A DNA stretch of 64,000 bases from assembly GCA_043811005.1 (NCBI GenBank), contig JBDRNO010000240.1:467-64466 (forward strand). Direction: 5' to 3'. Both the position numbers and the translations under genes were made by a program. The first letter of the stretch is position 1. Each line of letters starts with the position of its first letter. Shown in pieces: positions 1-64,000 of this stretch. The stretch comes from Bacteroidota bacterium (GTDB taxonomy: Bacteria > Bacteroidota > Bacteroidia > NORP154). The notes beneath the pieces were generated by a model. That model did no database searches, was not told where the DNA came from, and saw only the letters and a list, made by a program, of their open reading frames with translations.

Positions 1-2
1 CT

Positions 3-2042
3 GTTTATTGCATTAGGTTATTAATAACAATGGTGATCTTGCATCCCTACGTCCACTGCTTACAAGCACAGGTTTCTTCTGGTGGCATTCCCTATTCTGC
101 CATAGATAACATATATTGCCCTGATTCTATTCGTAATGCAACTATTCCAGAATTTGTATTACCCTATATGGATAATGATTCCCTTATATCTGCTGAATCC
201 AGAAATGGCAATACCTATAAGTATGGGGTGGGATTGGATGTAAATATAAATTTGAATAATTCCGGACGATGGGATCTATTACCCGATAGCAGCCGCTTAT
301 GGCGCTTACAAATTACTTCGACCTTTGCTTATGGTTTACAGCTTAATTTTAACAATTTTGTAATGCCTGATAATGGAGAATTGTTTATTTACACCCCTGA
401 CAGAAGTTTTATATTAGGAGCATTTACACTGGATAACAATAAAGAAAGTGGTGCATTTGCCATACAGCCGTTGCCCGGTAATTCCATTATTTTGGAGTAT
501 TATGAGGCATTTGATGCCTTACAGGTAGGCATAATGGAAATTTCAAGAGTGGGCCATGTTTACAAAGATATTTTTAATGTATCAGCATCAAAAGCATCAA
601 AAGTATCAAGTAATTCAGGTTATTGTCAAATCAATGTAAACTGCGAAGTTTGTGCCAAGGATGAGAATGTCATACGCTCAGTCGTTTATATTTTTGATCC
701 TATCACTTATAATATTTGCACAGGAGCCATGATCAATAATACCAGCCAGGATGGGAAACAGTATTTACTCACTGCTTTTCATAATCTTGACATAGATCTT
801 AATTGTCAACTAACCAATGATGAAGTGCAGGTACTTAGTCAATGGATATTTATATTTAACTATGAAGCCAGCGACTGCTCAGGTAGTACGGGACCGCAAA
901 ATCAATCAGTCTCTGGCGCTGTATTAGAAGCTTCCAGTAGCATTTCAGATTACGCTTTACTGCGCTTAGATGAGATCATTCCTCCAAACTATGATGTATA
1001 TTTAGCAGGTTGGGATGCTAGCGGTCTTTCCGTAACCTCTGCTTATGCAATTCATCATCCGAATGGCGACATAAAAAAGATAAACTGTTCAACTAATATT
1101 ATACCCGATGATTGGGGGGGATGCGGAACAGATGGACACTGGAATATAATCTGGAATAACGGAGTTAATGAGCCTGGCTCTTCAGGTTCTCCGCTTTTTG
1201 ATATATATGGTCGTATTATTGGTCAGCTTACCGGAGGCTTTTCAGAATGTGAAGATATACCTTCAACCCCCATAACCGAAGGTCCATATGAAGCTGATTT
1301 TTATGGCAGATTGGATGTGAGTTGGAACAACGGACTCAGGTGGATTTTAGATCCTATGTTCGGAAGTAGCTGGTCACAAGATGGTATTGATTTGAATGAT
1401 ACCCCTGTTTTTGGAGGTGGAGGCGATCCTGGTGGAGGCGGCTCAGGCACTGTATGTTGTACTGTTAATCCAAAGAACAAGACTTACAGAAATAGAACTT
1501 GGTCAGATAAATTTAAAATAGAACGTGTTGAAATCTCAATTACAGGAGAAAATATTGTTATCAAAAATGATTCATATGTAAATTTCACTGCTGGCAGCTA
1601 TATAGAATTAACGAATTTTGACGTAGATGAAAGCAGTGCTTTCTATGCCCAAATTGCACCTTGCGATGGGACTGGTGATTGTGGTCCCGCTGGAAAAAAA
1701 GGCAACAACGAAAATTATGGAGGCAATAATGTGACATCTTCTATAAAAGAAATTAAAAATTTAAACAATCAAGAATCATTAGATAATAGTATAGACATTA
1801 CTAATAATATTACTATCCACCCTAACCCCACCCCCGGCAAATTCATCATCACCATCCCACAAGCACAAGAAGGCAGTGCTTCAATTTATATTACAGACAT
1901 TTTGGGAAGAACGGTGTATGAAAAGCAAAATAATACAGAGCCAATACTTACCGTAGACCTATCCACCCAGCGTCAGGGCATCTTCTTTGTTAAAGTAATA
2001 AGCGGGGATGAAGTTTTCATTGAAAAAATTGTACTTCAATAA
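3..2042 (+). CDS. secreted S1-type (lysyl-endopeptidase-like) serine protease with T9SS C-terminal sorting domain; 5' end probably outside window
   Basis: ORF 30..2042, but the frame stays open to the window edge and the first residues (..HCLQAQ) look like the end of a signal peptide. TAFHN and GSSGSP catalytic-type motifs and a Gly-rich linker are present. The last ~75 aa (IHPNPTPGKF...GIFFVKV...KIVLQ) fit the Por/T9SS CTD pattern. Confidence 0.75.
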   Translation, partial: VYCIRLLITMVILHPYVHCLQAQVSSGGIPYSAIDNIYCPDSIRNATIPEFVLPYMDNDSLISAESRNGNTYKYGVGLDVNINLNNSGRWDLLPDSSRLWRLQITSTFAYGLQLNFNNFVMPDNGELFIYTPDRSFILGAFTLDNNKESGAFAIQPLPGNSIILEYYEAFDALQVGIMEISRVGHVYKDIFNVSASKASKVSSNSGYCQINVNCEVCAKDENVIRSVVYIFDPITYNICTGAMINNTSQDGKQYLLTAFHNLDIDLNCQLTNDEVQVLSQWIFIFNYEASDCSGSTGPQNQSVSGAVLEASSSISDYALLRLDEIIPPNYDVYLAGWDASGLSVTSAYAIHHPNGDIKKINCSTNIIPDDWGGCGTDGHWNIIWNNGVNEPGSSGSPLFDIYGRIIGQLTGGFSECEDIPSTPITEGPYEADFYGRLDVSWNNGLRWILDPMFGSSWSQDGIDLNDTPVFGGGGDPGGGGSGTVCCTVNPKNKTYRNRTWSDKFKIERVEISITGENIVIKNDSYVNFTAGSYIELTNFDVDESSAFYAQIAPCDGTGDCGPAGKKGNNENYGGNNVTSSIKEIKNLNNQESLDNSIDITNNITIHPNPTPGKFIITIPQAQEGSASIYITDILGRTVYEKQNNTEPILTVDLSTQRQGIFFVKVISGDEVFIEKIVLQ

Positions 2043-2098
2043 TTTTTTTTCTTCCTGGGATACGCCTCATTTGTGTAAAATATAATGTTAGCAATTGG

Positions 2099-2865
2099 GG
2101 TAATGTATTAAATTAGTTGGTAAAAAATGGAATGTATTTATTGTAAGTCCGAATGTATAAAATATGGTAAGCAAAAAAGTGGTGAACAAAGGTATCAGTG
2201 CAAATTGTGTAAACGAACCCAACAGGAAAAATATAGATATAATGCATATAAACCTTTGGTTAATGAGTTTATAAGAGATCACGTAAAAGAAGGCAGTGGA
2301 ATACGTAGTATAGGTAGATTATTAAAGATTTCCCCAATAACAGTGATGAGGAGAATATTGAGTTTATCAATATCAATTCAACGTCCAATGTTGTCATTAT
2401 ACAAGAATTATGAAGTAGATGAATTATGTACATATATAGGCAAGAAAACCAGAAAGCGTTGGGTGGCTTATGCACTACGAAAAGATACGAAAGAGGTAGC
2501 AGACTTTGTAGTTGGCACCAGAACCTTACTGACATTGAAAAAGATTACTGATCCGTTAATATTATCAGAAGCGAGCGAAATTTATACAGATGGGCTAAAC
2601 ATTTATAAAAATTTGCTATATAAAAAAAACCATATAGTAAAACGGTACAAAATTAACCATATTGAAAGGATGAATTTAACATTAAGAACGCATCTTAAAC
2701 GCCTGAGTAGAAGGACAATATGCTATTCAAAAAGCCTTATCATGTTAAACGCATGTTTGAAGATATATTTTTGGGGATGATACTGTGTTCATTGTAGGAA
2801 AAATTTGTATATTTGGGAAATGAATAAAAAAATTCATAATCACTTCAACCGCCTGAACTCTTACC
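2099..2865. mobile_element. IS1-family insertion sequence (boundaries tentative)
   Basis: Contains a single-ORF IS1-type transposase. Candidate termini GGTAATG (2099) and CTCTTACC (ending 2865) give about the canonical IS1 length. Only the terminal 5 nt form a convincing inverted repeat, and no target-site duplication is visible. Confidence 0.3.
2127..2780 (+). CDS. IS1 family transposase (single ORF)
   Basis: N-terminal Cys4 zinc finger (CIYC...CKLC). C-terminal block YTDGLNIY...HIERMNLTLRTHLKRLSRRTICYSKS is typical of IS1 InsB. Confidence 0.8.
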   Translation: MECIYCKSECIKYGKQKSGEQRYQCKLCKRTQQEKYRYNAYKPLVNEFIRDHVKEGSGIRSIGRLLKISPITVMRRILSLSISIQRPMLSLYKNYEVDELCTYIGKKTRKRWVAYALRKDTKEVADFVVGTRTLLTLKKITDPLILSEASEIYTDGLNIYKNLLYKKNHIVKRYKINHIERMNLTLRTHLKRLSRRTICYSKSLIMLNACLKIYFWG

Positions 2866-2901
2866 ATGTAACGGGAGAATGGTTTCTCCAATTATTTTTC
2901 G

Positions 2902-4653
2902 CTATCTCATACCAGTATTTTCATCAAACAATTTCCCGGGATTTAAGATGCTATTGGGGTCAAAATGCTGTTTTATTGTCTGTAAAATCTTTCTTTCTCC
3001 GGCAGTCAGTTTTTGAAGATACCATTTACGATGGTCTTTACCAATGCCATGATGGTGGCTGATCGCACCCCCATGATCAATGATTGCTTTTGATACAATT
3101 TCCTTAATCTTCAACCATTGGTTCAACTCATTATCTTTTTCCTGTTGTGCCATCAATGTAAAATACAGAGAAGCTCCGGTTTGATAAATATGTGACAAGT
3201 GACAAAAAAGAAGCCCTCCTTTTTCAAAATAATCACTCTCTTTTTTAAGCGAATCTCTAATGTGATGATAAAGGGGTAATAAATCCTTCCAATAGGTTAC
3301 TGTTTCAAACGTATCTATTACAATACGATGTTCTATAAGCGTGTCGCGCAGGTATGGTAATGCAAAACGGTTTTTCTCCCAGTTATCTGAAACAGATGCA
3401 GGAAGCAGCTTTGCCTTGTGAGCTCTTGCGATCTTGGAAGCAACTTTAGATGCAGTTATATCACTCAAATTATTAATGGCAAACCGCATCATCAGAATGC
3501 TGGGATTTTGATATCCTTTTGCTGCTAAATAAGACTTCATCCAGTCTCGGGCAAGTTTTTGAAAACCCTTTTTTTTAGTTTGGCTGAATAGAGACAGCAT
3601 TTTGGTTTCATCAGTATCTGATAACCTGGAGATAGCCGGATGGATACCTGATTGAACAATTTTTTGTAAAGCTGACACTCCGGACTCGAGATCTTTAAAA
3701 AGAGCTACAACCCATTTGTATTTTCCCGGCTTTCGGTGAATACGCATCTTTGCATGGACAATAACACCCAAAGTACCTTCTGAACCGATAAATAACGGAT
3801 GAACATCTATCCCGGAAGCATGCTTTGGAAAATCAGTTTGTTCAATTGTATATCGGGGAGTAACCACTTTTAATCCAAGAACCATATCTTCAATTTTGCC
3901 ATATAGCCCTGATTCCTGCCCTGCCGATCTTGTTGCCAGCCATCCTCCAAGAGTTGAAAATTCGAAGGATTGAGGGAAATGCCCTAAAGTAAATCCCTGC
4001 TCGTAAAGAATTCTCTCGAGTTCCGGGCCATAAATCCCGGCTTCGAAAGTAGCTGTAAGTGAGACAGGGTCAATATCTATCAACCGGTCCATTCTTTTCA
4101 TATTCAAAGAACAAGTCCAATTATCTTCAACTCTACCCATCTGCTCTCTCGATAAAGGGGGGGGAAGTTCCAGCGCGCTGGTGCTCCCTCCCTTCGGGGA
4201 GGGTCGGGGAGGGGCCTCTATTCCTACGGCTCCTGTCACATTGCTGCCTCCACTGAATGTTATTACTGTTATTTGATTCTTCTCAGCTTGCTTAAGGATG
4301 TGAACAACATCATCCACCGATTCGGGGAAAAGAACAAAATCAGGTGCTATTACCTGATCATCAGTAAATATACGGATCGCATCGTGATAGCTCTTTCCAA
4401 AAGCATATCGCAAGCGCTCTTCATTATCAATTGAGAACTGGCTGGGGTTCAATTCAGGAAAAATGGATTTAAAATCCTCTAAAGTGAAGGATGAAACGGT
4501 AAGTGATGAAAGCCGGTCAGGAATTTTAAAATCATCTGCCAATTTTTTTTTCCACTTTTCTTCGAGAAACTGTTTTAATTCAGGAAAATCATTCAAATGA
4601 AAGGACTTTTCAGGGTCACCCCATTTCCACCAGGTTGGCATCATATTACTCAT
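2902..4653 (-). CDS. FAD-linked oxidase, alkyl-dihydroxyacetonephosphate-synthase-like
   Basis: 583 aa with an N-terminal WWKWGDP motif. PCMH-type FAD-binding core (ITFSGGSNVTGAV, GSEGTLGVI) and C-terminal HHHGIG. Carries a GC-rich in-frame insert near 4150-4215. Confidence 0.7.
   Translation of the reverse strand: MSNMMPTWWKWGDPEKSFHLNDFPELKQFLEEKWKKKLADDFKIPDRLSSLTVSSFTLEDFKSIFPELNPSQFSIDNEERLRYAFGKSYHDAIRIFTDDQVIAPDFVLFPESVDDVVHILKQAEKNQITVITFSGGSNVTGAVGIEAPPRPSPKGGSTSALELPPPLSREQMGRVEDNWTCSLNMKRMDRLIDIDPVSLTATFEAGIYGPELERILYEQGFTLGHFPQSFEFSTLGGWLATRSAGQESGLYGKIEDMVLGLKVVTPRYTIEQTDFPKHASGIDVHPLFIGSEGTLGVIVHAKMRIHRKPGKYKWVVALFKDLESGVSALQKIVQSGIHPAISRLSDTDETKMLSLFSQTKKKGFQKLARDWMKSYLAAKGYQNPSILMMRFAINNLSDITASKVASKIARAHKAKLLPASVSDNWEKNRFALPYLRDTLIEHRIVIDTFETVTYWKDLLPLYHHIRDSLKKESDYFEKGGLLFCHLSHIYQTGASLYFTLMAQQEKDNELNQWLKIKEIVSKAIIDHGGAISHHHGIGKDHRKWYLQKLTAGERKILQTIKQHFDPNSILNPGKLFDENTGMR
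4157..4203. repeat. GC-rich hairpin block inside CDS (G8 run, CCAGCGCGCTGG palindrome, CCCTCCC-TTCG-GGGAGGG stem-loop)
   Basis: Read directly: G8 at 4157-4164, 12-nt palindrome at 4170-4181, perfect 7-bp stem with a 4-nt loop at 4186-4203. Translated in frame as PPRPSPKGGSTSALELPPP. Confidence 0.8.
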
Positions 4654-4722
4654 TTTTTTCTGCTATTACGAATGAACTCTGTGTGACTCTGTTTTCTCTG
4701 TGAACCCTGTATTAAAATCAAT

Positions 4723-6324
4723 TTAAATTCCCTTTAGCTGCTCATCCAATGGTCTGTTCGTATTTCCTTCTTTCTCAGGTATTAACGACATTGCATATTC
4801 ACTTAATGAAGTGATAGTAAGGGCGGGATTGACACCAAGGTTGCAGGGCATAATTGAACCGTCCAGGATATACATATTGGAATAGCCGAAAGCTTCAAAT
4901 TTTTCATTCACAACACCTTCCTCTTTCGTCCTTCCCATTGGGCAGCCACCGAGGATATGGGCGGTTGATGACATATTAAATAAAACTTCTGTAAGCGCAT
5001 TTTGGGATATGCCGTTTACTTTATTAGCATACCTGTGCATTACTTGTTGACCAACGTCAATATAAGCAGGCACCCGGTTTTCCTTTTTATTCCATATTGA
5101 AATTCGGGAAAAAGGAAAACGCTTATAAACCATTTTCATTGAACTATCAAGTGATTGCATTACCAGGAAAATTATGGATTTATGCGCCCATTTTTTATCA
5201 AACAACAGTTTCAGGAACCTGAAAGGATTCTTTAAAATATTAAGTAGTAATTTTAAACTACGAATTACCGGATGCCCCGATCCTGTTGCTAATGTTGCAA
5301 ATAATTTCATTGTATTGGAACCATCGGGGTATTTAACGATCTCAATATGTGTATTTTCATCCGGATTAAATACTGAAGATATCGCTATTCCGTGATTAAG
5401 CTTTTCACCGGAGCTCGTCACTCCGCAAAGGGTCTCTGAATTGGTCCTGAGATTTTCACCGAGCTTTTCGGATAATCCTGTTAGGGTTTTATATTTATAT
5501 TTCTGTTTTAGCAACAGGTCCATTGTTCCGAGAACACCTCCTGAAACAACCAGCCCATTACTAACGTATTTTTTCTTATTCCGTTTAAACCATGATGTAC
5601 TGGAATGAGTATGGATGATGTAACGGTCGTCAATGTATTCAACCCGTTCAACCATCCGTTCCGCTTCTATCTGTACTCCGAAATTTTTGGCGAAGAAAAG
5701 ATAATTCTTATCAAGAGTATTCTTGGCATTCTGCCTGCAACCGACCATACAACCGGCACTTTCATCACAACCTTTACGTTTTGGCCCCAACCCTTTGAAG
5801 TAAGGATCAACTTCCTTTTCAGTATCGCCAAAATAAATACCCACATCCACTCCTTCAAAAGAAGATTCACGCCCCATATCTATTGCTACTTCCTTTAGAA
5901 CTTCATCTGCACGGTCAAATGTTTTGTTTTTTGTTGTCCCAAGCATAAATCGGGCTTTTTCATAAAACGGGATTAAAATTTCTTTCCAATCTTTGAAATG
6001 CGACCAGACGGGATTATTGAAAAATTCATCGGGAGGGAACATGTGGGTATTGGCATAACCCAAGCTGCCCCCTCCTACTCCAACTCCGCTTAGGATAAAA
6101 ACTTCCTTAAAAAAAGATAGCTTTAGAAACCCGAACCATTTGAGCGGAGGAGCCCAAAAATATTTACGAAAATTCAGGTTTGTTTTCGGGAAATCTTCAT
6201 TTCTGTATTCTTTACCTTTTTCAAGGACTAAAACACTATACCCTTTTTCTGCAAGCCGTAGTGCGGATACTGAGCCGCCAAATCCCGACCCAATCACAAT
6301 ATAATCATAAATTTTTTCAGTCAT
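4723..6324 (-). CDS. GMC-family FAD oxidoreductase (cholesterol-oxidase-like)
   Basis: YDYIVIGSGFGGSVSALRLAEKGYSVLVLEKG Rossmann motif near the N-terminus and a GMC C-terminal block DGSIMPCNLGVNPALTI. I prefer the ATG at 6324 over the TTG at 6348, which lies inside a palindrome. Confidence 0.75.
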   Translation of the reverse strand: MTEKIYDYIVIGSGFGGSVSALRLAEKGYSVLVLEKGKEYRNEDFPKTNLNFRKYFWAPPLKWFGFLKLSFFKEVFILSGVGVGGGSLGYANTHMFPPDEFFNNPVWSHFKDWKEILIPFYEKARFMLGTTKNKTFDRADEVLKEVAIDMGRESSFEGVDVGIYFGDTEKEVDPYFKGLGPKRKGCDESAGCMVGCRQNAKNTLDKNYLFFAKNFGVQIEAERMVERVEYIDDRYIIHTHSSTSWFKRNKKKYVSNGLVVSGGVLGTMDLLLKQKYKYKTLTGLSEKLGENLRTNSETLCGVTSSGEKLNHGIAISSVFNPDENTHIEIVKYPDGSNTMKLFATLATGSGHPVIRSLKLLLNILKNPFRFLKLLFDKKWAHKSIIFLVMQSLDSSMKMVYKRFPFSRISIWNKKENRVPAYIDVGQQVMHRYANKVNGISQNALTEVLFNMSSTAHILGGCPMGRTKEEGVVNEKFEAFGYSNMYILDGSIMPCNLGVNPALTITSLSEYAMSLIPEKEGNTNRPLDEQLKGI

Positions 6325-6338
6325 TTTATCTTTAATAT

Positions 6339-6371
6339 AACTTTCCAAAAGTTTAAAACTTTTGGAAAGTT
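6339..6371. repeat. perfect palindrome AACTTTCCAAAAGTT-TAA-AACTTTTGGAAAGTT (15-bp arms)
   Basis: Read directly. The same 15-bp arms occur at 36347-36380 inside the iorA-fusion CDS. Confidence 0.9.
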
Positions 6372-6489
6372 GTTATTCACAAAAGTATTAATAAATGTTT
6401 ATTAATAACGCAGCTTCTGGATCCGGTACCTCAACCTAAAAGATCCTTTTGATTTCCTGCATGGTATGGACTTGTTCAGATCACGCATA

Positions 6490-7887
6490 TTATAAATCAA
6501 CTTTTTGTAAGGGAGTAACTCTGTTAACAATCTCAAAAGCTGCGGTACTTTCAGATTCAAAAACTTCTACCTTATTTGTCCTCAAATCGGTTAATTCTAT
6601 TTTTAACGCAGCCAGCTTACTGTTGTAGCACCAGAGCTTAGAGTCATCAGTATCGGTATATTCCACAAGAGCTACCTTCCCGGGTGAAGTGGCGATCCCT
6701 TTAAGAGTTGCTGTTGAAGATTTAGCCATAAATTCCCATTTACCTTCACCAAATTCAGATTGAGCGGTGAATAACTTTATCGTTGATGAGAACTCATATC
6801 TTCGTTCACCAACAATGAGAATAAATGAAGAGAGTGGAGGTGTAACTTTGCCGCCTAATTTGATCCGGGCAGACAGTCCTTCAAAGATCACGTTGTCATG
6901 CCCTTTAAAATTATTGCAATGCGCCCATGCCCATGAGTGTGCGCTTTTTTTGCCGTATATATGACCTATCATGCCGGGTTTGTCTTCAATATTAATTGAT
7001 TCCGATCCATTTATAATAGTCCCTGAAAAACGCAGGTCAAGGAAACAGGCGCTATACGTGCTTTTTGCTACATGCAGGGTTTTTACAAAAGGTGGTACAT
7101 GCTCAAACCGGTGGCCATTATCCTTAAACTTAAGATCCCACGAAATACCATCGGCTTGACCAATTGCATTGGCTCCGTCAAGGTGAGCTTTCCCGATGTG
7201 AAAGACCTGGGACAGATCCTGAAACCGTTGTAAATCTTCATTATCCGGAATGATAACACAGTTGGATGGAGCCAGATCACTTAACTTCCAGGTTTGTTTT
7301 CCCACTGCTACATTATCATTATCAAAAAGTAATGCCCATGTACTTGCTTCTTTTTTTACTCCGTCAAGGATAGTATAGCGGAACCATAAAGCCCTGCCTG
7401 GTGAGAGATCAATTTTCCCAAACCAAACTTCATAATGGGGAAATTTCGCGGGCAGAATACGTGCAAATTCCCTGACAAGCCCTTCAGTCACTACAGATGG
7501 ATAAGTTATGAATAGAGTAAACGCTACAAATCCATCAACAACGGCACAAAGAAGCCAGGCAGGACCGCTTGATATAGCAAGTACTATAAATCCAATAACA
7601 CTTATGGTCTTTGCAATAAGAAGCGTTACATAAGGAGCTTTTCGTTCAGGATACCGGGCACTTGTTCCTGCCAATAGCACTAAAGCGCCCATAAGTGAAA
7701 TGGAAAGAACATACCAGAGATTGCCGGTTGGAACCAGGATATCACCGCTCAGTCCAAGAAAGCCAGAAACTGTAATAAGCCATTTGCCCAATTGTGCAGG
7801 GATAGTTATAAACAAGATGCCAACGAATAAAAAGGCAACACACCAGGTTTTAGCAACTTTTGAATATAATTCAGGGTTTTTCTTCAT
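6490..7887 (-). CDS. hypothetical membrane protein (N-terminal TM helices plus soluble C-terminal domain)
   Basis: 465-aa ORF with a hydrophobic N-terminal ~140 aa. No family recognised with confidence; ..HSWAWAHCNNF.. only weakly resembles tocopherol-cyclase-type motifs. Confidence 0.5.
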   Translation of the reverse strand: MKKNPELYSKVAKTWCVAFLFVGILFITIPAQLGKWLITVSGFLGLSGDILVPTGNLWYVLSISLMGALVLLAGTSARYPERKAPYVTLLIAKTISVIGFIVLAISSGPAWLLCAVVDGFVAFTLFITYPSVVTEGLVREFARILPAKFPHYEVWFGKIDLSPGRALWFRYTILDGVKKEASTWALLFDNDNVAVGKQTWKLSDLAPSNCVIIPDNEDLQRFQDLSQVFHIGKAHLDGANAIGQADGISWDLKFKDNGHRFEHVPPFVKTLHVAKSTYSACFLDLRFSGTIINGSESINIEDKPGMIGHIYGKKSAHSWAWAHCNNFKGHDNVIFEGLSARIKLGGKVTPPLSSFILIVGERRYEFSSTIKLFTAQSEFGEGKWEFMAKSSTATLKGIATSPGKVALVEYTDTDDSKLWCYNSKLAALKIELTDLRTNKVEVFESESTAAFEIVNRVTPLQKVDL

Positions 7888-8000
7888 GATAATAAAATTT
7901 TAAAATATGTTGTAAATATAAAAGATTGTGTATTATGAGCAAAACATAGAAACATTAATACCTAATTAATAATATTTTGCAGTATTATTACCCCCTCTGT

Positions 8001-8064
8001 ATCTCCCCCTAAAAACAGGGGGAAACCCTCCGCAACAGCTCTCCCTCTCCCGTTTTTAGGAGTT
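8001..8064. repeat. intergenic GC-rich hairpin pair (TCCCCCT-AAAAAC-AGGGGGA and inverted partner)
   Basis: 7-bp stem at 8004-8023. CCCGTTTTTAGGAG at 8049-8064 contains the reverse complement of the CTAAAAAC core. Confidence 0.6.
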
Positions 8065-8093
8065 TGCGTCTTATTGTTTTTGCTTTATGCAGG

Positions 8094-9224
8094 TTAGGGT
8101 ATTTCAAATTCAACCAATACCGGCAGATGGTCTGATAATGTCAAGGTGTTTTGATGCCTGACATAATGTTCCCCCAGGTGTATGTTATCAGACATGAAAA
8201 TATAATCAATTGTCTTATCGGGCTTTTCTATGCCGGGATCATTGGGGAAGTGCGTAAACCATTGTTCATAACCGGGGTCATTGACTTCCTGTAAACTTGG
8301 CACTGCCTGATACTTTTCATATAATATCACAATTTCTGTTTCCCTTTTAATAAATCTCCTTCCATACCAATCGCCTGTATGTTCAGAAGGCATGGCAGAT
8401 AAATATTCTTCTTTTAATTTACTGTAAGATCTGCCAGGAGGCACCAAATTATAATCTCCCCCGATGATCCAGGGATTACCATTTTGAGTAATCTCTTCCA
8501 AAATAGAATTTACCTTTTTCACTTGTCCCTCCATTGTGACTGTGTCAGGCACAAAAGCATCAAAATGAGTGTTTAAAACCACAAGGTCTTTGGCGTTTTC
8601 CACAGGTAACCGGACCTCCAGTACAGCACGTTTGAAGTTAAACTGCTGGAATATTGGGTTTGCAGGTATCAATGGCAACTGATAGCGAATTGCCTCATTA
8701 ATTTTATATTTTGATATTGTTGCCAACTTCAAACCCACAGCTCCCATAATATGAGGGTGGGGAATAAAAGATGCTTTCCAGTAAAATGTGGAAGCGTAAC
8801 AGCTATATTCTTTAGAGAGTAAAGATAACAGGTTAGCTAACTGATCCTGGTAATCAGTTCGTTTTGCACCTTCATGAACTTCCTGCAATAAAATAATATC
8901 GGGATTTTCTTCTTGTATTATCCGTGCAACCTCTTTTGTAGTTATAGCGATATCTTCAGCAGAGGGCCTATCATCAGGACCGGAGCCGTCTTTCATATCA
9001 TAGAAAAAAACATAGTTCTTGCCCGCCATATATTGTATGTTCCAGCTCAGCACTTTAAGTTTTTTACCTGGCTTTAATGCCGGAGACTGATCAGAACAAA
9101 CCACTTGTTCGGGTTGTATGTCTCTTGGATGGTAAGTGATGAACCATACCAAGGTTAAGAAAAGTATAAGAATAGCTGCTATAATGGCAAAGGTCCATTT
9201 TATTATTTTTTTGAGTTTGCTCAC
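8094..9224 (-). CDS. endonuclease/exonuclease/phosphatase (EEP) family protein with N-terminal membrane anchor
   Basis: LKVLSWNIQY, LLQEV and C-terminal SDHLPV motifs. GTG start. Confidence 0.7.
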   Translation of the reverse strand: MSKLKKIIKWTFAIIAAILILFLTLVWFITYHPRDIQPEQVVCSDQSPALKPGKKLKVLSWNIQYMAGKNYVFFYDMKDGSGPDDRPSAEDIAITTKEVARIIQEENPDIILLQEVHEGAKRTDYQDQLANLLSLLSKEYSCYASTFYWKASFIPHPHIMGAVGLKLATISKYKINEAIRYQLPLIPANPIFQQFNFKRAVLEVRLPVENAKDLVVLNTHFDAFVPDTVTMEGQVKKVNSILEEITQNGNPWIIGGDYNLVPPGRSYSKLKEEYLSAMPSEHTGDWYGRRFIKRETEIVILYEKYQAVPSLQEVNDPGYEQWFTHFPNDPGIEKPDKTIDYIFMSDNIHLGEHYVRHQNTLTLSDHLPVLVEFEIP

Positions 9225-9335
9225 TTGTTATTATATGTACCGAAATTTCAAAGTTTATAACTATAAATATTATTTACAAAATTAAACATATATACCATTC
9301 TTAATTAAAAAATTAAATTTGAATCATTCTTTTTC

Positions 9336-9499
9336 CCGCCATAGCAGTAAATTTACTTCTTTTTACACTTTTTTTGTTCCAACAATAACTGTAAAAGCAC
9401 TTTTTTACTGCCATAACAGTAAAATATACTATTTTTGCATAAATATATTGTAAATTTACATAAAATTTATTATTTTTGCTGCTTTAACAGTAAAATATC
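9336..9499 (+). promoter_or_regulatory. three spaced operator-like repeats with core A[GA]CAGTAAA upstream of hipB
   Basis: CATAGCAGTAAATTTACT (palindrome AGTAAATTTACT at 9346-9357), TTTTACTG-CCATAA-CAGTAAAA (9403-9424) and TTTAACAGTAAAATA (9484-9498). The repeats are spaced about 70 bp apart. Confidence 0.45.
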
Positions 9500-9736
9500 G
9501 TGATCAATTCAATTTATTTAGGAAGAATTATAAGATATCACCGCAAAGCAGCGGGTCTCACTCAAATCGAGCTTGCTGATTTGGCAGGATTAGGTAAAAC
9601 CGTTATATATGATATTGAAAAAGGAAAGGAAACAGTTCAATGGAGGTCTGTGAAATCCTTATTGAATGCATTAAACATAAAAATAAAACTGGAAAGTCCT
9701 TTAATGGAAAAATTTATTAAGCATGAGAAAAGTTAA
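9500..9736 (+). CDS. hipB: XRE-family HTH protein, HipB-like
   Basis: 78 aa with an HTH_XRE pattern (AGLTQIELADLAGLGKTVIYDIEKGK). Overlaps the next gene by 14 nt. Confidence 0.75.
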   Translation: MINSIYLGRIIRYHRKAAGLTQIELADLAGLGKTVIYDIEKGKETVQWRSVKSLLNALNIKIKLESPLMEKFIKHEKS

Positions 9737-10034
9737 GGTTTTTGTTCACGGAAAAGATGCCGGTATTTTAACTGAGATTGAGCCCGAAAAAAGTTATTCT
9801 TTTGAATATATTGAAGAGTATGATGGTTATCCTGTTTCTTTAACTATGCCGGTTAAAGAAAAACGATTCCATTTTGATAATTTCCCGCCATTTTTTGATG
9901 GTGTACTGCCCGAAGGATTTATGTTGGATGCATTATTAAAACACAGTAAAATTGACCGTAACGATCATTTTTCACAACTAATAACCACCGGAAAGGATTT
10001 GGTAGGAGCCATAACCGTTGAAGAAATAACATGA
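9723..10034 (+). CDS. hipS: HipA N-terminal-domain protein (HipS-like)
   Basis: 103 aa with the pattern VFVHGKDAGILT...FFDGVLPEG...GKDLVGAI, typical of the HipA N-terminal (couple_hipA) domain as a stand-alone protein. Confidence 0.7.
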   Translation: MRKVKVFVHGKDAGILTEIEPEKSYSFEYIEEYDGYPVSLTMPVKEKRFHFDNFPPFFDGVLPEGFMLDALLKHSKIDRNDHFSQLITTGKDLVGAITVEEIT

Positions 10035-10120
10035 GGTTCCTCGCAAAATCGCGTACCTATAATTATAACAATCTACTTTTGAACTTGGGATTTTGATGTT
10101 TGGATTTTTAAGAGCCTAAT

Positions 10121-11050
10121 ATGAACCGTTGCCCTATAACTTATCAGCTTTGTAAACAAAAATATTCCATAGAGGGATTAAAAAAGCTAACGCCTAAACT
10201 TGGAACATTCTGCGATCTCGCTTATACCGCTGAGGAATTACGTTTGGAATCCGCCAGAAGATCAGGAAAAATGTCAATTCAGGGAGTCCAGCCAAAATTG
10301 AGTGCCATATTAAATATCAAGGATAAGCGGTTTGACCTGGTAGACATGATGGGTAAATTTATCCTTAAGCCTCAACATCATATTTATCCACAACTGCCCG
10401 AGAACGAAGACCTAACCATGCATTTAGCTTCAATTGCAGGAATAGAAGTTCCCTTACATGGAATGATCTATTCAAAAGATGACTCATTGACCTATTATAT
10501 CAAACGATTTGACCGTACCGGAAGAAAAGATAAATTAGCAGTGGAAGACTTTGCACAATTAGCCGGTTTAACGCGGGATACAAAATACAATTACACTATT
10601 GAAAAGCTTATAAAACTGATTGAAGTATCTTGTACCTTTCCATTAGTGGAAAAAGTTAAATTATTTAAACGGATCATATTCAATTTCCTTATTGGAAATG
10701 AGGATATGCATTTAAAAAATTATTCGATAATTCACAGAAATTATAAAATAGAGCTCTCACCAGCATATGACTTTCTGAATTCAACGATCGTTTTAAGCGG
10801 AGATATTGAGGAAACAGCACTGCAAATTAAAGGCAAAAAGAAAAATCTTAACAGTAAACTTTTGATCAATTATTTGGGAAGTGAAAGGATGCAATTAAAT
10901 TCCAAAGTCATAAAAAACATTTTAAATGAATTGACTAAGGCAATACCTTTTTGGCAGGATCTTATACAAAATTCTTTTCTTTCAAAAAATTATAAAGAAG
11001 ATTATCTAAAGCTGTTAAACCAAAGACTTCAAAGGCTTGGAATGGTATAA
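10121..11050 (+). CDS. hipT: HipA-family serine/threonine kinase toxin lacking the N-terminal domain (HipT-like)
   Basis: 309 aa. GVQPKL and the catalytic block GNEDMHLKNYSI...LSPAYDF match the HipA_C kinase core. Confidence 0.75.
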   Translation: MNRCPITYQLCKQKYSIEGLKKLTPKLGTFCDLAYTAEELRLESARRSGKMSIQGVQPKLSAILNIKDKRFDLVDMMGKFILKPQHHIYPQLPENEDLTMHLASIAGIEVPLHGMIYSKDDSLTYYIKRFDRTGRKDKLAVEDFAQLAGLTRDTKYNYTIEKLIKLIEVSCTFPLVEKVKLFKRIIFNFLIGNEDMHLKNYSIIHRNYKIELSPAYDFLNSTIVLSGDIEETALQIKGKKKNLNSKLLINYLGSERMQLNSKVIKNILNELTKAIPFWQDLIQNSFLSKNYKEDYLKLLNQRLQRLGMV

Positions 11051-11114
11051 GGACTTATGTCTTTTTTTTTAACTCTGTCTAATAATTGTGGGTTCTATTC
11101 TTTAACTTTGGATC

Positions 11115-11625
11115 ATGAAAGACCAAATAGCAAACAAACCCCGGATTTTTGAAAATATCCGCATCCTGGATTTTTGCCAGGTAATAGCAGGTGGTTATAG
11201 TACTACTATAATGGCTGACCTGGGAGCAGAAGTTGTAAAAGTTGAACCACCTGTAATTGGCGATACCATGCGTATAGTAGGGCCATTGCATAATGGCGAG
11301 AGCGCTTTTTTTCTTTTAAAAAGCCGGAATAAAAAAAGTATCTGTGTTGACTTGAAAAAAGCGGTAAAATACGTTCAATTGATGAAGCATATACCGATCC
11401 ACATAATGACGAAAGAGGTATTTTTGAGGAAATTGAGCATCCTGTTGCAGGGGAAAAAAAATAACCAATATCCCGATAAAATTTTCTGAAACACCTGCAC
11501 AAATCAATAAACCATTACCCTCTCTCTGTGAACATAATTATGAGGTATGTATGAATATTTTAGGATATACAAAAGAACAGGTTGATGGATTGATAAAAAA
11601 CAATATTTTAATGATTCCATCTTGA
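11115..11625 (+). pseudogene. family III CoA-transferase (CaiB/BaiF type) remnant with internal deletion and frame change
   Basis: N-terminal ~82 aa (IRILDFCQVIAGGYSTTIMADLGAEVVKVEPP...KSICVDLKK). A different frame then encodes only the family C-terminus (DPHNDERGIFEEIEHPVAGE..IKFSETP...EHNYEV...GYTKEQVDGL), ending with TGA at 11623-11625. The central ~250 aa are missing. Confidence 0.7.
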
Positions 11626-11768
11626 GTCATGCCTTTATTGTGAGGAAATACACGCAGGCGAGTATCATCATAAATAATTCTTGACAAAAACATATAAATA
11701 ATTATCTTTGTTCCCATTCTTTTACATGTTTTTATGCAAACTTTTTAATATTAAAAAAAGGATGAAAG

Positions 11769-12020
11769 ATGGCAAAAACAGAAATGATGTGTCCCTTTTC
11801 AGAAATGTTATGCATTGAATGTCCTCAATATAGAGGAAGGCATTTTTATTTATGTTTTAACGACAAATACCGGGGATATTTAGGGGATCAAAAAAAAGCT
11901 AAACAGAGAACAGGATTGAGAGGTGTAAAAAATTTTGAAATGCCTTCACACCTTACTCCAAGTCCAACCTGGTTAATACTTAATAAATTAATAGAAAGAA
12001 AGTATTATGGTAACCAGTAA
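11769..12020 (+). CDS. small Cys-rich hypothetical protein
   Basis: 83-aa ORF with C-x6-C-x2-C-x10-C. A TATCTTTG box (11703-11710), which fits the Bacteroidetes -7 consensus TAnnTTTG, lies upstream. Confidence 0.4.
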   Translation: MAKTEMMCPFSEMLCIECPQYRGRHFYLCFNDKYRGYLGDQKKAKQRTGLRGVKNFEMPSHLTPSPTWLILNKLIERKYYGNQ

Positions 12021-12072
12021 TTATACTGATATACCAGGTTAAGATATTGAAATTCCGAAACAATAAATTAAA

Positions 12073-12945
12073 ATGATACGAGATTTTACTTATTCAAGAG
12101 CTACAACAGTTAAGGAAGCTCTAAACTTACTCGAAACCCATAAAGATGATTATAAGATAATCTGCGGCGGACAATCGCTGCTTATCCTGATGCGGCAGGG
12201 ACTTGTGGCTCCTGAAAATCTTATTGACATCAAGAAGGTTAAAGAGTTAAGCTATATAGATTTTGATCCGCCTGCTAGCGGATTAAAGATCGGTGCAACT
12301 ACTACCCACCGGGAAATAGAAAAATCAAAGATTGTCAAGGAGCATTATCCCATATTAGTATATATGGAAGAGAATGTAGCTTCTGATCAGACACGTAACT
12401 ATGGAACCATAGGCGGAAACATATGTCATGGAGACCCTACAGGCGACCCCGGACCAGTGTTTCTTGCTTTAGGTGGGTCAGTGAAAATAGCAAATAAGGA
12501 AAGAGAACGGACATTGCCTCTGGAGGAATTTTTTATAGATTACTTTGAGACAGCCTTGGAAGAAGGAGAACTTCTTCTTGAAGTTCAGATACCTGTTATC
12601 CCTCCAAAAACAGGCATAGCTTATGAAAAGTTCAATATCATTAAAAACGACCAGGGAATCGTATCAGTTGCTGCTTATATAACTATTGACAATGATGGCA
12701 ATACATGTAAAGATGCCAGGATCGTCCTTGGAGGAGCTGCTTCAATTCCATTACGGGTAAAAGAGGTGGAGCAGATGCTAATAGGCGAAAAACTCAATGA
12801 TAGTCTGCTTGATAAAGCCGGTGAAAAAGCTTCAGAGTTAGCTGATCCTGTTTCCGATATACATGCCTCTGAGGAATATAGAAGACATTTGATAAAAGTA
12901 CTTACAAAAAGAATGGTGAAGAAAGCATGGGAAAGTGTGATTTGA
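12073..12945 (+). CDS. molybdopterin-dehydrogenase FAD-binding (medium) subunit, xanthine dehydrogenase / CO dehydrogenase family
   Basis: ICGGQSLL and TIGGNICHGDP motifs, 290 aa, followed by the 2Fe-2S and Mo subunits. Confidence 0.8.
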   Translation: MIRDFTYSRATTVKEALNLLETHKDDYKIICGGQSLLILMRQGLVAPENLIDIKKVKELSYIDFDPPASGLKIGATTTHREIEKSKIVKEHYPILVYMEENVASDQTRNYGTIGGNICHGDPTGDPGPVFLALGGSVKIANKERERTLPLEEFFIDYFETALEEGELLLEVQIPVIPPKTGIAYEKFNIIKNDQGIVSVAAYITIDNDGNTCKDARIVLGGAASIPLRVKEVEQMLIGEKLNDSLLDKAGEKASELADPVSDIHASEEYRRHLIKVLTKRMVKKAWESVI

Positions 12946-12980
12946 AATTAAAATTCTAAAATATAACAATTCAACAATCC

Positions 12981-13451
12981 ATGGAAAAACAACTATTACG
13001 CATAACAGTAAATAATGAACACCATGAGCTTTATGTTAAGCCCAAAAAGCTGCTGGTAGAGATTTTGAGAAATGAGCTGGGGCTTACAGGCACAAAACGA
13101 GGTTGTAATACCGGGGCATGTTGTGCATGTTCAGTTATTTTGAATGGTGTTGCCGTTAAGTCCTGTTCAGTACTGGCAATGCAGGCAGACGAAAGTGAGG
13201 TCTTGACTGTTGAAAGTCTGGCTAATAGCGGGGAACTGACCCCTCTGCAAAAGTCATTCCTGGATCATGGTGCCTATCAATGTGGATTCTGCACTTCAGG
13301 AATGTTGATGACAGCAACCGCATTATTAAATGAGAACCCAAACCCAACAGTAACACAAATAAAAGAAGCCCTGCATGGTAATATTTGCCGGTGTACCGGA
13401 TATAACAGTATTATCAGGGCAGTAAGTGCAGTTGGTGAAGGTAAATATTAA
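12981..13451 (+). CDS. [2Fe-2S]-binding small subunit of Mo hydroxylase
   Basis: GCNTGACCACSV, QCGFCTSGM and CRCTGY motifs. Confidence 0.85.
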   Translation: MEKQLLRITVNNEHHELYVKPKKLLVEILRNELGLTGTKRGCNTGACCACSVILNGVAVKSCSVLAMQADESEVLTVESLANSGELTPLQKSFLDHGAYQCGFCTSGMLMTATALLNENPNPTVTQIKEALHGNICRCTGYNSIIRAVSAVGEGKY

Positions 13452-13510
13452 GGAGGTAGAAAAATGAGTGTATTGATGCTGGGTGCTGGATATTGGATGG
13501 TAAAATTATT

Positions 13511-13583
13511 GAATTGCTAAATTGTTGAATTGTTAAATTGCTAAATTGTTGAATTGTTAAATTGCTAAATTGTTAAATTGTTA
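13511..13583. repeat. tandem repeat, 24-nt unit GAATTGTTAAATTGCTAAATTGTT (about 3 copies)
   Basis: Read directly. Lies in the 340-bp spacer between the small and large subunit genes. Confidence 0.85.
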
Positions 13584-13791
13584 CGAGTTGCTGGTTATAT
13601 GTTGCAGGTTGATGTTTGTAGAGTGCTATATGGTTGTATAAGATACTGGCATAATGAAGTTGCGCGTCATGCAAATAATATTAATATGACAAATCATCAG
13701 AGAAAAGGAGCAATTAGCAATGCACATGTAGGTAAAGAATTTGAAAATATTGCTAAAAAATATATTTCTCAATTATTTTTATTTAAAATAT

Positions 13792-16068
13792 ATGAATAAA
13801 TTTAATGTCATAAATACCCCGGTACACAATATTGATGGGATTGCAAAGATCACCGGGAGGGCGGAATATACCTTTGACGTAAAACTACCAGGTATGCTTT
13901 ACGGTAAGATATTGAGAAGCCCATACCCACATGCAAAGATCCTCAATATAGACACAAGCAAGGCAGAAGCTTTAACCGGTGTAAAAGGAGTGGTTACAGG
14001 CAAAGATACTATTGGGATAAAACAGGGGATATGGAGGCGTTTTAAAGAGCTTTGCGATGAGGGAATTCTTTCTAGAGAAAGAGTCCGCTATATCGGAGAA
14101 CCGGTGGCAGCAGTAGCTGCGGTTGACGAAGATACTGCTGAGGAAGCGCTGGATCTGATCGAAGTTGAGTATGAGCCATTGCCAGGAGTATATGAACCAC
14201 TTGAAGCGATAAAAGAAGGAGCTCCTCAACTTCATGAACTTGCTGAAAGGAATATAAATGTAACACGTCATATTGAATGGGGTGATGTGGATGAGGCATT
14301 TTTAAAAGCAGATCATGTACGTGAGGATTGGTTCCGATGCTCATCACAAGCTCATGTATGCATGGAAACACACTGTGCTGTGGCTAGCTACACTCCTGAG
14401 AAAAAATTAACAGTATATACATCTACTCAAAGCCATTACTATATGCAGGTCTTATTAGCCTGGACTATGGGCTTAAGAGAAAATGATGTCAGAGTGATAT
14501 CGCGGTACACAGGCGGAGGATTCGGAAGTAAGTTTGAACTTGATTCAGCACAATTCTGCAGTTCGCTTTTATCCATGAAGCTATTCAAACCGGTTAAGAT
14601 CGTACTCACACGTGAGGAAGAGTTCATGGCAACAAAGCGCAGGACCCCAATGTTCTATTACCTGAGGACAGGAGTGAAAAAGGATGGTTCTTTTGTTGCA
14701 AAAGAAGCCAGGGTATTTACTGATGGAGGCGCTTACACATCAATGGGAGCGACATGCCTTTATCTGACGGGATTTTTCCAGGCATTTCCTTATGTATGGC
14801 CAAGCTACAGGTATGACGGATACAGGGTATACACTAATTCAGCACCTACTTCAGCAATGCGCGGATTTGGTGCACCACAGGCAACTTTTTGTGCTGAAAC
14901 ACAGATCGATCTGATAGCAAAAGATTTAGGCATTGACCGTATAGATATCAGGCGTAAAAATGCCATGTACCCTGGCTATGAAGTTCCCGGACAGGCAACG
15001 ATCCAAAGCTGTGGTATTACCGAATGCCTTGATAAGATTGAAGACTGGATCAAATCAAGAGGAAAACTTCCTGAAAATCATGGTATAGGTATTGCTGCCT
15101 ATGGTTTCATGTCAGGAGGAATATTTAACTGGTTCGATACACCCTATGCTTTTTCTTCAGCAATAGTAAAAATAAATATTGATGGTAAAGTTGACCTTTA
15201 TATTGGTTCCCAGGATATGGGACAGGGCTCCAATACCACTATGACGATGATATGTGCAGAGGAGTTAGGAGTTAAGGTTGAAGATATTCGTATTCACATG
15301 GGTGATACTGATGATTGCCCTGTTGACATAGGCGCCTGGGGAAGCCGTGAAACGCTTATGCAGGGTAATGCTGTTCAAATGGCTGCTGCCGATGCAAAAC
15401 GGCAGATCATTGAATTTGCAGCAGCGAAGTTATCTCCAAATATTGTTTATGACTTAGATATCAAGGATCAGTGGATACATCTCGTAGCACGTCCCGAAAG
15501 AGGACTTTCCTATTTTGATGTTGTTAAGGAAATTATCCGGGGCAGGGAAGGTCAGACCATTATTGGCAGAGGACATTATACTCCTCATCGCAAGGGCATG
15601 ATATCACCGGCATATAGTTTTGGAGTACAGGCAGTTGAAGCGGATGTTGATCCGGATACCGGTAAAATTACACTTAAAAATTGTGTGACGGCACATGACT
15701 GTGGCCAGGTGATAAATCCAATAGGTGTTGAAGGACAACTTGAAGGAGCAATGGCTATGGCAGCAGGATATGGATTTACAGAAGACCTTCCTATGGAGGA
15801 TGGAAAGATCATGAATCCCAACCTGGTAGACTATAAAGTGCTAAGGACAACCGAGATGCCGGATTCAAAAATTATTGAAGTAGAGACTTATGAACCAGAA
15901 GGACCATTTGGAGCCAAGGAAGCAGGAGAAGGTCTTACAAATCCAACGGCAGGAGCTCTCGGTAATGCTGTATACCACGCAACAGGACTGAGTATTAAGG
16001 AGCTTCCTATTACACCCGAAAAGATACTCGCAGCGTTAAAGGAGAAGAAAAACAAGAATGAAAAATAA
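13792..16068 (+). CDS. molybdopterin-binding large subunit of xanthine dehydrogenase / aldehyde oxidase family enzyme
   Basis: N-terminus MNKFNVINTPVHNIDGIAKITGRAEYTFD, plus YTGGGFGSKF and FGAKEAGEG motifs. I prefer the ATG at 13792 over the TTG at 13741. Confidence 0.85.
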   Translation: MNKFNVINTPVHNIDGIAKITGRAEYTFDVKLPGMLYGKILRSPYPHAKILNIDTSKAEALTGVKGVVTGKDTIGIKQGIWRRFKELCDEGILSRERVRYIGEPVAAVAAVDEDTAEEALDLIEVEYEPLPGVYEPLEAIKEGAPQLHELAERNINVTRHIEWGDVDEAFLKADHVREDWFRCSSQAHVCMETHCAVASYTPEKKLTVYTSTQSHYYMQVLLAWTMGLRENDVRVISRYTGGGFGSKFELDSAQFCSSLLSMKLFKPVKIVLTREEEFMATKRRTPMFYYLRTGVKKDGSFVAKEARVFTDGGAYTSMGATCLYLTGFFQAFPYVWPSYRYDGYRVYTNSAPTSAMRGFGAPQATFCAETQIDLIAKDLGIDRIDIRRKNAMYPGYEVPGQATIQSCGITECLDKIEDWIKSRGKLPENHGIGIAAYGFMSGGIFNWFDTPYAFSSAIVKINIDGKVDLYIGSQDMGQGSNTTMTMICAEELGVKVEDIRIHMGDTDDCPVDIGAWGSRETLMQGNAVQMAAADAKRQIIEFAAAKLSPNIVYDLDIKDQWIHLVARPERGLSYFDVVKEIIRGREGQTIIGRGHYTPHRKGMISPAYSFGVQAVEADVDPDTGKITLKNCVTAHDCGQVINPIGVEGQLEGAMAMAAGYGFTEDLPMEDGKIMNPNLVDYKVLRTTEMPDSKIIEVETYEPEGPFGAKEAGEGLTNPTAGALGNAVYHATGLSIKELPITPEKILAALKEKKNKNEK

Positions 16069-16090
16069 TTTAACTAAGGAGGATATAATT

Positions 16091-16309
16091 ATGGGTTATA
16101 AATGTCCATCATGCGAAAAAATTTGGCCGGATACTTTGAACCTGGCGAGGCACATATTCGGAACCGGAGACCAAGCCCATAAAGATTGGGTGAATTCAAA
16201 AGGTCTCAATTTTATTGAGCTATTGCTTCTTCAAACCATGGAACCAGGGAACAAGGGTTATAAGACTTTAGCTGATTTGCTTGAAAAAGAAGCGGAGAAA
16301 GTAGATTAG
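16091..16309 (+). CDS. small hypothetical protein with C-x2-C...H...H zinc-finger-like motif
   Basis: YKCPSCEKIWPDTLNLARHIFGTGDQAH. The ATG at 16091 lies 8 nt after AAGGAGG (16076-16082). Confidence 0.45.
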   Translation: MGYKCPSCEKIWPDTLNLARHIFGTGDQAHKDWVNSKGLNFIELLLLQTMEPGNKGYKTLADLLEKEAEKVD

Positions 16310-16404
16310 GCTCTTAGGATATAGTTATTACTACCATATTAACGATAATAATAGCTTTTGTAAAGGTTATTGTAAAATAAAAACATTAAAATAACAAAAC
16401 AATC

Positions 16405-16956
16405 ATGTTATTAGAAGGTAAATTCACAGTAAAAGCACCTATTGATAAGTTATTTAACTCGCTTTTAGAAGCGGAGGCACTGCAAGCCTGTGTGCCGGGC
16501 GCAGAGAAGATCGTACGTTTGGATGATAAAACTTATGATTGTATAGTCAAACAAAAAGTTGGTCCAATTGGCGTTCGGTTTAAGTTTAAGATCATACTAA
16601 CAAAATTAGCCCCCCCGAATCACATAGAGATGGAAGGTGAAGGTGAAGATATTGGAAAGGCAGGGCGTTTCACGAAAAAAACATCCATAGATTTTAAGGA
16701 ATTAGAGGACGGAGAAGTCGAGGTTTCTTACAAGTGTAATGCCAACATAGTAGGCAAACTGGCAATGTTCGGAGACAGGATTATGAAGGCAAAGGCAAAA
16801 AAAGTAGAAAACGAGTTTACCGAGAACCTCAGAAATAGACTCGGAGGTGACTCTGTAAAAAAGGAACAGCCCCCACCAAAACAGATTTGCATAAAACGCT
16901 GGTTGTGTTATCCGTTGAATGTTATACGTAATATGTTCAGAAAAGCTCAACACTGA
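16405..16956 (+). CDS. CoxG-like SRPBCC protein (CO dehydrogenase subunit G family)
   Basis: N-terminal MLLEGKFTVKAPIDKLFNSLLEAEALQACVPGAEKI pattern and its position next to the Mo-hydroxylase genes. Confidence 0.6.
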   Translation: MLLEGKFTVKAPIDKLFNSLLEAEALQACVPGAEKIVRLDDKTYDCIVKQKVGPIGVRFKFKIILTKLAPPNHIEMEGEGEDIGKAGRFTKKTSIDFKELEDGEVEVSYKCNANIVGKLAMFGDRIMKAKAKKVENEFTENLRNRLGGDSVKKEQPPPKQICIKRWLCYPLNVIRNMFRKAQH

Positions 16957-17058
16957 CGGACTTTCTTTTATATAACAATAACATAAATTCAAACAAAAAA
17001 TCAAAATATATAAGTTGATTATATTTCTCGCAAAAATTATAAATAACAGTTTTTTAAA

Positions 17059-17092
17059 TTACTAACAAATTTGTTAGTAACAATTTTGTTAC
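17059..17092. promoter_or_regulatory. array of overlapping palindromes (TTACTAACAAATTTGTTAGTAA and GTAACAATTTTGTTAC), operator-like
   Basis: 22-nt perfect palindrome at 17059-17080 overlapping a 16-nt near-palindrome at 17077-17092. About 195 nt upstream of the thiolase-like gene. Confidence 0.4.
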
Positions 17093-17285
17093 TTAAAGAA
17101 GCTTTAGTAAAAAAGAAATTATTGACACCTTTAGCTCTGAGATAAAATTTGTTGATCCTTCATTTGAATTATGGTTTAAAATAAAATATTATTAAGCTGT
17201 ATTCGGTTTTTGATAATAAAGAATTCAATATAACTATATTTGTACTCCAAAATTTTTAAAAACAAAATACAAAAAGGAGATAAAC

Positions 17286-18482
17286 ATGAAAGAAGTAGAA
17301 TCAATGTTTCCAAAGGCAAGGATCCCTTATGGCACATGGGGCAGCAGCTTTTTCCCGGCATGGCAGACTTCTGCATTAGCAGAAGTAAACATCGGTCAGT
17401 TTGCCGGAGAAGCTATGGCAACCATACTTGGAAAAAGAAAAGTTCCCAGGACAGAACTGGAATACCTGGTTATCGGCTCAACAATTCCATATCACTGGAA
17501 ATTCTGGAACGCTCCGCTTTTAGCCAGTTGTTTGGGGCACCGGATCCCAGGGTTTCATATGGAGCAGGCATGTGCTACCGGACTAACTTCAGTAGTGCTG
17601 GCAGGTTCTGAAGTAAATGCAGGGACTTATGATGCTGTTGGAGTATTAACATTTGACAGGACAAGCGATTCTCCTGCAAGCGTATTCCCTGAACGCAGGG
17701 CTCACAGAAGGACTGAAGTGATGTCTGATGTATGGGATAATTTCGGTTTTGACCCTGCAACAGGCGGTTCGATGATCGCTACGGGAGGAGTGGCTGCCCG
17801 GAAATACAAGATCAACCGATCTGAAGTGGATGAGTTGACATACCTGCGATATAAACAATATTTTGATGCTAAGAATTCCGGCTTTCTTGATCGCATCCTG
17901 TTCCCCTTCAATATATTAAATGTACAGGGACGGCTTCTTGGCAAAGTGGATGACGACTATGGCATACGTCCGGTAACACTGCAAGGGTTAAAAGCAATGC
18001 CTGAGCTTGATACATGCGTAACAGGCGGGGGGCAGACACATGCTTCAGACGGAATGGCTACGATGCTTGTAACTACACAGGAAAAAGCCAGGGAATTAAG
18101 CCCTAAACCTGAGATTGATATCCGGTTTATTGCAAAAGTAGAAGTACGTGCACTTCCGGATCTCATGCCTGAAGCACCGGGACTTGCTGTCAAAAAGCTG
18201 TTGCAACGGACCGGTTTAACCATGGACGACATGGCTGTAGTGAAAAACCACAATCCATTCGCTGTTAACGATGCTATATTTTCAAAAATGCTGGATTACG
18301 ACTGGCGCAACATGAACAAAACCGGATGTTCGCTTGTCTGGGGACATCCGCAGGGACCAACACTTACAAGGATCATTATTGAATCGCTTGAAGAAGCTGT
18401 TGACCTGGGAGGCGGTTATGTACTGGTTTTCGGATGTGCAGCAGGGGATGTGGGGATAGCGGCAATATTTAAAATTTCGTAA
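17286..18482 (+). CDS. thiolase-like protein (divergent acetyl-CoA acetyltransferase family)
   Basis: 398 aa. MEQACATGL (active-site Cys region), HNPFAVND, GHPQGPT and GCAAGD. AAGGAG sits 6 nt upstream of the ATG. Confidence 0.65.
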   Translation: MKEVESMFPKARIPYGTWGSSFFPAWQTSALAEVNIGQFAGEAMATILGKRKVPRTELEYLVIGSTIPYHWKFWNAPLLASCLGHRIPGFHMEQACATGLTSVVLAGSEVNAGTYDAVGVLTFDRTSDSPASVFPERRAHRRTEVMSDVWDNFGFDPATGGSMIATGGVAARKYKINRSEVDELTYLRYKQYFDAKNSGFLDRILFPFNILNVQGRLLGKVDDDYGIRPVTLQGLKAMPELDTCVTGGGQTHASDGMATMLVTTQEKARELSPKPEIDIRFIAKVEVRALPDLMPEAPGLAVKKLLQRTGLTMDDMAVVKNHNPFAVNDAIFSKMLDYDWRNMNKTGCSLVWGHPQGPTLTRIIIESLEEAVDLGGGYVLVFGCAAGDVGIAAIFKIS

Positions 18483-18519
18483 CTAATCAGCAGTTATAAT
18501 ATAGCTGTTATATTGCTAT

Positions 18520-18743
18520 TTGAATATTGAATGATGAACATTTGAATGATGAATTATGAATAGAAACAGAAAAATTGGTAAAATCTCATGAGAAACTTGA
18601 TCCTGCATTAACCGAATGTAACGAGTTAATTTCAATTTTCGTTTCAAACATAAAGACCGCTGAAAAATAATAGTTTTATTTAGAATAAACGAACATAAAA
18701 ATTCATCATTCATCATTCGATTGTTCAAATGTTCATCATTCAG
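18520..18743. repeat. long inverted repeat (19-nt perfect core TGAATGATGAACATTTGAA) flanking about 140 bp
   Basis: Core at 18528-18546 and its reverse complement at 18724-18742. The arms extend imperfectly to about 40 nt. Confidence 0.85.
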
Positions 18744-18887
18744 TAAAAGAGAACTTTATCAATAGAACTGATTGGTTACAAAATTTCGCAATTAATCAGC
18801 TTGATTAATTTCCAAAAAAAATGGAATTTAGTTTTCGTTAACATGCTTAGTAATAATGAAGATATAAGAACTTAAGGAGGTAAAATT

Positions 18888-20975
18888 ATGACAAATCAAA
18901 TGAGACAATCAACTCTCCACACACTGGGTTTAGGTTCAGTTATGGAAATATTTCAAAATGGTAAATTACCGGTTACCGCTGATGAGCTTGTTGACCAGGT
19001 TTTCGGTAAAGCGGGCAACAGAGGAGCTCTCGTTATTTCAGGAGCCAACGGTATTGTAGGTGCCGGAAAAACAATGCAGCTCGGATCAAGACTTGAACGC
19101 TATGGAGTGCCGATAATAGCGCTTGATTTCCCTGGAGTACCTGACGGTATAGCGAACCAGTACCCTGGGCTTGTAAGATCATTCGGGAAAGAGAATGCCA
19201 ATAAGGTCATGGGTAATATTATCAAATTTTCTTATGATGGGACTACCCTTCCTGAAGGTTTGTCTGCCTATCAACCCCGGTTCCTGTTGGAAGCTATTCC
19301 TGAAATTCTTGATATCAAGATAAAACATTACGAAACTTTCAAGGCAAAGTTCCCGGAGATAGATATCTGGTCAGTCACATCAGGGTTCCCTCGCTCTTCT
19401 CTCGGTGTTGGTATTGCCCATCCGGCATTCCCGCACGAGATCAACAAGATATGGGAGATAGTAGAACCTGAACCATCCAACAGCACAAAACTTCTCTGGG
19501 CATTGGGACTGATACCAATGCCGGTGAGTGACAACTGGTCTTTCGTTCTCGATGTGCTGTTCTGCGGATTAACCCTTGCAGGATCGAGATTCTGTGAGGC
19601 AACCAACATGCCATTCTGGAAAGCTGATAAGTATATCCGTAAATTCCTGGGACCGAACCCATTCAGAGCACATGACGCTATCGGTGCCGGTGGAGCTAAC
19701 TTCCTGACATGGTCATGCCTGCATCATTTAAGTAAACACTATGGAGATCTGTTCACTCCATCTCCAATACTCGATGAAAGAAAAGACAGCGGACAGAACT
19801 GGTATCCATTGGATCATTTCCGTCCATTAGTTGACTGGTCCATGACAGAGGAAGATACTGATGAATTTCACGCATGGGTACTCGGTGCCTTAATACAGAT
19901 GACAAGTCTCATGCTCCACGAAAACAGGTCTCATCTCTCACAAATGAATCTCATTGGTGAACTCTGCGCCCAGTTCAAAAGTGGAATAATAGCAACTATC
20001 CGCAGCCATGGTCCAGATGGTGCCCGGAAATTAGTTGAAGATTATCATAAATTGCATCCTGCTGCAGCTAAAAAAGCATGGCATCCGGAGGTTTTTGATA
20101 ATATTGAAACTCCTGAATGGCAGCAACTATATGTTAATGCAGAACATGATGGTGAGGTTGGGGTTATTTCAATAAACCGTGAAAGCTATAACTATGATGT
20201 GAACACTGAATTGAACAGGGCTATTGATTGGCTCAAATCAGCAGGTATTGAAAATGTTATTATTACAGGTGATTTCCATCTTGCAACGCAGATGACAGGC
20301 GCTGATACAACTGATTTCTTCCCTGCCGTTGAAGATGTGGCAAAAGGTGTGGAACTCTGCAACTCATGGTCAGCAACTGCCAGACGGCTGAATAGCGATT
20401 TCAAAACATCTGTAGGATTTATTAATGGAAAACGTTGTATGGGTGGATTCCTTGAGCTGATGATGCATTGCCAATATCTTGTTGCAGAAGGTAATGCTGT
20501 TCTTAGTATGCCCGAGGTTACATTACCGGTTGTGCCTGGTATGGAGGGGTGTCACTGGCCTTTCAGGAAAGTTAAACCGGAAGATTATCAAAACCTGCTC
20601 AGGTTACTACTGACGGGGAAGCCGGTTAGAGCGAAAGAAGCTGTTGGTTGGTTAACAGATTATGCCGGTACAATGGAAGAGTCCATAAAAATGTCATGGA
20701 AGATAGCTACAGGTGCTGATCATGGATTAAAGAAACGTGAAGTTGTTGAAGAAAAGATTGAAAATGTACTGAAGGAAGTACCAGGGCTGGAAAATGGCGA
20801 TGCCTCAATGGAAGATACACGAAAAGCTATAATAGAATCCATACAAAATACCTGTAATGTATCATTGTCAGAAGCTATCTCAATTCAATCAAAACATGCA
20901 GGCAATTTCATGGGCACGTCACAATTCAAAAAAGGTGTTATTGGAACAACCTACACAAAAACGTGGTTGGTCTGA
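18888..20975 (+). CDS. FadN-like fusion: 3-hydroxyacyl-CoA-dehydrogenase-like N-terminal part plus enoyl-CoA hydratase/isomerase (crotonase) C-terminal part
   Basis: 695 aa. Rossmann-like ISGANGIVGAG, GPNPFRAHDAIGAGG, and a C-terminal crotonase pattern (GVISINRES...ITGDFH...GFINGKRCMGGFLELMMHC). AAGGAGG sits 7 nt upstream of the ATG. Confidence 0.55.
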   Translation: MTNQMRQSTLHTLGLGSVMEIFQNGKLPVTADELVDQVFGKAGNRGALVISGANGIVGAGKTMQLGSRLERYGVPIIALDFPGVPDGIANQYPGLVRSFGKENANKVMGNIIKFSYDGTTLPEGLSAYQPRFLLEAIPEILDIKIKHYETFKAKFPEIDIWSVTSGFPRSSLGVGIAHPAFPHEINKIWEIVEPEPSNSTKLLWALGLIPMPVSDNWSFVLDVLFCGLTLAGSRFCEATNMPFWKADKYIRKFLGPNPFRAHDAIGAGGANFLTWSCLHHLSKHYGDLFTPSPILDERKDSGQNWYPLDHFRPLVDWSMTEEDTDEFHAWVLGALIQMTSLMLHENRSHLSQMNLIGELCAQFKSGIIATIRSHGPDGARKLVEDYHKLHPAAAKKAWHPEVFDNIETPEWQQLYVNAEHDGEVGVISINRESYNYDVNTELNRAIDWLKSAGIENVIITGDFHLATQMTGADTTDFFPAVEDVAKGVELCNSWSATARRLNSDFKTSVGFINGKRCMGGFLELMMHCQYLVAEGNAVLSMPEVTLPVVPGMEGCHWPFRKVKPEDYQNLLRLLLTGKPVRAKEAVGWLTDYAGTMEESIKMSWKIATGADHGLKKREVVEEKIENVLKEVPGLENGDASMEDTRKAIIESIQNTCNVSLSEAISIQSKHAGNFMGTSQFKKGVIGTTYTKTWLV

Positions 20976-21037
20976 CAGGCATGAAATATAAAAACCTTTA
21001 CGAACTTTAAAAAGTCTCGTAAAGGTTATCTGAAAGT

Positions 21038-21066
21038 AAAGCCCTTCCATTTGGAAGGGCTTTTTT
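21038..21066 (+). terminator. rho-independent terminator
   Basis: AAAGCCCTTCCA-TT-TGGAAGGGCTTTTTT hairpin plus T-run, 60 nt after the stop of the 695-aa gene. It is preceded by a second hairpin at 20994-21026. Confidence 0.75.
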
Positions 21067-21118
21067 GTATTTTAAATTAATACGTATCGAAATTTAAAAA
21101 TTTTCCTTTACTGATAGG

Positions 21119-21303
21119 TGTTCCCGCTACTTGCTAATATTGTTTACTCCTGGCTTCTCGCTTCTGGCCTCTCGCTAAATCACGTTCAATTCTATCAATA
21201 AAATTATTTAATTTCCTGCCAAATTTCCAGATTTCGGTAACTCATATTATATCATTTTTGCCAGTTGCCAGTAGCGAGCAGCAAGGAGCGAACAACTCGC
21301 AAC
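21119..21303. repeat. imperfect long inverted repeat between convergent genes
   Basis: Left arm GTTCCCGCTACTTGCT...TCTCGCTTCTGGC, right arm GCCAGTAGCGAGC...AGCAAGGAGCGAAC. Confidence 0.55.
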
Positions 21304-21362
21304 ATTTCTAATTTCCTAAGCACGTAATATTAATTGCTTTTATAATCAATTTACAAAGTTCT

Positions 21363-22373
21363 TTATTTCCTCAAGCACTCAATTATTCTTCTGTTTACCT
21401 CGCTTCTACCAATAGTTATACGCAACGATTTCTCCTGTCCGAAAATATCCATATTGCATATTAATATTCCTTCATCTGATAGTTGTTTAAAAACTCTCTC
21501 TTTGCTCTCATGCTGATCAAAATACATGTAAATAAAGTTCCCCTGTGAAGGAACAACATTATAGCCTAAATTCGCAAGTTCATGATAAAGGAAGTTTCTC
21601 TCTTCATTATTAAAAATAGCACACTTTTCAATAAATTCATGATCATCTAATGCGGCACAAGCTGCAGCGGAGGCAAGAGAGTTTATTCTATATGGCATGC
21701 TTCTTTCTTCCACCTCTTGAACAATACCTTCATGAGCAATTGCATAGCCAATACGCAAACCAGCCAAACCATAGATCTTTGAAAAACTGTGAAGAATGAT
21801 CAGGTTTGGAAATTCCTTCTGAAGCTTTAATGAATCGGGATAGGTAACATCAGTAACATATTCATAATATGCTTCATCAATTATTACGAGTATTTCGGAT
21901 GAAATTGCTTTCAACAACCGGTATAATGAATCATGTGATATTATTGTTCCGGTAGGATTATTGGGATTGGCAATAAAAATCACCTTTGTTTTTTCTCCAG
22001 GTAAGGGAAAAAGGTTATTTACATCACATGTGAAGTCAGTTAGTTTCGCAAAACTGCATTTTTTCTTATTTGCTTTGGCTAACAAACCGTAGGCAACAAA
22101 ACTGTTCTCAAAGGTCAATACTTCTTCATCGTAATTCACAAAATTCTTTATAATCATATCAATCATACCAACCGAACCTGCTGAAAGTGCAATATTTTGA
22201 GACAGCACATTATGTTTCCCCGCTAATATATCCTTTAATGTAAAGGGATGATACTCAGGATAACGATGGACATTGTGATAATTGTCCTTTATCGCTTCCA
22301 ACGCCAACGGGGAAGTTCCCAACGCATTTTCGTTGGAAGCAAGTTTGATAATATCCAGGGTTTTTTCTATCAA
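21363..22373 (-). CDS. class I/II PLP aminotransferase, histidinol-phosphate/aromatic aminotransferase-like
   Basis: 336 aa. ANPNNPTG and SFSKIYGLAGLRIGY (PLP-Lys) motifs. Confidence 0.75.
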   Translation of the reverse strand: MIEKTLDIIKLASNENALGTSPLALEAIKDNYHNVHRYPEYHPFTLKDILAGKHNVLSQNIALSAGSVGMIDMIIKNFVNYDEEVLTFENSFVAYGLLAKANKKKCSFAKLTDFTCDVNNLFPLPGEKTKVIFIANPNNPTGTIISHDSLYRLLKAISSEILVIIDEAYYEYVTDVTYPDSLKLQKEFPNLIILHSFSKIYGLAGLRIGYAIAHEGIVQEVEERSMPYRINSLASAAACAALDDHEFIEKCAIFNNEERNFLYHELANLGYNVVPSQGNFIYMYFDQHESKERVFKQLSDEGILICNMDIFGQEKSLRITIGRSEVNRRIIECLRK

Positions 22374-22546
22374 GAAATCGCTATTTAGAATATAACATAG
22401 TAATTATTAAAAAGATTTAAATATCTCCCGCTAAGCTCGCTAAGCCCGCAAAGAACGCGATGATTAATTAACATAAAACTTTGTCCGCCAGCTGGCGGAA
22501 GCTTTGCGGAAAATATAAACTTTATTAAATTTTTAATACAATAATT

Positions 22547-23429
22547 TTACCCCAAAAATATACTTTTACTTACATTAAACAAAACTTCTTTTCGATACCA
22601 TGCTGAAGCCCGGATATCGGAAATGGGTGATGCATATTCCAGTACTTTTCCGGCAAATTCTTCTTTTTCTTCTTCGGAAAGTTTGGAAAAATCTTTACCA
22701 ATCAAAAAATTGCAGGCAGAATTAATGAACTTAATAGTTGGTGCAGCCGAACCAATGGCAATCCCTGCACTTAGAACAATATTGTTCTTATCTGCCTGAA
22801 CGTGATATGCCAAAGAGACCACAGAACATTCCATTGAACGTCTTGTTCCTATTTTAATAAAATCAGAGTATATCCCACCCACCTGCTCATTCTGCTTCTG
22901 GAATGAGGGAACCAAAACACTTCTTAAAACTTCGTTTTTTTGTAGAACGGTTTCCCGTACATCAACAAAAAAATTTTGAATAGGGATAACCCTGATTGAC
23001 CCATCAGTTGATAATATTTCGCATTTAGCTTCCAAAGCCACTAATGCGCAGGCGATGTCGCCTGCGGGTGAAGCAGTACAGAGGTTTCCTCCAACAGTTG
23101 CTACCTGCCGGATCTGCCTGGAGGCAAGACTATTGGCTGCTTTAAACAGAACGGGATATTGTTTTTGTAATTTCTTATCGGAAATGATCTTCACAGCTGT
23201 CACCATTGCTCCAATCCTGATACCTTCATCACCGTGTGATATAAAAATAAACTGCTCATCTTGTAGTTTAGCCAGGTTTATTATTGTTAGCTCCTCATCC
23301 GGTTGTTTCTTAAGCTCCAATAACAAATCAGTATAACCCGCACCAAACCGGAAATTATTACCCCTGATTATTGGTCATTGCTTCCAATAATTCTTTGGTG
23401 GTTACAGGGTTGATAATATTAAAGTTCAT
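22547..23429 (-). pseudogene. FAD-binding medium subunit of second Mo hydroxylase, interrupted by a 1-nt frameshift
   Basis: The ATG at 23429 gives MNFNIINPVTTKELLEAMTNNQG, then TAA at 23358-23360. The family continues one frame over (NNFRFGAGYTDLLLELKK...TVGGNLCTASPAGD). Removing one base around GGGGT (23360-23364) restores a single ORF. Confidence 0.7.
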
Positions 23430-23486
23430 ACTTGTAATTTGTGATTTTTAATATTCTTGAATAATCTTCTACTTTAAAAACAGACT

Positions 23487-24467
23487 CTAATCAGGATGAA
23501 TAATAACCTTAATCGTTTCACCCCCTTTCTCAGCTAACTTAAATCCTTGCTGAATATCTTCCAATTTAAGGTTATGAGTTATTAATTCCTTTACATTTAT
23601 TTTTCCGTTGCTGATCAGCTCCATGGATTCTTCAAGATCATCAGGACCTGCGCCATAACTGGATACAATGGATATTTCATTTCTCCAGAAATCAACAACA
23701 GGGATTGGAACGTCCTTGTTTGGAATGGAAAAAAACAGGATTATTCCTTTCCGGTCAATGTACCTGAAAGCTTGTTCAAATGCCTGCATCGCACCTGTAC
23801 ATATAATTATCCTGTCTGGCTTTACTTTCAGCACATCATCTGCATAAATCACTTCATCAGCGCCAAATTCCCTTGCTTTATTCATCCTGTAAGAGTCAAT
23901 ATCAATTACAATGACCTTTGCCTTTTTATATTTAGCAACCTGTATATTCAACAACCCTGAAAATCCAGCGCCCATAACCAGGACTATTTGATTTCCCTTA
24001 ACAGCGGTAATCCTCTGCGCCCGCACAGCACATGCCAGGGGTTCGATCAAAGTACCTTCCTCATAAGAAACATTATCCGGTAAAACATAGACACCATACC
24101 TGACATTTATTTCGGGAACCCTGATGTATTCGCTAAAGCCGCCCGGTTCATAATTGCCGTTATGCAATGTCTCGCACGCAGTGTGATTGCCATCATCACA
24201 ATATTTGCAACTATTGCACGGAACATGATGACTAACAAAAACCCTTTGTCCTGTTGTGTATTTATCTGAACGTGATTGGACAATATCACCTGTAATTTCA
24301 TGACCTAAGATCCGTGGAGCTTTTTTTATCCTGTACCACTCCATTATATCTGTTCCGCAAATGCCTGAAGCTCTTACTTTTACAAGGATCTCACCGGCAT
24401 TTATTTCAGGCACAGCTCTTTCTTCAATCCTTATGTCATTATTGTTATGATATACTGCTACTTTCAA
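23487..24467 (-). CDS. zinc-dependent alcohol dehydrogenase (threonine/sorbitol dehydrogenase-like, MDR family)
   Basis: GHEITGDIV, a structural-zinc Cys cluster CNSCKYCDDGNHTAC, and a GAGFSG nucleotide loop. Confidence 0.8.
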   Translation of the reverse strand: MKVAVYHNNNDIRIEERAVPEINAGEILVKVRASGICGTDIMEWYRIKKAPRILGHEITGDIVQSRSDKYTTGQRVFVSHHVPCNSCKYCDDGNHTACETLHNGNYEPGGFSEYIRVPEINVRYGVYVLPDNVSYEEGTLIEPLACAVRAQRITAVKGNQIVLVMGAGFSGLLNIQVAKYKKAKVIVIDIDSYRMNKAREFGADEVIYADDVLKVKPDRIIICTGAMQAFEQAFRYIDRKGIILFFSIPNKDVPIPVVDFWRNEISIVSSYGAGPDDLEESMELISNGKINVKELITHNLKLEDIQQGFKLAEKGGETIKVIIHPD

Positions 24468-24528
24468 GATATTTGGTTGGATCGGGATTTAATATTCAAA
24501 CTTGATATATTGGTAATTAATTATTTAA

Positions 24529-24711
24529 ATTTAATAATCAGATTCTGGGTTCCAGGCACTGGGTTCTGGGTTGTTGTTTTTTACTCTAACCCAAAATCAG
24601 CACATACCACCCAGTGCCCAGCAACCAGTACCCAGCAACATTATCTTATTTATACTTAACTCAATTCAATATAATTTCTATTCTTAATTAAATTACGTAA
24701 TTATGTTCTTA
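24529..24711. repeat. intergenic repeat family 1, copy A (CTGGGT/ACCCAG hairpin plus TTATTTATACTTAACTCAATTC plus TTACG.A.TTATGTTCTTA)
   Basis: Alignable end to end with 61222-61384. Shares exact blocks ACATACCACCCAGT and the 22-mer TTATTTATACTTAACTCAATTC (24646-24667 and 61319-61340). Confidence 0.85.
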
Positions 24712-25491
24712 TTTCTTCTCATCCTGATAAATTCCATAAGCTTCTTCAACGGATTTTCCATCATGAACAATTGCCCTCACTGCCTTTATCATGCCTACCG
24801 GGCAATCGCTTTGGAAAATATTCCTTCCCATATCCACTCCAACCGCTCCTTTTGAAATAGCATTAAATGCCATTTGGAGAGCATCTTTTTCCGGCTGTTT
24901 CTTGCCTCCCGCAATAACAACCGGTACGTTTCCACATGCCTCGACAATCTTTTCAAAATCCTCACAATAATATGTTTTAACCATATGTGTTCCTGTTTCC
25001 ACACATATTCTGCTGGCTAGAGCTAAATACCGTGCATCCCTTGCCATTTCTTTCCCAACAGCCGTTACCGCTAAGACGGGAATACCATATTCTTCGCCAT
25101 CATTTATGAGCTCTGATAAGTTTTCTATGGATTGGCTTTCATATTCCCCGCCAATAAATACGGAACATGTTATGGCAGATGCGTTTATCCTTATTGCATC
25201 CTCTATTGAAGTGGTAATTATCTCATCAGACAATTCTTTAAGAATACTCGAACCACCGGAAACGCGTAATATTACAGGTGCTTGCAAGGCAGGGTTTATC
25301 CAGTTTCTTAATGCTCCCCTGGTTATCATTAATGCATCAGCGTAAGGCAGTAACGGATCTGTTGTAACACTCAGGTTGCTTAAACCCGTTGTTGGCCCCT
25401 GGAAATACCCATGGTCAACTGCCAGCATAACACAATGACCCGTTTCAGGGTTAATTATCCTTGATAATCTGTTTTTCATTCCCCATTCCAT
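24709..25491 (-). CDS. DhnA/LsrF-type class I aldolase family protein
   Basis: MLAVDHGYFQGPTTGL, VKTYY and IAGGKK patterns, 260 aa. Confidence 0.7.
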   Translation of the reverse strand: MEWGMKNRLSRIINPETGHCVMLAVDHGYFQGPTTGLSNLSVTTDPLLPYADALMITRGALRNWINPALQAPVILRVSGGSSILKELSDEIITTSIEDAIRINASAITCSVFIGGEYESQSIENLSELINDGEEYGIPVLAVTAVGKEMARDARYLALASRICVETGTHMVKTYYCEDFEKIVEACGNVPVVIAGGKKQPEKDALQMAFNAISKGAVGVDMGRNIFQSDCPVGMIKAVRAIVHDGKSVEEAYGIYQDEKK

Positions 25492-25592
25492 TTTATTTTC
25501 CTCCTTTATTGTATTATTTTTTTATTAATTTTTTTGTAAGATTTTGAGTTTTAGTGATTTTGTGGCATTTTTATTTTAATAAATTTACGAAG

Positions 25593-27866
25593 TTATATTC
25601 TTAATTTTTTCAAAACCTTCTCCGGTGTAATCGGCAAAGAATCTATTTCAATCCCCAAAGCATCTGAAACGGCATTTGCTATTGCTGCTGCTGTAGGGAT
25701 CAGAGGCGCCTCCCCTACTCCTTTTGCTCCATAGGGACCTTCTTCGTCAAATGTTTCAATAGGATAGAAATGGATTTCCGGTATATCGCTAAAAGTCGGT
25801 AGTTTATAGTCGTGAAAACTCGGGTTAAGGACCATCCCGTTTTCAACGATCAATTCTTCAGTCAGTGCATATCCCATTCCCATAACTACACCGCCTTCTA
25901 TCTGTCCGGACAATCCCAGCGGATTCAACACCCGGCCAACATCCTGTGCAACGTGCACATCCAAAACCATGACATTTCCAGTTAGTGTATCCACTTCAAC
26001 TTCTATTGCTTGAGAAGCAAATGCATATGCTCCCGATACATCACCTTTAAACTCCTTATCCTGAAATTTGCTATTAGGCTCATAAAAATTTGTCACTACT
26101 GACAACTCGTTAGGCGTACTAAAATGAAGCTCCCTGACCACCTTGTCCAGGTTAATTGCCTTACCGGTTTTTTCACATATTATCTGTCCGTTTAAATATT
26201 CAAAACTCTTTGCATCACTTCCCAGGAGCCCGGCAGCCTTGGGGGAGAGTTTCTCCTTTAGCTTCTCAATTGCTCCAAGCAACGAATTGCCTGCGACAAA
26301 ACTCGTACGAGAGGCATGGACACCGACATCCCATGGCTTGACATCCGTATCAGTGTTGATCACCCTGATCTTTTCCATGTCGATACCCAGTTCTTCTGCT
26401 GCAATCATTGTCAGCACGGTCTCCGATCCTTGCCCTATTTCATTTGATCCGGTAATAATTGTAAGATAGCCAAAAGGATCAATTTTCAGGGTTGTACCAC
26501 ACCCATCCGAGCGATAGATCTTCGCTCCTCCTCCAACATGAAGCATTGATGCATAACCTAGCCCCCTTTTATATCTTTTTGATACACTTTTTTTATTTGA
26601 TTTTCCACTTTCTGCTATAACTTTTTCCAACGCCTCCTTATGCCCACAGGTTTTAAATTCAAGTCTTTGTCCGGTAATCTCACCTTTATAATTGGCATTT
26701 ATCAACCTGATCTCCGCTTTATCCATACCCAGTTCTTCTGCCATCAGGTCAATGTTTCGCTCCAGTGAAAATGTTGCCTGCGGATTTCCGTACCCCCGGA
26801 AAGAACCGGCATTAGGATTATTGGTATATACTGCACGCGCATCAAAAACACAAGCCGGCACCTGGTATAATGATGAGTATGCTTGCATCATCACAAAGGG
26901 TGTAGTGGCTCCCCAGGAAGTATAGGCACCGTTATCCATGGTGATCTGCACTTCCCTGAATGTAAATTTTCCGTCCTGATCGGCTCCGGTTGTCAACTCT
27001 ATTACCATCTGTTGTCTTGTAGGTGATGCAAGAAACTCCTCTTCCCTATCATAAATTAATTGCACCGGTTGTCCTGTTTTTATTGACAGCAAGGCACAGA
27101 TCGGTTCAAAGGGATACATATCAAGCTTACTGCCAAAACCTCCGCCAATTACAGGTTGAATGATCCTGATGTTTGACGGTTCCATCTTCAGTGAGTGAGC
27201 AATATCTCTCTGATAGAGGAACGGAACCTGAGTGGAACTGTACAGGGTCAGACGTTTTTCGATTTTTGAATAATCTGCGGTCATATTGCTCGTAGCCAAA
27301 CAACAATGAGTGACTCTAGGCAAAGTATAGCGCCTCTTCACAATACAAGCGCTTTTATTTTTTTGCTCTTGCAGGTCTCCATGTTCGTAATGATACGAGT
27401 CTGCTATATTCTTCTCCTGGTCAGCCGGAGCAAAGCGGTTTATCGGAAGGCTTTCCATTTTTAATGCTTCGAAAGGATCATAAATCCCCTCTTTGACCTT
27501 ATATTCAACTTTTATAAGTCCTAACGCTTTTTTAGCTATTTCCCTTGTTGTTGCTGCAACCGCTGCGATCTCATCACGTATACAGTTCACCTCGTCTTTT
27601 TTCAATACGGGATGATCTCTTTTGTAACTGATGTTATTGACATCAACATCATCTGCCGTAATTACACATGCTACTCCGGGAAGTTGTTTTGCTTCCGAAA
27701 CATCAACGGAAACGATCTCAGCGACAGGATGGACGGTACGCAAAATTGCACCGTAAAGCATATTTGGTAATACAATATCATGACCATATACCGCTTTCCC
27801 GGTGACCCTAAGAGCAGCATCAACCTTAGGTGTGGGTTTGCCGATTACATTGAGGTTATTTCTCAT
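25593..27866 (-). CDS. molybdopterin-binding large subunit, second xanthine dehydrogenase-family enzyme
   Basis: MRNNLNVIGKPTPKVDAALRVTGKAVYGHD N-terminus, plus IGGGFGSKL and YGAKGVGEAP. I prefer the start at 27866 over 27929. Confidence 0.85.
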   Translation of the reverse strand: MRNNLNVIGKPTPKVDAALRVTGKAVYGHDIVLPNMLYGAILRTVHPVAEIVSVDVSEAKQLPGVACVITADDVDVNNISYKRDHPVLKKDEVNCIRDEIAAVAATTREIAKKALGLIKVEYKVKEGIYDPFEALKMESLPINRFAPADQEKNIADSYHYEHGDLQEQKNKSACIVKRRYTLPRVTHCCLATSNMTADYSKIEKRLTLYSSTQVPFLYQRDIAHSLKMEPSNIRIIQPVIGGGFGSKLDMYPFEPICALLSIKTGQPVQLIYDREEEFLASPTRQQMVIELTTGADQDGKFTFREVQITMDNGAYTSWGATTPFVMMQAYSSLYQVPACVFDARAVYTNNPNAGSFRGYGNPQATFSLERNIDLMAEELGMDKAEIRLINANYKGEITGQRLEFKTCGHKEALEKVIAESGKSNKKSVSKRYKRGLGYASMLHVGGGAKIYRSDGCGTTLKIDPFGYLTIITGSNEIGQGSETVLTMIAAEELGIDMEKIRVINTDTDVKPWDVGVHASRTSFVAGNSLLGAIEKLKEKLSPKAAGLLGSDAKSFEYLNGQIICEKTGKAINLDKVVRELHFSTPNELSVVTNFYEPNSKFQDKEFKGDVSGAYAFASQAIEVEVDTLTGNVMVLDVHVAQDVGRVLNPLGLSGQIEGGVVMGMGYALTEELIVENGMVLNPSFHDYKLPTFSDIPEIHFYPIETFDEEGPYGAKGVGEAPLIPTAAAIANAVSDALGIEIDSLPITPEKVLKKLRI

Positions 27867-27894
27867 TTGGTTATGTTTCAGACATATTATAAGT

Positions 27895-28371
27895 TTAATT
27901 TTCTTTAAACAATGCTTCAACAGCATCAATAATCTTCACATAACCGGTACAGCGGCACAGGTTGCCTTCAAGTTCTTTCCTGATCTCTTCCCTGCCGGGA
28001 ACAACACCGTTAGCTTCATATTGTTTATGAAACGATTTTATTAACATCGCCATACCTGGTGAGCAAAAACCACATTGAACCGCACCTTTAGCGATCATTG
28101 CTTCCTGTACAGCATCAAGAGATTCTCCGTTTGCAGATAAACCTTCAATGGTCGTAACTTCTTTTCCATCAATATTAACAGCCGGATATAAGCATGAATT
28201 GACTGCATTACCATCCACCAGCACAGTACAGGCGCCACATTCACCTTCAAGACATCCGGGTTTGGTTCCTTTCAGGGACAATTCTTCTCTTATAAGATCT
28301 ATCAATAATAATGACGGCTTAATGTTCTTTTTGATCTTTTTGCCGTTTATGATGAATTCGATTTCTAACAT
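27895..28371 (-). CDS. [2Fe-2S]-binding small subunit, second Mo hydroxylase
   Basis: GCLEGECGACTV, QCGFCSPGM and CRCTGY. Confidence 0.85.
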   Translation of the reverse strand: MLEIEFIINGKKIKKNIKPSLLLIDLIREELSLKGTKPGCLEGECGACTVLVDGNAVNSCLYPAVNIDGKEVTTIEGLSANGESLDAVQEAMIAKGAVQCGFCSPGMAMLIKSFHKQYEANGVVPGREEIRKELEGNLCRCTGYVKIIDAVEALFKEN

Positions 28372-28432
28372 AATTTATCTGTATCGGAATTTCTCAGCCA
28401 AAGGATAATCACCAGTTAGTGTGAAATGATTT

Positions 28433-28535
28433 GCCACGAATTACACTAATTTTCACTAATTATCACAAAATATATTTTTGTAAATTTTAAGTTGTTATAC
28501 AATAATTAACATTGTTAATTCGTGTAATTAGTGGC
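28433..28535. repeat. inverted repeat GCCACGAATTACACTAATT / AATTCGTGTAATTAGTGGC (repeat family 4)
   Basis: 17 of 19 positions are complementary. A related word occurs at 47333-47394. Confidence 0.7.
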
Positions 28536-28574
28536 TATCTTAATTTAATTTGTGAAACTTTGTTTAATAATTGT

Positions 28575-29183
28575 TTAGGATTTTATCCGATAATGAATCG
28601 GGCTTTCTTTAAATTTTCTACCTGATCGAAATGCTTTGATGCTTTTTTCTTTAATCTCCGGTTTTGCTATTGCTGCGATTGCCTGTTTAATATGCTTTGC
28701 TTGTATAGGAAAAGCATTGAGCAATGATGCCCTTCCCAGGACAAAGATGTTGCGTAGTAGCGGATCTATTTCTTCTTTTATTTCAGATATATATATGAGT
28801 TGTTCAATATTCTTTTTTAAATGATCAATAAATGAGTTTGTATCAGGATAAGTAGTTTTTTGAGCAATGACGGAATAGGGAAGTATCTTGTTATCATCAA
28901 TCACAGCTTTACTGTTCTTATTCAAAAAGGGGAGACAACGCTGGGCTTCGAGGGGTTCCAATCCGATCAGGAAATCCGCACCGCCTTTTTCAACAAATCC
29001 GTAAGTATGCTTTCCGAAGGTTAAACCAGCAACGACAGAGCCGCCTCTTTGAGCAAGGCCGTGTATTTCGCTGGTCGCAACAGGTATATCAGCAAGAAGT
29101 GCTGCCTCTACCAAAAGGTTTGTTAAATAAACAATCCCCTGCCCGCCAACACCGGCTATTAGGAGTTTTTTTGAGTTATTCAT
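28575..29183 (-). CDS. iorB: indolepyruvate/2-oxoacid:ferredoxin oxidoreductase beta(gamma-type) subunit
   Basis: LIAGVGGQGIV...SEIHGLAQRGGSV pattern, 202 aa. Confidence 0.7.
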   Translation of the reverse strand: MNNSKKLLIAGVGGQGIVYLTNLLVEAALLADIPVATSEIHGLAQRGGSVVAGLTFGKHTYGFVEKGGADFLIGLEPLEAQRCLPFLNKNSKAVIDDNKILPYSVIAQKTTYPDTNSFIDHLKKNIEQLIYISEIKEEIDPLLRNIFVLGRASLLNAFPIQAKHIKQAIAAIAKPEIKEKSIKAFRSGRKFKESPIHYRIKS

Positions 29184-29227
29184 AACATTTTATTAACCAT
29201 CTATTTAGTGTTGTAACCAGCGCCTTT

Positions 29228-29362
29228 TTATCTTCTATATATTAAGTTTATTTCCGATAATTCTTGTCCAATCAGATGAATACCCATTAGTATTTTCTCT
29301 GTTTGTATTTCTGATGGCTTTTTATGACCTTGTATATATTGAGATAATAAGGTCGGATTCAT
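29228..29362 (-). pseudogene. 44-codon remnant resembling the C-terminal part of an XRE/HigA-type HTH protein
   Basis: MNPTLLSQYIQGHKKPSEIQTEKILMGIHLIGQELSEINLIYRR. It lacks the first helices of the HTH. Not in the ORF track (under 60 aa). Confidence 0.3.
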
Positions 29363-29390
29363 TCCTAAAAGGTAAATAAAAATTTACCTT

Positions 29391-30872
29391 TTATTCAAAC
29401 CAACCGCTAACCATTTGCTTTTCCTTATTGTTGCCATTTACATGGAAGAATGTATTGGTTTTAGGATCATAGATATAATCTTTTTCCCATTCATTAAAAT
29501 TATTTACCAATTCCTTAATTGCATTGATTATATAATAAATCTCATCATTAGTCATAATAGGGTGAATTGCGAGTCGTATCCAACCCGGCTTTGAGGAAAA
29601 ATCCCCCTCATTAATCCTGTCAGTAATTTTTTTAGAAATACTTTCGGAAATTTCCAATAAAAAATGGCCATAAGTCCCTGCACAGGAACAGCCACCTCTG
29701 AATTGAATTCCAAAATGATCGTTTAACAGTTTCGCCCCCAGATCATAATGTAAACCATCAATATAAAATGAAATAACACCCAATCTGCTTTCAATATTTT
29801 CCGCAAGAATATGAAGACCTTTGATGTTTTTTAAATCCCTGAATAAGATCTTCAACATTTCTTCTTCTCTTTTTAACATATTGTTCACTCCCATTTTTTC
29901 TTTGAGCTTTATACAAAGGGCTGCTTTGATGGTTTGCAAAAAAGCAGGTGTCCCACCATCTTCACGGATTTCAATATCGTCAAAGTATTTATGTTCTTTC
30001 CAGGGATTGGTCCAGGAAACAGTTCCGCCTCCGGGGTTATCAGGAACTTGACATGTATATAGATTCGAGTCGAAGATCAACACCCCGGGAGTTCCGGGTC
30101 CTCCGAGGAATTTATGTGGGGAAAAGTAAATCGCATCTAATTTTTCAAGAGGATCCTGAGGATGCATATTAATTTCAACGTAAGGGGCAGAACAGGCAAA
30201 GTCAACGAAACACATACCGCCATTCTTATGCATCAACTTTGCAATTTTGTGGTAACAGGTTTGAATTCCGGACACATTGGAACAAGCGGTAACAGAAGCT
30301 ATTTTGGTTTTTTTATGCTTGTATTTTTCGAGAAGGTCTTTAAGGTTCTCTAAACTGATCAACCCCTTCTCGTCAGGAAGTATGCACTCAACATCTGCGA
30401 TGGTTTCCAACCATGAAGTATGATTGGAATGATGCTCCATGTGAGTGACAAAGACCACAGGTTTTAATTCATCCGGTATTGTTACAAAAGTGGATAATAT
30501 ATCAGGTATCTTTAAACCCAATATACGCTGAAATTTATTGACAACCTTGGTCATACCGGAACCTGAGGTAATAATTACATCTTCAGAGCTTGCATTTACA
30601 TGTTTTTTTATTATTTCATGGGCAAATTTATAGGCATTTGTCATTGAGGTGCCTGTAACGGTAGTATCCGTGTGAGTGTTACCGACAAAAGGGCCGAAAT
30701 CATTTATCAATTTATTTTCGATGGGAGCATATAATCTTCCGCTTGCAGTCCAATCAGCATAAACTATTCGCTTTGTGCCATAAGGGGTTTCAAAAGTCTG
30801 ATTATAACCGATAATATTATTTCTAAAAAACTCGAAGTAATCCTCTAAAGATTTATGTTTTTCACAAGACAT
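29391..30872 (-). CDS. class V aminotransferase-fold PLP enzyme (cysteine-desulfurase-like)
   Basis: 493 aa. SPHKFLGGPGTPGVL (PLP-Lys) motif. A hairpin at 29367-29392 overlaps the stop codon. Confidence 0.7.
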   Translation of the reverse strand: MSCEKHKSLEDYFEFFRNNIIGYNQTFETPYGTKRIVYADWTASGRLYAPIENKLINDFGPFVGNTHTDTTVTGTSMTNAYKFAHEIIKKHVNASSEDVIITSGSGMTKVVNKFQRILGLKIPDILSTFVTIPDELKPVVFVTHMEHHSNHTSWLETIADVECILPDEKGLISLENLKDLLEKYKHKKTKIASVTACSNVSGIQTCYHKIAKLMHKNGGMCFVDFACSAPYVEINMHPQDPLEKLDAIYFSPHKFLGGPGTPGVLIFDSNLYTCQVPDNPGGGTVSWTNPWKEHKYFDDIEIREDGGTPAFLQTIKAALCIKLKEKMGVNNMLKREEEMLKILFRDLKNIKGLHILAENIESRLGVISFYIDGLHYDLGAKLLNDHFGIQFRGGCSCAGTYGHFLLEISESISKKITDRINEGDFSSKPGWIRLAIHPIMTNDEIYYIINAIKELVNNFNEWEKDYIYDPKTNTFFHVNGNNKEKQMVSGWFE

Positions 30873-31020
30873 TGCTTATAAAAATTTATGCAGATAAGGG
30901 ATTTATCTTTTCTTGTATCTTTACAAAATGTCTTTCTATTCTTACGGTTAGAAACTTATCTCTTAAATCTTTGCCACTTTTGACAACAAATTTTATTAAA
31001 GTTTCGAAAACCATAATTGT

Positions 31021-31093
31021 TGCTGGTTACTGGCAGTAATTACTCATCAAAAATGTTATCAAGATAAACCAGATACCAGTTACCAGTAACCAG
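31021..31093. repeat. inverted repeat CTGGTTACTGG / CCAGTAACCAG with CCAG-word arms
   Basis: 11-nt perfect complementarity between 31023-31033 and 31083-31093. Confidence 0.7.
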
Positions 31094-31165
31094 AAACTGT
31101 AACATAAGTAGCAATATTTTTTTGTAATCTTTATCCTATTTGGTTGTAGCTCGTCCACGTTATGA

Positions 31166-33295
31166 TTACGCTTCCTCTAATTCTTTTTGCTGTTCCTCAA
31201 TAAGCTTCTGCTGAATATCAAATGGAACTGGAGCATATTCGATATATTTTTCTTTATGCTTAGCCCTGCCCTGGGAAATGGAGCGTAACGTGGAAGAATA
31301 ACTATGCAGTTCAGCCAAAGGTACTTTTGCTTTGATTATCTGATACTGACCCCCCGAGTCCATGCCAAGAATGACTGCCCGCCTGGTTTGCAAGTCACTC
31401 ATTACATCCCCTCCCATTTCATCAGGGACCATAACTTCTACTTCATAAATAGGTTCTAATATAATAGGGCCGGCTTCCCTGAAAGCATCTTTGAAAGCCC
31501 TCATACCGGCAATTTTAAATGCCATGTCGTTAGAGTCAACAGGGTGCATTTTCCCATCATAAATACTCACTCTAACATCTCGTACACAAGAGTTGGTCAT
31601 AGGTCCATCAACCATCTTTTCCATTACTCCCTTTAAGATAGAGGGCAAAAATCTCACATCAATTGCACCCCCGACTATACAGTTATAAAACACCAATTTA
31701 CCTCCCCATTTTAAGTCAACAGTTTCCCTGCCTCTTACATTTAATCCTTCCGGGTCAGGCATATCTTCTTTAAATGGTTCAATTAACATATACACTTCTG
31801 CAAACTGACCTGCTCCACCAGATTGCTTTTTATGGCGATATGAACTTTTTGCAGATTTACTTATTGTTTCACGGTAAGGAATTCTTGGTTTAATATAATC
31901 AATTGACAATTTGAAAATATTTTCCAACCTCCATTTCAATATATTTAATTGTAACTCACCCTGTGCATGAATAATGGTTTGTTTCAGCTCCTGGGATTGC
32001 TCAACATTAATGGAGAGGTCTTCTTCAATAATCTGATGCAAGGCAATTGACAATCTTTCTTCTTCTCCTTTCTTTTGAGAAACCACCGCAGTTCTGATGG
32101 TTGGTTTGGGAAATTTCACAGGTGGAATTTCTATTTTTTTACCTTTTAAATGCAAGGTGTTATTTGTATTGGAATTTTTCAATTTAACAGTAGCCCCAAT
32201 ATCTCCGGAAGTTATAATTTTAGTATTTGTCCTTTCTTTTCCGTTGATAAAATACAATTGGTTGAAACGTTCCGTACTTTTTGTATTTTCATTCACTAAA
32301 TCCATTCCCACTTTAATTTCACCAGAATAAACTTTAAAAAATAACATTTCTCCTAGGTTTTGCTCTGTACTGGTTTTATAAATAAAAAGGCAAGGGTCGC
32401 CTTTCGCATCACAAGCCAACGATTGTTCGTCATTCAACTGCAGTGGCGGCAAATCAACAGGAGACGGGACAATATTATTAATAAATCCCATTAATCTGCC
32501 ACTACCCATATTTTGCTTAGCTGATAGGCAGAACACAGGGAAGATATCACGTTGTATCAATGCTTTTTGCAAACCATTTTTCATCTCGTCTTCTTCAAGT
32601 GTACCTTTTTCGAAATAAAGTTCCATCAAGCTGTCTTGAACTTCGGCAACATTCTCAATCAACTCGGTATGCAATTGCTCTGCTTTCTGTTTTTCCTCAT
32701 CCGGGATAGGCAATTTTTCCGGTTTTCCTCCTCCTTTAGGAAACTTGTACATTATCATCTTTAATACATCAATGATTGAGTCAAAACCAGGACCGCTATC
32801 TAACGGATATTGAAATGTTGTAACCTTTCTTCCAAAATTGTTTTTCAATTGCTCTATCGTATTTTCTATATCAGCATTGTCTTGATCCACTTGATTAATA
32901 GTGAATATTACAGGTTTATTTAACTGTTTAGTATATTCCCAAAGAATGTCTGTTTGTACTTCTACGCCATGCTGTGCATTTAATAACATGATAGCCGTAT
33001 CCGCCACTGATAAGGCAGTAAGCGCTTCGCCACTAAAATCATCAAACCCGGGAGTGTCAATGATATTGATCTTTGAATCTTTCCAATCCAGATACATTAA
33101 TGTATTATGTATTGAATTTACTCTTTCATGTTCGATCTCATGATAATCAGAGACTGTATTACCATCTTCTACATTACCCATCCTGCTAATGACACCTGCC
33201 TCAAACAACATTGTTTCAGCCAGGGTTGTCTTTCCGCAACCCGCATGACCGATGATAGCAATATTCCTTATATGTTGTGACTCGTAGTTTTTCAT
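31166..33295 (-). CDS. elongation factor G paralog
   Basis: 709 aa. G1 AIIGHAGCGKTTL, G3 DTPGFDDF, NQVD G4-like box, and EF-G domain IV/V-like C-terminus. Confidence 0.75.
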   Translation of the reverse strand: MKNYESQHIRNIAIIGHAGCGKTTLAETMLFEAGVISRMGNVEDGNTVSDYHEIEHERVNSIHNTLMYLDWKDSKINIIDTPGFDDFSGEALTALSVADTAIMLLNAQHGVEVQTDILWEYTKQLNKPVIFTINQVDQDNADIENTIEQLKNNFGRKVTTFQYPLDSGPGFDSIIDVLKMIMYKFPKGGGKPEKLPIPDEEKQKAEQLHTELIENVAEVQDSLMELYFEKGTLEEDEMKNGLQKALIQRDIFPVFCLSAKQNMGSGRLMGFINNIVPSPVDLPPLQLNDEQSLACDAKGDPCLFIYKTSTEQNLGEMLFFKVYSGEIKVGMDLVNENTKSTERFNQLYFINGKERTNTKIITSGDIGATVKLKNSNTNNTLHLKGKKIEIPPVKFPKPTIRTAVVSQKKGEEERLSIALHQIIEEDLSINVEQSQELKQTIIHAQGELQLNILKWRLENIFKLSIDYIKPRIPYRETISKSAKSSYRHKKQSGGAGQFAEVYMLIEPFKEDMPDPEGLNVRGRETVDLKWGGKLVFYNCIVGGAIDVRFLPSILKGVMEKMVDGPMTNSCVRDVRVSIYDGKMHPVDSNDMAFKIAGMRAFKDAFREAGPIILEPIYEVEVMVPDEMGGDVMSDLQTRRAVILGMDSGGQYQIIKAKVPLAELHSYSSTLRSISQGRAKHKEKYIEYAPVPFDIQQKLIEEQQKELEEA

Positions 33296-33492
33296 TTGTT
33301 TATCCTCCCTGTTTTATGTTGCAAATATAATAAATTTTATCTTTTGTTTTGAACTTCTCTTTTTCACATTTTCACAATTCAACAATTTACCATCAAACAT
33401 CCAATATCCAGCACCGATTACCCAATGCCCAGCACCAGAGACTATATTATATTATTGCTTCACTTAATTTCAAGTAATTTTTTTTTTAAAAT

Positions 33493-36400
33493 TCACGAAG
33501 TTAAGTTCTTCTTCTCCACCCACTGAATTGACCTGTTCGGGCAAACGTCAATACACAATCCGCATAGGTTACATATAGTTTCATCTATCACGACCTTTGC
33601 ATCTACTTTTGTCATAGCGGGACAGCCGAAGTTATCAATACAATGATTGCACCAGTAACATGCCTGGTAAAGGTCGAATTGCTGTAATTGTTGTGAAATA
33701 TTTTGGGTTATCTCATTAATCCGAATATCATTCGGATCTACATTTATCCGAATATTATTCGGGTTTACTTTTGATCGAATATTATTCGGACTTACATTTA
33801 GCTTATCTAAGGCATCCTGTCCTTCATAAGCAATTGAATAATCCTCCAGCAATTGCCTAATACCTATTGCTGCTCTTTTGCCGCTTGCAATAGCCCCAAT
33901 GACGCTTATATGGTTTCCTGAACAAGCATCACCTGCTACGAACACCACTGGTTCCGACTGTATCTGCCCCTCTCTCTTCGGTACGACCTGGCTCAGGGTG
34001 GGCTTTTTATATTTTACAAGTCCGTTTTTCTTCTCAATTTTTATTCTTATGTCTTTATCAAATTGCAAAGAATTGATGCCGCTAAAAAGTGTCTTATCCC
34101 CTCTTTGCCCTATTGCCACTATCACATAATCGCATACGATTTTTTGCAAATGTTTTTTGGTTTTAAAAGAACTTAATTTAAAACTAATCTTACCATCAGC
34201 TTTTACCGGGCAGTGTTCAACAAAGCTGTCAGGAACTAATTCGATACCTTCCTCCACAGCATGTTCAATTTCTTCGGCAAAAGCGGGCATTTCTTCAGTG
34301 GTTTCAATGCATGAAACGATAACTCTATTTTTGCTATCCAGCCGTTTTGCCGTTCTCGCAGCATCAATGGCGCTGTTGCCGCCACCTATCAATAAAATTG
34401 AGGAAGCGGGATTCAACTCAAGGGTTTTAAAATAATATTCCCTCAAAAAAGAGAGTGCATCAAACCGTTTCTCACGGGGAATATTCTCTTCAATAATATC
34501 AAGCGTTAATGATTTCGGCATACCTGTTGCCAGTATCACACCGTCATATTTCCCGGTTAATTTGTCAAGAGAGATATCTTTCCCCAGGGAGATGTTATAT
34601 TTAAACTTCACACCTAATTCGCCGAGCTGGGATACTTCAAAGTCAAACCCTTTCTTATCCATACGAAAATCAGGAATAGCATACCTGATAAGCCCCCCTC
34701 CTTGTTTTTCCTTTTCAAAAACTGTTACCTTATAGCCGGCTTGGATAAGGTCATAAGCAGCGCTTAGCCCAGCAGGTCCTGCACCGACTATGGCGATATC
34801 TTTATTTTTCTTTTCAGATGACTTAACGCGTTCTTTGAGAGCGGAAAAATCATAAAAATTCTCATCAATTGAAGATACAAATTTCTTCAATTGCTTAACA
34901 GGTACGACCGGGCCGGTCTCTTTCCCTGTATACAATTCACAGGGACGGTGGCAAATGTCACCACATGTTCGGGCAAACAATATCTTATCCTTAACGATCT
35001 CGAGAGCAGATTTGTAATTTCGATCCATAATGGAATAAAAGAAACTGTGATTACAGATGTTTGCAGGGCATGGCTGCATTTCGCCGGGGATCGAGTACTC
35101 AGCGCTTATTTTTGCTTTTGCCCTTCTCAAATTGCTCCCGGGAGAGTATGTTCTTGAGCATGGCAATGTGTGGTCAAGGTGATTGCCACAATTGGTACAG
35201 AGGTTATGGTCAACAGTGATAATAGCATTTTTCGGGATCTTAGTTTTATGATCAGGATGAAAAATGCAAGGTGATGTGGATACGATCACAGAGACGCCTT
35301 TTACCAAACTGGCATCCCTGATCTTTTCATAGCTGTTTTTCACATCAAACGGATCAATTGTTTCCACATATTGAATCCCCATTCCTTTTAAGAGAGGGGG
35401 AATGTCAATTTCCCGGTATTTGTCAGAGCGGGAAGCTCCGGGATGGTCCTGTCCTCCTGTCATTCCGATTGTACGGTTGTCAAAAATGACGACCATGATA
35501 TTTGCATTAGTATATACGGCATTCATCATGGATGCGATACCTGAGTGGAAGAATGTGCCGTCACCGATAAGGGCTATGGTTTTAGCCCCCCCCCACTTAC
35601 CCGATGTGGAGGAGGAACATAGGGCTTCGGAAAGACCCTGTGCCATGGAGATGCTCATTCCCATGTGGTGAATGGTATCTATCATCTGAATTGGTGGCAG
35701 GGCGCCTAAGCCGAAACAGCCAATGTCACCGCATAGTACTACATTATTGTTATCACGTGGGATGGATAATTTCAAAGCATAGAATGTTGCTCTGTGCGGA
35801 CAACCAGGACAAAGTGAAGGTGGGCGGGGTGGCAGGATAACCTCTCCCACTCCAGACAGGGCAGGGACAAGCGACACCTTCTCCGGGGGAGGGTGGGAGA
35901 GAGAAACAACCGGTGGAAGTTCTTTCTTCCGTTTTAACGGTTGCCCGACAAACTCCTCAACAGCTTGTTTCACAATGTCAATGGAAAATTCGCCAGTGGT
36001 TGCAAGGGAAGAAAATCCTTTACCGAAAATATTGCAATCAATATTATGTTTTTGTGCAATAACGCGCACCTGATCCTCAACTATTGGATCTAATTCCTCA
36101 AGAACTAATATGCGTGGCACGGCTTGAAGCCGTGTCATGCTTTTTTCGGTTTCTAATATGCGTGCCACGGTTTGGAACCGTGTCACGCTTTTGAGAAAAG
36201 GAATGACATTATTTTCAGGAAATGGATGGATCAATCCCAATTTTAAAACTTTAATCTTCCCTGTGAGCTTGTTATCGTACAAAATCTCAGAAAGATAAAC
36301 AGATGAAACACCGCTGCTTATAATACACAGAGAAGGTAAAAATTTCAACTTTCCAAAAGTTTTAGAACTTTTGGAAAGTTCTATATTATGTTTTTCAAAA

Positions 36401-37143
36401 AAAGGAGTAATTATATTGCTGTATAGCTTTTCCAATAACTTTTGATGTGCTGTGGCAGTGCGGGCAGGGATGTTTATATGTCCGGGCATTTTTTCAAATT
36501 TGCCTGGCTGGTTATTAAAAGAAAACTCATTGTAAAAAACCATTCCCCTGCTATGTGACACCCGTGTGGTCATCCTGACTATTACCGGGAGCTTAAGTTT
36601 CCCGGAAAGCACAAAGGCATCCTTTGTCATTGAATAGGCATCCTCGGGAAATGCAGGATTAAAGACAGGTACTGATGCCATCTTTCCCCAGTAGCGGCTG
36701 TCCTGTTCGTTTGAACTGGAATGGCAGCCAGGATCATCGCAGACAACAATGACCAAAGGAGCACAAATCGTCTGGTAGGTAATGGACATCAATGGGTCGG
36801 AAGCGACATTCATCCCCACATTTTTCATACAGCACATTGCACTTTTGTTACCTATGGTATAAGCAATGGCTTTCTCCAAAGCAACTTTTTCGTTTACACT
36901 GTACTCAAAATAAATTGGATTTGATGTCAGTTCAGGAAATTTCTTTTTGTGTCCGGGGTCATTTTGAAATTCACTGACATGATTAAATACCTCAGAAATT
37001 TCAGTAGAAGGGGTGCCTGGATAAGCAAAAACGCCCTGAACCCCGGCTTCAATTGCCCCCCTGGCAATCGCTTCGTTACCGATCGGACAAGTCTTTTGGG
37101 GTTTTTTATAGGAGGTTAGTATTTTGATTATTTTGTCGAACAT
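33493..37143 (-). CDS. iorA: indolepyruvate:ferredoxin oxidoreductase alpha subunit with an inserted GltD/NfnB-like FAD/NAD(P) oxidoreductase module and C-terminal 2x[4Fe-4S] domain
   Basis: N-terminal IorA TPP domains (GVFAYPGTPSTEI; GDIGCFGLG...IGDGTFFHSG...GMTGGQ). The middle is GltD-like (CGDICHRPCE; IAIVGAGPAGLSAAYDL; LLIGGGNSAIDAAR; VFVAGDA). The C-terminus carries CNLCGLCIDVCP. There are four in-frame hairpin/repeat inserts. Confidence 0.75.
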   Translation of the reverse strand: MFDKIIKILTSYKKPQKTCPIGNEAIARGAIEAGVQGVFAYPGTPSTEISEVFNHVSEFQNDPGHKKKFPELTSNPIYFEYSVNEKVALEKAIAYTIGNKSAMCCMKNVGMNVASDPLMSITYQTICAPLVIVVCDDPGCHSSSNEQDSRYWGKMASVPVFNPAFPEDAYSMTKDAFVLSGKLKLPVIVRMTTRVSHSRGMVFYNEFSFNNQPGKFEKMPGHINIPARTATAHQKLLEKLYSNIITPFFEKHNIELSKSSKTFGKLKFLPSLCIISSGVSSVYLSEILYDNKLTGKIKVLKLGLIHPFPENNVIPFLKSVTRFQTVARILETEKSMTRLQAVPRILVLEELDPIVEDQVRVIAQKHNIDCNIFGKGFSSLATTGEFSIDIVKQAVEEFVGQPLKRKKELPPVVSLSHPPPEKVSLVPALSGVGEVILPPRPPSLCPGCPHRATFYALKLSIPRDNNNVVLCGDIGCFGLGALPPIQMIDTIHHMGMSISMAQGLSEALCSSSTSGKWGGAKTIALIGDGTFFHSGIASMMNAVYTNANIMVVIFDNRTIGMTGGQDHPGASRSDKYREIDIPPLLKGMGIQYVETIDPFDVKNSYEKIRDASLVKGVSVIVSTSPCIFHPDHKTKIPKNAIITVDHNLCTNCGNHLDHTLPCSRTYSPGSNLRRAKAKISAEYSIPGEMQPCPANICNHSFFYSIMDRNYKSALEIVKDKILFARTCGDICHRPCELYTGKETGPVVPVKQLKKFVSSIDENFYDFSALKERVKSSEKKNKDIAIVGAGPAGLSAAYDLIQAGYKVTVFEKEKQGGGLIRYAIPDFRMDKKGFDFEVSQLGELGVKFKYNISLGKDISLDKLTGKYDGVILATGMPKSLTLDIIEENIPREKRFDALSFLREYYFKTLELNPASSILLIGGGNSAIDAARTAKRLDSKNRVIVSCIETTEEMPAFAEEIEHAVEEGIELVPDSFVEHCPVKADGKISFKLSSFKTKKHLQKIVCDYVIVAIGQRGDKTLFSGINSLQFDKDIRIKIEKKNGLVKYKKPTLSQVVPKREGQIQSEPVVFVAGDACSGNHISVIGAIASGKRAAIGIRQLLEDYSIAYEGQDALDKLNVSPNNIRSKVNPNNIRINVDPNDIRINEITQNISQQLQQFDLYQACYWCNHCIDNFGCPAMTKVDAKVVIDETICNLCGLCIDVCPNRSIQWVEKKNLTS
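33721..33789. repeat. 3 x 27-bp tandem repeat, each unit carrying the palindrome CCGAATAT[CT]ATTCGG, in frame in CDS
   Basis: Palindromes at 33721-33735, 33748-33762 and 33775-33789. Period is 27 nt, or 9 codons. Translated as SPNNIRSKVNPNNIRINVDPNDIRIN. Confidence 0.9.
35842..35901. repeat. GC-rich inverted repeat CTCTCCCAC...GTGGGAGAG in frame in CDS
   Basis: 9-bp perfect arms plus TCC/GGA, with a ~34-nt spacer. Translated as LSHPPPEKVSLVPALSGVGEV. Confidence 0.8.
36105..36200. repeat. 2 x 48-bp tandem repeat, each with hairpin CACGG[CT]TT[GT]GAA[GA]CCGTG, in frame in CDS
   Basis: Units start at 36105 and 36153 with the same CTAATATGCGTG. Hairpins at 36118-36134 and 36166-36182. 48 nt equals 16 codons. 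Confidence 0.9.
36347..36380. repeat. perfect palindrome AACTTTCCAAAAGTT-TTAG-AACTTTTGGAAAGTT in frame in CDS
   Basis: 15-bp arms identical to the intergenic copy at 6339-6371. Translated as ELSKSSKTFGKLKF. Confidence 0.9.
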
Positions 37144-37489
37144 AAATACAATTTTTCAGCAGAAAAATCCAGCGGGGTAAAAATACGAATAATCTCAGAG
37201 TAAAAATCAATAGTGTCAATGATACATTTACGAGTGAAAATTTATCTGCTGTTCCTACCCCTAAATCCCCTATTTAAAGGTGTTATATTCTATGCTCATA
37301 AATATACGGAAAATTATAATAATTTTGAATTGAAAAACTTACCAGCCTGGACGAATACTTGTCTACGTTCAGGCGTAGGTAAATACCTTGTAGATGTATG
37401 ATTATTGTAGAATAAATGGATTACATATAATCATAATTCCCAGTAGGGGATAAATAAAAAAAGGGAGGGAATTAGAAATTATTTTTTAT

Positions 37490-37879
37490 TTAATCGCTAT
37501 TCTTCTTCGCAAAAGCAACAATATGTCCATCAATATCTGCTCCATAAGCAACATATTCTCCCCAGGACCGCAATGAAGTCTTACTTATTCCTTTTCCGCC
37601 TGCTTTTACAAGCCGGTTGTAGTAATTACCGGGATCATCAACAGACAGATACAGCTCACATCTTGGTATTCCATTTCCGGTTTCAGGGTGTGGTACTTTA
37701 TTTTTTAAAATTTTCGCAATTCCATTTTCAGGCATTATTCCAAGTTTGCAATTATCGGTAAGTTGAAATTCGGTCATTCCCGGAACATCCAGAACAGGTT
37801 CGATTTCAAGTATTTCTTTATAAAAATCCCTGCTCTTTTCCTGGTTGGAAACGTATATGATAAATATTGTTTCTCTCAT
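37490..37879 (-). CDS. VOC (glyoxalase/bleomycin-resistance) family protein
   Basis: 129 aa with an N-terminal IFIIYVSNQEKSRDFYKEILEIEP pattern. Confidence 0.6.
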   Translation of the reverse strand: MRETIFIIYVSNQEKSRDFYKEILEIEPVLDVPGMTEFQLTDNCKLGIMPENGIAKILKNKVPHPETGNGIPRCELYLSVDDPGNYYNRLVKAGGKGISKTSLRSWGEYVAYGADIDGHIVAFAKKNSD

Positions 37880-37929
37880 TTCATTAAACTTACTAAGAGC
37901 TTATGATTAAAATCGAAATTATTTCCATT

Positions 37930-38709
37930 TTATATTTCTATAGAACCAATGAGATAAGTTGTTGCTTTTCCTGAGATAGATACCCTATCTCCTAAATTTT
38001 CACAAAATAATTCTCCTTTTCTTTTTGATACCTGGTAAGCGTGTAATTTGCTTTTATTTAACTTTTCTGCCCAATATGGTATTAAAGTGCAATGTGCAGA
38101 ACCTGTTACCGGGTCTTCGGGTATTCCTGCCCGGGGAGCGAAAAATCTTGAAACAAAATCGGAATCATTCCCTTCTGCAGTTATAATGATCCCGACACAA
38201 TCGAGTTTTTCAAGAATTTCAAATTTTGGTTTTATTGATAAAACTTCTTCTTCACTTTTGAGTAAAGCTAAAAAACTACTTGATTTATACACTTCTATTG
38301 GTTCAACACCAAGTCCATCAATCATTGCTGATGTGGTTTCGACTAAAACCGGCTTATCCACAGGAAAATCAAGAGAGATCAAGTCATTGGATCTTGTCAC
38401 TATCAACTTTCCACTATTTGAATAAAATATGATCTTTTCCTTGTTATAAGCCAAATAATTGAAGATAACATGGGCTGTTGCCAATGTTGCGTGTCCGCAT
38501 AAATCCACTTCAATAGTTGGAGTAAACCATTTTATTTCAAAATCATCTCCTTTTTTAACGAAGAAAGCTGTTTCGGAAAGATTATTTTCAGCTGCGATAT
38601 TCTGTAACAATTCAGTATCTATCCATTTTTCCAATGGACAAACTGCAGCCGGATTACCACCAAATAATCTGTTGGTAAAAGCATCTACTTGATATATGGG
38701 TATTTTCAT
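37930..38709 (-). CDS. PhzF-family isomerase
   Basis: MKIPIYQVDAFTNRLFGGNPAAVCPL N-terminus, 259 aa. Confidence 0.8.
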   Translation of the reverse strand: MKIPIYQVDAFTNRLFGGNPAAVCPLEKWIDTELLQNIAAENNLSETAFFVKKGDDFEIKWFTPTIEVDLCGHATLATAHVIFNYLAYNKEKIIFYSNSGKLIVTRSNDLISLDFPVDKPVLVETTSAMIDGLGVEPIEVYKSSSFLALLKSEEEVLSIKPKFEILEKLDCVGIIITAEGNDSDFVSRFFAPRAGIPEDPVTGSAHCTLIPYWAEKLNKSKLHAYQVSKRKGELFCENLGDRVSISGKATTYLIGSIEI

Positions 38710-38752
38710 ATGATCTATTAATCCTTATGTTAATATTTTGTCACTATATTCT

Positions 38753-39562
38753 TTATTCCCTTTCAACAGGCATAACAAGGCAACTTGGTCCGCCTGTACC
38801 CTTTATAAATTCTGATAAATCACTAGTATGAACGATAATGCCACTTAGTTTTAATTCTTTAATTGTCTCAACATTTGCTATGTCTGCAATAACTTCATTA
38901 TTTCCAAGGCATATTACATTCCCACTTGCAAAATTATCATTAGAAATTTCAATTTTCTCAAATCCCTCAAAAAAATTATCCGGAAAAATTCCCTTACAGT
39001 ATAATACTTTTTTTTGACCAATAATACTCATAGCGCCACCGATATGTAAAAATGAAGATGGGACTTTTACTGATCTCACTTCGTAATCCATAGCGCTCAG
39101 TATGCTTGAAATTTGCTTTAAGCCATTCTCATTTGTCCTCTGCGATTGCCCAATAAAAGCAACAGAACCCGCTAATATAACATCTCCCCCTTCCACTGTG
39201 CCCGGGGCTTCTATACTCCCTGCATGTGTCTCTCCAATAGAATCCAGAACCTGTGCCATCCAGTCTTCTTCGCCCCTTCTTGTATTCAATCCCATTCTTA
39301 ATTTAATATATCCTTTAGGGGTACATAAAGCAGTATCTCGTGTAAAAACCGAATTTGGATGGTTGTAAAGCTCCGGAATATCAATCACTTCACATTCAGG
39401 ACTTTCAAGTATTGATTTCAAATTATCATGCTGCTGTAATGCCTTTTTCTTTTCTGCAAGTTGTGTTATATTGTGTAAATCACAATCACTAATACGAAAG
39501 TATTCTTGCAGGGGTGAGCAGACTACGACACGAGTTAATATATCTCCTTCATTGTTTAACAT
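38753..39562 (-). CDS. amidinotransferase-fold protein (dimethylarginine dimethylaminohydrolase / arginine deiminase-related)
   Basis: SVFTRDTA, a HIGGAMS-type block and C-terminal GGPSCLVMPV (active-site Cys). Confidence 0.65.
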   Translation of the reverse strand: MLNNEGDILTRVVVCSPLQEYFRISDCDLHNITQLAEKKKALQQHDNLKSILESPECEVIDIPELYNHPNSVFTRDTALCTPKGYIKLRMGLNTRRGEEDWMAQVLDSIGETHAGSIEAPGTVEGGDVILAGSVAFIGQSQRTNENGLKQISSILSAMDYEVRSVKVPSSFLHIGGAMSIIGQKKVLYCKGIFPDNFFEGFEKIEISNDNFASGNVICLGNNEVIADIANVETIKELKLSGIIVHTSDLSEFIKGTGGPSCLVMPVERE

Positions 39563-40041
39563 AATAATTCAAAGAATTTAGCCCCTTCTTCGGGATTAAA
39601 TCTATATGCTTCAATCTCTTTAAATTCTAAAGAAGTATATAGCCCTATTGCTTCTTTCATTGAAGATAATGTATCTAAACGTAAATATTTATATTTCACT
39701 TGTTTTGCTTTCCTTATAATATCCTTCATTAAAATCCTGCTCAATCCCTTACCTCTATGATCTTTAACAATATAAAGCCGTTTTATCTCGCCATAATTTT
39801 TTTTGAGTTTTCGCAGACCGCAACAGCCGATATAATCTTTCTCATGTTTTAAAAGCAAGATCAAACCACCGGGAGGGCCATATTGATCATGAAGATTATT
39901 GATTTCATTCTCAAAATCCTGAAAACATAGATCAATGTTTATTTCTTTCTCATATTGGAGGAATAACGAGCGGGCAATATTAAAATCTTCTTCTGATCTT
40001 GCAACAATGATCTTATAGTTATTTGAATTTCCCGGAATCAT
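39556..40041 (-). CDS. GNAT family N-acetyltransferase
   Basis: VKDHRGKGLSRILM acetyl-CoA loop. Overlaps both neighbouring genes. Confidence 0.75.
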   Translation of the reverse strand: MIPGNSNNYKIIVARSEEDFNIARSLFLQYEKEINIDLCFQDFENEINNLHDQYGPPGGLILLLKHEKDYIGCCGLRKLKKNYGEIKRLYIVKDHRGKGLSRILMKDIIRKAKQVKYKYLRLDTLSSMKEAIGLYTSLEFKEIEAYRFNPEEGAKFFELLC

Positions 40042-40361
40042 AATTTATAATCTTCTCTTACAGGATGAAAAGAGTCAATGATCTTGCAATCACTAATTGC
40101 TTTGCCTGAATGTTTTACATTGGAGGGGATAACAGCAACTATACCGGGAGTTAAAATCTGTATTTTCCCTTGTAAGTTCAACTCAAAATTCCCTTCAATT
40201 ATGTTTGCTATTTGCTCATGAGGATGGGCGTGTTCGGGGATATTGCTACCTGCCTTTATGTTCCAATATGCGATTGTCATTTTTTCTGAGTGAACAAATC
40301 TTGTTGTACATCCCGGCAATAATTCTTTTTCTTCAATGCTTTTTAGATCAATGAATGGCAT
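40038..40361 (-). CDS. cupin domain protein
   Basis: 107 aa with the EHAHPHEQ cupin motif. Confidence 0.7.
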   Translation of the reverse strand: MPFIDLKSIEEKELLPGCTTRFVHSEKMTIAYWNIKAGSNIPEHAHPHEQIANIIEGNFELNLQGKIQILTPGIVAVIPSNVKHSGKAISDCKIIDSFHPVREDYKL

Positions 40362-40545
40362 TTTAAATTAAAATTGATTAATTTACTTAATTATTTCAAC
40401 GGTTACGTATATGAAACGTTTGGCATTTCGAAGCACATTCCTGTCAAGTTACAAGTACTTTTGATACGAGCTAAAACGCTCGACAAACCACTGACTGCCA
40501 AATGTTTTATATACGATGTTGTGCCTTCGTGCTTTTTTATCATCA

Positions 40546-42312
40546 TCAAAATATTGTTAATTGTTTTTCTCGCATTGGTGTCATTTCGCTGATAAAACTT
40601 TCCCATTGAGAAAGGCTTATGCTTAAATCATATTTGTTGTTTAAATATATTATTTGTTCTTCAATCTCTTGTTTTGTAATAATTTTAGCGATACTTAATA
40701 AATCCAAACGCATCAAAAGGTCTTTTGTAAAAACTCTTTTTGCAACTGAAAATGTTATTGATTTCAAAAATTCTTCTGTCTTGTTATAATTTAGAAGAAT
40801 AATTGCATAAATAGCGAACTCAATTTTATTAAATCCTATAAAATAACAAGTATCATCAAGCATTACAGGCTTGTCTTCTTGAGGTAAAACTAATGTAAAA
40901 TGATATGTTTTATACAATCCTGAGATTGCAACTTTGTATGGTTTGAAAGAATAATCTCCGATGCCAAAAATTGAAAACAAGGGTTTCCCATTATAAATAC
41001 TGGATTTTCTCGCTTGAAAAGATGAAACATTTGCAATAAGATATTTATATGTTTCAGGATATAGATGTTGAATATAAGATGTTTCTTGTCCTACTCTTGT
41101 TTGAGTTACAATAACTTGTTTTCTTGTGGTTTTAATCACAGTATTTTTTAAATCAGAACTTTTTAAAAATCCATATATTAAATCTTCTTCAAGTGTAATT
41201 TCTTCCGAAAGTTTATTTATAAAATGACCGCTTATTCTTTCCAGTTCCATCACATTTGAACAATCATGTTTTATTCCTTGTCTCCATTCAAAAGGACATA
41301 CACCGTCTATGTTTTTTGTTTTAGTATAATCTTGAATATTTGAAACGAATTTAGAATTAAGCCATCCAAAACTTAATCTTTTCTCTAAACTATAAAAATC
41401 AAATTCATCACATACAACACTTGGGTTTGAATTGAGATGACAATAAAGCAAAGCCGCTTCAACTGAAACATTAAATTCCTTTTTACTATCAATGCAATAT
41501 TTTTCTATTTTACCAACTCTATACTTTTTAACTTTTTGGTCGAAAACGATGTTTTTTACCACTGAGTTTTTTACCAATAATGCCAAATAGCCGTTATGAG
41601 ATTGAAAGGCATCAAAAAGCATTAAAGTAATATATTCGGCAATATCAAAATTACCTTTGCCTGTCATTGCATCTAACCCGTTTTGATTTTTAAAATTTGA
41701 TTTTTTTGGAAGGTTAGAGGAATTAAGGCTACCTAATTTTGAGTTTGTTACCCAAGGCGGATTTCCAATTATTAATAATTTTTCAGTTGGAAACTGTTTA
41801 GAAATATTTTTAAAATCAAAATCGAAAATACTGCAATGTGTGATTGTAATTTCTGGTTTGTTACTGTCGGGATTTGAAAGAAAAAAATCAAGAATACTAA
41901 ATTTCGTTTCCCAAACGTAAGGCTTGTAAATTTCGATTCCAAATACTTTGTTAACTGCTTTAAAATTCGATAACGAAGCAATTATAAAATTACCTTTTCC
42001 GCAAGTTGGCTCAATAACAATTTCTGGTGATATATTCCTTATTTCCAAATGCTTTGCAACCTTATTTGCTAAATCTTTATTAGTTTGGAAATCTCCATAT
42101 TCTGCACGGTCTGGCTCTTCAACTGTACTAATGGCAACAATAGAAACAGATTCTTTCAGCCCTTGAAAATCATCATCATTCTCAAAAAAAGTATTGATGC
42201 CGAAGGCATCAAACACTTTTTGATTGGCATTTTCAAAAGACGAAGTATTATTTAAAAAGCCTTTTAAAAACTTGCAAACTTGCAATGAAATATTTGCTTC
42301 AAATATTCTCAT
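40546..42312 (-). CDS. N6-adenine DNA methyltransferase (Eco57I/TaqI-like gamma class) with C-terminal specificity region
   Basis: Motif I EPTCGKGNF and motif IV IIGNPPW, 588 aa. Confidence 0.8.
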   Translation of the reverse strand: MRIFEANISLQVCKFLKGFLNNTSSFENANQKVFDAFGINTFFENDDDFQGLKESVSIVAISTVEEPDRAEYGDFQTNKDLANKVAKHLEIRNISPEIVIEPTCGKGNFIIASLSNFKAVNKVFGIEIYKPYVWETKFSILDFFLSNPDSNKPEITITHCSIFDFDFKNISKQFPTEKLLIIGNPPWVTNSKLGSLNSSNLPKKSNFKNQNGLDAMTGKGNFDIAEYITLMLFDAFQSHNGYLALLVKNSVVKNIVFDQKVKKYRVGKIEKYCIDSKKEFNVSVEAALLYCHLNSNPSVVCDEFDFYSLEKRLSFGWLNSKFVSNIQDYTKTKNIDGVCPFEWRQGIKHDCSNVMELERISGHFINKLSEEITLEEDLIYGFLKSSDLKNTVIKTTRKQVIVTQTRVGQETSYIQHLYPETYKYLIANVSSFQARKSSIYNGKPLFSIFGIGDYSFKPYKVAISGLYKTYHFTLVLPQEDKPVMLDDTCYFIGFNKIEFAIYAIILLNYNKTEEFLKSITFSVAKRVFTKDLLMRLDLLSIAKIITKQEIEEQIIYLNNKYDLSISLSQWESFISEMTPMREKQLTIF

Positions 42313-42986
42313 TACTTGGCTACTTTATCAATTACTTTACTAATTCCTTGTACTGCCTTGTCAAGCGTAACAACTCTTTGGTATTGAAGTCGCCATTGTA
42401 AAGCGTTTGAAATAGTCAAATATCCTTGAACAGGAGGTGTTTTTAGAATTTGTTTTGCTAACTGATTTAGAGTTATTTCATCGGCAGGAATATTTTTATC
42501 GTTCAGATATGCAACAATATCTTCTACATTAGCCTTATCCTTAACCATTTCACGTAAACGATAAGTTGTTGTATAATCGGCTGTCCGTTCTTTTGAAATA
42601 AATGAGCAACTAACAAAATCAAGTATAGCGGTTTTGGTTTTTGGGTCATCTATTTTGTCGTAAACAAAAACAAGTAGGTTGTACCCAAGTCCAAAAATCT
42701 TTTGTTTAGCATCTTTAAACGGACAAGATGATTGCGGTTGCTTTATTGATGTAACCTTAATGTCTGTTAGTATGTCGTCAGATGGTAAATCAATTCCATT
42801 TGCAGATGAACCAATTGTTGTTTTGTATTTTGAGTTTAATTGCTCTTGAAACTTATGTTCGATATGTGTCCCAACTGCTTTGCCGTCAGTTACGCCAAAA
42901 AGTGATTTATTTTGAATCTTTGATTCTGCGATGCAAAAGGCTTTGGCTTCTGCTTTTAATTTATCTATTGTTAGTTTTTCTTTCAT
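42312..42986 (-). CDS. putative type II restriction endonuclease (PD-(D/E)XK-like)
   Basis: Its stop shares one nucleotide (42312) with the MTase start. GIDLP...TDIKVTS fits a D...(D/E)xK motif. The family itself was not recognised. Confidence 0.5.
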   Translation of the reverse strand: MKEKLTIDKLKAEAKAFCIAESKIQNKSLFGVTDGKAVGTHIEHKFQEQLNSKYKTTIGSSANGIDLPSDDILTDIKVTSIKQPQSSCPFKDAKQKIFGLGYNLLVFVYDKIDDPKTKTAILDFVSCSFISKERTADYTTTYRLREMVKDKANVEDIVAYLNDKNIPADEITLNQLAKQILKTPPVQGYLTISNALQWRLQYQRVVTLDKAVQGISKVIDKVAK

Positions 42987-43201
42987 TCTAATTCCTTGTA
43001 TTTTAGTCTACAAATTTAATCATTTTTTCTGTCATTTGGTATGCTGTCGGTTTTCTTAGCATGAGGCACAACGGTTCGCGCATATGTTTTGTTGCGGTTC
43101 TTCACTCTGATTTAGATTGGTTTGTACTACTTTCAAATTTACAATTCTTTGTCTTGATAACCACTACACGGCTATGTGATATACTTGCTGTTAGCGGTAG
43201 T

Positions 43202-44422
43202 TTATCTTTGTTTTAAAGTTCTTATTTGCTTTAAAATTTCAGGTATTTCATAATAGTCTTCCACCCAAAGTGTTTTGACACCAAATGATGATGAATCATT
43301 TTCTTCAAATGTTTCAATTGTCTTTATCAGAAAATTAACCGTTTCATCAAAATTCAATTGTGCTTTAACTTTTTCATCAAAAAGAATTTTATTATCCTCT
43401 AAAATGATTTTCAGCTTGTTTCCTATTTCAGTTGATTTATACTTTTTCTTGAAGATGTAATGAAACTCTTCTTTATCTCCTTTTTGAATTCTTGCAATAT
43501 CTAGTAATCTTCTAATATTTGGATCCGTTAAAGAAGATCCGATAAATAGACAAGTGAAGTCTCTAAATTTGTTAATTTGGACGATATTATTCCAACTGTA
43601 AATGTCGGTATATTGTTTATGATATACATTCTCCCCAAATGTTATTTGATTACTATCATTAAGCTTACTTTTTTCTGGAAGAAAACCATGCACGTGATAT
43701 ATTGGTAATTCGCCTGGTTCAGGATTCATACCAACACCATATATTGGTCTAAACGGAATTTCAACATTGGTTTTCAATAAATGCTGTTCAACAATATCAT
43801 CGAAATTGTAAGTAATAATTGAATCGATGTTTGGACTTTTTCCTGCAGCTACACAAAATTTAACGATTTCATCCATAATTGATGAAGTCTTTGAAATATT
43901 TAAGTTTTCATATAGAACCTTTCTAACTGCTTCTTCAAATGAACTGTTTTTCTTTTCATAATATTTTTGAAGGTAACGTCCTGCTATTAAAGGGCTCGGA
44001 GAGAACAATTCTGTGAAAAGCTTTGATAATGCATTTGAAGCACTTTGTTCTTTTTCAATTGTAGTTACCATAATTTTTTGCAAGAGAACATCCCAACTAG
44101 GCAGACCGTAATTCATAGAGATACCTGCCCCCATTACGAAAACAAGCTTTTCGTTTCGGTACGCTTTATTGATTTTATTAATTATTTCTTGTCGACTGAC
44201 CTTTACTTGAAATTCCTTGAACTTATCTAACTCAAGTTCTGTTTTCTTTAAAATATTTGAAGTAAAAATTTGTTCAAGTTGTCGTTTTAATTCCTCCTGT
44301 TTTTTCCTTAATTCATCTTCTAATTGATGTTGAATCTTATTCCTGGCTTCTAACTCTTTTTTTGAAATTCTAGTCACTTCAACTTCGCTTGGTGTTTTTT
44401 CAACCATTTTTTTCTTTGTCAT
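43202..44422 (-). CDS. SIR2-like (SIR2_2) domain protein with N-terminal coiled coil, defence-type NADase candidate
   Basis: LVFVMGAGISMNYGLPSWDVLL, PIYHVHGF and FIGSSLTDPNIRRLL motifs. The N-terminal ~80 aa are E/K/L/Q-rich. Confidence 0.7.
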   Translation of the reverse strand: MTKKKMVEKTPSEVEVTRISKKELEARNKIQHQLEDELRKKQEELKRQLEQIFTSNILKKTELELDKFKEFQVKVSRQEIINKINKAYRNEKLVFVMGAGISMNYGLPSWDVLLQKIMVTTIEKEQSASNALSKLFTELFSPSPLIAGRYLQKYYEKKNSSFEEAVRKVLYENLNISKTSSIMDEIVKFCVAAGKSPNIDSIITYNFDDIVEQHLLKTNVEIPFRPIYGVGMNPEPGELPIYHVHGFLPEKSKLNDSNQITFGENVYHKQYTDIYSWNNIVQINKFRDFTCLFIGSSLTDPNIRRLLDIARIQKGDKEEFHYIFKKKYKSTEIGNKLKIILEDNKILFDEKVKAQLNFDETVNFLIKTIETFEENDSSSFGVKTLWVEDYYEIPEILKQIRTLKQR

Positions 44423-44495
44423 AGTTGTTTGATTAAATTACCGCTAACATATGGCTAAAGGACATAATGTCCTTTATTTCTCTTATATATGTTTA

Positions 44496-44957
44496 TCACC
44501 CCAAAGATAGTGAATCTAATGGATTTTCAATTTTATTTATCACATTTATTGCTACATGTGTATAAATTTCTGTGGTTTTACTGGATTTATGACCCATTAG
44601 GGTCTGAATATACCTAAGATCCACGCCACTTTCAAGCAAATGAGTTGCAAAGCTGTGCCTGAGTACATGCGGGGTAACATCATGTTTAATACGAGCTCTT
44701 TTTGCAGTTTTTTTTACAATATTTCCAACACTTTTGCCGGAGTATTTACCACCAAATTGACCCTCTATCAGATATTCCTTTGGCTGATAAATTTGATAGT
44801 ACTTTCTGAGGTCAAGCAGCAAGTTCTCACTAAGTAAAGTAAATCTATCTTTACTAAAATTAAACAGGCGCTTATTGAAAAATTTCAATAAAGCCGGTAA
44901 AACAACTATCAGGAAAGAAAACTTACTAAAAGCAGGATTTAATCCGAGGTATTTCAC
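44496..44957 (-). pseudogene. tyrosine recombinase (XerC/D-like integrase), C-terminal fragment only
   Basis: Homology starts near [12 protein letters not shown] and contains [39 protein letters not shown]. The N-terminal ~170 aa of the family are absent. The upstream part of the ORF is non-homologous read-through. Confidence 0.7.
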
Positions 44958-45087
44958 TCATTACTGGAAAGCACAAAACGGTAATTTGTACCTGTTTTGC
45001 TATGAATATGGATTTATGGATATAATAGAAAATGATCGCGCCAAATACAGGCTGGTTCACTGGCAGGAATATATGAATAGAAAATGA
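44875..45087 (+). CDS. hypothetical small protein
   Basis: 70-aa ORF with non-repetitive composition ([27 protein letters not shown]). Overlaps the non-homologous part of the integrase ORF. No family recognised. Confidence 0.3.
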
Positions 45088-45133
45088 AAAACATGAAGTG
45101 AAATAATTACCTGCGTGAGGGATGGGAGCGACA

Positions 45134-45275
45134 TCCTTTTGTCTGGCTGGCTTAGTTTTGTTGATTTACTCACTCTATTGTTTGTTTTTAAAGGTGTTCG
45201 TGAATGCTTCGCATTTTGAGGGGCGACAGGGGAGCCACGAAAAATCTTTACAAAACTTGCCAGCCAGACAAAAGA
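45134..45275. other. GC-elevated structured element: 16-17-bp perfect inverted repeat enclosing about 108 nt with internal hairpins (possible ncRNA or MITE)
   Basis: CCTTTTGTCTGGCTGGC (45134-45150) pairs with GCCAGCCAGACAAAAG (45259-45274). Inner stems are TTCGTG/CACGAA and AATGC-TTC-GCATT. Confidence 0.5.
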
Positions 45276-45368
45276 TATAGCGGACAGCCCGGCCCCGCAC
45301 ATAATTTTGGTGCTTAAAATTTCATCTGCCAACTGATATGTTACAGATAATTATGATAATGTTAATTG

Positions 45369-45440
45369 ACAAGTTGACAGTTGGCAGTAAGCAGTTGGCA
45401 AGAAAAACAAATTGCCTACTCGTATCAAGTTTAGTAAGAT
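45369..45440. repeat. intergenic repeat family 3, short copy
   Basis: ACAAGTTGACAGTTG..GCAGTTGGCAA..AAACAAATTGC.TACT..GTATCAA..TT is shared with 56073-56180. This copy lacks an internal 37 nt. Confidence 0.8.
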
Positions 45441-45565
45441 TACTAATAATACAATACCTAAATTCGTAATCTTAAAACAAAATTATGAGCGGGGGCACGC
45501 CCAAAAGAAAATATAAAAAGAGCTGAAAGAAAAATCGGAAGCGCCGGCAATTACAAACATTTGAG

Positions 45566-46054
45566 TCAAGCTGTAAGAATCATCTCAAATTCGAGTTCAT
45601 GTTTTATTGATATTTTATCTTTTCCAAAAAGAGGGATTCCGGGTTTTAACTTTCTTGAGCTTTCAATAGCATTTCTATAAAAGTTCACCCATTCAAAACC
45701 TCTTTTCTGAAAGAATTTTATTGCAGGTGTGTTGTCATTTGTTGAGATCAACCAAACCCGTTTGCATTTTTCATGCTTTGCCCTCTTAATTACCAGGTCT
45801 ATAAATTTTGTGCCTATCCCTGTGTTTTTAATTTGGCTGTAAATAATAACAATCTCACAATCATGATTTATAATATTGTAGGATATCAAACCTTTTATTT
45901 CATTTTCTACAAAAACTACCCACCCGGGTAATTTATTAACATGGTGGAGATTACCTCTTGTAACCATTTTTGAAGATCCCCAATAGGTTTCAAGAAAGCC
46001 CTTGACTTTATTTCTTATTTCATCTTTTACTTCTATGATTTTAAACTTTGGCAT
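45566..46054 (-). CDS. GNAT family acetyltransferase
   Basis: 162 aa with an IKNTGIGTKFIDLV acetyl-CoA loop region. Confidence 0.65.
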   Translation of the reverse strand: MPKFKIIEVKDEIRNKVKGFLETYWGSSKMVTRGNLHHVNKLPGWVVFVENEIKGLISYNIINHDCEIVIIYSQIKNTGIGTKFIDLVIKRAKHEKCKRVWLISTNDNTPAIKFFQKRGFEWVNFYRNAIESSRKLKPGIPLFGKDKISIKHELEFEMILTA

Positions 46055-46193
46055 TGAACAAAAAATTTTGTTTCAATAATTAAGTCTTTTTTTGCCACAC
46101 AAAATCACTAAGATTCACTAAGTATTTCTTTGTGTTGCTTTGTGTCTTCGACTTAGTGGCAAATTTTATATATTATTCTTCTTTAATATTACT

Positions 46194-46982
46194 TTACCCG
46201 AAAATAATTGCAGTAGTTCCCATAATTATGCAATAGATGGCGAAATATATCAGATTACCTTTTCTGACAATGCCAATCATCCACTTACAGGCAAAAAGGC
46301 CTGAAATAAAGGCGGTTATAAATCCAACCGATAAAGCTATTACTCCGATATTACTATTAAAACCATCGTTGGTGCCGGAGGCAAATAAATCCATTGCATT
46401 TGCACCTATTATTGGGATCAGTACCATAAGAAAAGAAAATTTGGCAATTGTTTCTTTTTTATTTCCTAATAATAAGCCGGCAGCTATTGTAACGCCTGAG
46501 CGGGAAATTCCCGGCAAGACAGCAATGGCTTGAGAGATACCTATTACAAATGCGTCAATAAACGAAATGTTCCTGTTACCTTTTCTGATAAAGTTGGCAA
46601 GGGTGAGCAATGAAGCGGTAAATAACAGCATGACGCCAACAAATACAATATTTCCACCGAACAGTGTTTCTACTTCTTCCTTAAAAAAAGCACCGACAAT
46701 CCCAACAGGAATCATTGAAAGGACGATCTTTGAAATATATTGGACAGACTCATTCCATTGGAATTTCAAGGAGTCAGCAACGAGTTTCAGGATATCCCTG
46801 TAAAAAATCACGATAGTGCTTAAAACTGTTGCTCCATGTACAACGATCGTAAATGTAATGTCTTCACTGAATTTACTTCCGAGAACCACCTTTCCTATTT
46901 CAATATGTCCGCTGCTGCTGACAGGCAAAAATTCAGTTAAACCTTGTATTAATCCTAAGATGATTGCTTCTAAAACTGACAT
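46194..46982 (-). CDS. uppP: undecaprenyl-diphosphate phosphatase
   Basis: MSVLEAIILGLIQGLTEFLPVSSSGH N-terminus and a polytopic membrane protein of 262 aa. Confidence 0.9.
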   Translation of the reverse strand: MSVLEAIILGLIQGLTEFLPVSSSGHIEIGKVVLGSKFSEDITFTIVVHGATVLSTIVIFYRDILKLVADSLKFQWNESVQYISKIVLSMIPVGIVGAFFKEEVETLFGGNIVFVGVMLLFTASLLTLANFIRKGNRNISFIDAFVIGISQAIAVLPGISRSGVTIAAGLLLGNKKETIAKFSFLMVLIPIIGANAMDLFASGTNDGFNSNIGVIALSVGFITAFISGLFACKWMIGIVRKGNLIYFAIYCIIMGTTAIIFG

Positions 46983-46986
46983 GCAA

Positions 46987-47232
46987 TTACTTTTTGGGTT
47001 TCTTCATAATAGCAAAAATCCCTATTGCAAAACCTGTCATTACGATAATTGGCGCCAATGTTATCCTGCGGAAGCTGAAAATTTCGGGATTAAAGACATC
47101 CGGATCATCTGAACCGCCTCCTATCATTAATATAAAACCTATAATGATAAATACAACCCCAACGAGCAATATTTTGTAATTCTCTCTTTCAAAGACAAAT
47201 CCTGATTTTCCTGTCTCGTTCTTTTTTTTCAT
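46987..47232 (-). CDS. DUF3098-type small membrane protein
   Basis: 81 aa with two TM helices. Sits in the conserved Bacteroidota position between ftsX and uppP. Confidence 0.65.
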   Translation of the reverse strand: MKKKNETGKSGFVFERENYKILLVGVVFIIIGFILMIGGGSDDPDVFNPEIFSFRRITLAPIIVMTGFAIGIFAIMKKPKK

Positions 47233-47332
47233 GTGTTAAGTATTTTAGTTTCGGAATTTCCCGCCAATGGCGAATCAGCCTTGGCTGATAAAAAAAATTA
47301 ATTAAACAATTAAAAATTACAAATTAAAATAA

Positions 47333-47394
47333 GCCACGAATTTACACTAATTAATTTTTTGGGATAATTAGTGATAATTAGTGTAATTAGTGGT
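47333..47394. repeat. inverted repeat GCCACGAATTTACACTAATTA / TAATTAGTGTAATTAGTGG (repeat family 4)
   Basis: Read directly. Related to 28433-28535. Confidence 0.7.
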
Positions 47395-47453
47395 TAAAGA
47401 AATTCCAATAATAATTCTTAGCCAAAATTGGCAAAGATTTAAATTGCAATGAA

Positions 47454-48338
47454 TTAATAATACAATTCGTCTGATTTAAGTCTAAGGTATTTTCTAACAG
47501 CCAGCATAGTAGAAATCCAGGAAATAAGTATTCCCAGGATAATAACAATAATGAAGAGAGTTCCAATTATTTCTATATCCTGAAGTTCTATTAATTCGGG
47601 GATTTCTTTTTGGGCAATGTACAGTACACCGGTCAATAAAATGATAGCTATGAGTGCACCATAAATACCGTGGGAAATTCCTTTTATAATAAAAGGTTTC
47701 CTTATAAATCTTTTAGTAGCCCCTACCAATTGCATGGTTTTAATTAAGAATCTTTTTGAATAAATAGACAATCTTATTGTGTTATTTATCAAAGCAATAG
47801 CAATAATGAATAACAATCCGCTAAATATCAAGATAAAGAAACTGATTTTTCTAACATTTTCATTAACCAAATGAACAAGTGATTTTGAATAAACAACTTC
47901 TTTTACAATTTCACTCTTTATCAGTTCTTTCTCTATCCAAGCTATGCTGTCAGGAGTAGCATATTGAGAATTGAGCACAATGTCAATTGAGGCAGGCAGG
48001 GGATTATATCCATCCAGAAAACTGAGAAAATCTTCCTCGTTGCCAAGTTCTTCACGAAGAATTTTCACTGCTTCTTCTTTGGAAATGAACTCTGTTGTTT
48101 TTACATAAACCGCGGCATCAAGATACTTCTGTATTTGATCAATATCCACTTCTTTTGAATTATCTTTCAAATATACCGAGAAACCGATGTTTTCTTTTAC
48201 AATTACAGATAGCTTTTCGGAAGTCAATACTATCAATCCCACAAGCCCCAGCATAAACAAAACTAAAGAGATGCTTACAACCGTTGATACGGAGGATGCC
48301 TTTAATCTCCTTTTAACGTATTTTTCTTGTTGGGACAT
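47454..48338 (-). CDS. ftsX: cell division permease FtsX-like protein
   Basis: 294 aa with one N-terminal TM, a periplasmic domain and three C-terminal TMs. Synteny with DUF3098 and uppP. Confidence 0.75.
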   Translation of the reverse strand: MSQQEKYVKRRLKASSVSTVVSISLVLFMLGLVGLIVLTSEKLSVIVKENIGFSVYLKDNSKEVDIDQIQKYLDAAVYVKTTEFISKEEAVKILREELGNEEDFLSFLDGYNPLPASIDIVLNSQYATPDSIAWIEKELIKSEIVKEVVYSKSLVHLVNENVRKISFFILIFSGLLFIIAIALINNTIRLSIYSKRFLIKTMQLVGATKRFIRKPFIIKGISHGIYGALIAIILLTGVLYIAQKEIPELIELQDIEIIGTLFIIVIILGILISWISTMLAVRKYLRLKSDELYY

Positions 48339-48511
48339 GGGACAAAATTAAGAAAATTAAGTTAAGGAATTATGGGAATTTCCTAAATTTGCAAGTTATT
48401 TCATCTATTTTTACTTGAAACTATAAACCAGAAAAGGACATAGCTTCGCAAATTGATTAAAAAGGAAAAAAAATGATTGCACGATAAATTTAGGTAAAAA
48501 AACTTTGAACT

Positions 48512-51500
48512 TTGGACTACAATTTTACAGAAATAGAAAAAAAGTGGCAGAAATACTGGAGTGAGAACAAGACCTTTAAAGCGGATAATCCCGGTAGCAA
48601 AGGGGCTGATAAGCCCAAATTTTATGTTTTGGATATGTTTCCCTATCCTTCCGGAGAAGGGCTGCATGTTGGGCATCCTTTAGGGTACATTGCATCTGAT
48701 GTATATGCCCGATATAAGCGGCTTAAAGGATTTAATGTACTGCATCCCATGGGGTATGATGCTTTTGGCTTGCCTGCAGAGCAATATGCCATTGAAACAG
48801 GTCAGCATCCTGCAATTACTACCCAAAATAATATTAAGCGGTACCGGGAACAAATGGATAAGCTCGGCTTTTCATTTGACTGGGACAGGGAGGTTAGAAC
48901 GTGCGATCCGAAGTATTATAAATGGACGCAGTGGATATTTGTTCAATTATTCAATTCCTGGTATAACAATAAAACAGATAAAGCTGACCCCATTGAGACA
49001 TTGATCTCTGAATTTAAAAAAAATGGAGATCAAAATATTGATGCAGCTAATACTCCTCCCCGAAACGTCTCTAATGGAACAGAGTTACGATCCTTTACCG
49101 CTAAACAGTGGAAGGGGTTTAGTGAAAAACACCAACAAGAAATTCTGTTGCACTATCGCCTGGCATATTTGTCGAAAACGATGGTAAACTGGTGTCCCAG
49201 GTTAGGAACAGTTCTTTCAAATGAGGAAGTACAGAACGGTCTTTCCGAGAGAGGCGGCTATCCGGTTGAAAGAAAACTGATGAAACAATGGACTTTAAGA
49301 ATGACCGCTTATATTGAAAGGTTATTAAAAAGTTTGGAAGAAATTGACTGGACCGATGCTCTTAAAGACATGCAGCGTAACTGGATAGGCCGTTCTGAAG
49401 GAGCTATGATGAAATTCCACCTCTCCCCCGGCCCCTCTCCGAAGGAGAGGGGTGAAATAAGGCCCGGGTACTATACAACTGATGGACAAATGTGGAACCT
49501 TCTGCAAGATAAAGCCAAAGAAATGCGTAGTAACCCTACCCAGGCAGAAAATGCTCTGTGGCAGATGTTGAGAAGAAAGAACACCGGCTATAAAATTCGC
49601 AGGCAACAAATCATTGACCGTTTTATTGTGGATTTCGTTTGTTTGGAAAAAAAGCTGGTAGTTGAAGTTGATGGAGACATTCATGATCTACAAAAAGAAA
49701 AGGATGAAGAAAGAACCTCATTTTTAAATGAAAGAGGATTCAAAGTAATACGCTTCCTGAATAAGGAGATAATCGCAAATACAGATGAGATTCTTGCAAT
49801 AATCGAGGATGAATTAAAAAAAAGACCTTCCTTTAAGAAACAAGAAGTCCTCCCCGCCAGCTGGCGGGAGGATTTAGGAGGGGTGATAGAAGTTTTTACC
49901 ACGCGTCCCGACACTATTTTCGGAGCAACATTTATGGTCTTAGCTCCCGAACACGAATTGGTTGAGAAGATAACTACTGATGAACGCAGGCAGGCAGTGG
50001 AAAAATATGTAAAAGCAGCTTTAAATCGCTCTGAGAGAGACCGGTTGGCTGATGTAAAAATCGTTTCCGGGGAGTTTACCGGTGCATTTGCCATCCATCC
50101 TTTTACTGGCGATAAAATTCCAATTTGGGTAGCGGATTATGTGCTGGCTGGTTACGGGACTGGTGCTATCATGGCTGTTCCGTCAGGTGACCAAAGAGAC
50201 TGGAATTTCGCCAAACATTTTGACCTGCAGATAATCCCGGTTATTTCCGATAGTGACATTACGGAAGGTGCAAATGAGAATGAGGACGGGGTGATGATCA
50301 ATTCAGACTTTATGAATGGCATGAAAATTCCTGATGCTATTAAAGCAGTTATTGAGAAAATCAAAAAAAAAAGGAATAGGAAAGCATAAAGTGAATTACA
50401 AGATAAGGGATGCTGTTTTCAGCCGGCAACGCTATTGGGGTGAGCCGTTTCCCGTTTATTATAAAAATGGTATGCCTTATATATTGGATGAGAGTGAACT
50501 GCCTCTTGTATTACCCATTGTAGATAAATATTTACCAACAGAAACAGGTGAACCGCCATTGGCAAGAGCCGAAAACTGGAAAACAAAAGACGGCTATGAT
50601 CTGGATTGCCATACAATGCCAGGTTGGGCGGGCTCTTCATGGTATTATCTCAGGTATATGGATCCCCACAATGAAAATGAATTTCTGACCAAAAAGGCAG
50701 TTGATTATTGGCAAAATGTTGATCTGTACATCGGTGGAGCCGAGCATGCAACTGGACACCTTATGTACGTGCGTTTCTGGACTAAGTTCCTATATGACCT
50801 TGGTGTCATTCCTTTTGACGAACCGGCTAAAAAGTTGATCAATCAAGGGATGATTCAGGGAATGTCTGCTATCATATATAAGTGCAAAGAAAAAGATACA
50901 TTCGTATCAAGCGATCTGATAAAAGATGCTGATAAAAGTGACTATTTGCCGGTTAGGGTGCACATTGATCTTATTGCAGGAGATAACATAGTAAATGATC
51001 ATGGATTTAAAAATTGGAAACCCGAATATAAAGATGCAAAATTTATTCATAATGAGAATGGAGAATTTCGTTGTGACAGGGAAGTAGAAAAAATGTCTAA
51101 ATCAAAGCATAATGTTGTAAATCCCGACAACATTATTTTACAATACGGAGCGGATACCTTAAGGTTATACGAGATGTTCCTTGGTCCTATTGAGCAGGCA
51201 AAACCCTGGGATACACACGGCATTGAAGGAGTTTCTCGCTTCATGAGAAAATTATGGAGATTATACTACGATAGAGAGGATAAATTCATAGTCTCTGATG
51301 ATAAACCTACCAATAAAGAATTAAAAATATTGCACAGAACTATTAAGAAAGTACAGGAAGACATTAAGCGCTATTCCTTTAATACGGGTGTAAGTGCATT
51401 GATGATCTGTGTTAATGAACTAACTGAATTAAAATGTAACAAAAAAGCTATTTTAGAGGATCTGGCAGTTATTATCTCTCCTTACGCCCCTCATATTACA

Positions 51501-51794
51501 GAGGAATTATGGTCATCATTCAGAGGGATTTCGGATGATAAACAATTCAAAGAAAGTATAAGTAAGGCGGCTTTCCCGCAGTATAAAGAAGAATATATTG
51601 CTGAAGAAACGTGTACATATCCTGTTTCTTTCAATGGTAAAAAGCGATTCACTATAGACCTTCCGGTAGACATGCCCCCTGAAGAAATTGAAAAGGAGGT
51701 GCTGACATACGAAAAGAGCAAAAAATGGCTGAACGGAAAAAAACCTAAAAAGGTGATTATTGTTAAAAAAAGGATTGTTAATATTGTGATTTAA
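48512..51794 (+). CDS. leuS: leucine--tRNA ligase, split into two ORFs by a frameshift in an A10 run and carrying an in-frame DUF559 insert
   Basis: [21 protein letters not shown] (HIGH), [41 protein letters not shown] and KMSKSK are all present. ORFs 48512..50389 and 50334..51794 join if one A of 50363-50372 is removed. TTG start. Confidence 0.9.
49421..49882 (+). other. 462-nt in-frame insert in leuS encoding a complete DUF559 (Vsr-like PD-(D/E)XK endonuclease) domain, bounded by GC-rich hairpins
   Basis: Insert peptide [11 protein letters not shown]...[58 protein letters not shown]...[20 protein letters not shown]...[10 protein letters not shown]. Left hairpin CCCCTCTCC-GAA-GGAGAGGGG (49432-49452). 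Right 16-nt palindrome CCCGCCAGCTGGCGGG (49853-49868). Confidence 0.8.
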
Positions 51795-51938
51795 TTAATT
51801 TTTGTCTCAAAAATTTATTAATTTTACAGAATCTAATATTAGAAAACTCTTTTGTTAACAACATAGTCATGCCATAGACAGATCCTTGCCTCCCGGCAGG
51901 CGAGGTGCCTCTGGCGGAATACTCGGATACCTTAAATT

Positions 51939-52328
51939 ATGAAAAATTTATTTATTAAAGAAGAATATAAAAGTCCGGAAGTTACATTTGATGCTGAAAA
52001 GGGAATTTTAGAACTAAAAGGCAAAGCAGTTCCCGAAAGAACCGAAGATTTCTTTAACCCTTTATTGGAGTGGATAGACAATTATATCCAGTCACCATCC
52101 AGTGAAACCACTTTCAATCTTAAATTGGAATACTGCAATAGTTCATCCACAAGGTATATATTAGACATGCTCGAAAAGTTACAATCGCTTTATCAAAGCG
52201 GACATAAAGTTACAGCAAACTGGTATTATGAAGAAGATGATGAAAGCATGCTAGACCTTGGTGAATCCTATAAAGAACCTCTTGACCTTCCTCTCAATTT
52301 AATCTCCGTGCCTGTTGATGACTTATGA
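51939..52328 (+). CDS. DUF1987 / SiaC-family protein
   Basis: PEVTFDAEKGILELKGKAVPE...FFNPLLEWIDNY pattern, 129 aa. Confidence 0.65.
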   Translation: MKNLFIKEEYKSPEVTFDAEKGILELKGKAVPERTEDFFNPLLEWIDNYIQSPSSETTFNLKLEYCNSSSTRYILDMLEKLQSLYQSGHKVTANWYYEEDDESMLDLGESYKEPLDLPLNLISVPVDDL

Positions 52329-52504
52329 TGGAAGATTATATAGTGTCCGTCTATAAAGTCCGAATGTTTAAATGAATAATTAAAACCACAAATAACAAGC
52401 ACCAAATAACAAAGAAATCACAATTACCGAAAATTCAATGACCAATCCGCAAGCTGGCGGACGGACATTTGATAAGTTGTCTAAAAAACAGTTTGTCAGT
52501 TAGA

Positions 52505-53074
52505 ATGATAAAAGACTTAATAACAAAGACCAGGAGCTACAGGCGGTTTTATCAGGAAACCGACATAGAGCTTGAGACATTGAGAGAATTAGTTGACCTT
52601 GCGCGACTCTCTGCATCAGCGGCTAATTTGCAACCTTTAAAGTATATTCTTTCATGTACTCCTCAAAAGAATGCTATAATATTTCAACATCTTGGCTGGG
52701 CTGGTTATCTTAAAGACTGGACTGGTCCTTGTGAGGGTGAAAGACCATCTGCCTATATCATCATACTCGGGGATACAGGGATAAAACAATCTTTTGACTG
52801 TGACCATGGGATAGCTTCTCAAAGCATTCTTCTGGGTGCGGTAGAGAGGGATTTAGGTGGATGTATTATTGGTTCAGTAAAAAGAGAGGAACTCCGTAAA
52901 GTTCTTGATATTCCATCCCGTTTTGAGATACTCCTTGTTATTGCCCTTGGCAAACCCAGGGAAAAAGTGGTGATAGAGACAGTTGAACCAGCAAGAGATA
53001 TAAAGTACTGGCGCGACAGTGATGGTGTTCACCATGTGCCAAAGCGACCTTTGGATGATATAATTATTGGGTAG
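52505..53074 (+). CDS. nitroreductase family protein
   Basis: TRSYRRF..., SASAANLQP and GGCIIG patterns. I prefer the ATG at 52505 over the upstream ORF start at 52469. Confidence 0.7.
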   Translation: MIKDLITKTRSYRRFYQETDIELETLRELVDLARLSASAANLQPLKYILSCTPQKNAIIFQHLGWAGYLKDWTGPCEGERPSAYIIILGDTGIKQSFDCDHGIASQSILLGAVERDLGGCIIGSVKREELRKVLDIPSRFEILLVIALGKPREKVVIETVEPARDIKYWRDSDGVHHVPKRPLDDIIIG

Positions 53075-53085
53075 ATTTTGTGTGT

Positions 53086-53107
53086 CGTCAGGTGTTTCCA
53101 CCTGACG
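53086..53107. terminator. 9-bp stem hairpin between convergent genes (CGTCAGGTG-TTTC-CACCTGACG)
   Basis: Read directly. No clear T-run, so terminator function is inferred from position only. Confidence 0.4.
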
Positions 53108-53181
53108 GGAGGTGTACTTCTGTAGGGTAAAAACACTAGACAGTATACGAACATTAAAATTCGTGATATTATATTATTATC

Positions 53182-54666
53182 TCAATTCAATTTCCAAAAA
53201 TATGGTGTGAACAAGATCAGAACGGTAAACAATTCCAACCTCCCCAACAACATAAGGAATGATAAAAACCATTTACCAATAGCAGAAACATGATAATAGT
53301 TATCAATTGGCCCGACAGTACCTATACCCGGACCAACATTTCCTAATGTAGAAGCTACAGCTCCAATAGATGATTTTATATCCAGTCCGCATAAAGATAT
53401 AAATGCTGAACTTACTACAAAAATAATTACATAAATAAGAATAAAGACAAGAATATTGGTCATTATATTTGGAGCTACAACCATGCTGTTAAGTTTTACG
53501 GGTATTACTGCCCGAGGATGAAGCAAACGCTTGAATTCCAGCATACAGTTCTTTGCCAGTGTAAGATGCCTCACAATTTTAATGCTCCCACTGGTTGAAC
53601 CCGCACAACCACCAATAAACATCATTATCAAAAATATTATCGTAATAAAAGGTGTCCAACTTGTATAATCAGCGGTAACAAAACCTGTTGTTGTAACTAT
53701 TGACACAACCTGGAATAAAGCAACCCTGAAACTCTTTTCGATACCTTCAAAACTCACAATATATAAAACAGATGTAATCACGATAGTCAGAATAACAAGG
53801 GTCATGACATAAATTTTAAACTCCTCATTTTGCCTTAACTTCCTAAACTTGCCATTAAAAATAAAATATATCAGTGTATAATTCGCTCCCGTAATGAACA
53901 TAAATACGATTATAATATAGTGAATAAAAGGTGACTGGAAGTAAGCAATGCTGGCTTGTTTTGTTGAAAACCCGCCTGTAGGCATAGTAGTAAAGGCATG
54001 ATTAATTGCATCGTAAAAAGACATTCCTCCAATCATCAGAAAACCTATCAAGAGCAGGGTAAGTAAAAGATAAATTGCCCACAATCTTTTAGCCGTTTCT
54101 TTAATTCTGGGGTGTATCTTATCAGAAGTCGGGCCGGGGACCTCAGCTACAAAGAGTTGCATGCCACCTATGCCTAAAATAGGTAGTATAGCAATAGTCA
54201 TCACGATAATTCCCATTCCCCCTATCCATTGTGTCATGCTTCGCCAAAAAAGTATGCCTTTTGGCATTGCTTCTATATCATTCAGAATGGACGCTCCTGT
54301 TGTGGTAAAACCTGAGATCGTTTCAAAAAAAGCATTAGTCATGTTAGGTATGGCTCCGCTGAAAATGTAAGGCAATGAACCGAATAAAGCCATTACTATC
54401 CATCCTAATGCCACAATAATATAACCTTCTCTTTTCCCGAGAGAATTATTGCAGTTTTTACTTTTCCCCTTATATTTCCATAATAAAAATCCTGCAAGAA
54501 AAGTAATTGCACCTGAGCCCAGCATTGCAATAACATCATTACTTTGGTAGTAAATAGAAAAAGGAATTACCGTAAACATCAGTAAGCTGATAATGATCAG
54601 CAGTAGACCAAGCAGGTTGGCTATGATCTTTGTATTTATCATCTTACTTAAAGAACTTAGCAACAT
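53182..54666 (-). CDS. trkH: Trk/Ktr-type potassium uptake protein TrkH
   Basis: Polytopic, about 490 aa, with repeated TTGF/TTGG selectivity-type motifs. The true start may be the ATG at 54642 (MINTKII), which removes the overlap with trkA. Confidence 0.85.
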   Translation of the reverse strand: MLLSSLSKMINTKIIANLLGLLLIIISLLMFTVIPFSIYYQSNDVIAMLGSGAITFLAGFLLWKYKGKSKNCNNSLGKREGYIIVALGWIVMALFGSLPYIFSGAIPNMTNAFFETISGFTTTGASILNDIEAMPKGILFWRSMTQWIGGMGIIVMTIAILPILGIGGMQLFVAEVPGPTSDKIHPRIKETAKRLWAIYLLLTLLLIGFLMIGGMSFYDAINHAFTTMPTGGFSTKQASIAYFQSPFIHYIIIVFMFITGANYTLIYFIFNGKFRKLRQNEEFKIYVMTLVILTIVITSVLYIVSFEGIEKSFRVALFQVVSIVTTTGFVTADYTSWTPFITIIFLIMMFIGGCAGSTSGSIKIVRHLTLAKNCMLEFKRLLHPRAVIPVKLNSMVVAPNIMTNILVFILIYVIIFVVSSAFISLCGLDIKSSIGAVASTLGNVGPGIGTVGPIDNYYHVSAIGKWFLSFLMLLGRLELFTVLILFTPYFWKLN

Positions 54667-55984
54667 TTTTTAATTCTTCAGGTAGTGTAAACACAACTAC
54701 TTTATCACCTGCCAGTATATGAAAATCACCGAATGGAATATAACTTTTTTCACCCCTTATAACCCCGCCTATCACTGCGCCTTTAGGGAAATTACTGTTC
54801 TTTATCTGATACCGTGTTATTCTCGCCCTGTCGCTTACTTCATATTCTATTATCTCGGCATTTACTCCGTGTAAGCTGGTTACTGCCTTTACCCGTCCTT
54901 TTCTGACGTACCTGAATATTTCGTTGGCAGCTATGAGTTTCCTGTTAATCAAGGTATCAACACCTATTGTCTGGGAAAGAGGTATATAATCAATATTATC
55001 AACTAATGCTATGGTTTTATATACATTGTGCCTTTTTGCTACCAGGCAGGAGATGATATTCTTACCTGAATCTTCTGTTAATGCAACAAAGGCATCCATA
55101 TTTGATAATCCTTCTTCTTCCAGTAACTCAACGTTGCTTCCATCACCGTTTATAACCAAAGTTTTATTCAATCTTTCAGCAAGCTCAAGGCATTTATCTT
55201 TATTGATCTCAATTAACTTTACCTGATATTCTTTTTCCAGTTGCTGAGCCGATAAAATCCCAATGGAACTTCCGCCAAATATCATTATTTTTTTCATTTC
55301 TCTTTTTTCTTTACCCATTATTTTCTCTATACTGTCAATCCCACTGTTTTGCGTAATGAAGTAAATATGGTCATTTATCCTTAGATGTGTTGAACCCCTC
55401 GGTATAATGGTCTCACTCCCCCTTTGTATCGCAATTGGTTTAAAGGTAAAGTCTGGATTAAGGTGTATTGTGTTAATAATTGTCTGGTCAATAACCGGTG
55501 AATTTTCCTCCAAAGTCATACCTATTAAAAAAAGTTTACCGTTCTCAAACTCGTAAATATCAGTTAAGGCAGCTTCATGGATCAACCTGTATATCTCCTT
55601 CGCAGCCAGCAGTTTAGGAGAAATCAGAGAATCTATTCCTATCTTTTCAAAATCAGCCCTTATCCCTTCAGCTAAATATTCATTCTTATTAATTCGGGCT
55701 ATTGTTTTAGCAACACCTAATCGTTTACCAATAACAGCAGTGACAATATTTGCATTTCCTGAAGAAGTAACCGCAATCAAAAGGTCGGCTTTTTTAACAT
55801 TTGCCTCTAACAATGTTCTTATTGATGTAGAATCCCCTTTCAGCGTAAGTACATCAATATGTGACTGGGCATAGTCCAGCACATCCTGGTTTGTGTCTAT
55901 TAACACGATATTCTGTGCTTCACTTGATAATAATTGGGCAATGTGAAATCCAACTTCACCCGCACCGGCTATAACTATTTTCAT
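54644..55984 (-). CDS. trkA: Trk system NAD-binding protein TrkA
   Basis: MKIVIAGAGEVGFHIAQLL and a second Rossmann repeat MIFGGSSIG, 446 aa. Confidence 0.85.
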   Translation of the reverse strand: MKIVIAGAGEVGFHIAQLLSSEAQNIVLIDTNQDVLDYAQSHIDVLTLKGDSTSIRTLLEANVKKADLLIAVTSSGNANIVTAVIGKRLGVAKTIARINKNEYLAEGIRADFEKIGIDSLISPKLLAAKEIYRLIHEAALTDIYEFENGKLFLIGMTLEENSPVIDQTIINTIHLNPDFTFKPIAIQRGSETIIPRGSTHLRINDHIYFITQNSGIDSIEKIMGKEKREMKKIMIFGGSSIGILSAQQLEKEYQVKLIEINKDKCLELAERLNKTLVINGDGSNVELLEEEGLSNMDAFVALTEDSGKNIISCLVAKRHNVYKTIALVDNIDYIPLSQTIGVDTLINRKLIAANEIFRYVRKGRVKAVTSLHGVNAEIIEYEVSDRARITRYQIKNSNFPKGAVIGGVIRGEKSYIPFGDFHILAGDKVVVFTLPEELKNVAKFFK

Positions 55985-56072
55985 AAAATAAAGATTAGCA
56001 GGAAGTTATATTTTTTTTTAATCCAGAACAAATTTTTCCAGTTCAATAAATTCCATATAGGCGCTTAAAAAA

Positions 56073-56180
56073 ACAAGTTGACAGTTGACAGTATGCAGTT
56101 GGCAAAAAACAAATTGCTTACTGCCTACAGTCAATCAGATAGCTGTCGGATGCCTACTTGTATCAAATTTCAGCAAGATT
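56073..56180. repeat. intergenic repeat family 3, long copy
   Basis: See 45369-45440. Contains the internal hairpin GTTGACAGT...ACTGCCTACAGTCAA. Confidence 0.8.
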
Positions 56181-56236
56181 TAATTCCTGCTAAAAGCTGG
56201 TTTTATTTAAAACTCGATTTTAAATAAACGTAGGTA

Positions 56237-56731
56237 CTAATCTCTTTTTTTAATGGGAGTAGCATCCTTGGTCACTTTTTTTAGCGGAACAGTTTCTTCT
56301 TTTACGGGAACTGTCTCTTCTTTTGGCTGAACAGGTTTAGGTTCTACTGTTCCTTTGATTGTTAATTTTTTGCTTGGTGTTATAGCATTTGATGTGATAG
56401 TTATTGGTTTGGTGAATTGTCCAACCCGAGTAGTTGTGTATTTTACTTTAATTATGCCTGAATCACCTGGCATAATGGGTTCTCGTGGCCAACTGGGCAC
56501 GGTGCACCCTCATGTCCCCTTTGCATTCGAAATAATTAACGGCTCTCTTCCTGTGTTAGTGAATTTGAATTCACGCTCACCATTACTGTTATATTCAATA
56601 GTGCCGTAATCAATTACTTCTGTTTCAAAAACAATTTCAGGGGCATTGATATTTTCCTTTGTCGCTTCCTGTGCAGAAACTCCATAAAACACACACAGGA
56701 ACAACACTGAAATTAACAGTACTTTTTTCAT
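56237..56731 (-). CDS. DUF1573 domain lipoprotein/secreted protein with in-frame TGA (candidate selenocysteine) at 56510-56512
   Basis: ORFs 56510..56731 and 56237..56500 are in the same frame, separated only by TGA GGG TGC ACC. The joined sequence reads ..PLIISNAKGT-[TGA]-GCTVPSWPREPIMPGDSG.. against the family pattern SCGCTVP.WP..PI.PG. Confidence 0.6.
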
Positions 56732-57128
56732 CTTTTTTGGTTTTTAACGCCTGCTTGCTTTCGCGTAGTTTCAGCGAAGCAAAGTCGGCAGAAATGGTTA
56801 ATAAAATTGGTTAACTAATTTAGTAAAAAAAAACAGCAATTAAATCCCTTTATGCTTTAAATAATTATCAAAACATAAGTTGCAGGGGGAAAGAAAATTA
56901 TGAAAGCATTTCATATACCCGGCAAAATTACAAATTTTGTTTTTCTTTAGAATAAAACAATAAAAAAAATTGACAAAATCAAATTTTGCAATTTGCATTA
57001 TGTTTTTATTTAATCAACCTAATAAAGCAAGAATCAACAACACCCCACCTATAATAAGGATAATTATTATATCTCATATATTATCAGGCACTTTCCCCTT
57101 CCAGTTCATAATGTATTTTTATGATTAG

Positions 57129-57602
57129 TTACTCTTTTTTAATAGGAGTAGCACCCTCAGTTACTTTTTTCACCGGAACCGTCTCTTCTTTTGGCTGCAC
57201 GGGTTTAGGTTTTACTGTTCCTTTGATTGTCAACCTTTTATTAGATGTTTTGGCATTTGATGTGATAGTTATTGGTTTGGTGAATTGTCCAACCCGCGTA
57301 GTCGCATATTTTACTTTAATTATACCTGAATCACCTGGCATAATGGAATCTCGTGGCCAACTGGGCACGGTGCACCCTCATGTCCCCTTTGCATTCGAAA
57401 TAATTAACGGCTCTTTACCTGTGTTGGTGAACTTGAATTCACGCTCACCATTACTGTTATATTCAATAGTGCCGTAATCAATTACTTCTGTTTCAAAAAC
57501 AATTTCAGGAGCATTTACATTATTTTCCTTTGTCGCTTCCTGTGCAGAAGCTCCATATAACATACACAGGAACAACCATGAAGTTAACATTACTTTTTTC
57601 AT
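57129..57602 (-). CDS. DUF1573 domain paralog with in-frame TGA (candidate selenocysteine) at 57378-57380
   Basis: Same architecture as 56237..56731. ORFs 57378..57602 and 57129..57368 are in frame, 9 nt plus the TGA apart. Confidence 0.6.
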
Positions 57603-57930
57603 CTTTATTGGTTTTTAAAACCTGCTTGTTTGCTTTCGCGTAACTTCTGCGAAGCAAAGTAAACAGATATGGTTAATAAATTGGTTAGTTAATTTAGTAA
57701 AATTCGTCACAATTCTTCTATCTCTTCAATCATATGAACTTATGCATCATATACAACGTAATCGCTATCAGTACAACGAAAATTTTTATTAAAGTTTTAA
57801 TTTGCTCCTTTTTCATAATTCAATATAAGTCCAATTAAAGAATTGCTGTTATCATAATAAACAGCAATAAAATTCCCCCTATAATTTGAACAGCTATCAA
57901 ACCACAGGAAAAAAGGTAGAAATAAAATGG

Positions 57931-58299
57931 TTAAAGAATAAAAACGCTATTAAGAAGGTATAGCTGGATAGAAGAAAAACAGCCCCAGGAATTTACTGAA
58001 GAAATATACTTTTTAGCAGAAGTATCGTAAATGGAAAAGATTGCAGTAAAATGACAGAAGACTTTAATATTGTCTTTTACACTCTCTTTAATTTCTTTCT
58101 CATCTTCAAAAAGCAGATTGCTATAATTGGGAAATTTTTCGGGATTCCTTTTACTTCCTTTGTCCTTAGTTATTTGCATTTTCTCTGAAAAGGAAAGCAA
58201 AGTTTTGCCTGTAAAGTATACCTGGTTGTACGAAAAGGCATAACTACCTGAAAGTAGAATAAATAAACAGAGGTTAATATGGATTAAAGTCCGGATCAT
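57931..58299 (-). CDS. hypothetical protein with N-terminal signal-like segment
   Basis: 122-aa ORF. A TAATTTTG box lies about 25 nt upstream. No family recognised. Confidence 0.35.
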   Translation of the reverse strand: MIRTLIHINLCLFILLSGSYAFSYNQVYFTGKTLLSFSEKMQITKDKGSKRNPEKFPNYSNLLFEDEKEIKESVKDNIKVFCHFTAIFSIYDTSAKKYISSVNSWGCFSSIQLYLLNSVFIL

Positions 58300-58382
58300 T
58301 ATAAAGGCATTTCATATACACTACAAAATTACAAATTTAAATGAATATTTATAATCACAAATTACAAGCACCAAATAACAAA

Positions 58383-60167
58383 TCAATCTTCAGAAAATTC
58401 AATGAGCATCTGCCTGTATACTGAAAATAATCTCGTTTTCAGAATGAACCCGATGTATTCTCCTTCATCAATAACCGGGAGACTCCAGGCATTAGCTTCT
58501 TCAAATTTTTTCATTACCTCATCCATTGGATCGGTTGACGAAACATAAGTTGTAGGCAGTATCATTAAACTGCTTACTAATGTATTATCATACATTTCCC
58601 GGTTAAACATTATATCCCTTATGCTATCCATCGGAACAATACCTAATAGCATATTGTTTTCATCTACAACCGGAAATATATTTCTTTGGGAGCGGGAAAT
58701 AATTTTCACCAATTCTCCGAGGGTAGCATCAGGTTGAACTTTTTGAATGTCTTTCTCTATCAGGTCTTCTAATTTCATAAGTGATAATACGGCTTTGTCT
58801 TTATGGTGGGTGATCAGCTCCCCTCTCTTTGCCAAGCTCTTGGTATAAATCGAATGTGGTTCATAATACATTATCGTGAAATAAGATATGGCAGAAGTAA
58901 CCATTAGCGGTATAAATAATTCATACCCGTCTGTGAGTTCAGCTATCAGGAATATTGCGGTCAGGGGTGCATGTATAACACCTGCGATCAAGCCAGCCAT
59001 TCCAACGAGGGCAAAATTACTTTCGGATAATTGTGTAAGATTAAGCAGGTTAAATATTTTCGCATATACGTATCCCATAATTCCGCCCATAAAGAATATC
59101 GGGGCAAAATAACCGCCAATTCCTCCACTGCAGAGTGTAATTGATGTAGCTAATACTTTAAATGCAAAAATAAAGAACAGGAATATCAAAAAGAACCAAA
59201 TATTATCTTTAAAAGAATAGAACAAACTGTTATTTAGTAAATCTCCTGAGTTCCCGCTTAAAATAGCTTTTAATGTCAGGTAACCCTCACCATAAAGTGG
59301 AGGAAAGATAAAAATGAGAATTCCCAATGCCAAACCACCAATAAGTAACCGCCGGTAAGAATTTTGAATTAATTCAAATTTCCCTTCGATCAATGCGTTC
59401 ATCCTTGTGAAATATACCGAGACCAAACCAGCGATTATTCCCAAGACAATATAAAAAGGGAGATGATTAATATTGAAGTTATCTTTTAGGGAAAAATAAA
59501 ATAATATCTGCTTACCCAAAAGCAAATTTGCCATTAATGCACCTGAAACCGAAGCCATCAGCAGTGGAATGATGGAAGCAATGGTCAGGTCGAGCATCAG
59601 CACTTCCAACGAGAAGATAAGTGCAGCGATCGGAGCTTTGAAAATTGCTGCCATAGCGCCTGTAGCGCCACATGCAACCATGAGGGTTGTGGTCTTATAA
59701 TTTAAACGAAACAATTGTCCAATGTTGGAGCCGATAGCTCCTCCAGTACCAACGATAGGCGCTTCCATACCTACAGAACCGCCAAACCCACCTGTGAATG
59801 TACAAGCTATTATTGATGAATACACATTATGAAGCTTAATTATACTGCTTTTTCGTGAAATAGCTTGTAGAATATTTGTTATACCATGTCCTAAACGTTG
59901 TTGCCCGGTAAAAAATCTGATGTAAACAACAGTAATAAATATCCCGATCAAAGGATAAGCAAGTAAAAGATAGTTTTCCTCACGAATATCAAAAAACCCG
60001 CTTTTTGTAAAAAGAATTTCAATATAATGTACGGTGGTTTTGAGTGTAACAGCTGCTAACCCTGATATGATCCCGATAATAATGCTTAATATCAGGATAA
60101 AATACCTGTGCTTAATGTTTTTTACCTTCCAGATCAAAAACCTGCCGTAAATGGATGGATTTTTCAT
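58383..60167 (-). CDS. ClC-family chloride channel with C-terminal CBS pair
   Basis: 594 aa. GGFGGSVGMEAP and GYFAP-type ClC motifs. The C-terminal ~140 aa are CBS-like. Confidence 0.8.
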   Translation of the reverse strand: MKNPSIYGRFLIWKVKNIKHRYFILILSIIIGIISGLAAVTLKTTVHYIEILFTKSGFFDIREENYLLLAYPLIGIFITVVYIRFFTGQQRLGHGITNILQAISRKSSIIKLHNVYSSIIACTFTGGFGGSVGMEAPIVGTGGAIGSNIGQLFRLNYKTTTLMVACGATGAMAAIFKAPIAALIFSLEVLMLDLTIASIIPLLMASVSGALMANLLLGKQILFYFSLKDNFNINHLPFYIVLGIIAGLVSVYFTRMNALIEGKFELIQNSYRRLLIGGLALGILIFIFPPLYGEGYLTLKAILSGNSGDLLNNSLFYSFKDNIWFFLIFLFFIFAFKVLATSITLCSGGIGGYFAPIFFMGGIMGYVYAKIFNLLNLTQLSESNFALVGMAGLIAGVIHAPLTAIFLIAELTDGYELFIPLMVTSAISYFTIMYYEPHSIYTKSLAKRGELITHHKDKAVLSLMKLEDLIEKDIQKVQPDATLGELVKIISRSQRNIFPVVDENNMLLGIVPMDSIRDIMFNREMYDNTLVSSLMILPTTYVSSTDPMDEVMKKFEEANAWSLPVIDEGEYIGFILKTRLFSVYRQMLIEFSED

Positions 60168-60288
60168 AACGGCAAAACTAATTTATAGAATAGGAATTTC
60201 AATGTTTTAAATACAATTTATTTTTTAAATTAATTTACGAAGTTATATCCTTAATATTGGAACACTTTTTGTATTATATCTCTCTGTT

Positions 60289-61098
60289 ATGAAGAAGTTT
60301 CTATTTTATTGTATCGAAATTCCAATTTTCATCCTTTTCCAATCTTTTTCTTGGGGACAAACCTCCCTTTATACAGGAGATGGACTTCGCAATCACACTA
60401 ATGAGGCATTTCAGAGGGGCGAAGCATTAAAATACAGGGTGCATTACGGTTGGATAGATGCCGGTGAAGCTATTTTAAAAGTAACGTATGAGAACAAAAA
60501 GATCAAGAACAGAAATACCTATCACATAGTTGGGACAGGGCGCACATTGAATGTTTTCAACTGGTTCTTTAAAGTAAAAGACAGGTACGAGACCTATATT
60601 GACGAGGAAGCGCTTGTACCGTGGATATTTATCAGGAGAGTTGATGAAGGCGGTTATATCATTAACCAGGATCAGATCTATGATCATTATAACAATACTG
60701 TAAACAGTAACGGTAAGATATTAGAAGTTCCTGACGGAATCCAGGATATGCTTTCGGTTTATTATTTTGGCCGCTGTGTTGATTTATCCGGTTCAAAGCC
60801 GGGTGATGTTTTTACTTTTTTAACTTTTGTTGATAATGAGATATTCACTTTGAAAGTAAAATACATGGGAAAAGAGAAGGTTGAAAATAATCTCGGCACA
60901 TTCAATTGCGTTAAATTCCATCCGGTTATCCAGGAGGGGCGGGTTTTTAATGCAGAGAAAGACCTCAGCATCTGGTTGTCAGATGATAAGAACCATATAC
61001 CTATCCGCCTGGAAGCAAAACTTTTTGTCGGCTCAGTCAGGATGGACCTCAAATCCTATTCAGGACTTGTTAATCCAATAGCTATTGTTGAGGAGTAG
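60289..61098 (+). CDS. DUF3108 domain protein
   Basis: Signal peptide followed by GEALKYRVHYGWIDAGEAILKV and a C-terminal ..LEAKLFVGSVRMDL pattern. Confidence 0.65.
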   Translation: MKKFLFYCIEIPIFILFQSFSWGQTSLYTGDGLRNHTNEAFQRGEALKYRVHYGWIDAGEAILKVTYENKKIKNRNTYHIVGTGRTLNVFNWFFKVKDRYETYIDEEALVPWIFIRRVDEGGYIINQDQIYDHYNNTVNSNGKILEVPDGIQDMLSVYYFGRCVDLSGSKPGDVFTFLTFVDNEIFTLKVKYMGKEKVENNLGTFNCVKFHPVIQEGRVFNAEKDLSIWLSDDKNHIPIRLEAKLFVGSVRMDLKSYSGLVNPIAIVEE

Positions 61099-61221
61099 TA
61101 TACTAGGCTCACAAAAAATATTAATAAAAAACCACAGATTACACAGATTTCACTGATATATTTAATTATATCGGAATTTCAATTTTTCAACCTGATATAC
61201 CGGCATTATATGTTTTTTATA

Positions 61222-61384
61222 TTTAATAATCTGTTTCTGGGTTCTGGGTTTTATACTCAGACTCCGTAACCAGTACATACCACCCAGTACCCAGTTACCA
61301 GTACCCAGTAACATTACTTTATTTATACTTAACTCAATTCTAAATAATTTCTTTTTTAAATCACTTTACGAAGTTATGTTCTTA
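61222..61384. repeat. intergenic repeat family 1, copy B
   Basis: See 24529-24711. Confidence 0.85.
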
Positions 61385-61416
61385 TACTTGCAATTATTTA
61401 AGTAAACAAGAACAAT

Positions 61417-62709
61417 TTGAAACTTAAAACTTCAAACCTGAAACTATACATAGGTGTAGGAATTGGAATATTATTTCTTCTCCTTATTATTGATTATATA
61501 GTCAAGAATAAAAGTCCGGTTTTCCTTGACTCATTACACAGCGAAGTTGATAGCCCTTCAACAGAAGTTATTGCCACCCCTCAAAACTATTATGTGGAAA
61601 AAGGGATCGTTAGCGATTCACTATTGATCTATGAAGGTACTGTAAAACGCGATCAGAACCTTTCCGAAATATTGCTGAAGTATGATGTTTCCTATGCTGT
61701 TATTGATAAGCTGGCAAAAAGGTCAAAAGAAATCTTTGATGTGAGAAAGATCAATACCGGTAAAAAGTACCTTGTCTATTATTCGGAAGATTCATTGCAA
61801 AAAGCACAATGCTTTATTTACGAGGTGGATGCGGTAAATTATGTTGTATTCAATTTGGGAGATTCCCTGCATATCTATAAAGATGAAAAAGAGGTTGAAA
61901 CCAGTATACGAACAGCTTCTGGTGTTATTAACTCTTCTTTATGGCAAACAATGGATGATAATAAACTCAATCTGAACCTTCCTTTGGAATTGGCTGAAAT
62001 TTATGCCTGGGCAGTGGATTTTTACAGGATACAAAAGGGAGATGCCTTTAGTGTGATCTATGAAGAAAAATTTGTCGAGAACAAATCAATTGGTATTGGC
62101 AAAATACACGCATCATGCTTTACACATAGCAATGAAGATTTTTATGCGATTTATTTCAAGCAGGGTAAGGAAGATGATTATTTTGATGAGAATGCCCAGA
62201 GTTTAAGAAAAGCTTTTCTCAAGTCGCCTTTAAAATATTCACGGATAAGTTCGGGATACAGCTTAAAGAGGTTTCATCCTGTTCAAAAGAGATACAAGGC
62301 ACATTTAGGTGTTGATTATGCAGCACCCAAAGGTACGCCAATCATGGCCACAGGAGATGGAGTTGTTACTGAAGCACGATACAAAGGAGGTAATGGAAAT
62401 TACGTTAAAATAAGGCATAATAGCGTGCATTCCACACAATATCTGCACATGTCAAAAATTAAAAAAGGCATAAGACCGGGAGTAATGGTTAAACAGAAAG
62501 ATATAATCGGATATGTGGGCAGCACAGGTCTGTCAACCGGCCCGCATGTCTGTTACAGGTTCTGGAAAAACGGTAAGCAGGTAAATCCATTAAGGATCAA
62601 GATGCCACCATCTAATCCTGTTAAGCAGGAGTATATGGAAGAGTACAACAAAGTAAAAGAGAAGATGATAAAGGCATTGGAGAAAATAGATCAAAATGTT
62701 GAAGCATGA
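61417..62709 (+). CDS. M23 family metallopeptidase with N-terminal membrane anchor
   Basis: HLGVDYAAPKGTPIMATGDG and GYVGSTGLSTGPHVCY motifs. TTG start. Confidence 0.8.
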   Translation: MKLKTSNLKLYIGVGIGILFLLLIIDYIVKNKSPVFLDSLHSEVDSPSTEVIATPQNYYVEKGIVSDSLLIYEGTVKRDQNLSEILLKYDVSYAVIDKLAKRSKEIFDVRKINTGKKYLVYYSEDSLQKAQCFIYEVDAVNYVVFNLGDSLHIYKDEKEVETSIRTASGVINSSLWQTMDDNKLNLNLPLELAEIYAWAVDFYRIQKGDAFSVIYEEKFVENKSIGIGKIHASCFTHSNEDFYAIYFKQGKEDDYFDENAQSLRKAFLKSPLKYSRISSGYSLKRFHPVQKRYKAHLGVDYAAPKGTPIMATGDGVVTEARYKGGNGNYVKIRHNSVHSTQYLHMSKIKKGIRPGVMVKQKDIIGYVGSTGLSTGPHVCYRFWKNGKQVNPLRIKMPPSNPVKQEYMEEYNKVKEKMIKALEKIDQNVEA

Positions 62710-62939
62710 GTTAGTTGAATTAGTAAATCGGTGTAACTGGGAAGTAAGGACATAATTACGTAACTTGTTGCTAAAGATATGAGATATTATTTTTTAATCA
62801 TATTGATTAAAAAGGAATTAATCGGAAATTTCAATGCTTATTTTAAAATTTAACGGCTCTGTCCTTGTTATTTGTTATTAGTTATTGGTAATTTGTTAAA
62901 AAAGATGTATCTATGTGCCATTAATCAAAAAAATATTTT

Positions 62940-64000
62940 ATGAGTAAAATCCAAACAATCAACCCTGCAACAAACCAAGTCATAAAAACTTTTGAAGAGG
63001 ATAGCGATACAACTATTCTTAAAAGCATTGAAGGTGCTAACAAGTTTTTTGAAAAATACAAAAAAACATCTTTTGCACAAAGGAGTAAACTAATGCATAA
63101 AGCGTCAGATATTCTGCTGGATGAGAAAGAGCGCTTTGCAAAACTGATGACCATTGAAATGGGAAAACCCATTAAAGAGGCGATTGCCGAAATCGAAAAA
63201 TGCGCCTGGGTATGCAGGTATTATGCAGATAATGCAGAGCGGTTCTTAATGGATGAGAAAATAAAGACAGAAGCCGCATCAAGCTTCATAAGCTATGAGC
63301 CATTGGGGATAATTTTGGCTGTAATGCCCTGGAATTTCCCTTTCTGGCAGGTTTTCAGGTTTGCCGCACCTGCATTGATGGCAGGTAATGTCTGTTTGTT
63401 GAAACATGCTTCTAACGTACCCCAGTGCGCATTAGCAATCGAAGAGGTCTTCAGGAAGGCGAAGTTTGGGAATGCAGCATTTAAAACATTGCTCATCGGT
63501 TCAGCTTGTGTGAGCAAGATCATTGAGGATGACAGGGTACAGGCAGTGACCTTAACCGGAAGTGATATTGCAGGTGCCAGTGTTGGCGAAGTGGCAGGAA
63601 GAAATATAAAAAAGGTGGTCTTGGAACTTGGTGGTAGTGATCCATTTATTGTTCTGGAAGATGCCGATATTGAGACTGCTGCTCAAACTGCCGTTACTTC
63701 AAGGATGATCAGCACCGGACAGAGCTGCATTGCCGCCAAACGGTTTATTGTAATGGAAATAATAGCCAATGATTTTGTAAAATTAATGAAACAAAAGATG
63801 TCTTCGCTTATTATAGGTGATCCCATGGATGAAGCAACAGAGGTTGGTCCTTTAGCGAGAATGGACATGGTGGATGAGCTCTCAAGGCAGGTGGAAGAAT
63901 CAATAAGAAAAGGAGCAAAAGTTGTTCTTGGTGCAGATATTACTGAAAGAAAAGGGGCGTATTACTCTCCTACCATATTAAAAAATGTTAAGCCGGGAAT
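62940..64000 (+). CDS. NAD(P)-dependent succinate-semialdehyde/aldehyde dehydrogenase, 3' end outside window
   Basis: Absent from the ORF track because no stop lies within the window. My translation from the ATG at 62940 gives [20 protein letters not shown]...PWNFPFWQ...[10 protein letters not shown]...[10 protein letters not shown]. Confidence 0.85.

What the first reader, a model, noticed from the sequence alone, without database searches (positions are those of the whole stretch)
56237..57602. Two tandem DUF1573 paralogs keep an in-frame TGA at the first Cys of the family CGC motif: candidate new selenoprotein family
Each gene appears in the ORF track as two same-frame ORFs, and the only thing between them is TGA GGG TGC ACC. 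Joined, they read ..EPLIISNAKGT-TGA-GCTVPSWPR(E/D)(P/S)IMPGDSGIIKVKY... As I recall it, the DUF1573 family has ..SCGCTVP.WP..PI.PG.. at this point, so the TGA replaces a conserved Cys. That is the classic Cys/Sec signature.

Both paralogs keep the TGA. Downstream of it they differ by synonymous changes (TAC/TAT Tyr, ACT/ACG Thr, GGC/GGT Gly) and conservative replacements, which suggests the 3' part is still under protein-level selection. TGA is an ordinary stop elsewhere in the window (12943-12945, 33493-33495, 62707-62709).

A SECIS-compatible hairpin starts 9 nt after the UGA in both copies: CGUG-C-CC AGUU GG-C-CACG (plus-strand 56484-56501 and 57352-57369). Its GU-containing apical loop lies about 19 nt from the UGA.
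Basis: partly seen in the sequence, partly recalled or inferred. Interest (0 to 1): 0.85.

Follow-up and report, generated by a model that had tools for sequence, protein, structure and literature searches.

The report
Tandem DUF1573 genes with in-frame TGA
Two neighbouring genes for small secreted proteins in an uncultured Bacteroidota genome each carry a TGA exactly where relatives have a conserved cysteine; this most likely encodes selenocysteine, but the protein family has been listed as a selenoprotein family since 2007-2008, so it is a new member and not a new family.

Summary
Two minus-strand genes (56237-56731 and 57129-57602) each have one in-frame TGA. Joined, each is a full-length DUF1573 (PF07610) protein. 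The TGA aligns with the invariant first Cys of the S-C-G-C-T motif.

The claim of a new family is wrong. DUF1573 is OS_HP2, described as a selenoprotein by Zhang and Gladyshev in 2007 and 2008 (motif UxC/UGC). It appears in the 2022 and 2026 reviews and has an NCBIfam model, NF041425.

Evidence for selenocysteine at this locus:
- Both paralogs keep the TGA, and all indels between them are in frame.
- dN/dS downstream of the TGA is 0.17 (P=4e-5 against neutrality).
- One distant TGA-bearing ortholog exists (L008), next to a selenium-dependent xanthine dehydrogenase gene.
- A hairpin sits after the TGA and is absent from the closest Cys form.

Evidence against, or missing:
- No sel genes or tRNA-Sec in the window, and the rest of the genome could not be searched.
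- The hairpin is only borderline for the bacterial SECIS model and is not significant against synonymous-codon shuffles.
- Two pattern scans of 185,579 species genomes gave no TGA form.
- A 66-nt identical tract around the TGA allows spread by gene conversion.
- The assembly has a homopolymer frameshift in LeuRS.
- The 2006 and 2015 surveys found no Sec decoding in Bacteroidetes.

Verdict: probably a real selenoprotein pair (about 0.55), a new member of a known kind.

The parts
56237..56731 (-). DUF1573 gene copy A. 164 codons including one in-frame TGA. Signal peptide, PapD/ASH-like beta-sandwich domain, Pro/Lys-rich tail.
   Evidence: fold of the closest Cys homologue
56510..56512 (-). In-frame TGA of copy A (codon 74), aligned with the first Cys of the CGC motif. 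Candidate Sec codon.
56477..56509 (-). Candidate SECIS of copy A. Outer stem GGGU/ACCC (+1..+4 with +30..+33) encloses the hairpin CGUG-C-CC AGUU GG-C-CACG (56484-56501).
   Evidence: Fold -13.3 kcal/mol. The hairpin is absent from the closest Cys form, L026. Synonymous shuffle p=0.027.
56451..56476 (-). Second hairpin AUUAUGCC-N10-GGCAUAAU, +34..+59 after the UGA. Probably not part of the recoding signal.
   Evidence: It is also present in the Cys-form gene of L026. Its loop lies 41 nt from the UGA, outside the 16-37 nt range.
56748..56790 (-). Conserved hairpin in the 5' leader of copy A, about 17 nt upstream of the ATG. Role unknown.
   Evidence: -15.9 kcal/mol, z -1.9
57129..57602 (-). DUF1573 gene copy B. 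157 codons including one in-frame TGA. 84% aa identity to copy A over the whole protein and 92% over the domain.
57378..57380 (-). In-frame TGA of copy B (codon 75). Candidate Sec codon.
57352..57369 (-). Candidate SECIS hairpin of copy B, identical in sequence to that of copy A. The outer stem is weakened (GGG/UCC).
   Evidence: fold -8.6 to -11.1 kcal/mol; synonymous shuffle p=0.23
57620..57668 (-). Conserved hairpin in the 5' leader of copy B.
   Evidence: -17.2 kcal/mol, z -3.3, 0 of 200 shuffles fold as well

Best explanation
The two genes are Sec-containing members of the DUF1573 (PF07610) family, the family earlier named OS_HP2, in an uncultured Bacteroidota genome. Each UGA is read as selenocysteine by SelB/Sec-tRNA(Sec), helped by the stem-loop that starts just after the UGA. 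This gives a secreted protein of about 140 residues after signal-peptide cleavage. It has a PapD/ASH-like beta-sandwich fold with a U-G-C motif in the turn between two strands, where relatives have C-G-C or C-S-C.

Shown: the TGA sits at the family's known Sec/Cys position; the downstream reading frame is selected; a second, distant lineage has the same TGA.

Inferred: that the UGA is decoded as Sec; that the hairpin is the SECIS; that the genome has selA, selB, selC and selD; and that the UxC pair acts as a redox or metal/chalcogen-binding site. The biochemical function of the family is unknown.
For: (1) The TGA aligns with the invariant first Cys of the CGC motif in all 120 close Cys homologues (GS-CGC 116, AS-CGC 4).
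(2) Published DUF1573/OS_HP2 selenoproteins carry the same motif type (UxC / UGC) in the same Pfam family.
(3) Downstream of the TGA the two copies differ by 17 synonymous and 11 non-synonymous changes. dN/dS is 0.17, and P(17 or more synonymous of 28 under neutrality) is 4e-5. All indels (3, 21 and 3 nt) are in frame.
(4) A degenerate TGA-specific DNA pattern found one more true case among JGI metagenome contigs. L008 5748-6320 has its TGA at 6084-6086 and is otherwise intact and conserved along its length. It is only 58% identical to the window domain, whereas Cys forms are 81% identical to the window and 69% to L008. These are therefore two separate TGA lineages.
(5) In L008 the adjacent gene passes NCBIfam's equivalog cut-off for selenium-dependent xanthine dehydrogenase (TIGR03311, 898 against 830 bits). 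That organism probably handles selenium.
(6) The window hairpin has a 4-nt loop AGUU with G in second position. Against the closest Cys form (L026) it is created by three synonymous changes plus K->R. Both TGA lineages have R where 101 of 120 Cys forms have K.
(7) TGA is a normal stop elsewhere in the window, so a genome-wide reassignment is excluded.
(8) NCBI's own annotation has exactly three protein accessions (MFH1321379-81) between TrkA (..378) and the ClC channel (..382). That fits both DUF1573 genes plus the 122-aa ORF being annotated as proteins and not as pseudogenes. None of the obvious fragment products is in the protein collection. This point is circumstantial.
Against: - No tRNA-Sec and no selA/selB/selD in the 64-kb window or in L008. 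The rest of the genome could not be reached.
- Surveys of 2006 and 2015 found no Sec-decoding trait in Bacteroidetes (PMC1794560, PMC5322559).
- Two pattern scans of one genome from each of 185,579 species gave no true TGA form, so the form is very rare.
- The hairpin is marginal for the published bSECIS model. It has 2 bp, then a C-C mismatch, then 4 bp, and the loop starts 15-16 nt from the UGA. No contiguous stem of 4 bp or more qualifies. It is not clearly beyond synonymous recodings (p 0.027, 0.23; L008 0.15).
- L008's stem also occurs in a Cys-form gene (L054).
- The TGA lies in a 66-nt tract that is identical between the copies, and dS is lower 5' of it (0.12 against 0.36). Gene conversion could therefore have copied a recent nonsense mutation.
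- Disrupted alleles of this family do occur in metagenomes. L054 has TAA at the preceding codon in two samples; there are also frameshifts and a deletion.
- The contig has a frameshift in the essential LeuRS gene at an A10 run, so its base calls are not beyond doubt.
Confidence: 0.55

Rival explanations
1. The TGAs are ordinary nonsense mutations. One copy suffered TGC/TGT->TGA, a single-base change, and gene conversion or recent duplication copied it into the other. Both genes are young pseudogenes or make only the 73/74-residue N-terminal fragment. The purifying-selection signal downstream dates from before the mutation.
For: - A 66-nt identical tract spans the TGA (P about 0.001 for so long a run under uniform spacing), and dS is threefold lower 5' than 3'.
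- Other disrupted DUF1573 alleles exist, including TAA one codon upstream of an intact CGC in two samples (L054), three frameshifted products and a deletion.
- No TGA form in 185,579 species genomes.
- No Sec machinery in view.
- The phylum is reported to lack Sec decoding.
- The window holds other gene remnants: a CoA-transferase fragment and a truncated integrase.
Against: - The stop falls exactly on the one codon known to be Sec in this family, although dozens of codons per gene can mutate to a stop in one step.
- There is no second lesion in either copy or in L008.
- Both copies keep start codon, signal peptide, leader hairpin and in-frame indels.
- Several substitutions near the TGA build a hairpin that the closest Cys form lacks.
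- L008 shows the same TGA in a distant lineage beside a selenium-dependent enzyme gene.
Confidence: 0.25
2. The TGAs are a systematic sequencing or consensus error, and the true codon is TGC or TGT. Because 66 nt around the codon are identical in both copies, a context-dependent error would hit both.
For: - LeuRS, an essential gene, is frameshifted at an A10 homopolymer (50363-50372). This is typical of error-prone consensus sequence.
- The sequence context around the two TGAs is identical.
Against: - The required error is a transversion to A, not a homopolymer indel.
- The same TGA occurs in a different nucleotide context in L008. Its truncated product is held by three sources (JGI/IMG, Logan, ENA).
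- S->T, K->R and the synonymous changes that build the stem accompany the TGA.
Confidence: 0.08
3. The UGA is read through without the Sec machinery. A near-cognate tRNA (Trp or Cys) is used at low efficiency, giving a small amount of full-length protein. This would keep the 3' part under selection in a genome that lacks sel genes.
For: - It is compatible with purifying selection downstream.
- It is compatible with the weak SECIS statistics.
- It fits the reported absence of Sec decoding in the phylum.
Against: - No positive evidence.
- It does not explain why the stop sits on the catalytic-type Cys codon in two lineages.
- Trp at an invariant Cys would probably be harmful.
- Such leaky nonsense alleles are usually transient.
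Confidence: 0.07

Closest known systems
OS_HP2 / DUF1573 domain-containing selenoprotein (pfam07610; motif UxC/UGC). Zhang and Gladyshev 2007 (Olavius algarvensis delta1/delta4 symbionts) and the GOS selenoproteome 2008. NCBIfam NF041425.
   Same: Same Pfam family (PF07610, 116 bits). The same motif type, U-G-C, stands in place of the family's conserved C-x-C.
   Different: - The score against the NCBIfam OS_HP2 model is 52 bits, below the cut-off of 100, so this is a different subfamily.
- The host is Bacteroidota; the Olavius examples of 2007 are from deltaproteobacterial symbionts.
- There are two tandem Sec paralogs here.
- The closest relatives are all Cys forms.
Cys-form DUF1573 proteins of Bacteroidota, for example P0001 (GCA_004196255.1 contig SDBU01035621.1).
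   Same: - 71% identity over the full length and 81% over the domain.
- Same signal peptide, domain and Pro/Lys-rich tail.
- Tandem pairs of DUF1573 genes are common (L050, L051, L052).
   Different: - They have TGC/TGT where the window has TGA.
- They have K where the window and L008 have R after the W-P.
- They lack the +9..+26 hairpin.
Bacterial SECIS consensus (bSECISearch model, as summarised in PMC13188914, Fig. 2).
   Same: - A stem-loop lies inside the coding region directly after the UGA.
- The apical loop is small (4 nt), with G in second position followed by U.
- The overall fold is at or below -7.5 kcal/mol.
   Different: - The upper stem is interrupted by a C-C mismatch after 2 bp.
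- The loop starts at +16, the lower limit of the 16-37 nt range.
- The fold is not significantly beyond synonymous recodings.
- L008 has no comparable hairpin.

Membership tests
Pfam PF07610 DUF1573 | Whole-protein score above the gathering threshold, with full domain coverage | tested here: met
   116 bits against 26.1, profile 1-98/98, for both copies with Cys written for the TGA
Pfam PF07610 DUF1573 | Conserved C-x-C motif between two strands of the beta-sandwich | tested here: met
   TGA-GGG-TGC aligns with the invariant C-G-C. Tandem partner genes have C-S-C. The AF2 model of P0001 puts the motif in the turn between strands 67-72 and 77-80.
NCBIfam NF041425 OS_HP2 family (seleno)protein | Score at or above the curated cut-off (100 bits) | tested here: not met
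   52.1 bits, E 6e-14, profile 15-98/98. Related, but outside that subfamily model.
Bacterial selenoprotein gene | In-frame UGA aligned with Cys in homologues, with conservation on both sides | tested here: met
   dN/dS downstream is 0.17, P=4e-5.
Bacterial selenoprotein gene | Independent UGA-containing orthologues | tested here: inconclusive
   One true case, L008, in JGI metagenome contigs, phylogenetically separate from the window copies. None in 185,579 species genomes. A single case could also be a chance nonsense allele; compare L054.
Bacterial selenoprotein gene | [quoted passage not shown] | tested here: inconclusive
   The loop and the energy criteria are met. The stem is interrupted and the spacing is at the lower limit. 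Synonymous-codon shuffles give p 0.027 (copy A), 0.23 (copy B) and 0.15 (L008).
Bacterial selenoprotein gene | selA, selB, selD and tRNA-Sec in the same genome | not testable with these tools
   None in the 64-kb window: ARAGORN found 0 tRNAs, and Pfam scans of all ORFs of 120 aa or more found no Sel families.
Bacterial selenoprotein gene | Selenium in the protein (75Se labelling or mass spectrometry) | not testable with these tools
   Requires an experiment.

The most novel reading that the evidence does not exclude
A deep-branching Bacteroidota lineage really decodes UGA as selenocysteine. Its LeuRS is only about 62% identical to the nearest sequence in the protein collection, and the phylum was reported in the 2006 and 2015 genome surveys to lack the Sec trait altogether. 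On this reading Cys->Sec replacement at the C-x-C motif of DUF1573 arose at least twice within the phylum, in organisms that already use selenium for molybdenum hydroxylases, and works with a SECIS that is minimal or atypical.
Probability: 0.4. Interest if true: 0.55.

Novelty: new member of a known kind. Interest (0 to 1): 0.35.

Why it matters
If the UGA is Sec, this adds a Bacteroidota branch and a tandem pair to a selenoprotein family known so far from only a few sequences, the first of them from deltaproteobacterial symbionts. It would also point to Sec decoding in a phylum that the classic surveys scored as Sec-free. DUF1573 has no known function. A Cys/Sec pair at its C-x-C motif is the best clue that the motif is a redox-active or chalcogen/metal-binding site and not a structural one. 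In practice, annotation pipelines will split these genes or call them pseudogenes unless the family model is extended beyond the OS_HP2 subfamily.

Tried and rejected
- Genome-wide TGA reassignment: rejected. TGA ends 12 of 41 domain-supported ORFs.
- Other selenoprotein genes in the window: none. I scanned for every in-frame stop flanked by 50 or more codons on each side. Only the two DUF1573 genes are credible; the candidates at 2778 and 63683 are not.
- Rfam, at gathering thresholds and at permissive thresholds around the locus: nothing relevant.
- tRNA-Sec in the window and in L008: none.
- Exact look-ups meant to identify the source contig in the contig index failed. The source was identified only through protein names and accessions.
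- The first, stricter TGA pattern on genome contigs gave 0 hits. The looser pattern gave 23 hits, all high-GC chance matches. On metagenome contigs, 24 of 25 hits were chance.
- A search with the N-terminal fragment, looking for more TGA-truncated forms, gave none. P0252 is a deletion, P0257 is a TAA allele, and the others are frameshifts or contig ends.
- The second, perfect 8-bp hairpin (+34..+59) was rejected as the SECIS. It is also in the Cys form, and it lies too far from the UGA.
- Literature searches for Sec decoding in Bacteroidota after 2015 gave nothing usable.
- No solved DUF1573 structure was found by sequence. The fold search returned only PapD/ASH-like domains with no catalytic analogue.

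Full report
OBSERVATION

On the minus strand there are two tandem genes, 56237-56731 and 57129-57602. Each is listed as two same-frame ORFs separated only by TGA (plus-strand TCA at 56510-12 and 57378-80), followed by GGG TGC ACC. With Cys written for the TGA, each product matches Pfam DUF1573 over the whole profile (1-98/98, E about 1e-33, 116 bits against a cut-off of 26). In alignments with 22 and then 46 close homologues the TGA column is the first Cys of S-C-G-C-T-V-P, which is invariant or nearly so. All 120 best homologues have [GA]S-CGC at that place.

SOURCE

The LeuRS fragment of the window is 100% identical to NCBI protein MFH1321374.1, 'MAG... [Bacteroidota bacterium]', on a contig of 65,070 bp. 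The next best LeuRS is only 62-63% identical. A Flavo-1 RNA, a T9SS sorting domain and the Bacteroidota/Bacteroidia labels of the DUF1573 hits agree with that phylum. The window has 37% G+C. TGA ends 12 of 41 domain-supported ORFs, so the code is standard.

IS IT A NEW FAMILY? NO.

- The 2022 and 2026 reviews of prokaryotic selenoproteins list 'DUF1573 domain-containing protein, pfam07610, UGC' (PMC9312934, PMC13188914).
- The GOS selenoproteome table lists 'OS_HP2, pfam07610, UxC', with 2 Sec sequences and 354 Cys homologues (PMC2398784).
- OS_HP2 was first described in the delta1 and delta4 symbionts of Olavius algarvensis (PMC1976440).
- NCBIfam holds NF041425 'OS_HP2 family (seleno)protein'. 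The window protein hits it at 52 bits, below its cut-off of 100.

The window genes therefore belong to the wider Pfam family but not to that curated subfamily.

EVIDENCE THAT THE 3' HALF IS TRANSLATED

The copies are 90% identical in DNA. Downstream of the TGA they differ by 17 synonymous and 11 non-synonymous changes (dN/dS 0.17). The probability of 17 or more synonymous changes out of 28 under neutrality is 4e-5. All indels are multiples of three.

The caveat is that the TGA sits in a 66-nt tract with no difference at all, 34 nt before the TGA and 29 nt after it. In addition, dS is 0.12 upstream of the TGA against 0.36 downstream. Gene conversion may have homogenised this part, so the TGA in both copies cannot be counted as two independent observations, and its age is unknown.

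OTHER TGA FORMS

A degenerate pattern specific for TGA-GGN-TGY-ACN...CCN...CCN...CCN-GG was run on the JGI metagenome contigs. It gave 25 hits, of which 24 are high-GC chance matches and one is real. The real one is L008 (Ga0256913_10001021), gene 5748-6320 with TGA at 6084-6086. It reads ...KEPLILSNVRGS-U-GCTVPTWPRQPVLPG... and is conserved to its end.

Over the 100-residue domain, the window copy is 81% identical to the Cys form P0001 but only 58% identical to L008. L008's nearest relatives are Cys forms at 69%. These are two separate TGA lineages. L008's truncated N-terminal product is held by three sources.

Two scans of one genome from each of 185,579 species, one with a stricter and one with the same pattern, gave no true hit. 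A protein search with the N-terminal fragment found no further TGA-truncated form. It did find other broken alleles: L054 has TAA at the Ser codon directly before an intact TGT-GGT-TGT, seen in two samples; L053 has a deletion; three products are frameshifted. Disrupted alleles of this family are therefore not rare, which weakens the weight of the single L008 case.

SECIS

The hairpin CGUG-C-CC AGUU GG-C-CACG spans +9 to +26. Its loop has G in second position followed by U. In copy A an outer stem GGGU/ACCC encloses it. The fold is -13.3 kcal/mol for copy A and -8.6 to -11.1 for copy B.

In the closest Cys form (L026) the same codons read ACU GUU CCU AGU UGG CCC AAA. Three synonymous differences plus K->R make the stem in the window, and the Cys form cannot form it. 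Both TGA lineages have R at this position, where 101 of 120 Cys forms have K. Local folds of the three TGA forms (-11 to -13 kcal/mol) are all stronger than those of five Cys forms (-2 to -9).

Against this:
- The published bSECIS model asks for an upper stem of 4-16 bp and 16-37 nt between UGA and loop (PMC13188914). Here the stem next to the loop is 2 bp, then a C-C mismatch, and the loop starts at +16. A strict scan for contiguous stems of 4 bp or more finds nothing suitable.
- Recoding the same peptide with synonymous codons gives folds as stable in 2.7% of trials for copy A, 23% for copy B and 15% for L008.
- L008's stem GGUUGC/GCAGCC also occurs in the Cys-form gene of L054.
- The perfect 8-bp hairpin further downstream is also in the Cys form and lies too far from the UGA.

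The SECIS evidence is compatible with Sec but weak.

SEC MACHINERY

There is no tRNA in the window or in L008. No SelA, SelB or SelD domain appears in any ORF of 120 aa or more. The source contig is not in the contig index, so the rest of the MAG could not be inspected. The surveys of 2006 and 2015 state that Bacteroidetes lack the Sec-decoding trait, although many members have the SelD-dependent selenouridine trait (PMC1794560, PMC5322559).

There are two circumstantial points in favour:
- In L008 the gene next to the TGA-bearing DUF1573 gene passes the NCBIfam equivalog cut-off for selenium-dependent xanthine dehydrogenase (TIGR03311, 898 against 830 bits). A D-hydantoinase and an SsnA-like gene sit beside it.
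- NCBI's annotation has exactly three protein accessions between TrkA (MFH1321378) and the ClC channel (MFH1321382). That fits the two DUF1573 genes and the 122-aa ORF all being annotated as proteins. None of the plausible fragment products is in the collection.

ASSEMBLY QUALITY

LeuRS is split by a frameshift at an A10 run (50363-50372). The contig therefore carries at least one probable consensus error. A substitution error at both TGAs, which share an identical context, cannot be excluded without reads. However, it would have to be a transversion, and L008 shows the same TGA in a different context.

PROTEIN

An AlphaFold2 model of the closest Cys homologue (mean pLDDT 84.7, core above 90) is a PapD/ASH-like beta-sandwich. 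The C-G-C sits in the turn between strands 67-72 and 77-80. The nearest solved folds are HYDIN/ASH/PapD-like domains and a Porphyromonas protein of unknown function. No DUF1573 structure was found by sequence. Tandem partner genes in Cys-form loci carry C-S-C at the same place. The conserved C-x-C, replaced by U-x-C here, suggests a redox or metal/chalcogen-binding site. This is inference only.

VERDICT

The most likely reading (about 0.55) is a pair of Sec-encoding DUF1573 genes: new members, in a new phylum and subfamily, of an already described selenoprotein family. The main rival (about 0.25) is a young nonsense allele spread by gene conversion. Sequencing error (about 0.08) and SECIS-independent read-through (about 0.07) follow. 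The decisive test is a search of the complete MAG for selA, selB, selC and selD, together with a read pile-up at the two TGAs.

Noticed in passing
window 48512-51794 (+), A10 run at 50363-50372: Leucyl-tRNA synthetase is split into two overlapping ORFs in different frames by a frameshift at a run of ten A. NCBI annotates two proteins, MFH1321373 and MFH1321374. This is probably a consensus error and so a warning about base quality in this contig. The first part also carries a DUF559/restriction-endonuclease-like insertion (aa 332-435), which some other Bacteroidota LeuRS share (P0152, P0203, P0212).
   Followed up: partly
L008 6475-9027 (-), 2854-5593 (-): The only other TGA-bearing DUF1573 gene found lies next to a gene that passes NCBIfam's cut-off for selenium-dependent xanthine dehydrogenase (TIGR03311, 898 against 830 bits). 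A D-hydantoinase and an SsnA-like amidohydrolase sit beside it. This is a purine-degradation cluster of the type linked to the selenium-cofactor trait.
   Followed up: partly
L054 145-600 (ENA ERZ27250226; also JGI 3300072015): A DUF1573 allele with TAA in place of the Ser codon directly before an intact TGT-GGT-TGT. The rest of the reading frame is intact, and the allele is seen in two samples. It cannot be Sec, and it shows that young nonsense alleles occur in this family.
   Followed up: partly
window 56748-56790 and 57620-57668 (-): A conserved, stable hairpin (CUUUGCUUCGC...GCGAAAGCAA) lies in the 5' leader of both DUF1573 genes, about 17 nt before the ATG. For copy B the z-score is -3.3. 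It was not seen upstream of the Cys-form gene in L026. It may be a regulatory element or a terminator.
   Followed up: partly
window 12073-16956 (+) and 22547-28371 (-): Two operons for xanthine dehydrogenase / 4-hydroxybenzoyl-CoA reductase-like molybdenum hydroxylases (FAD, 2Fe-2S and Mo subunits; CoxG). None reaches an NCBIfam cut-off (best 722 against 995 bits). Nearby are an IOR-alpha/GltD-like fusion of 1216 aa (33493-37143), a POR gamma subunit and a SufS-like protein of 493 aa. Together these suggest an anaerobic life style.
   Followed up: partly
window 11115-11489 (+): A CoA-transferase family III ORF of only 124 aa covers profile positions 2-72 of 366. It is a gene remnant, with no continuation in another frame.
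   Followed up: partly
window 45105-45298 (+): A Flavo-1 RNA (RF01705) scores 43.8 bits, just above the gathering score. It lies beside a truncated integrase (44496-44957) and a SIR2_2-domain gene (43202-44422). An IS1-type transposase is at 2127-2780.
   Followed up: no
L050 6001-6884, L051 187-1081, L052 5488-6435: Tandem pairs of DUF1573 genes are the rule in Cys-form loci as well. In two of the three loci the partner is a more divergent paralog with C-S-C instead of C-G-C. In the window both partners are the CGC type and both carry the TGA.
   Followed up: partly
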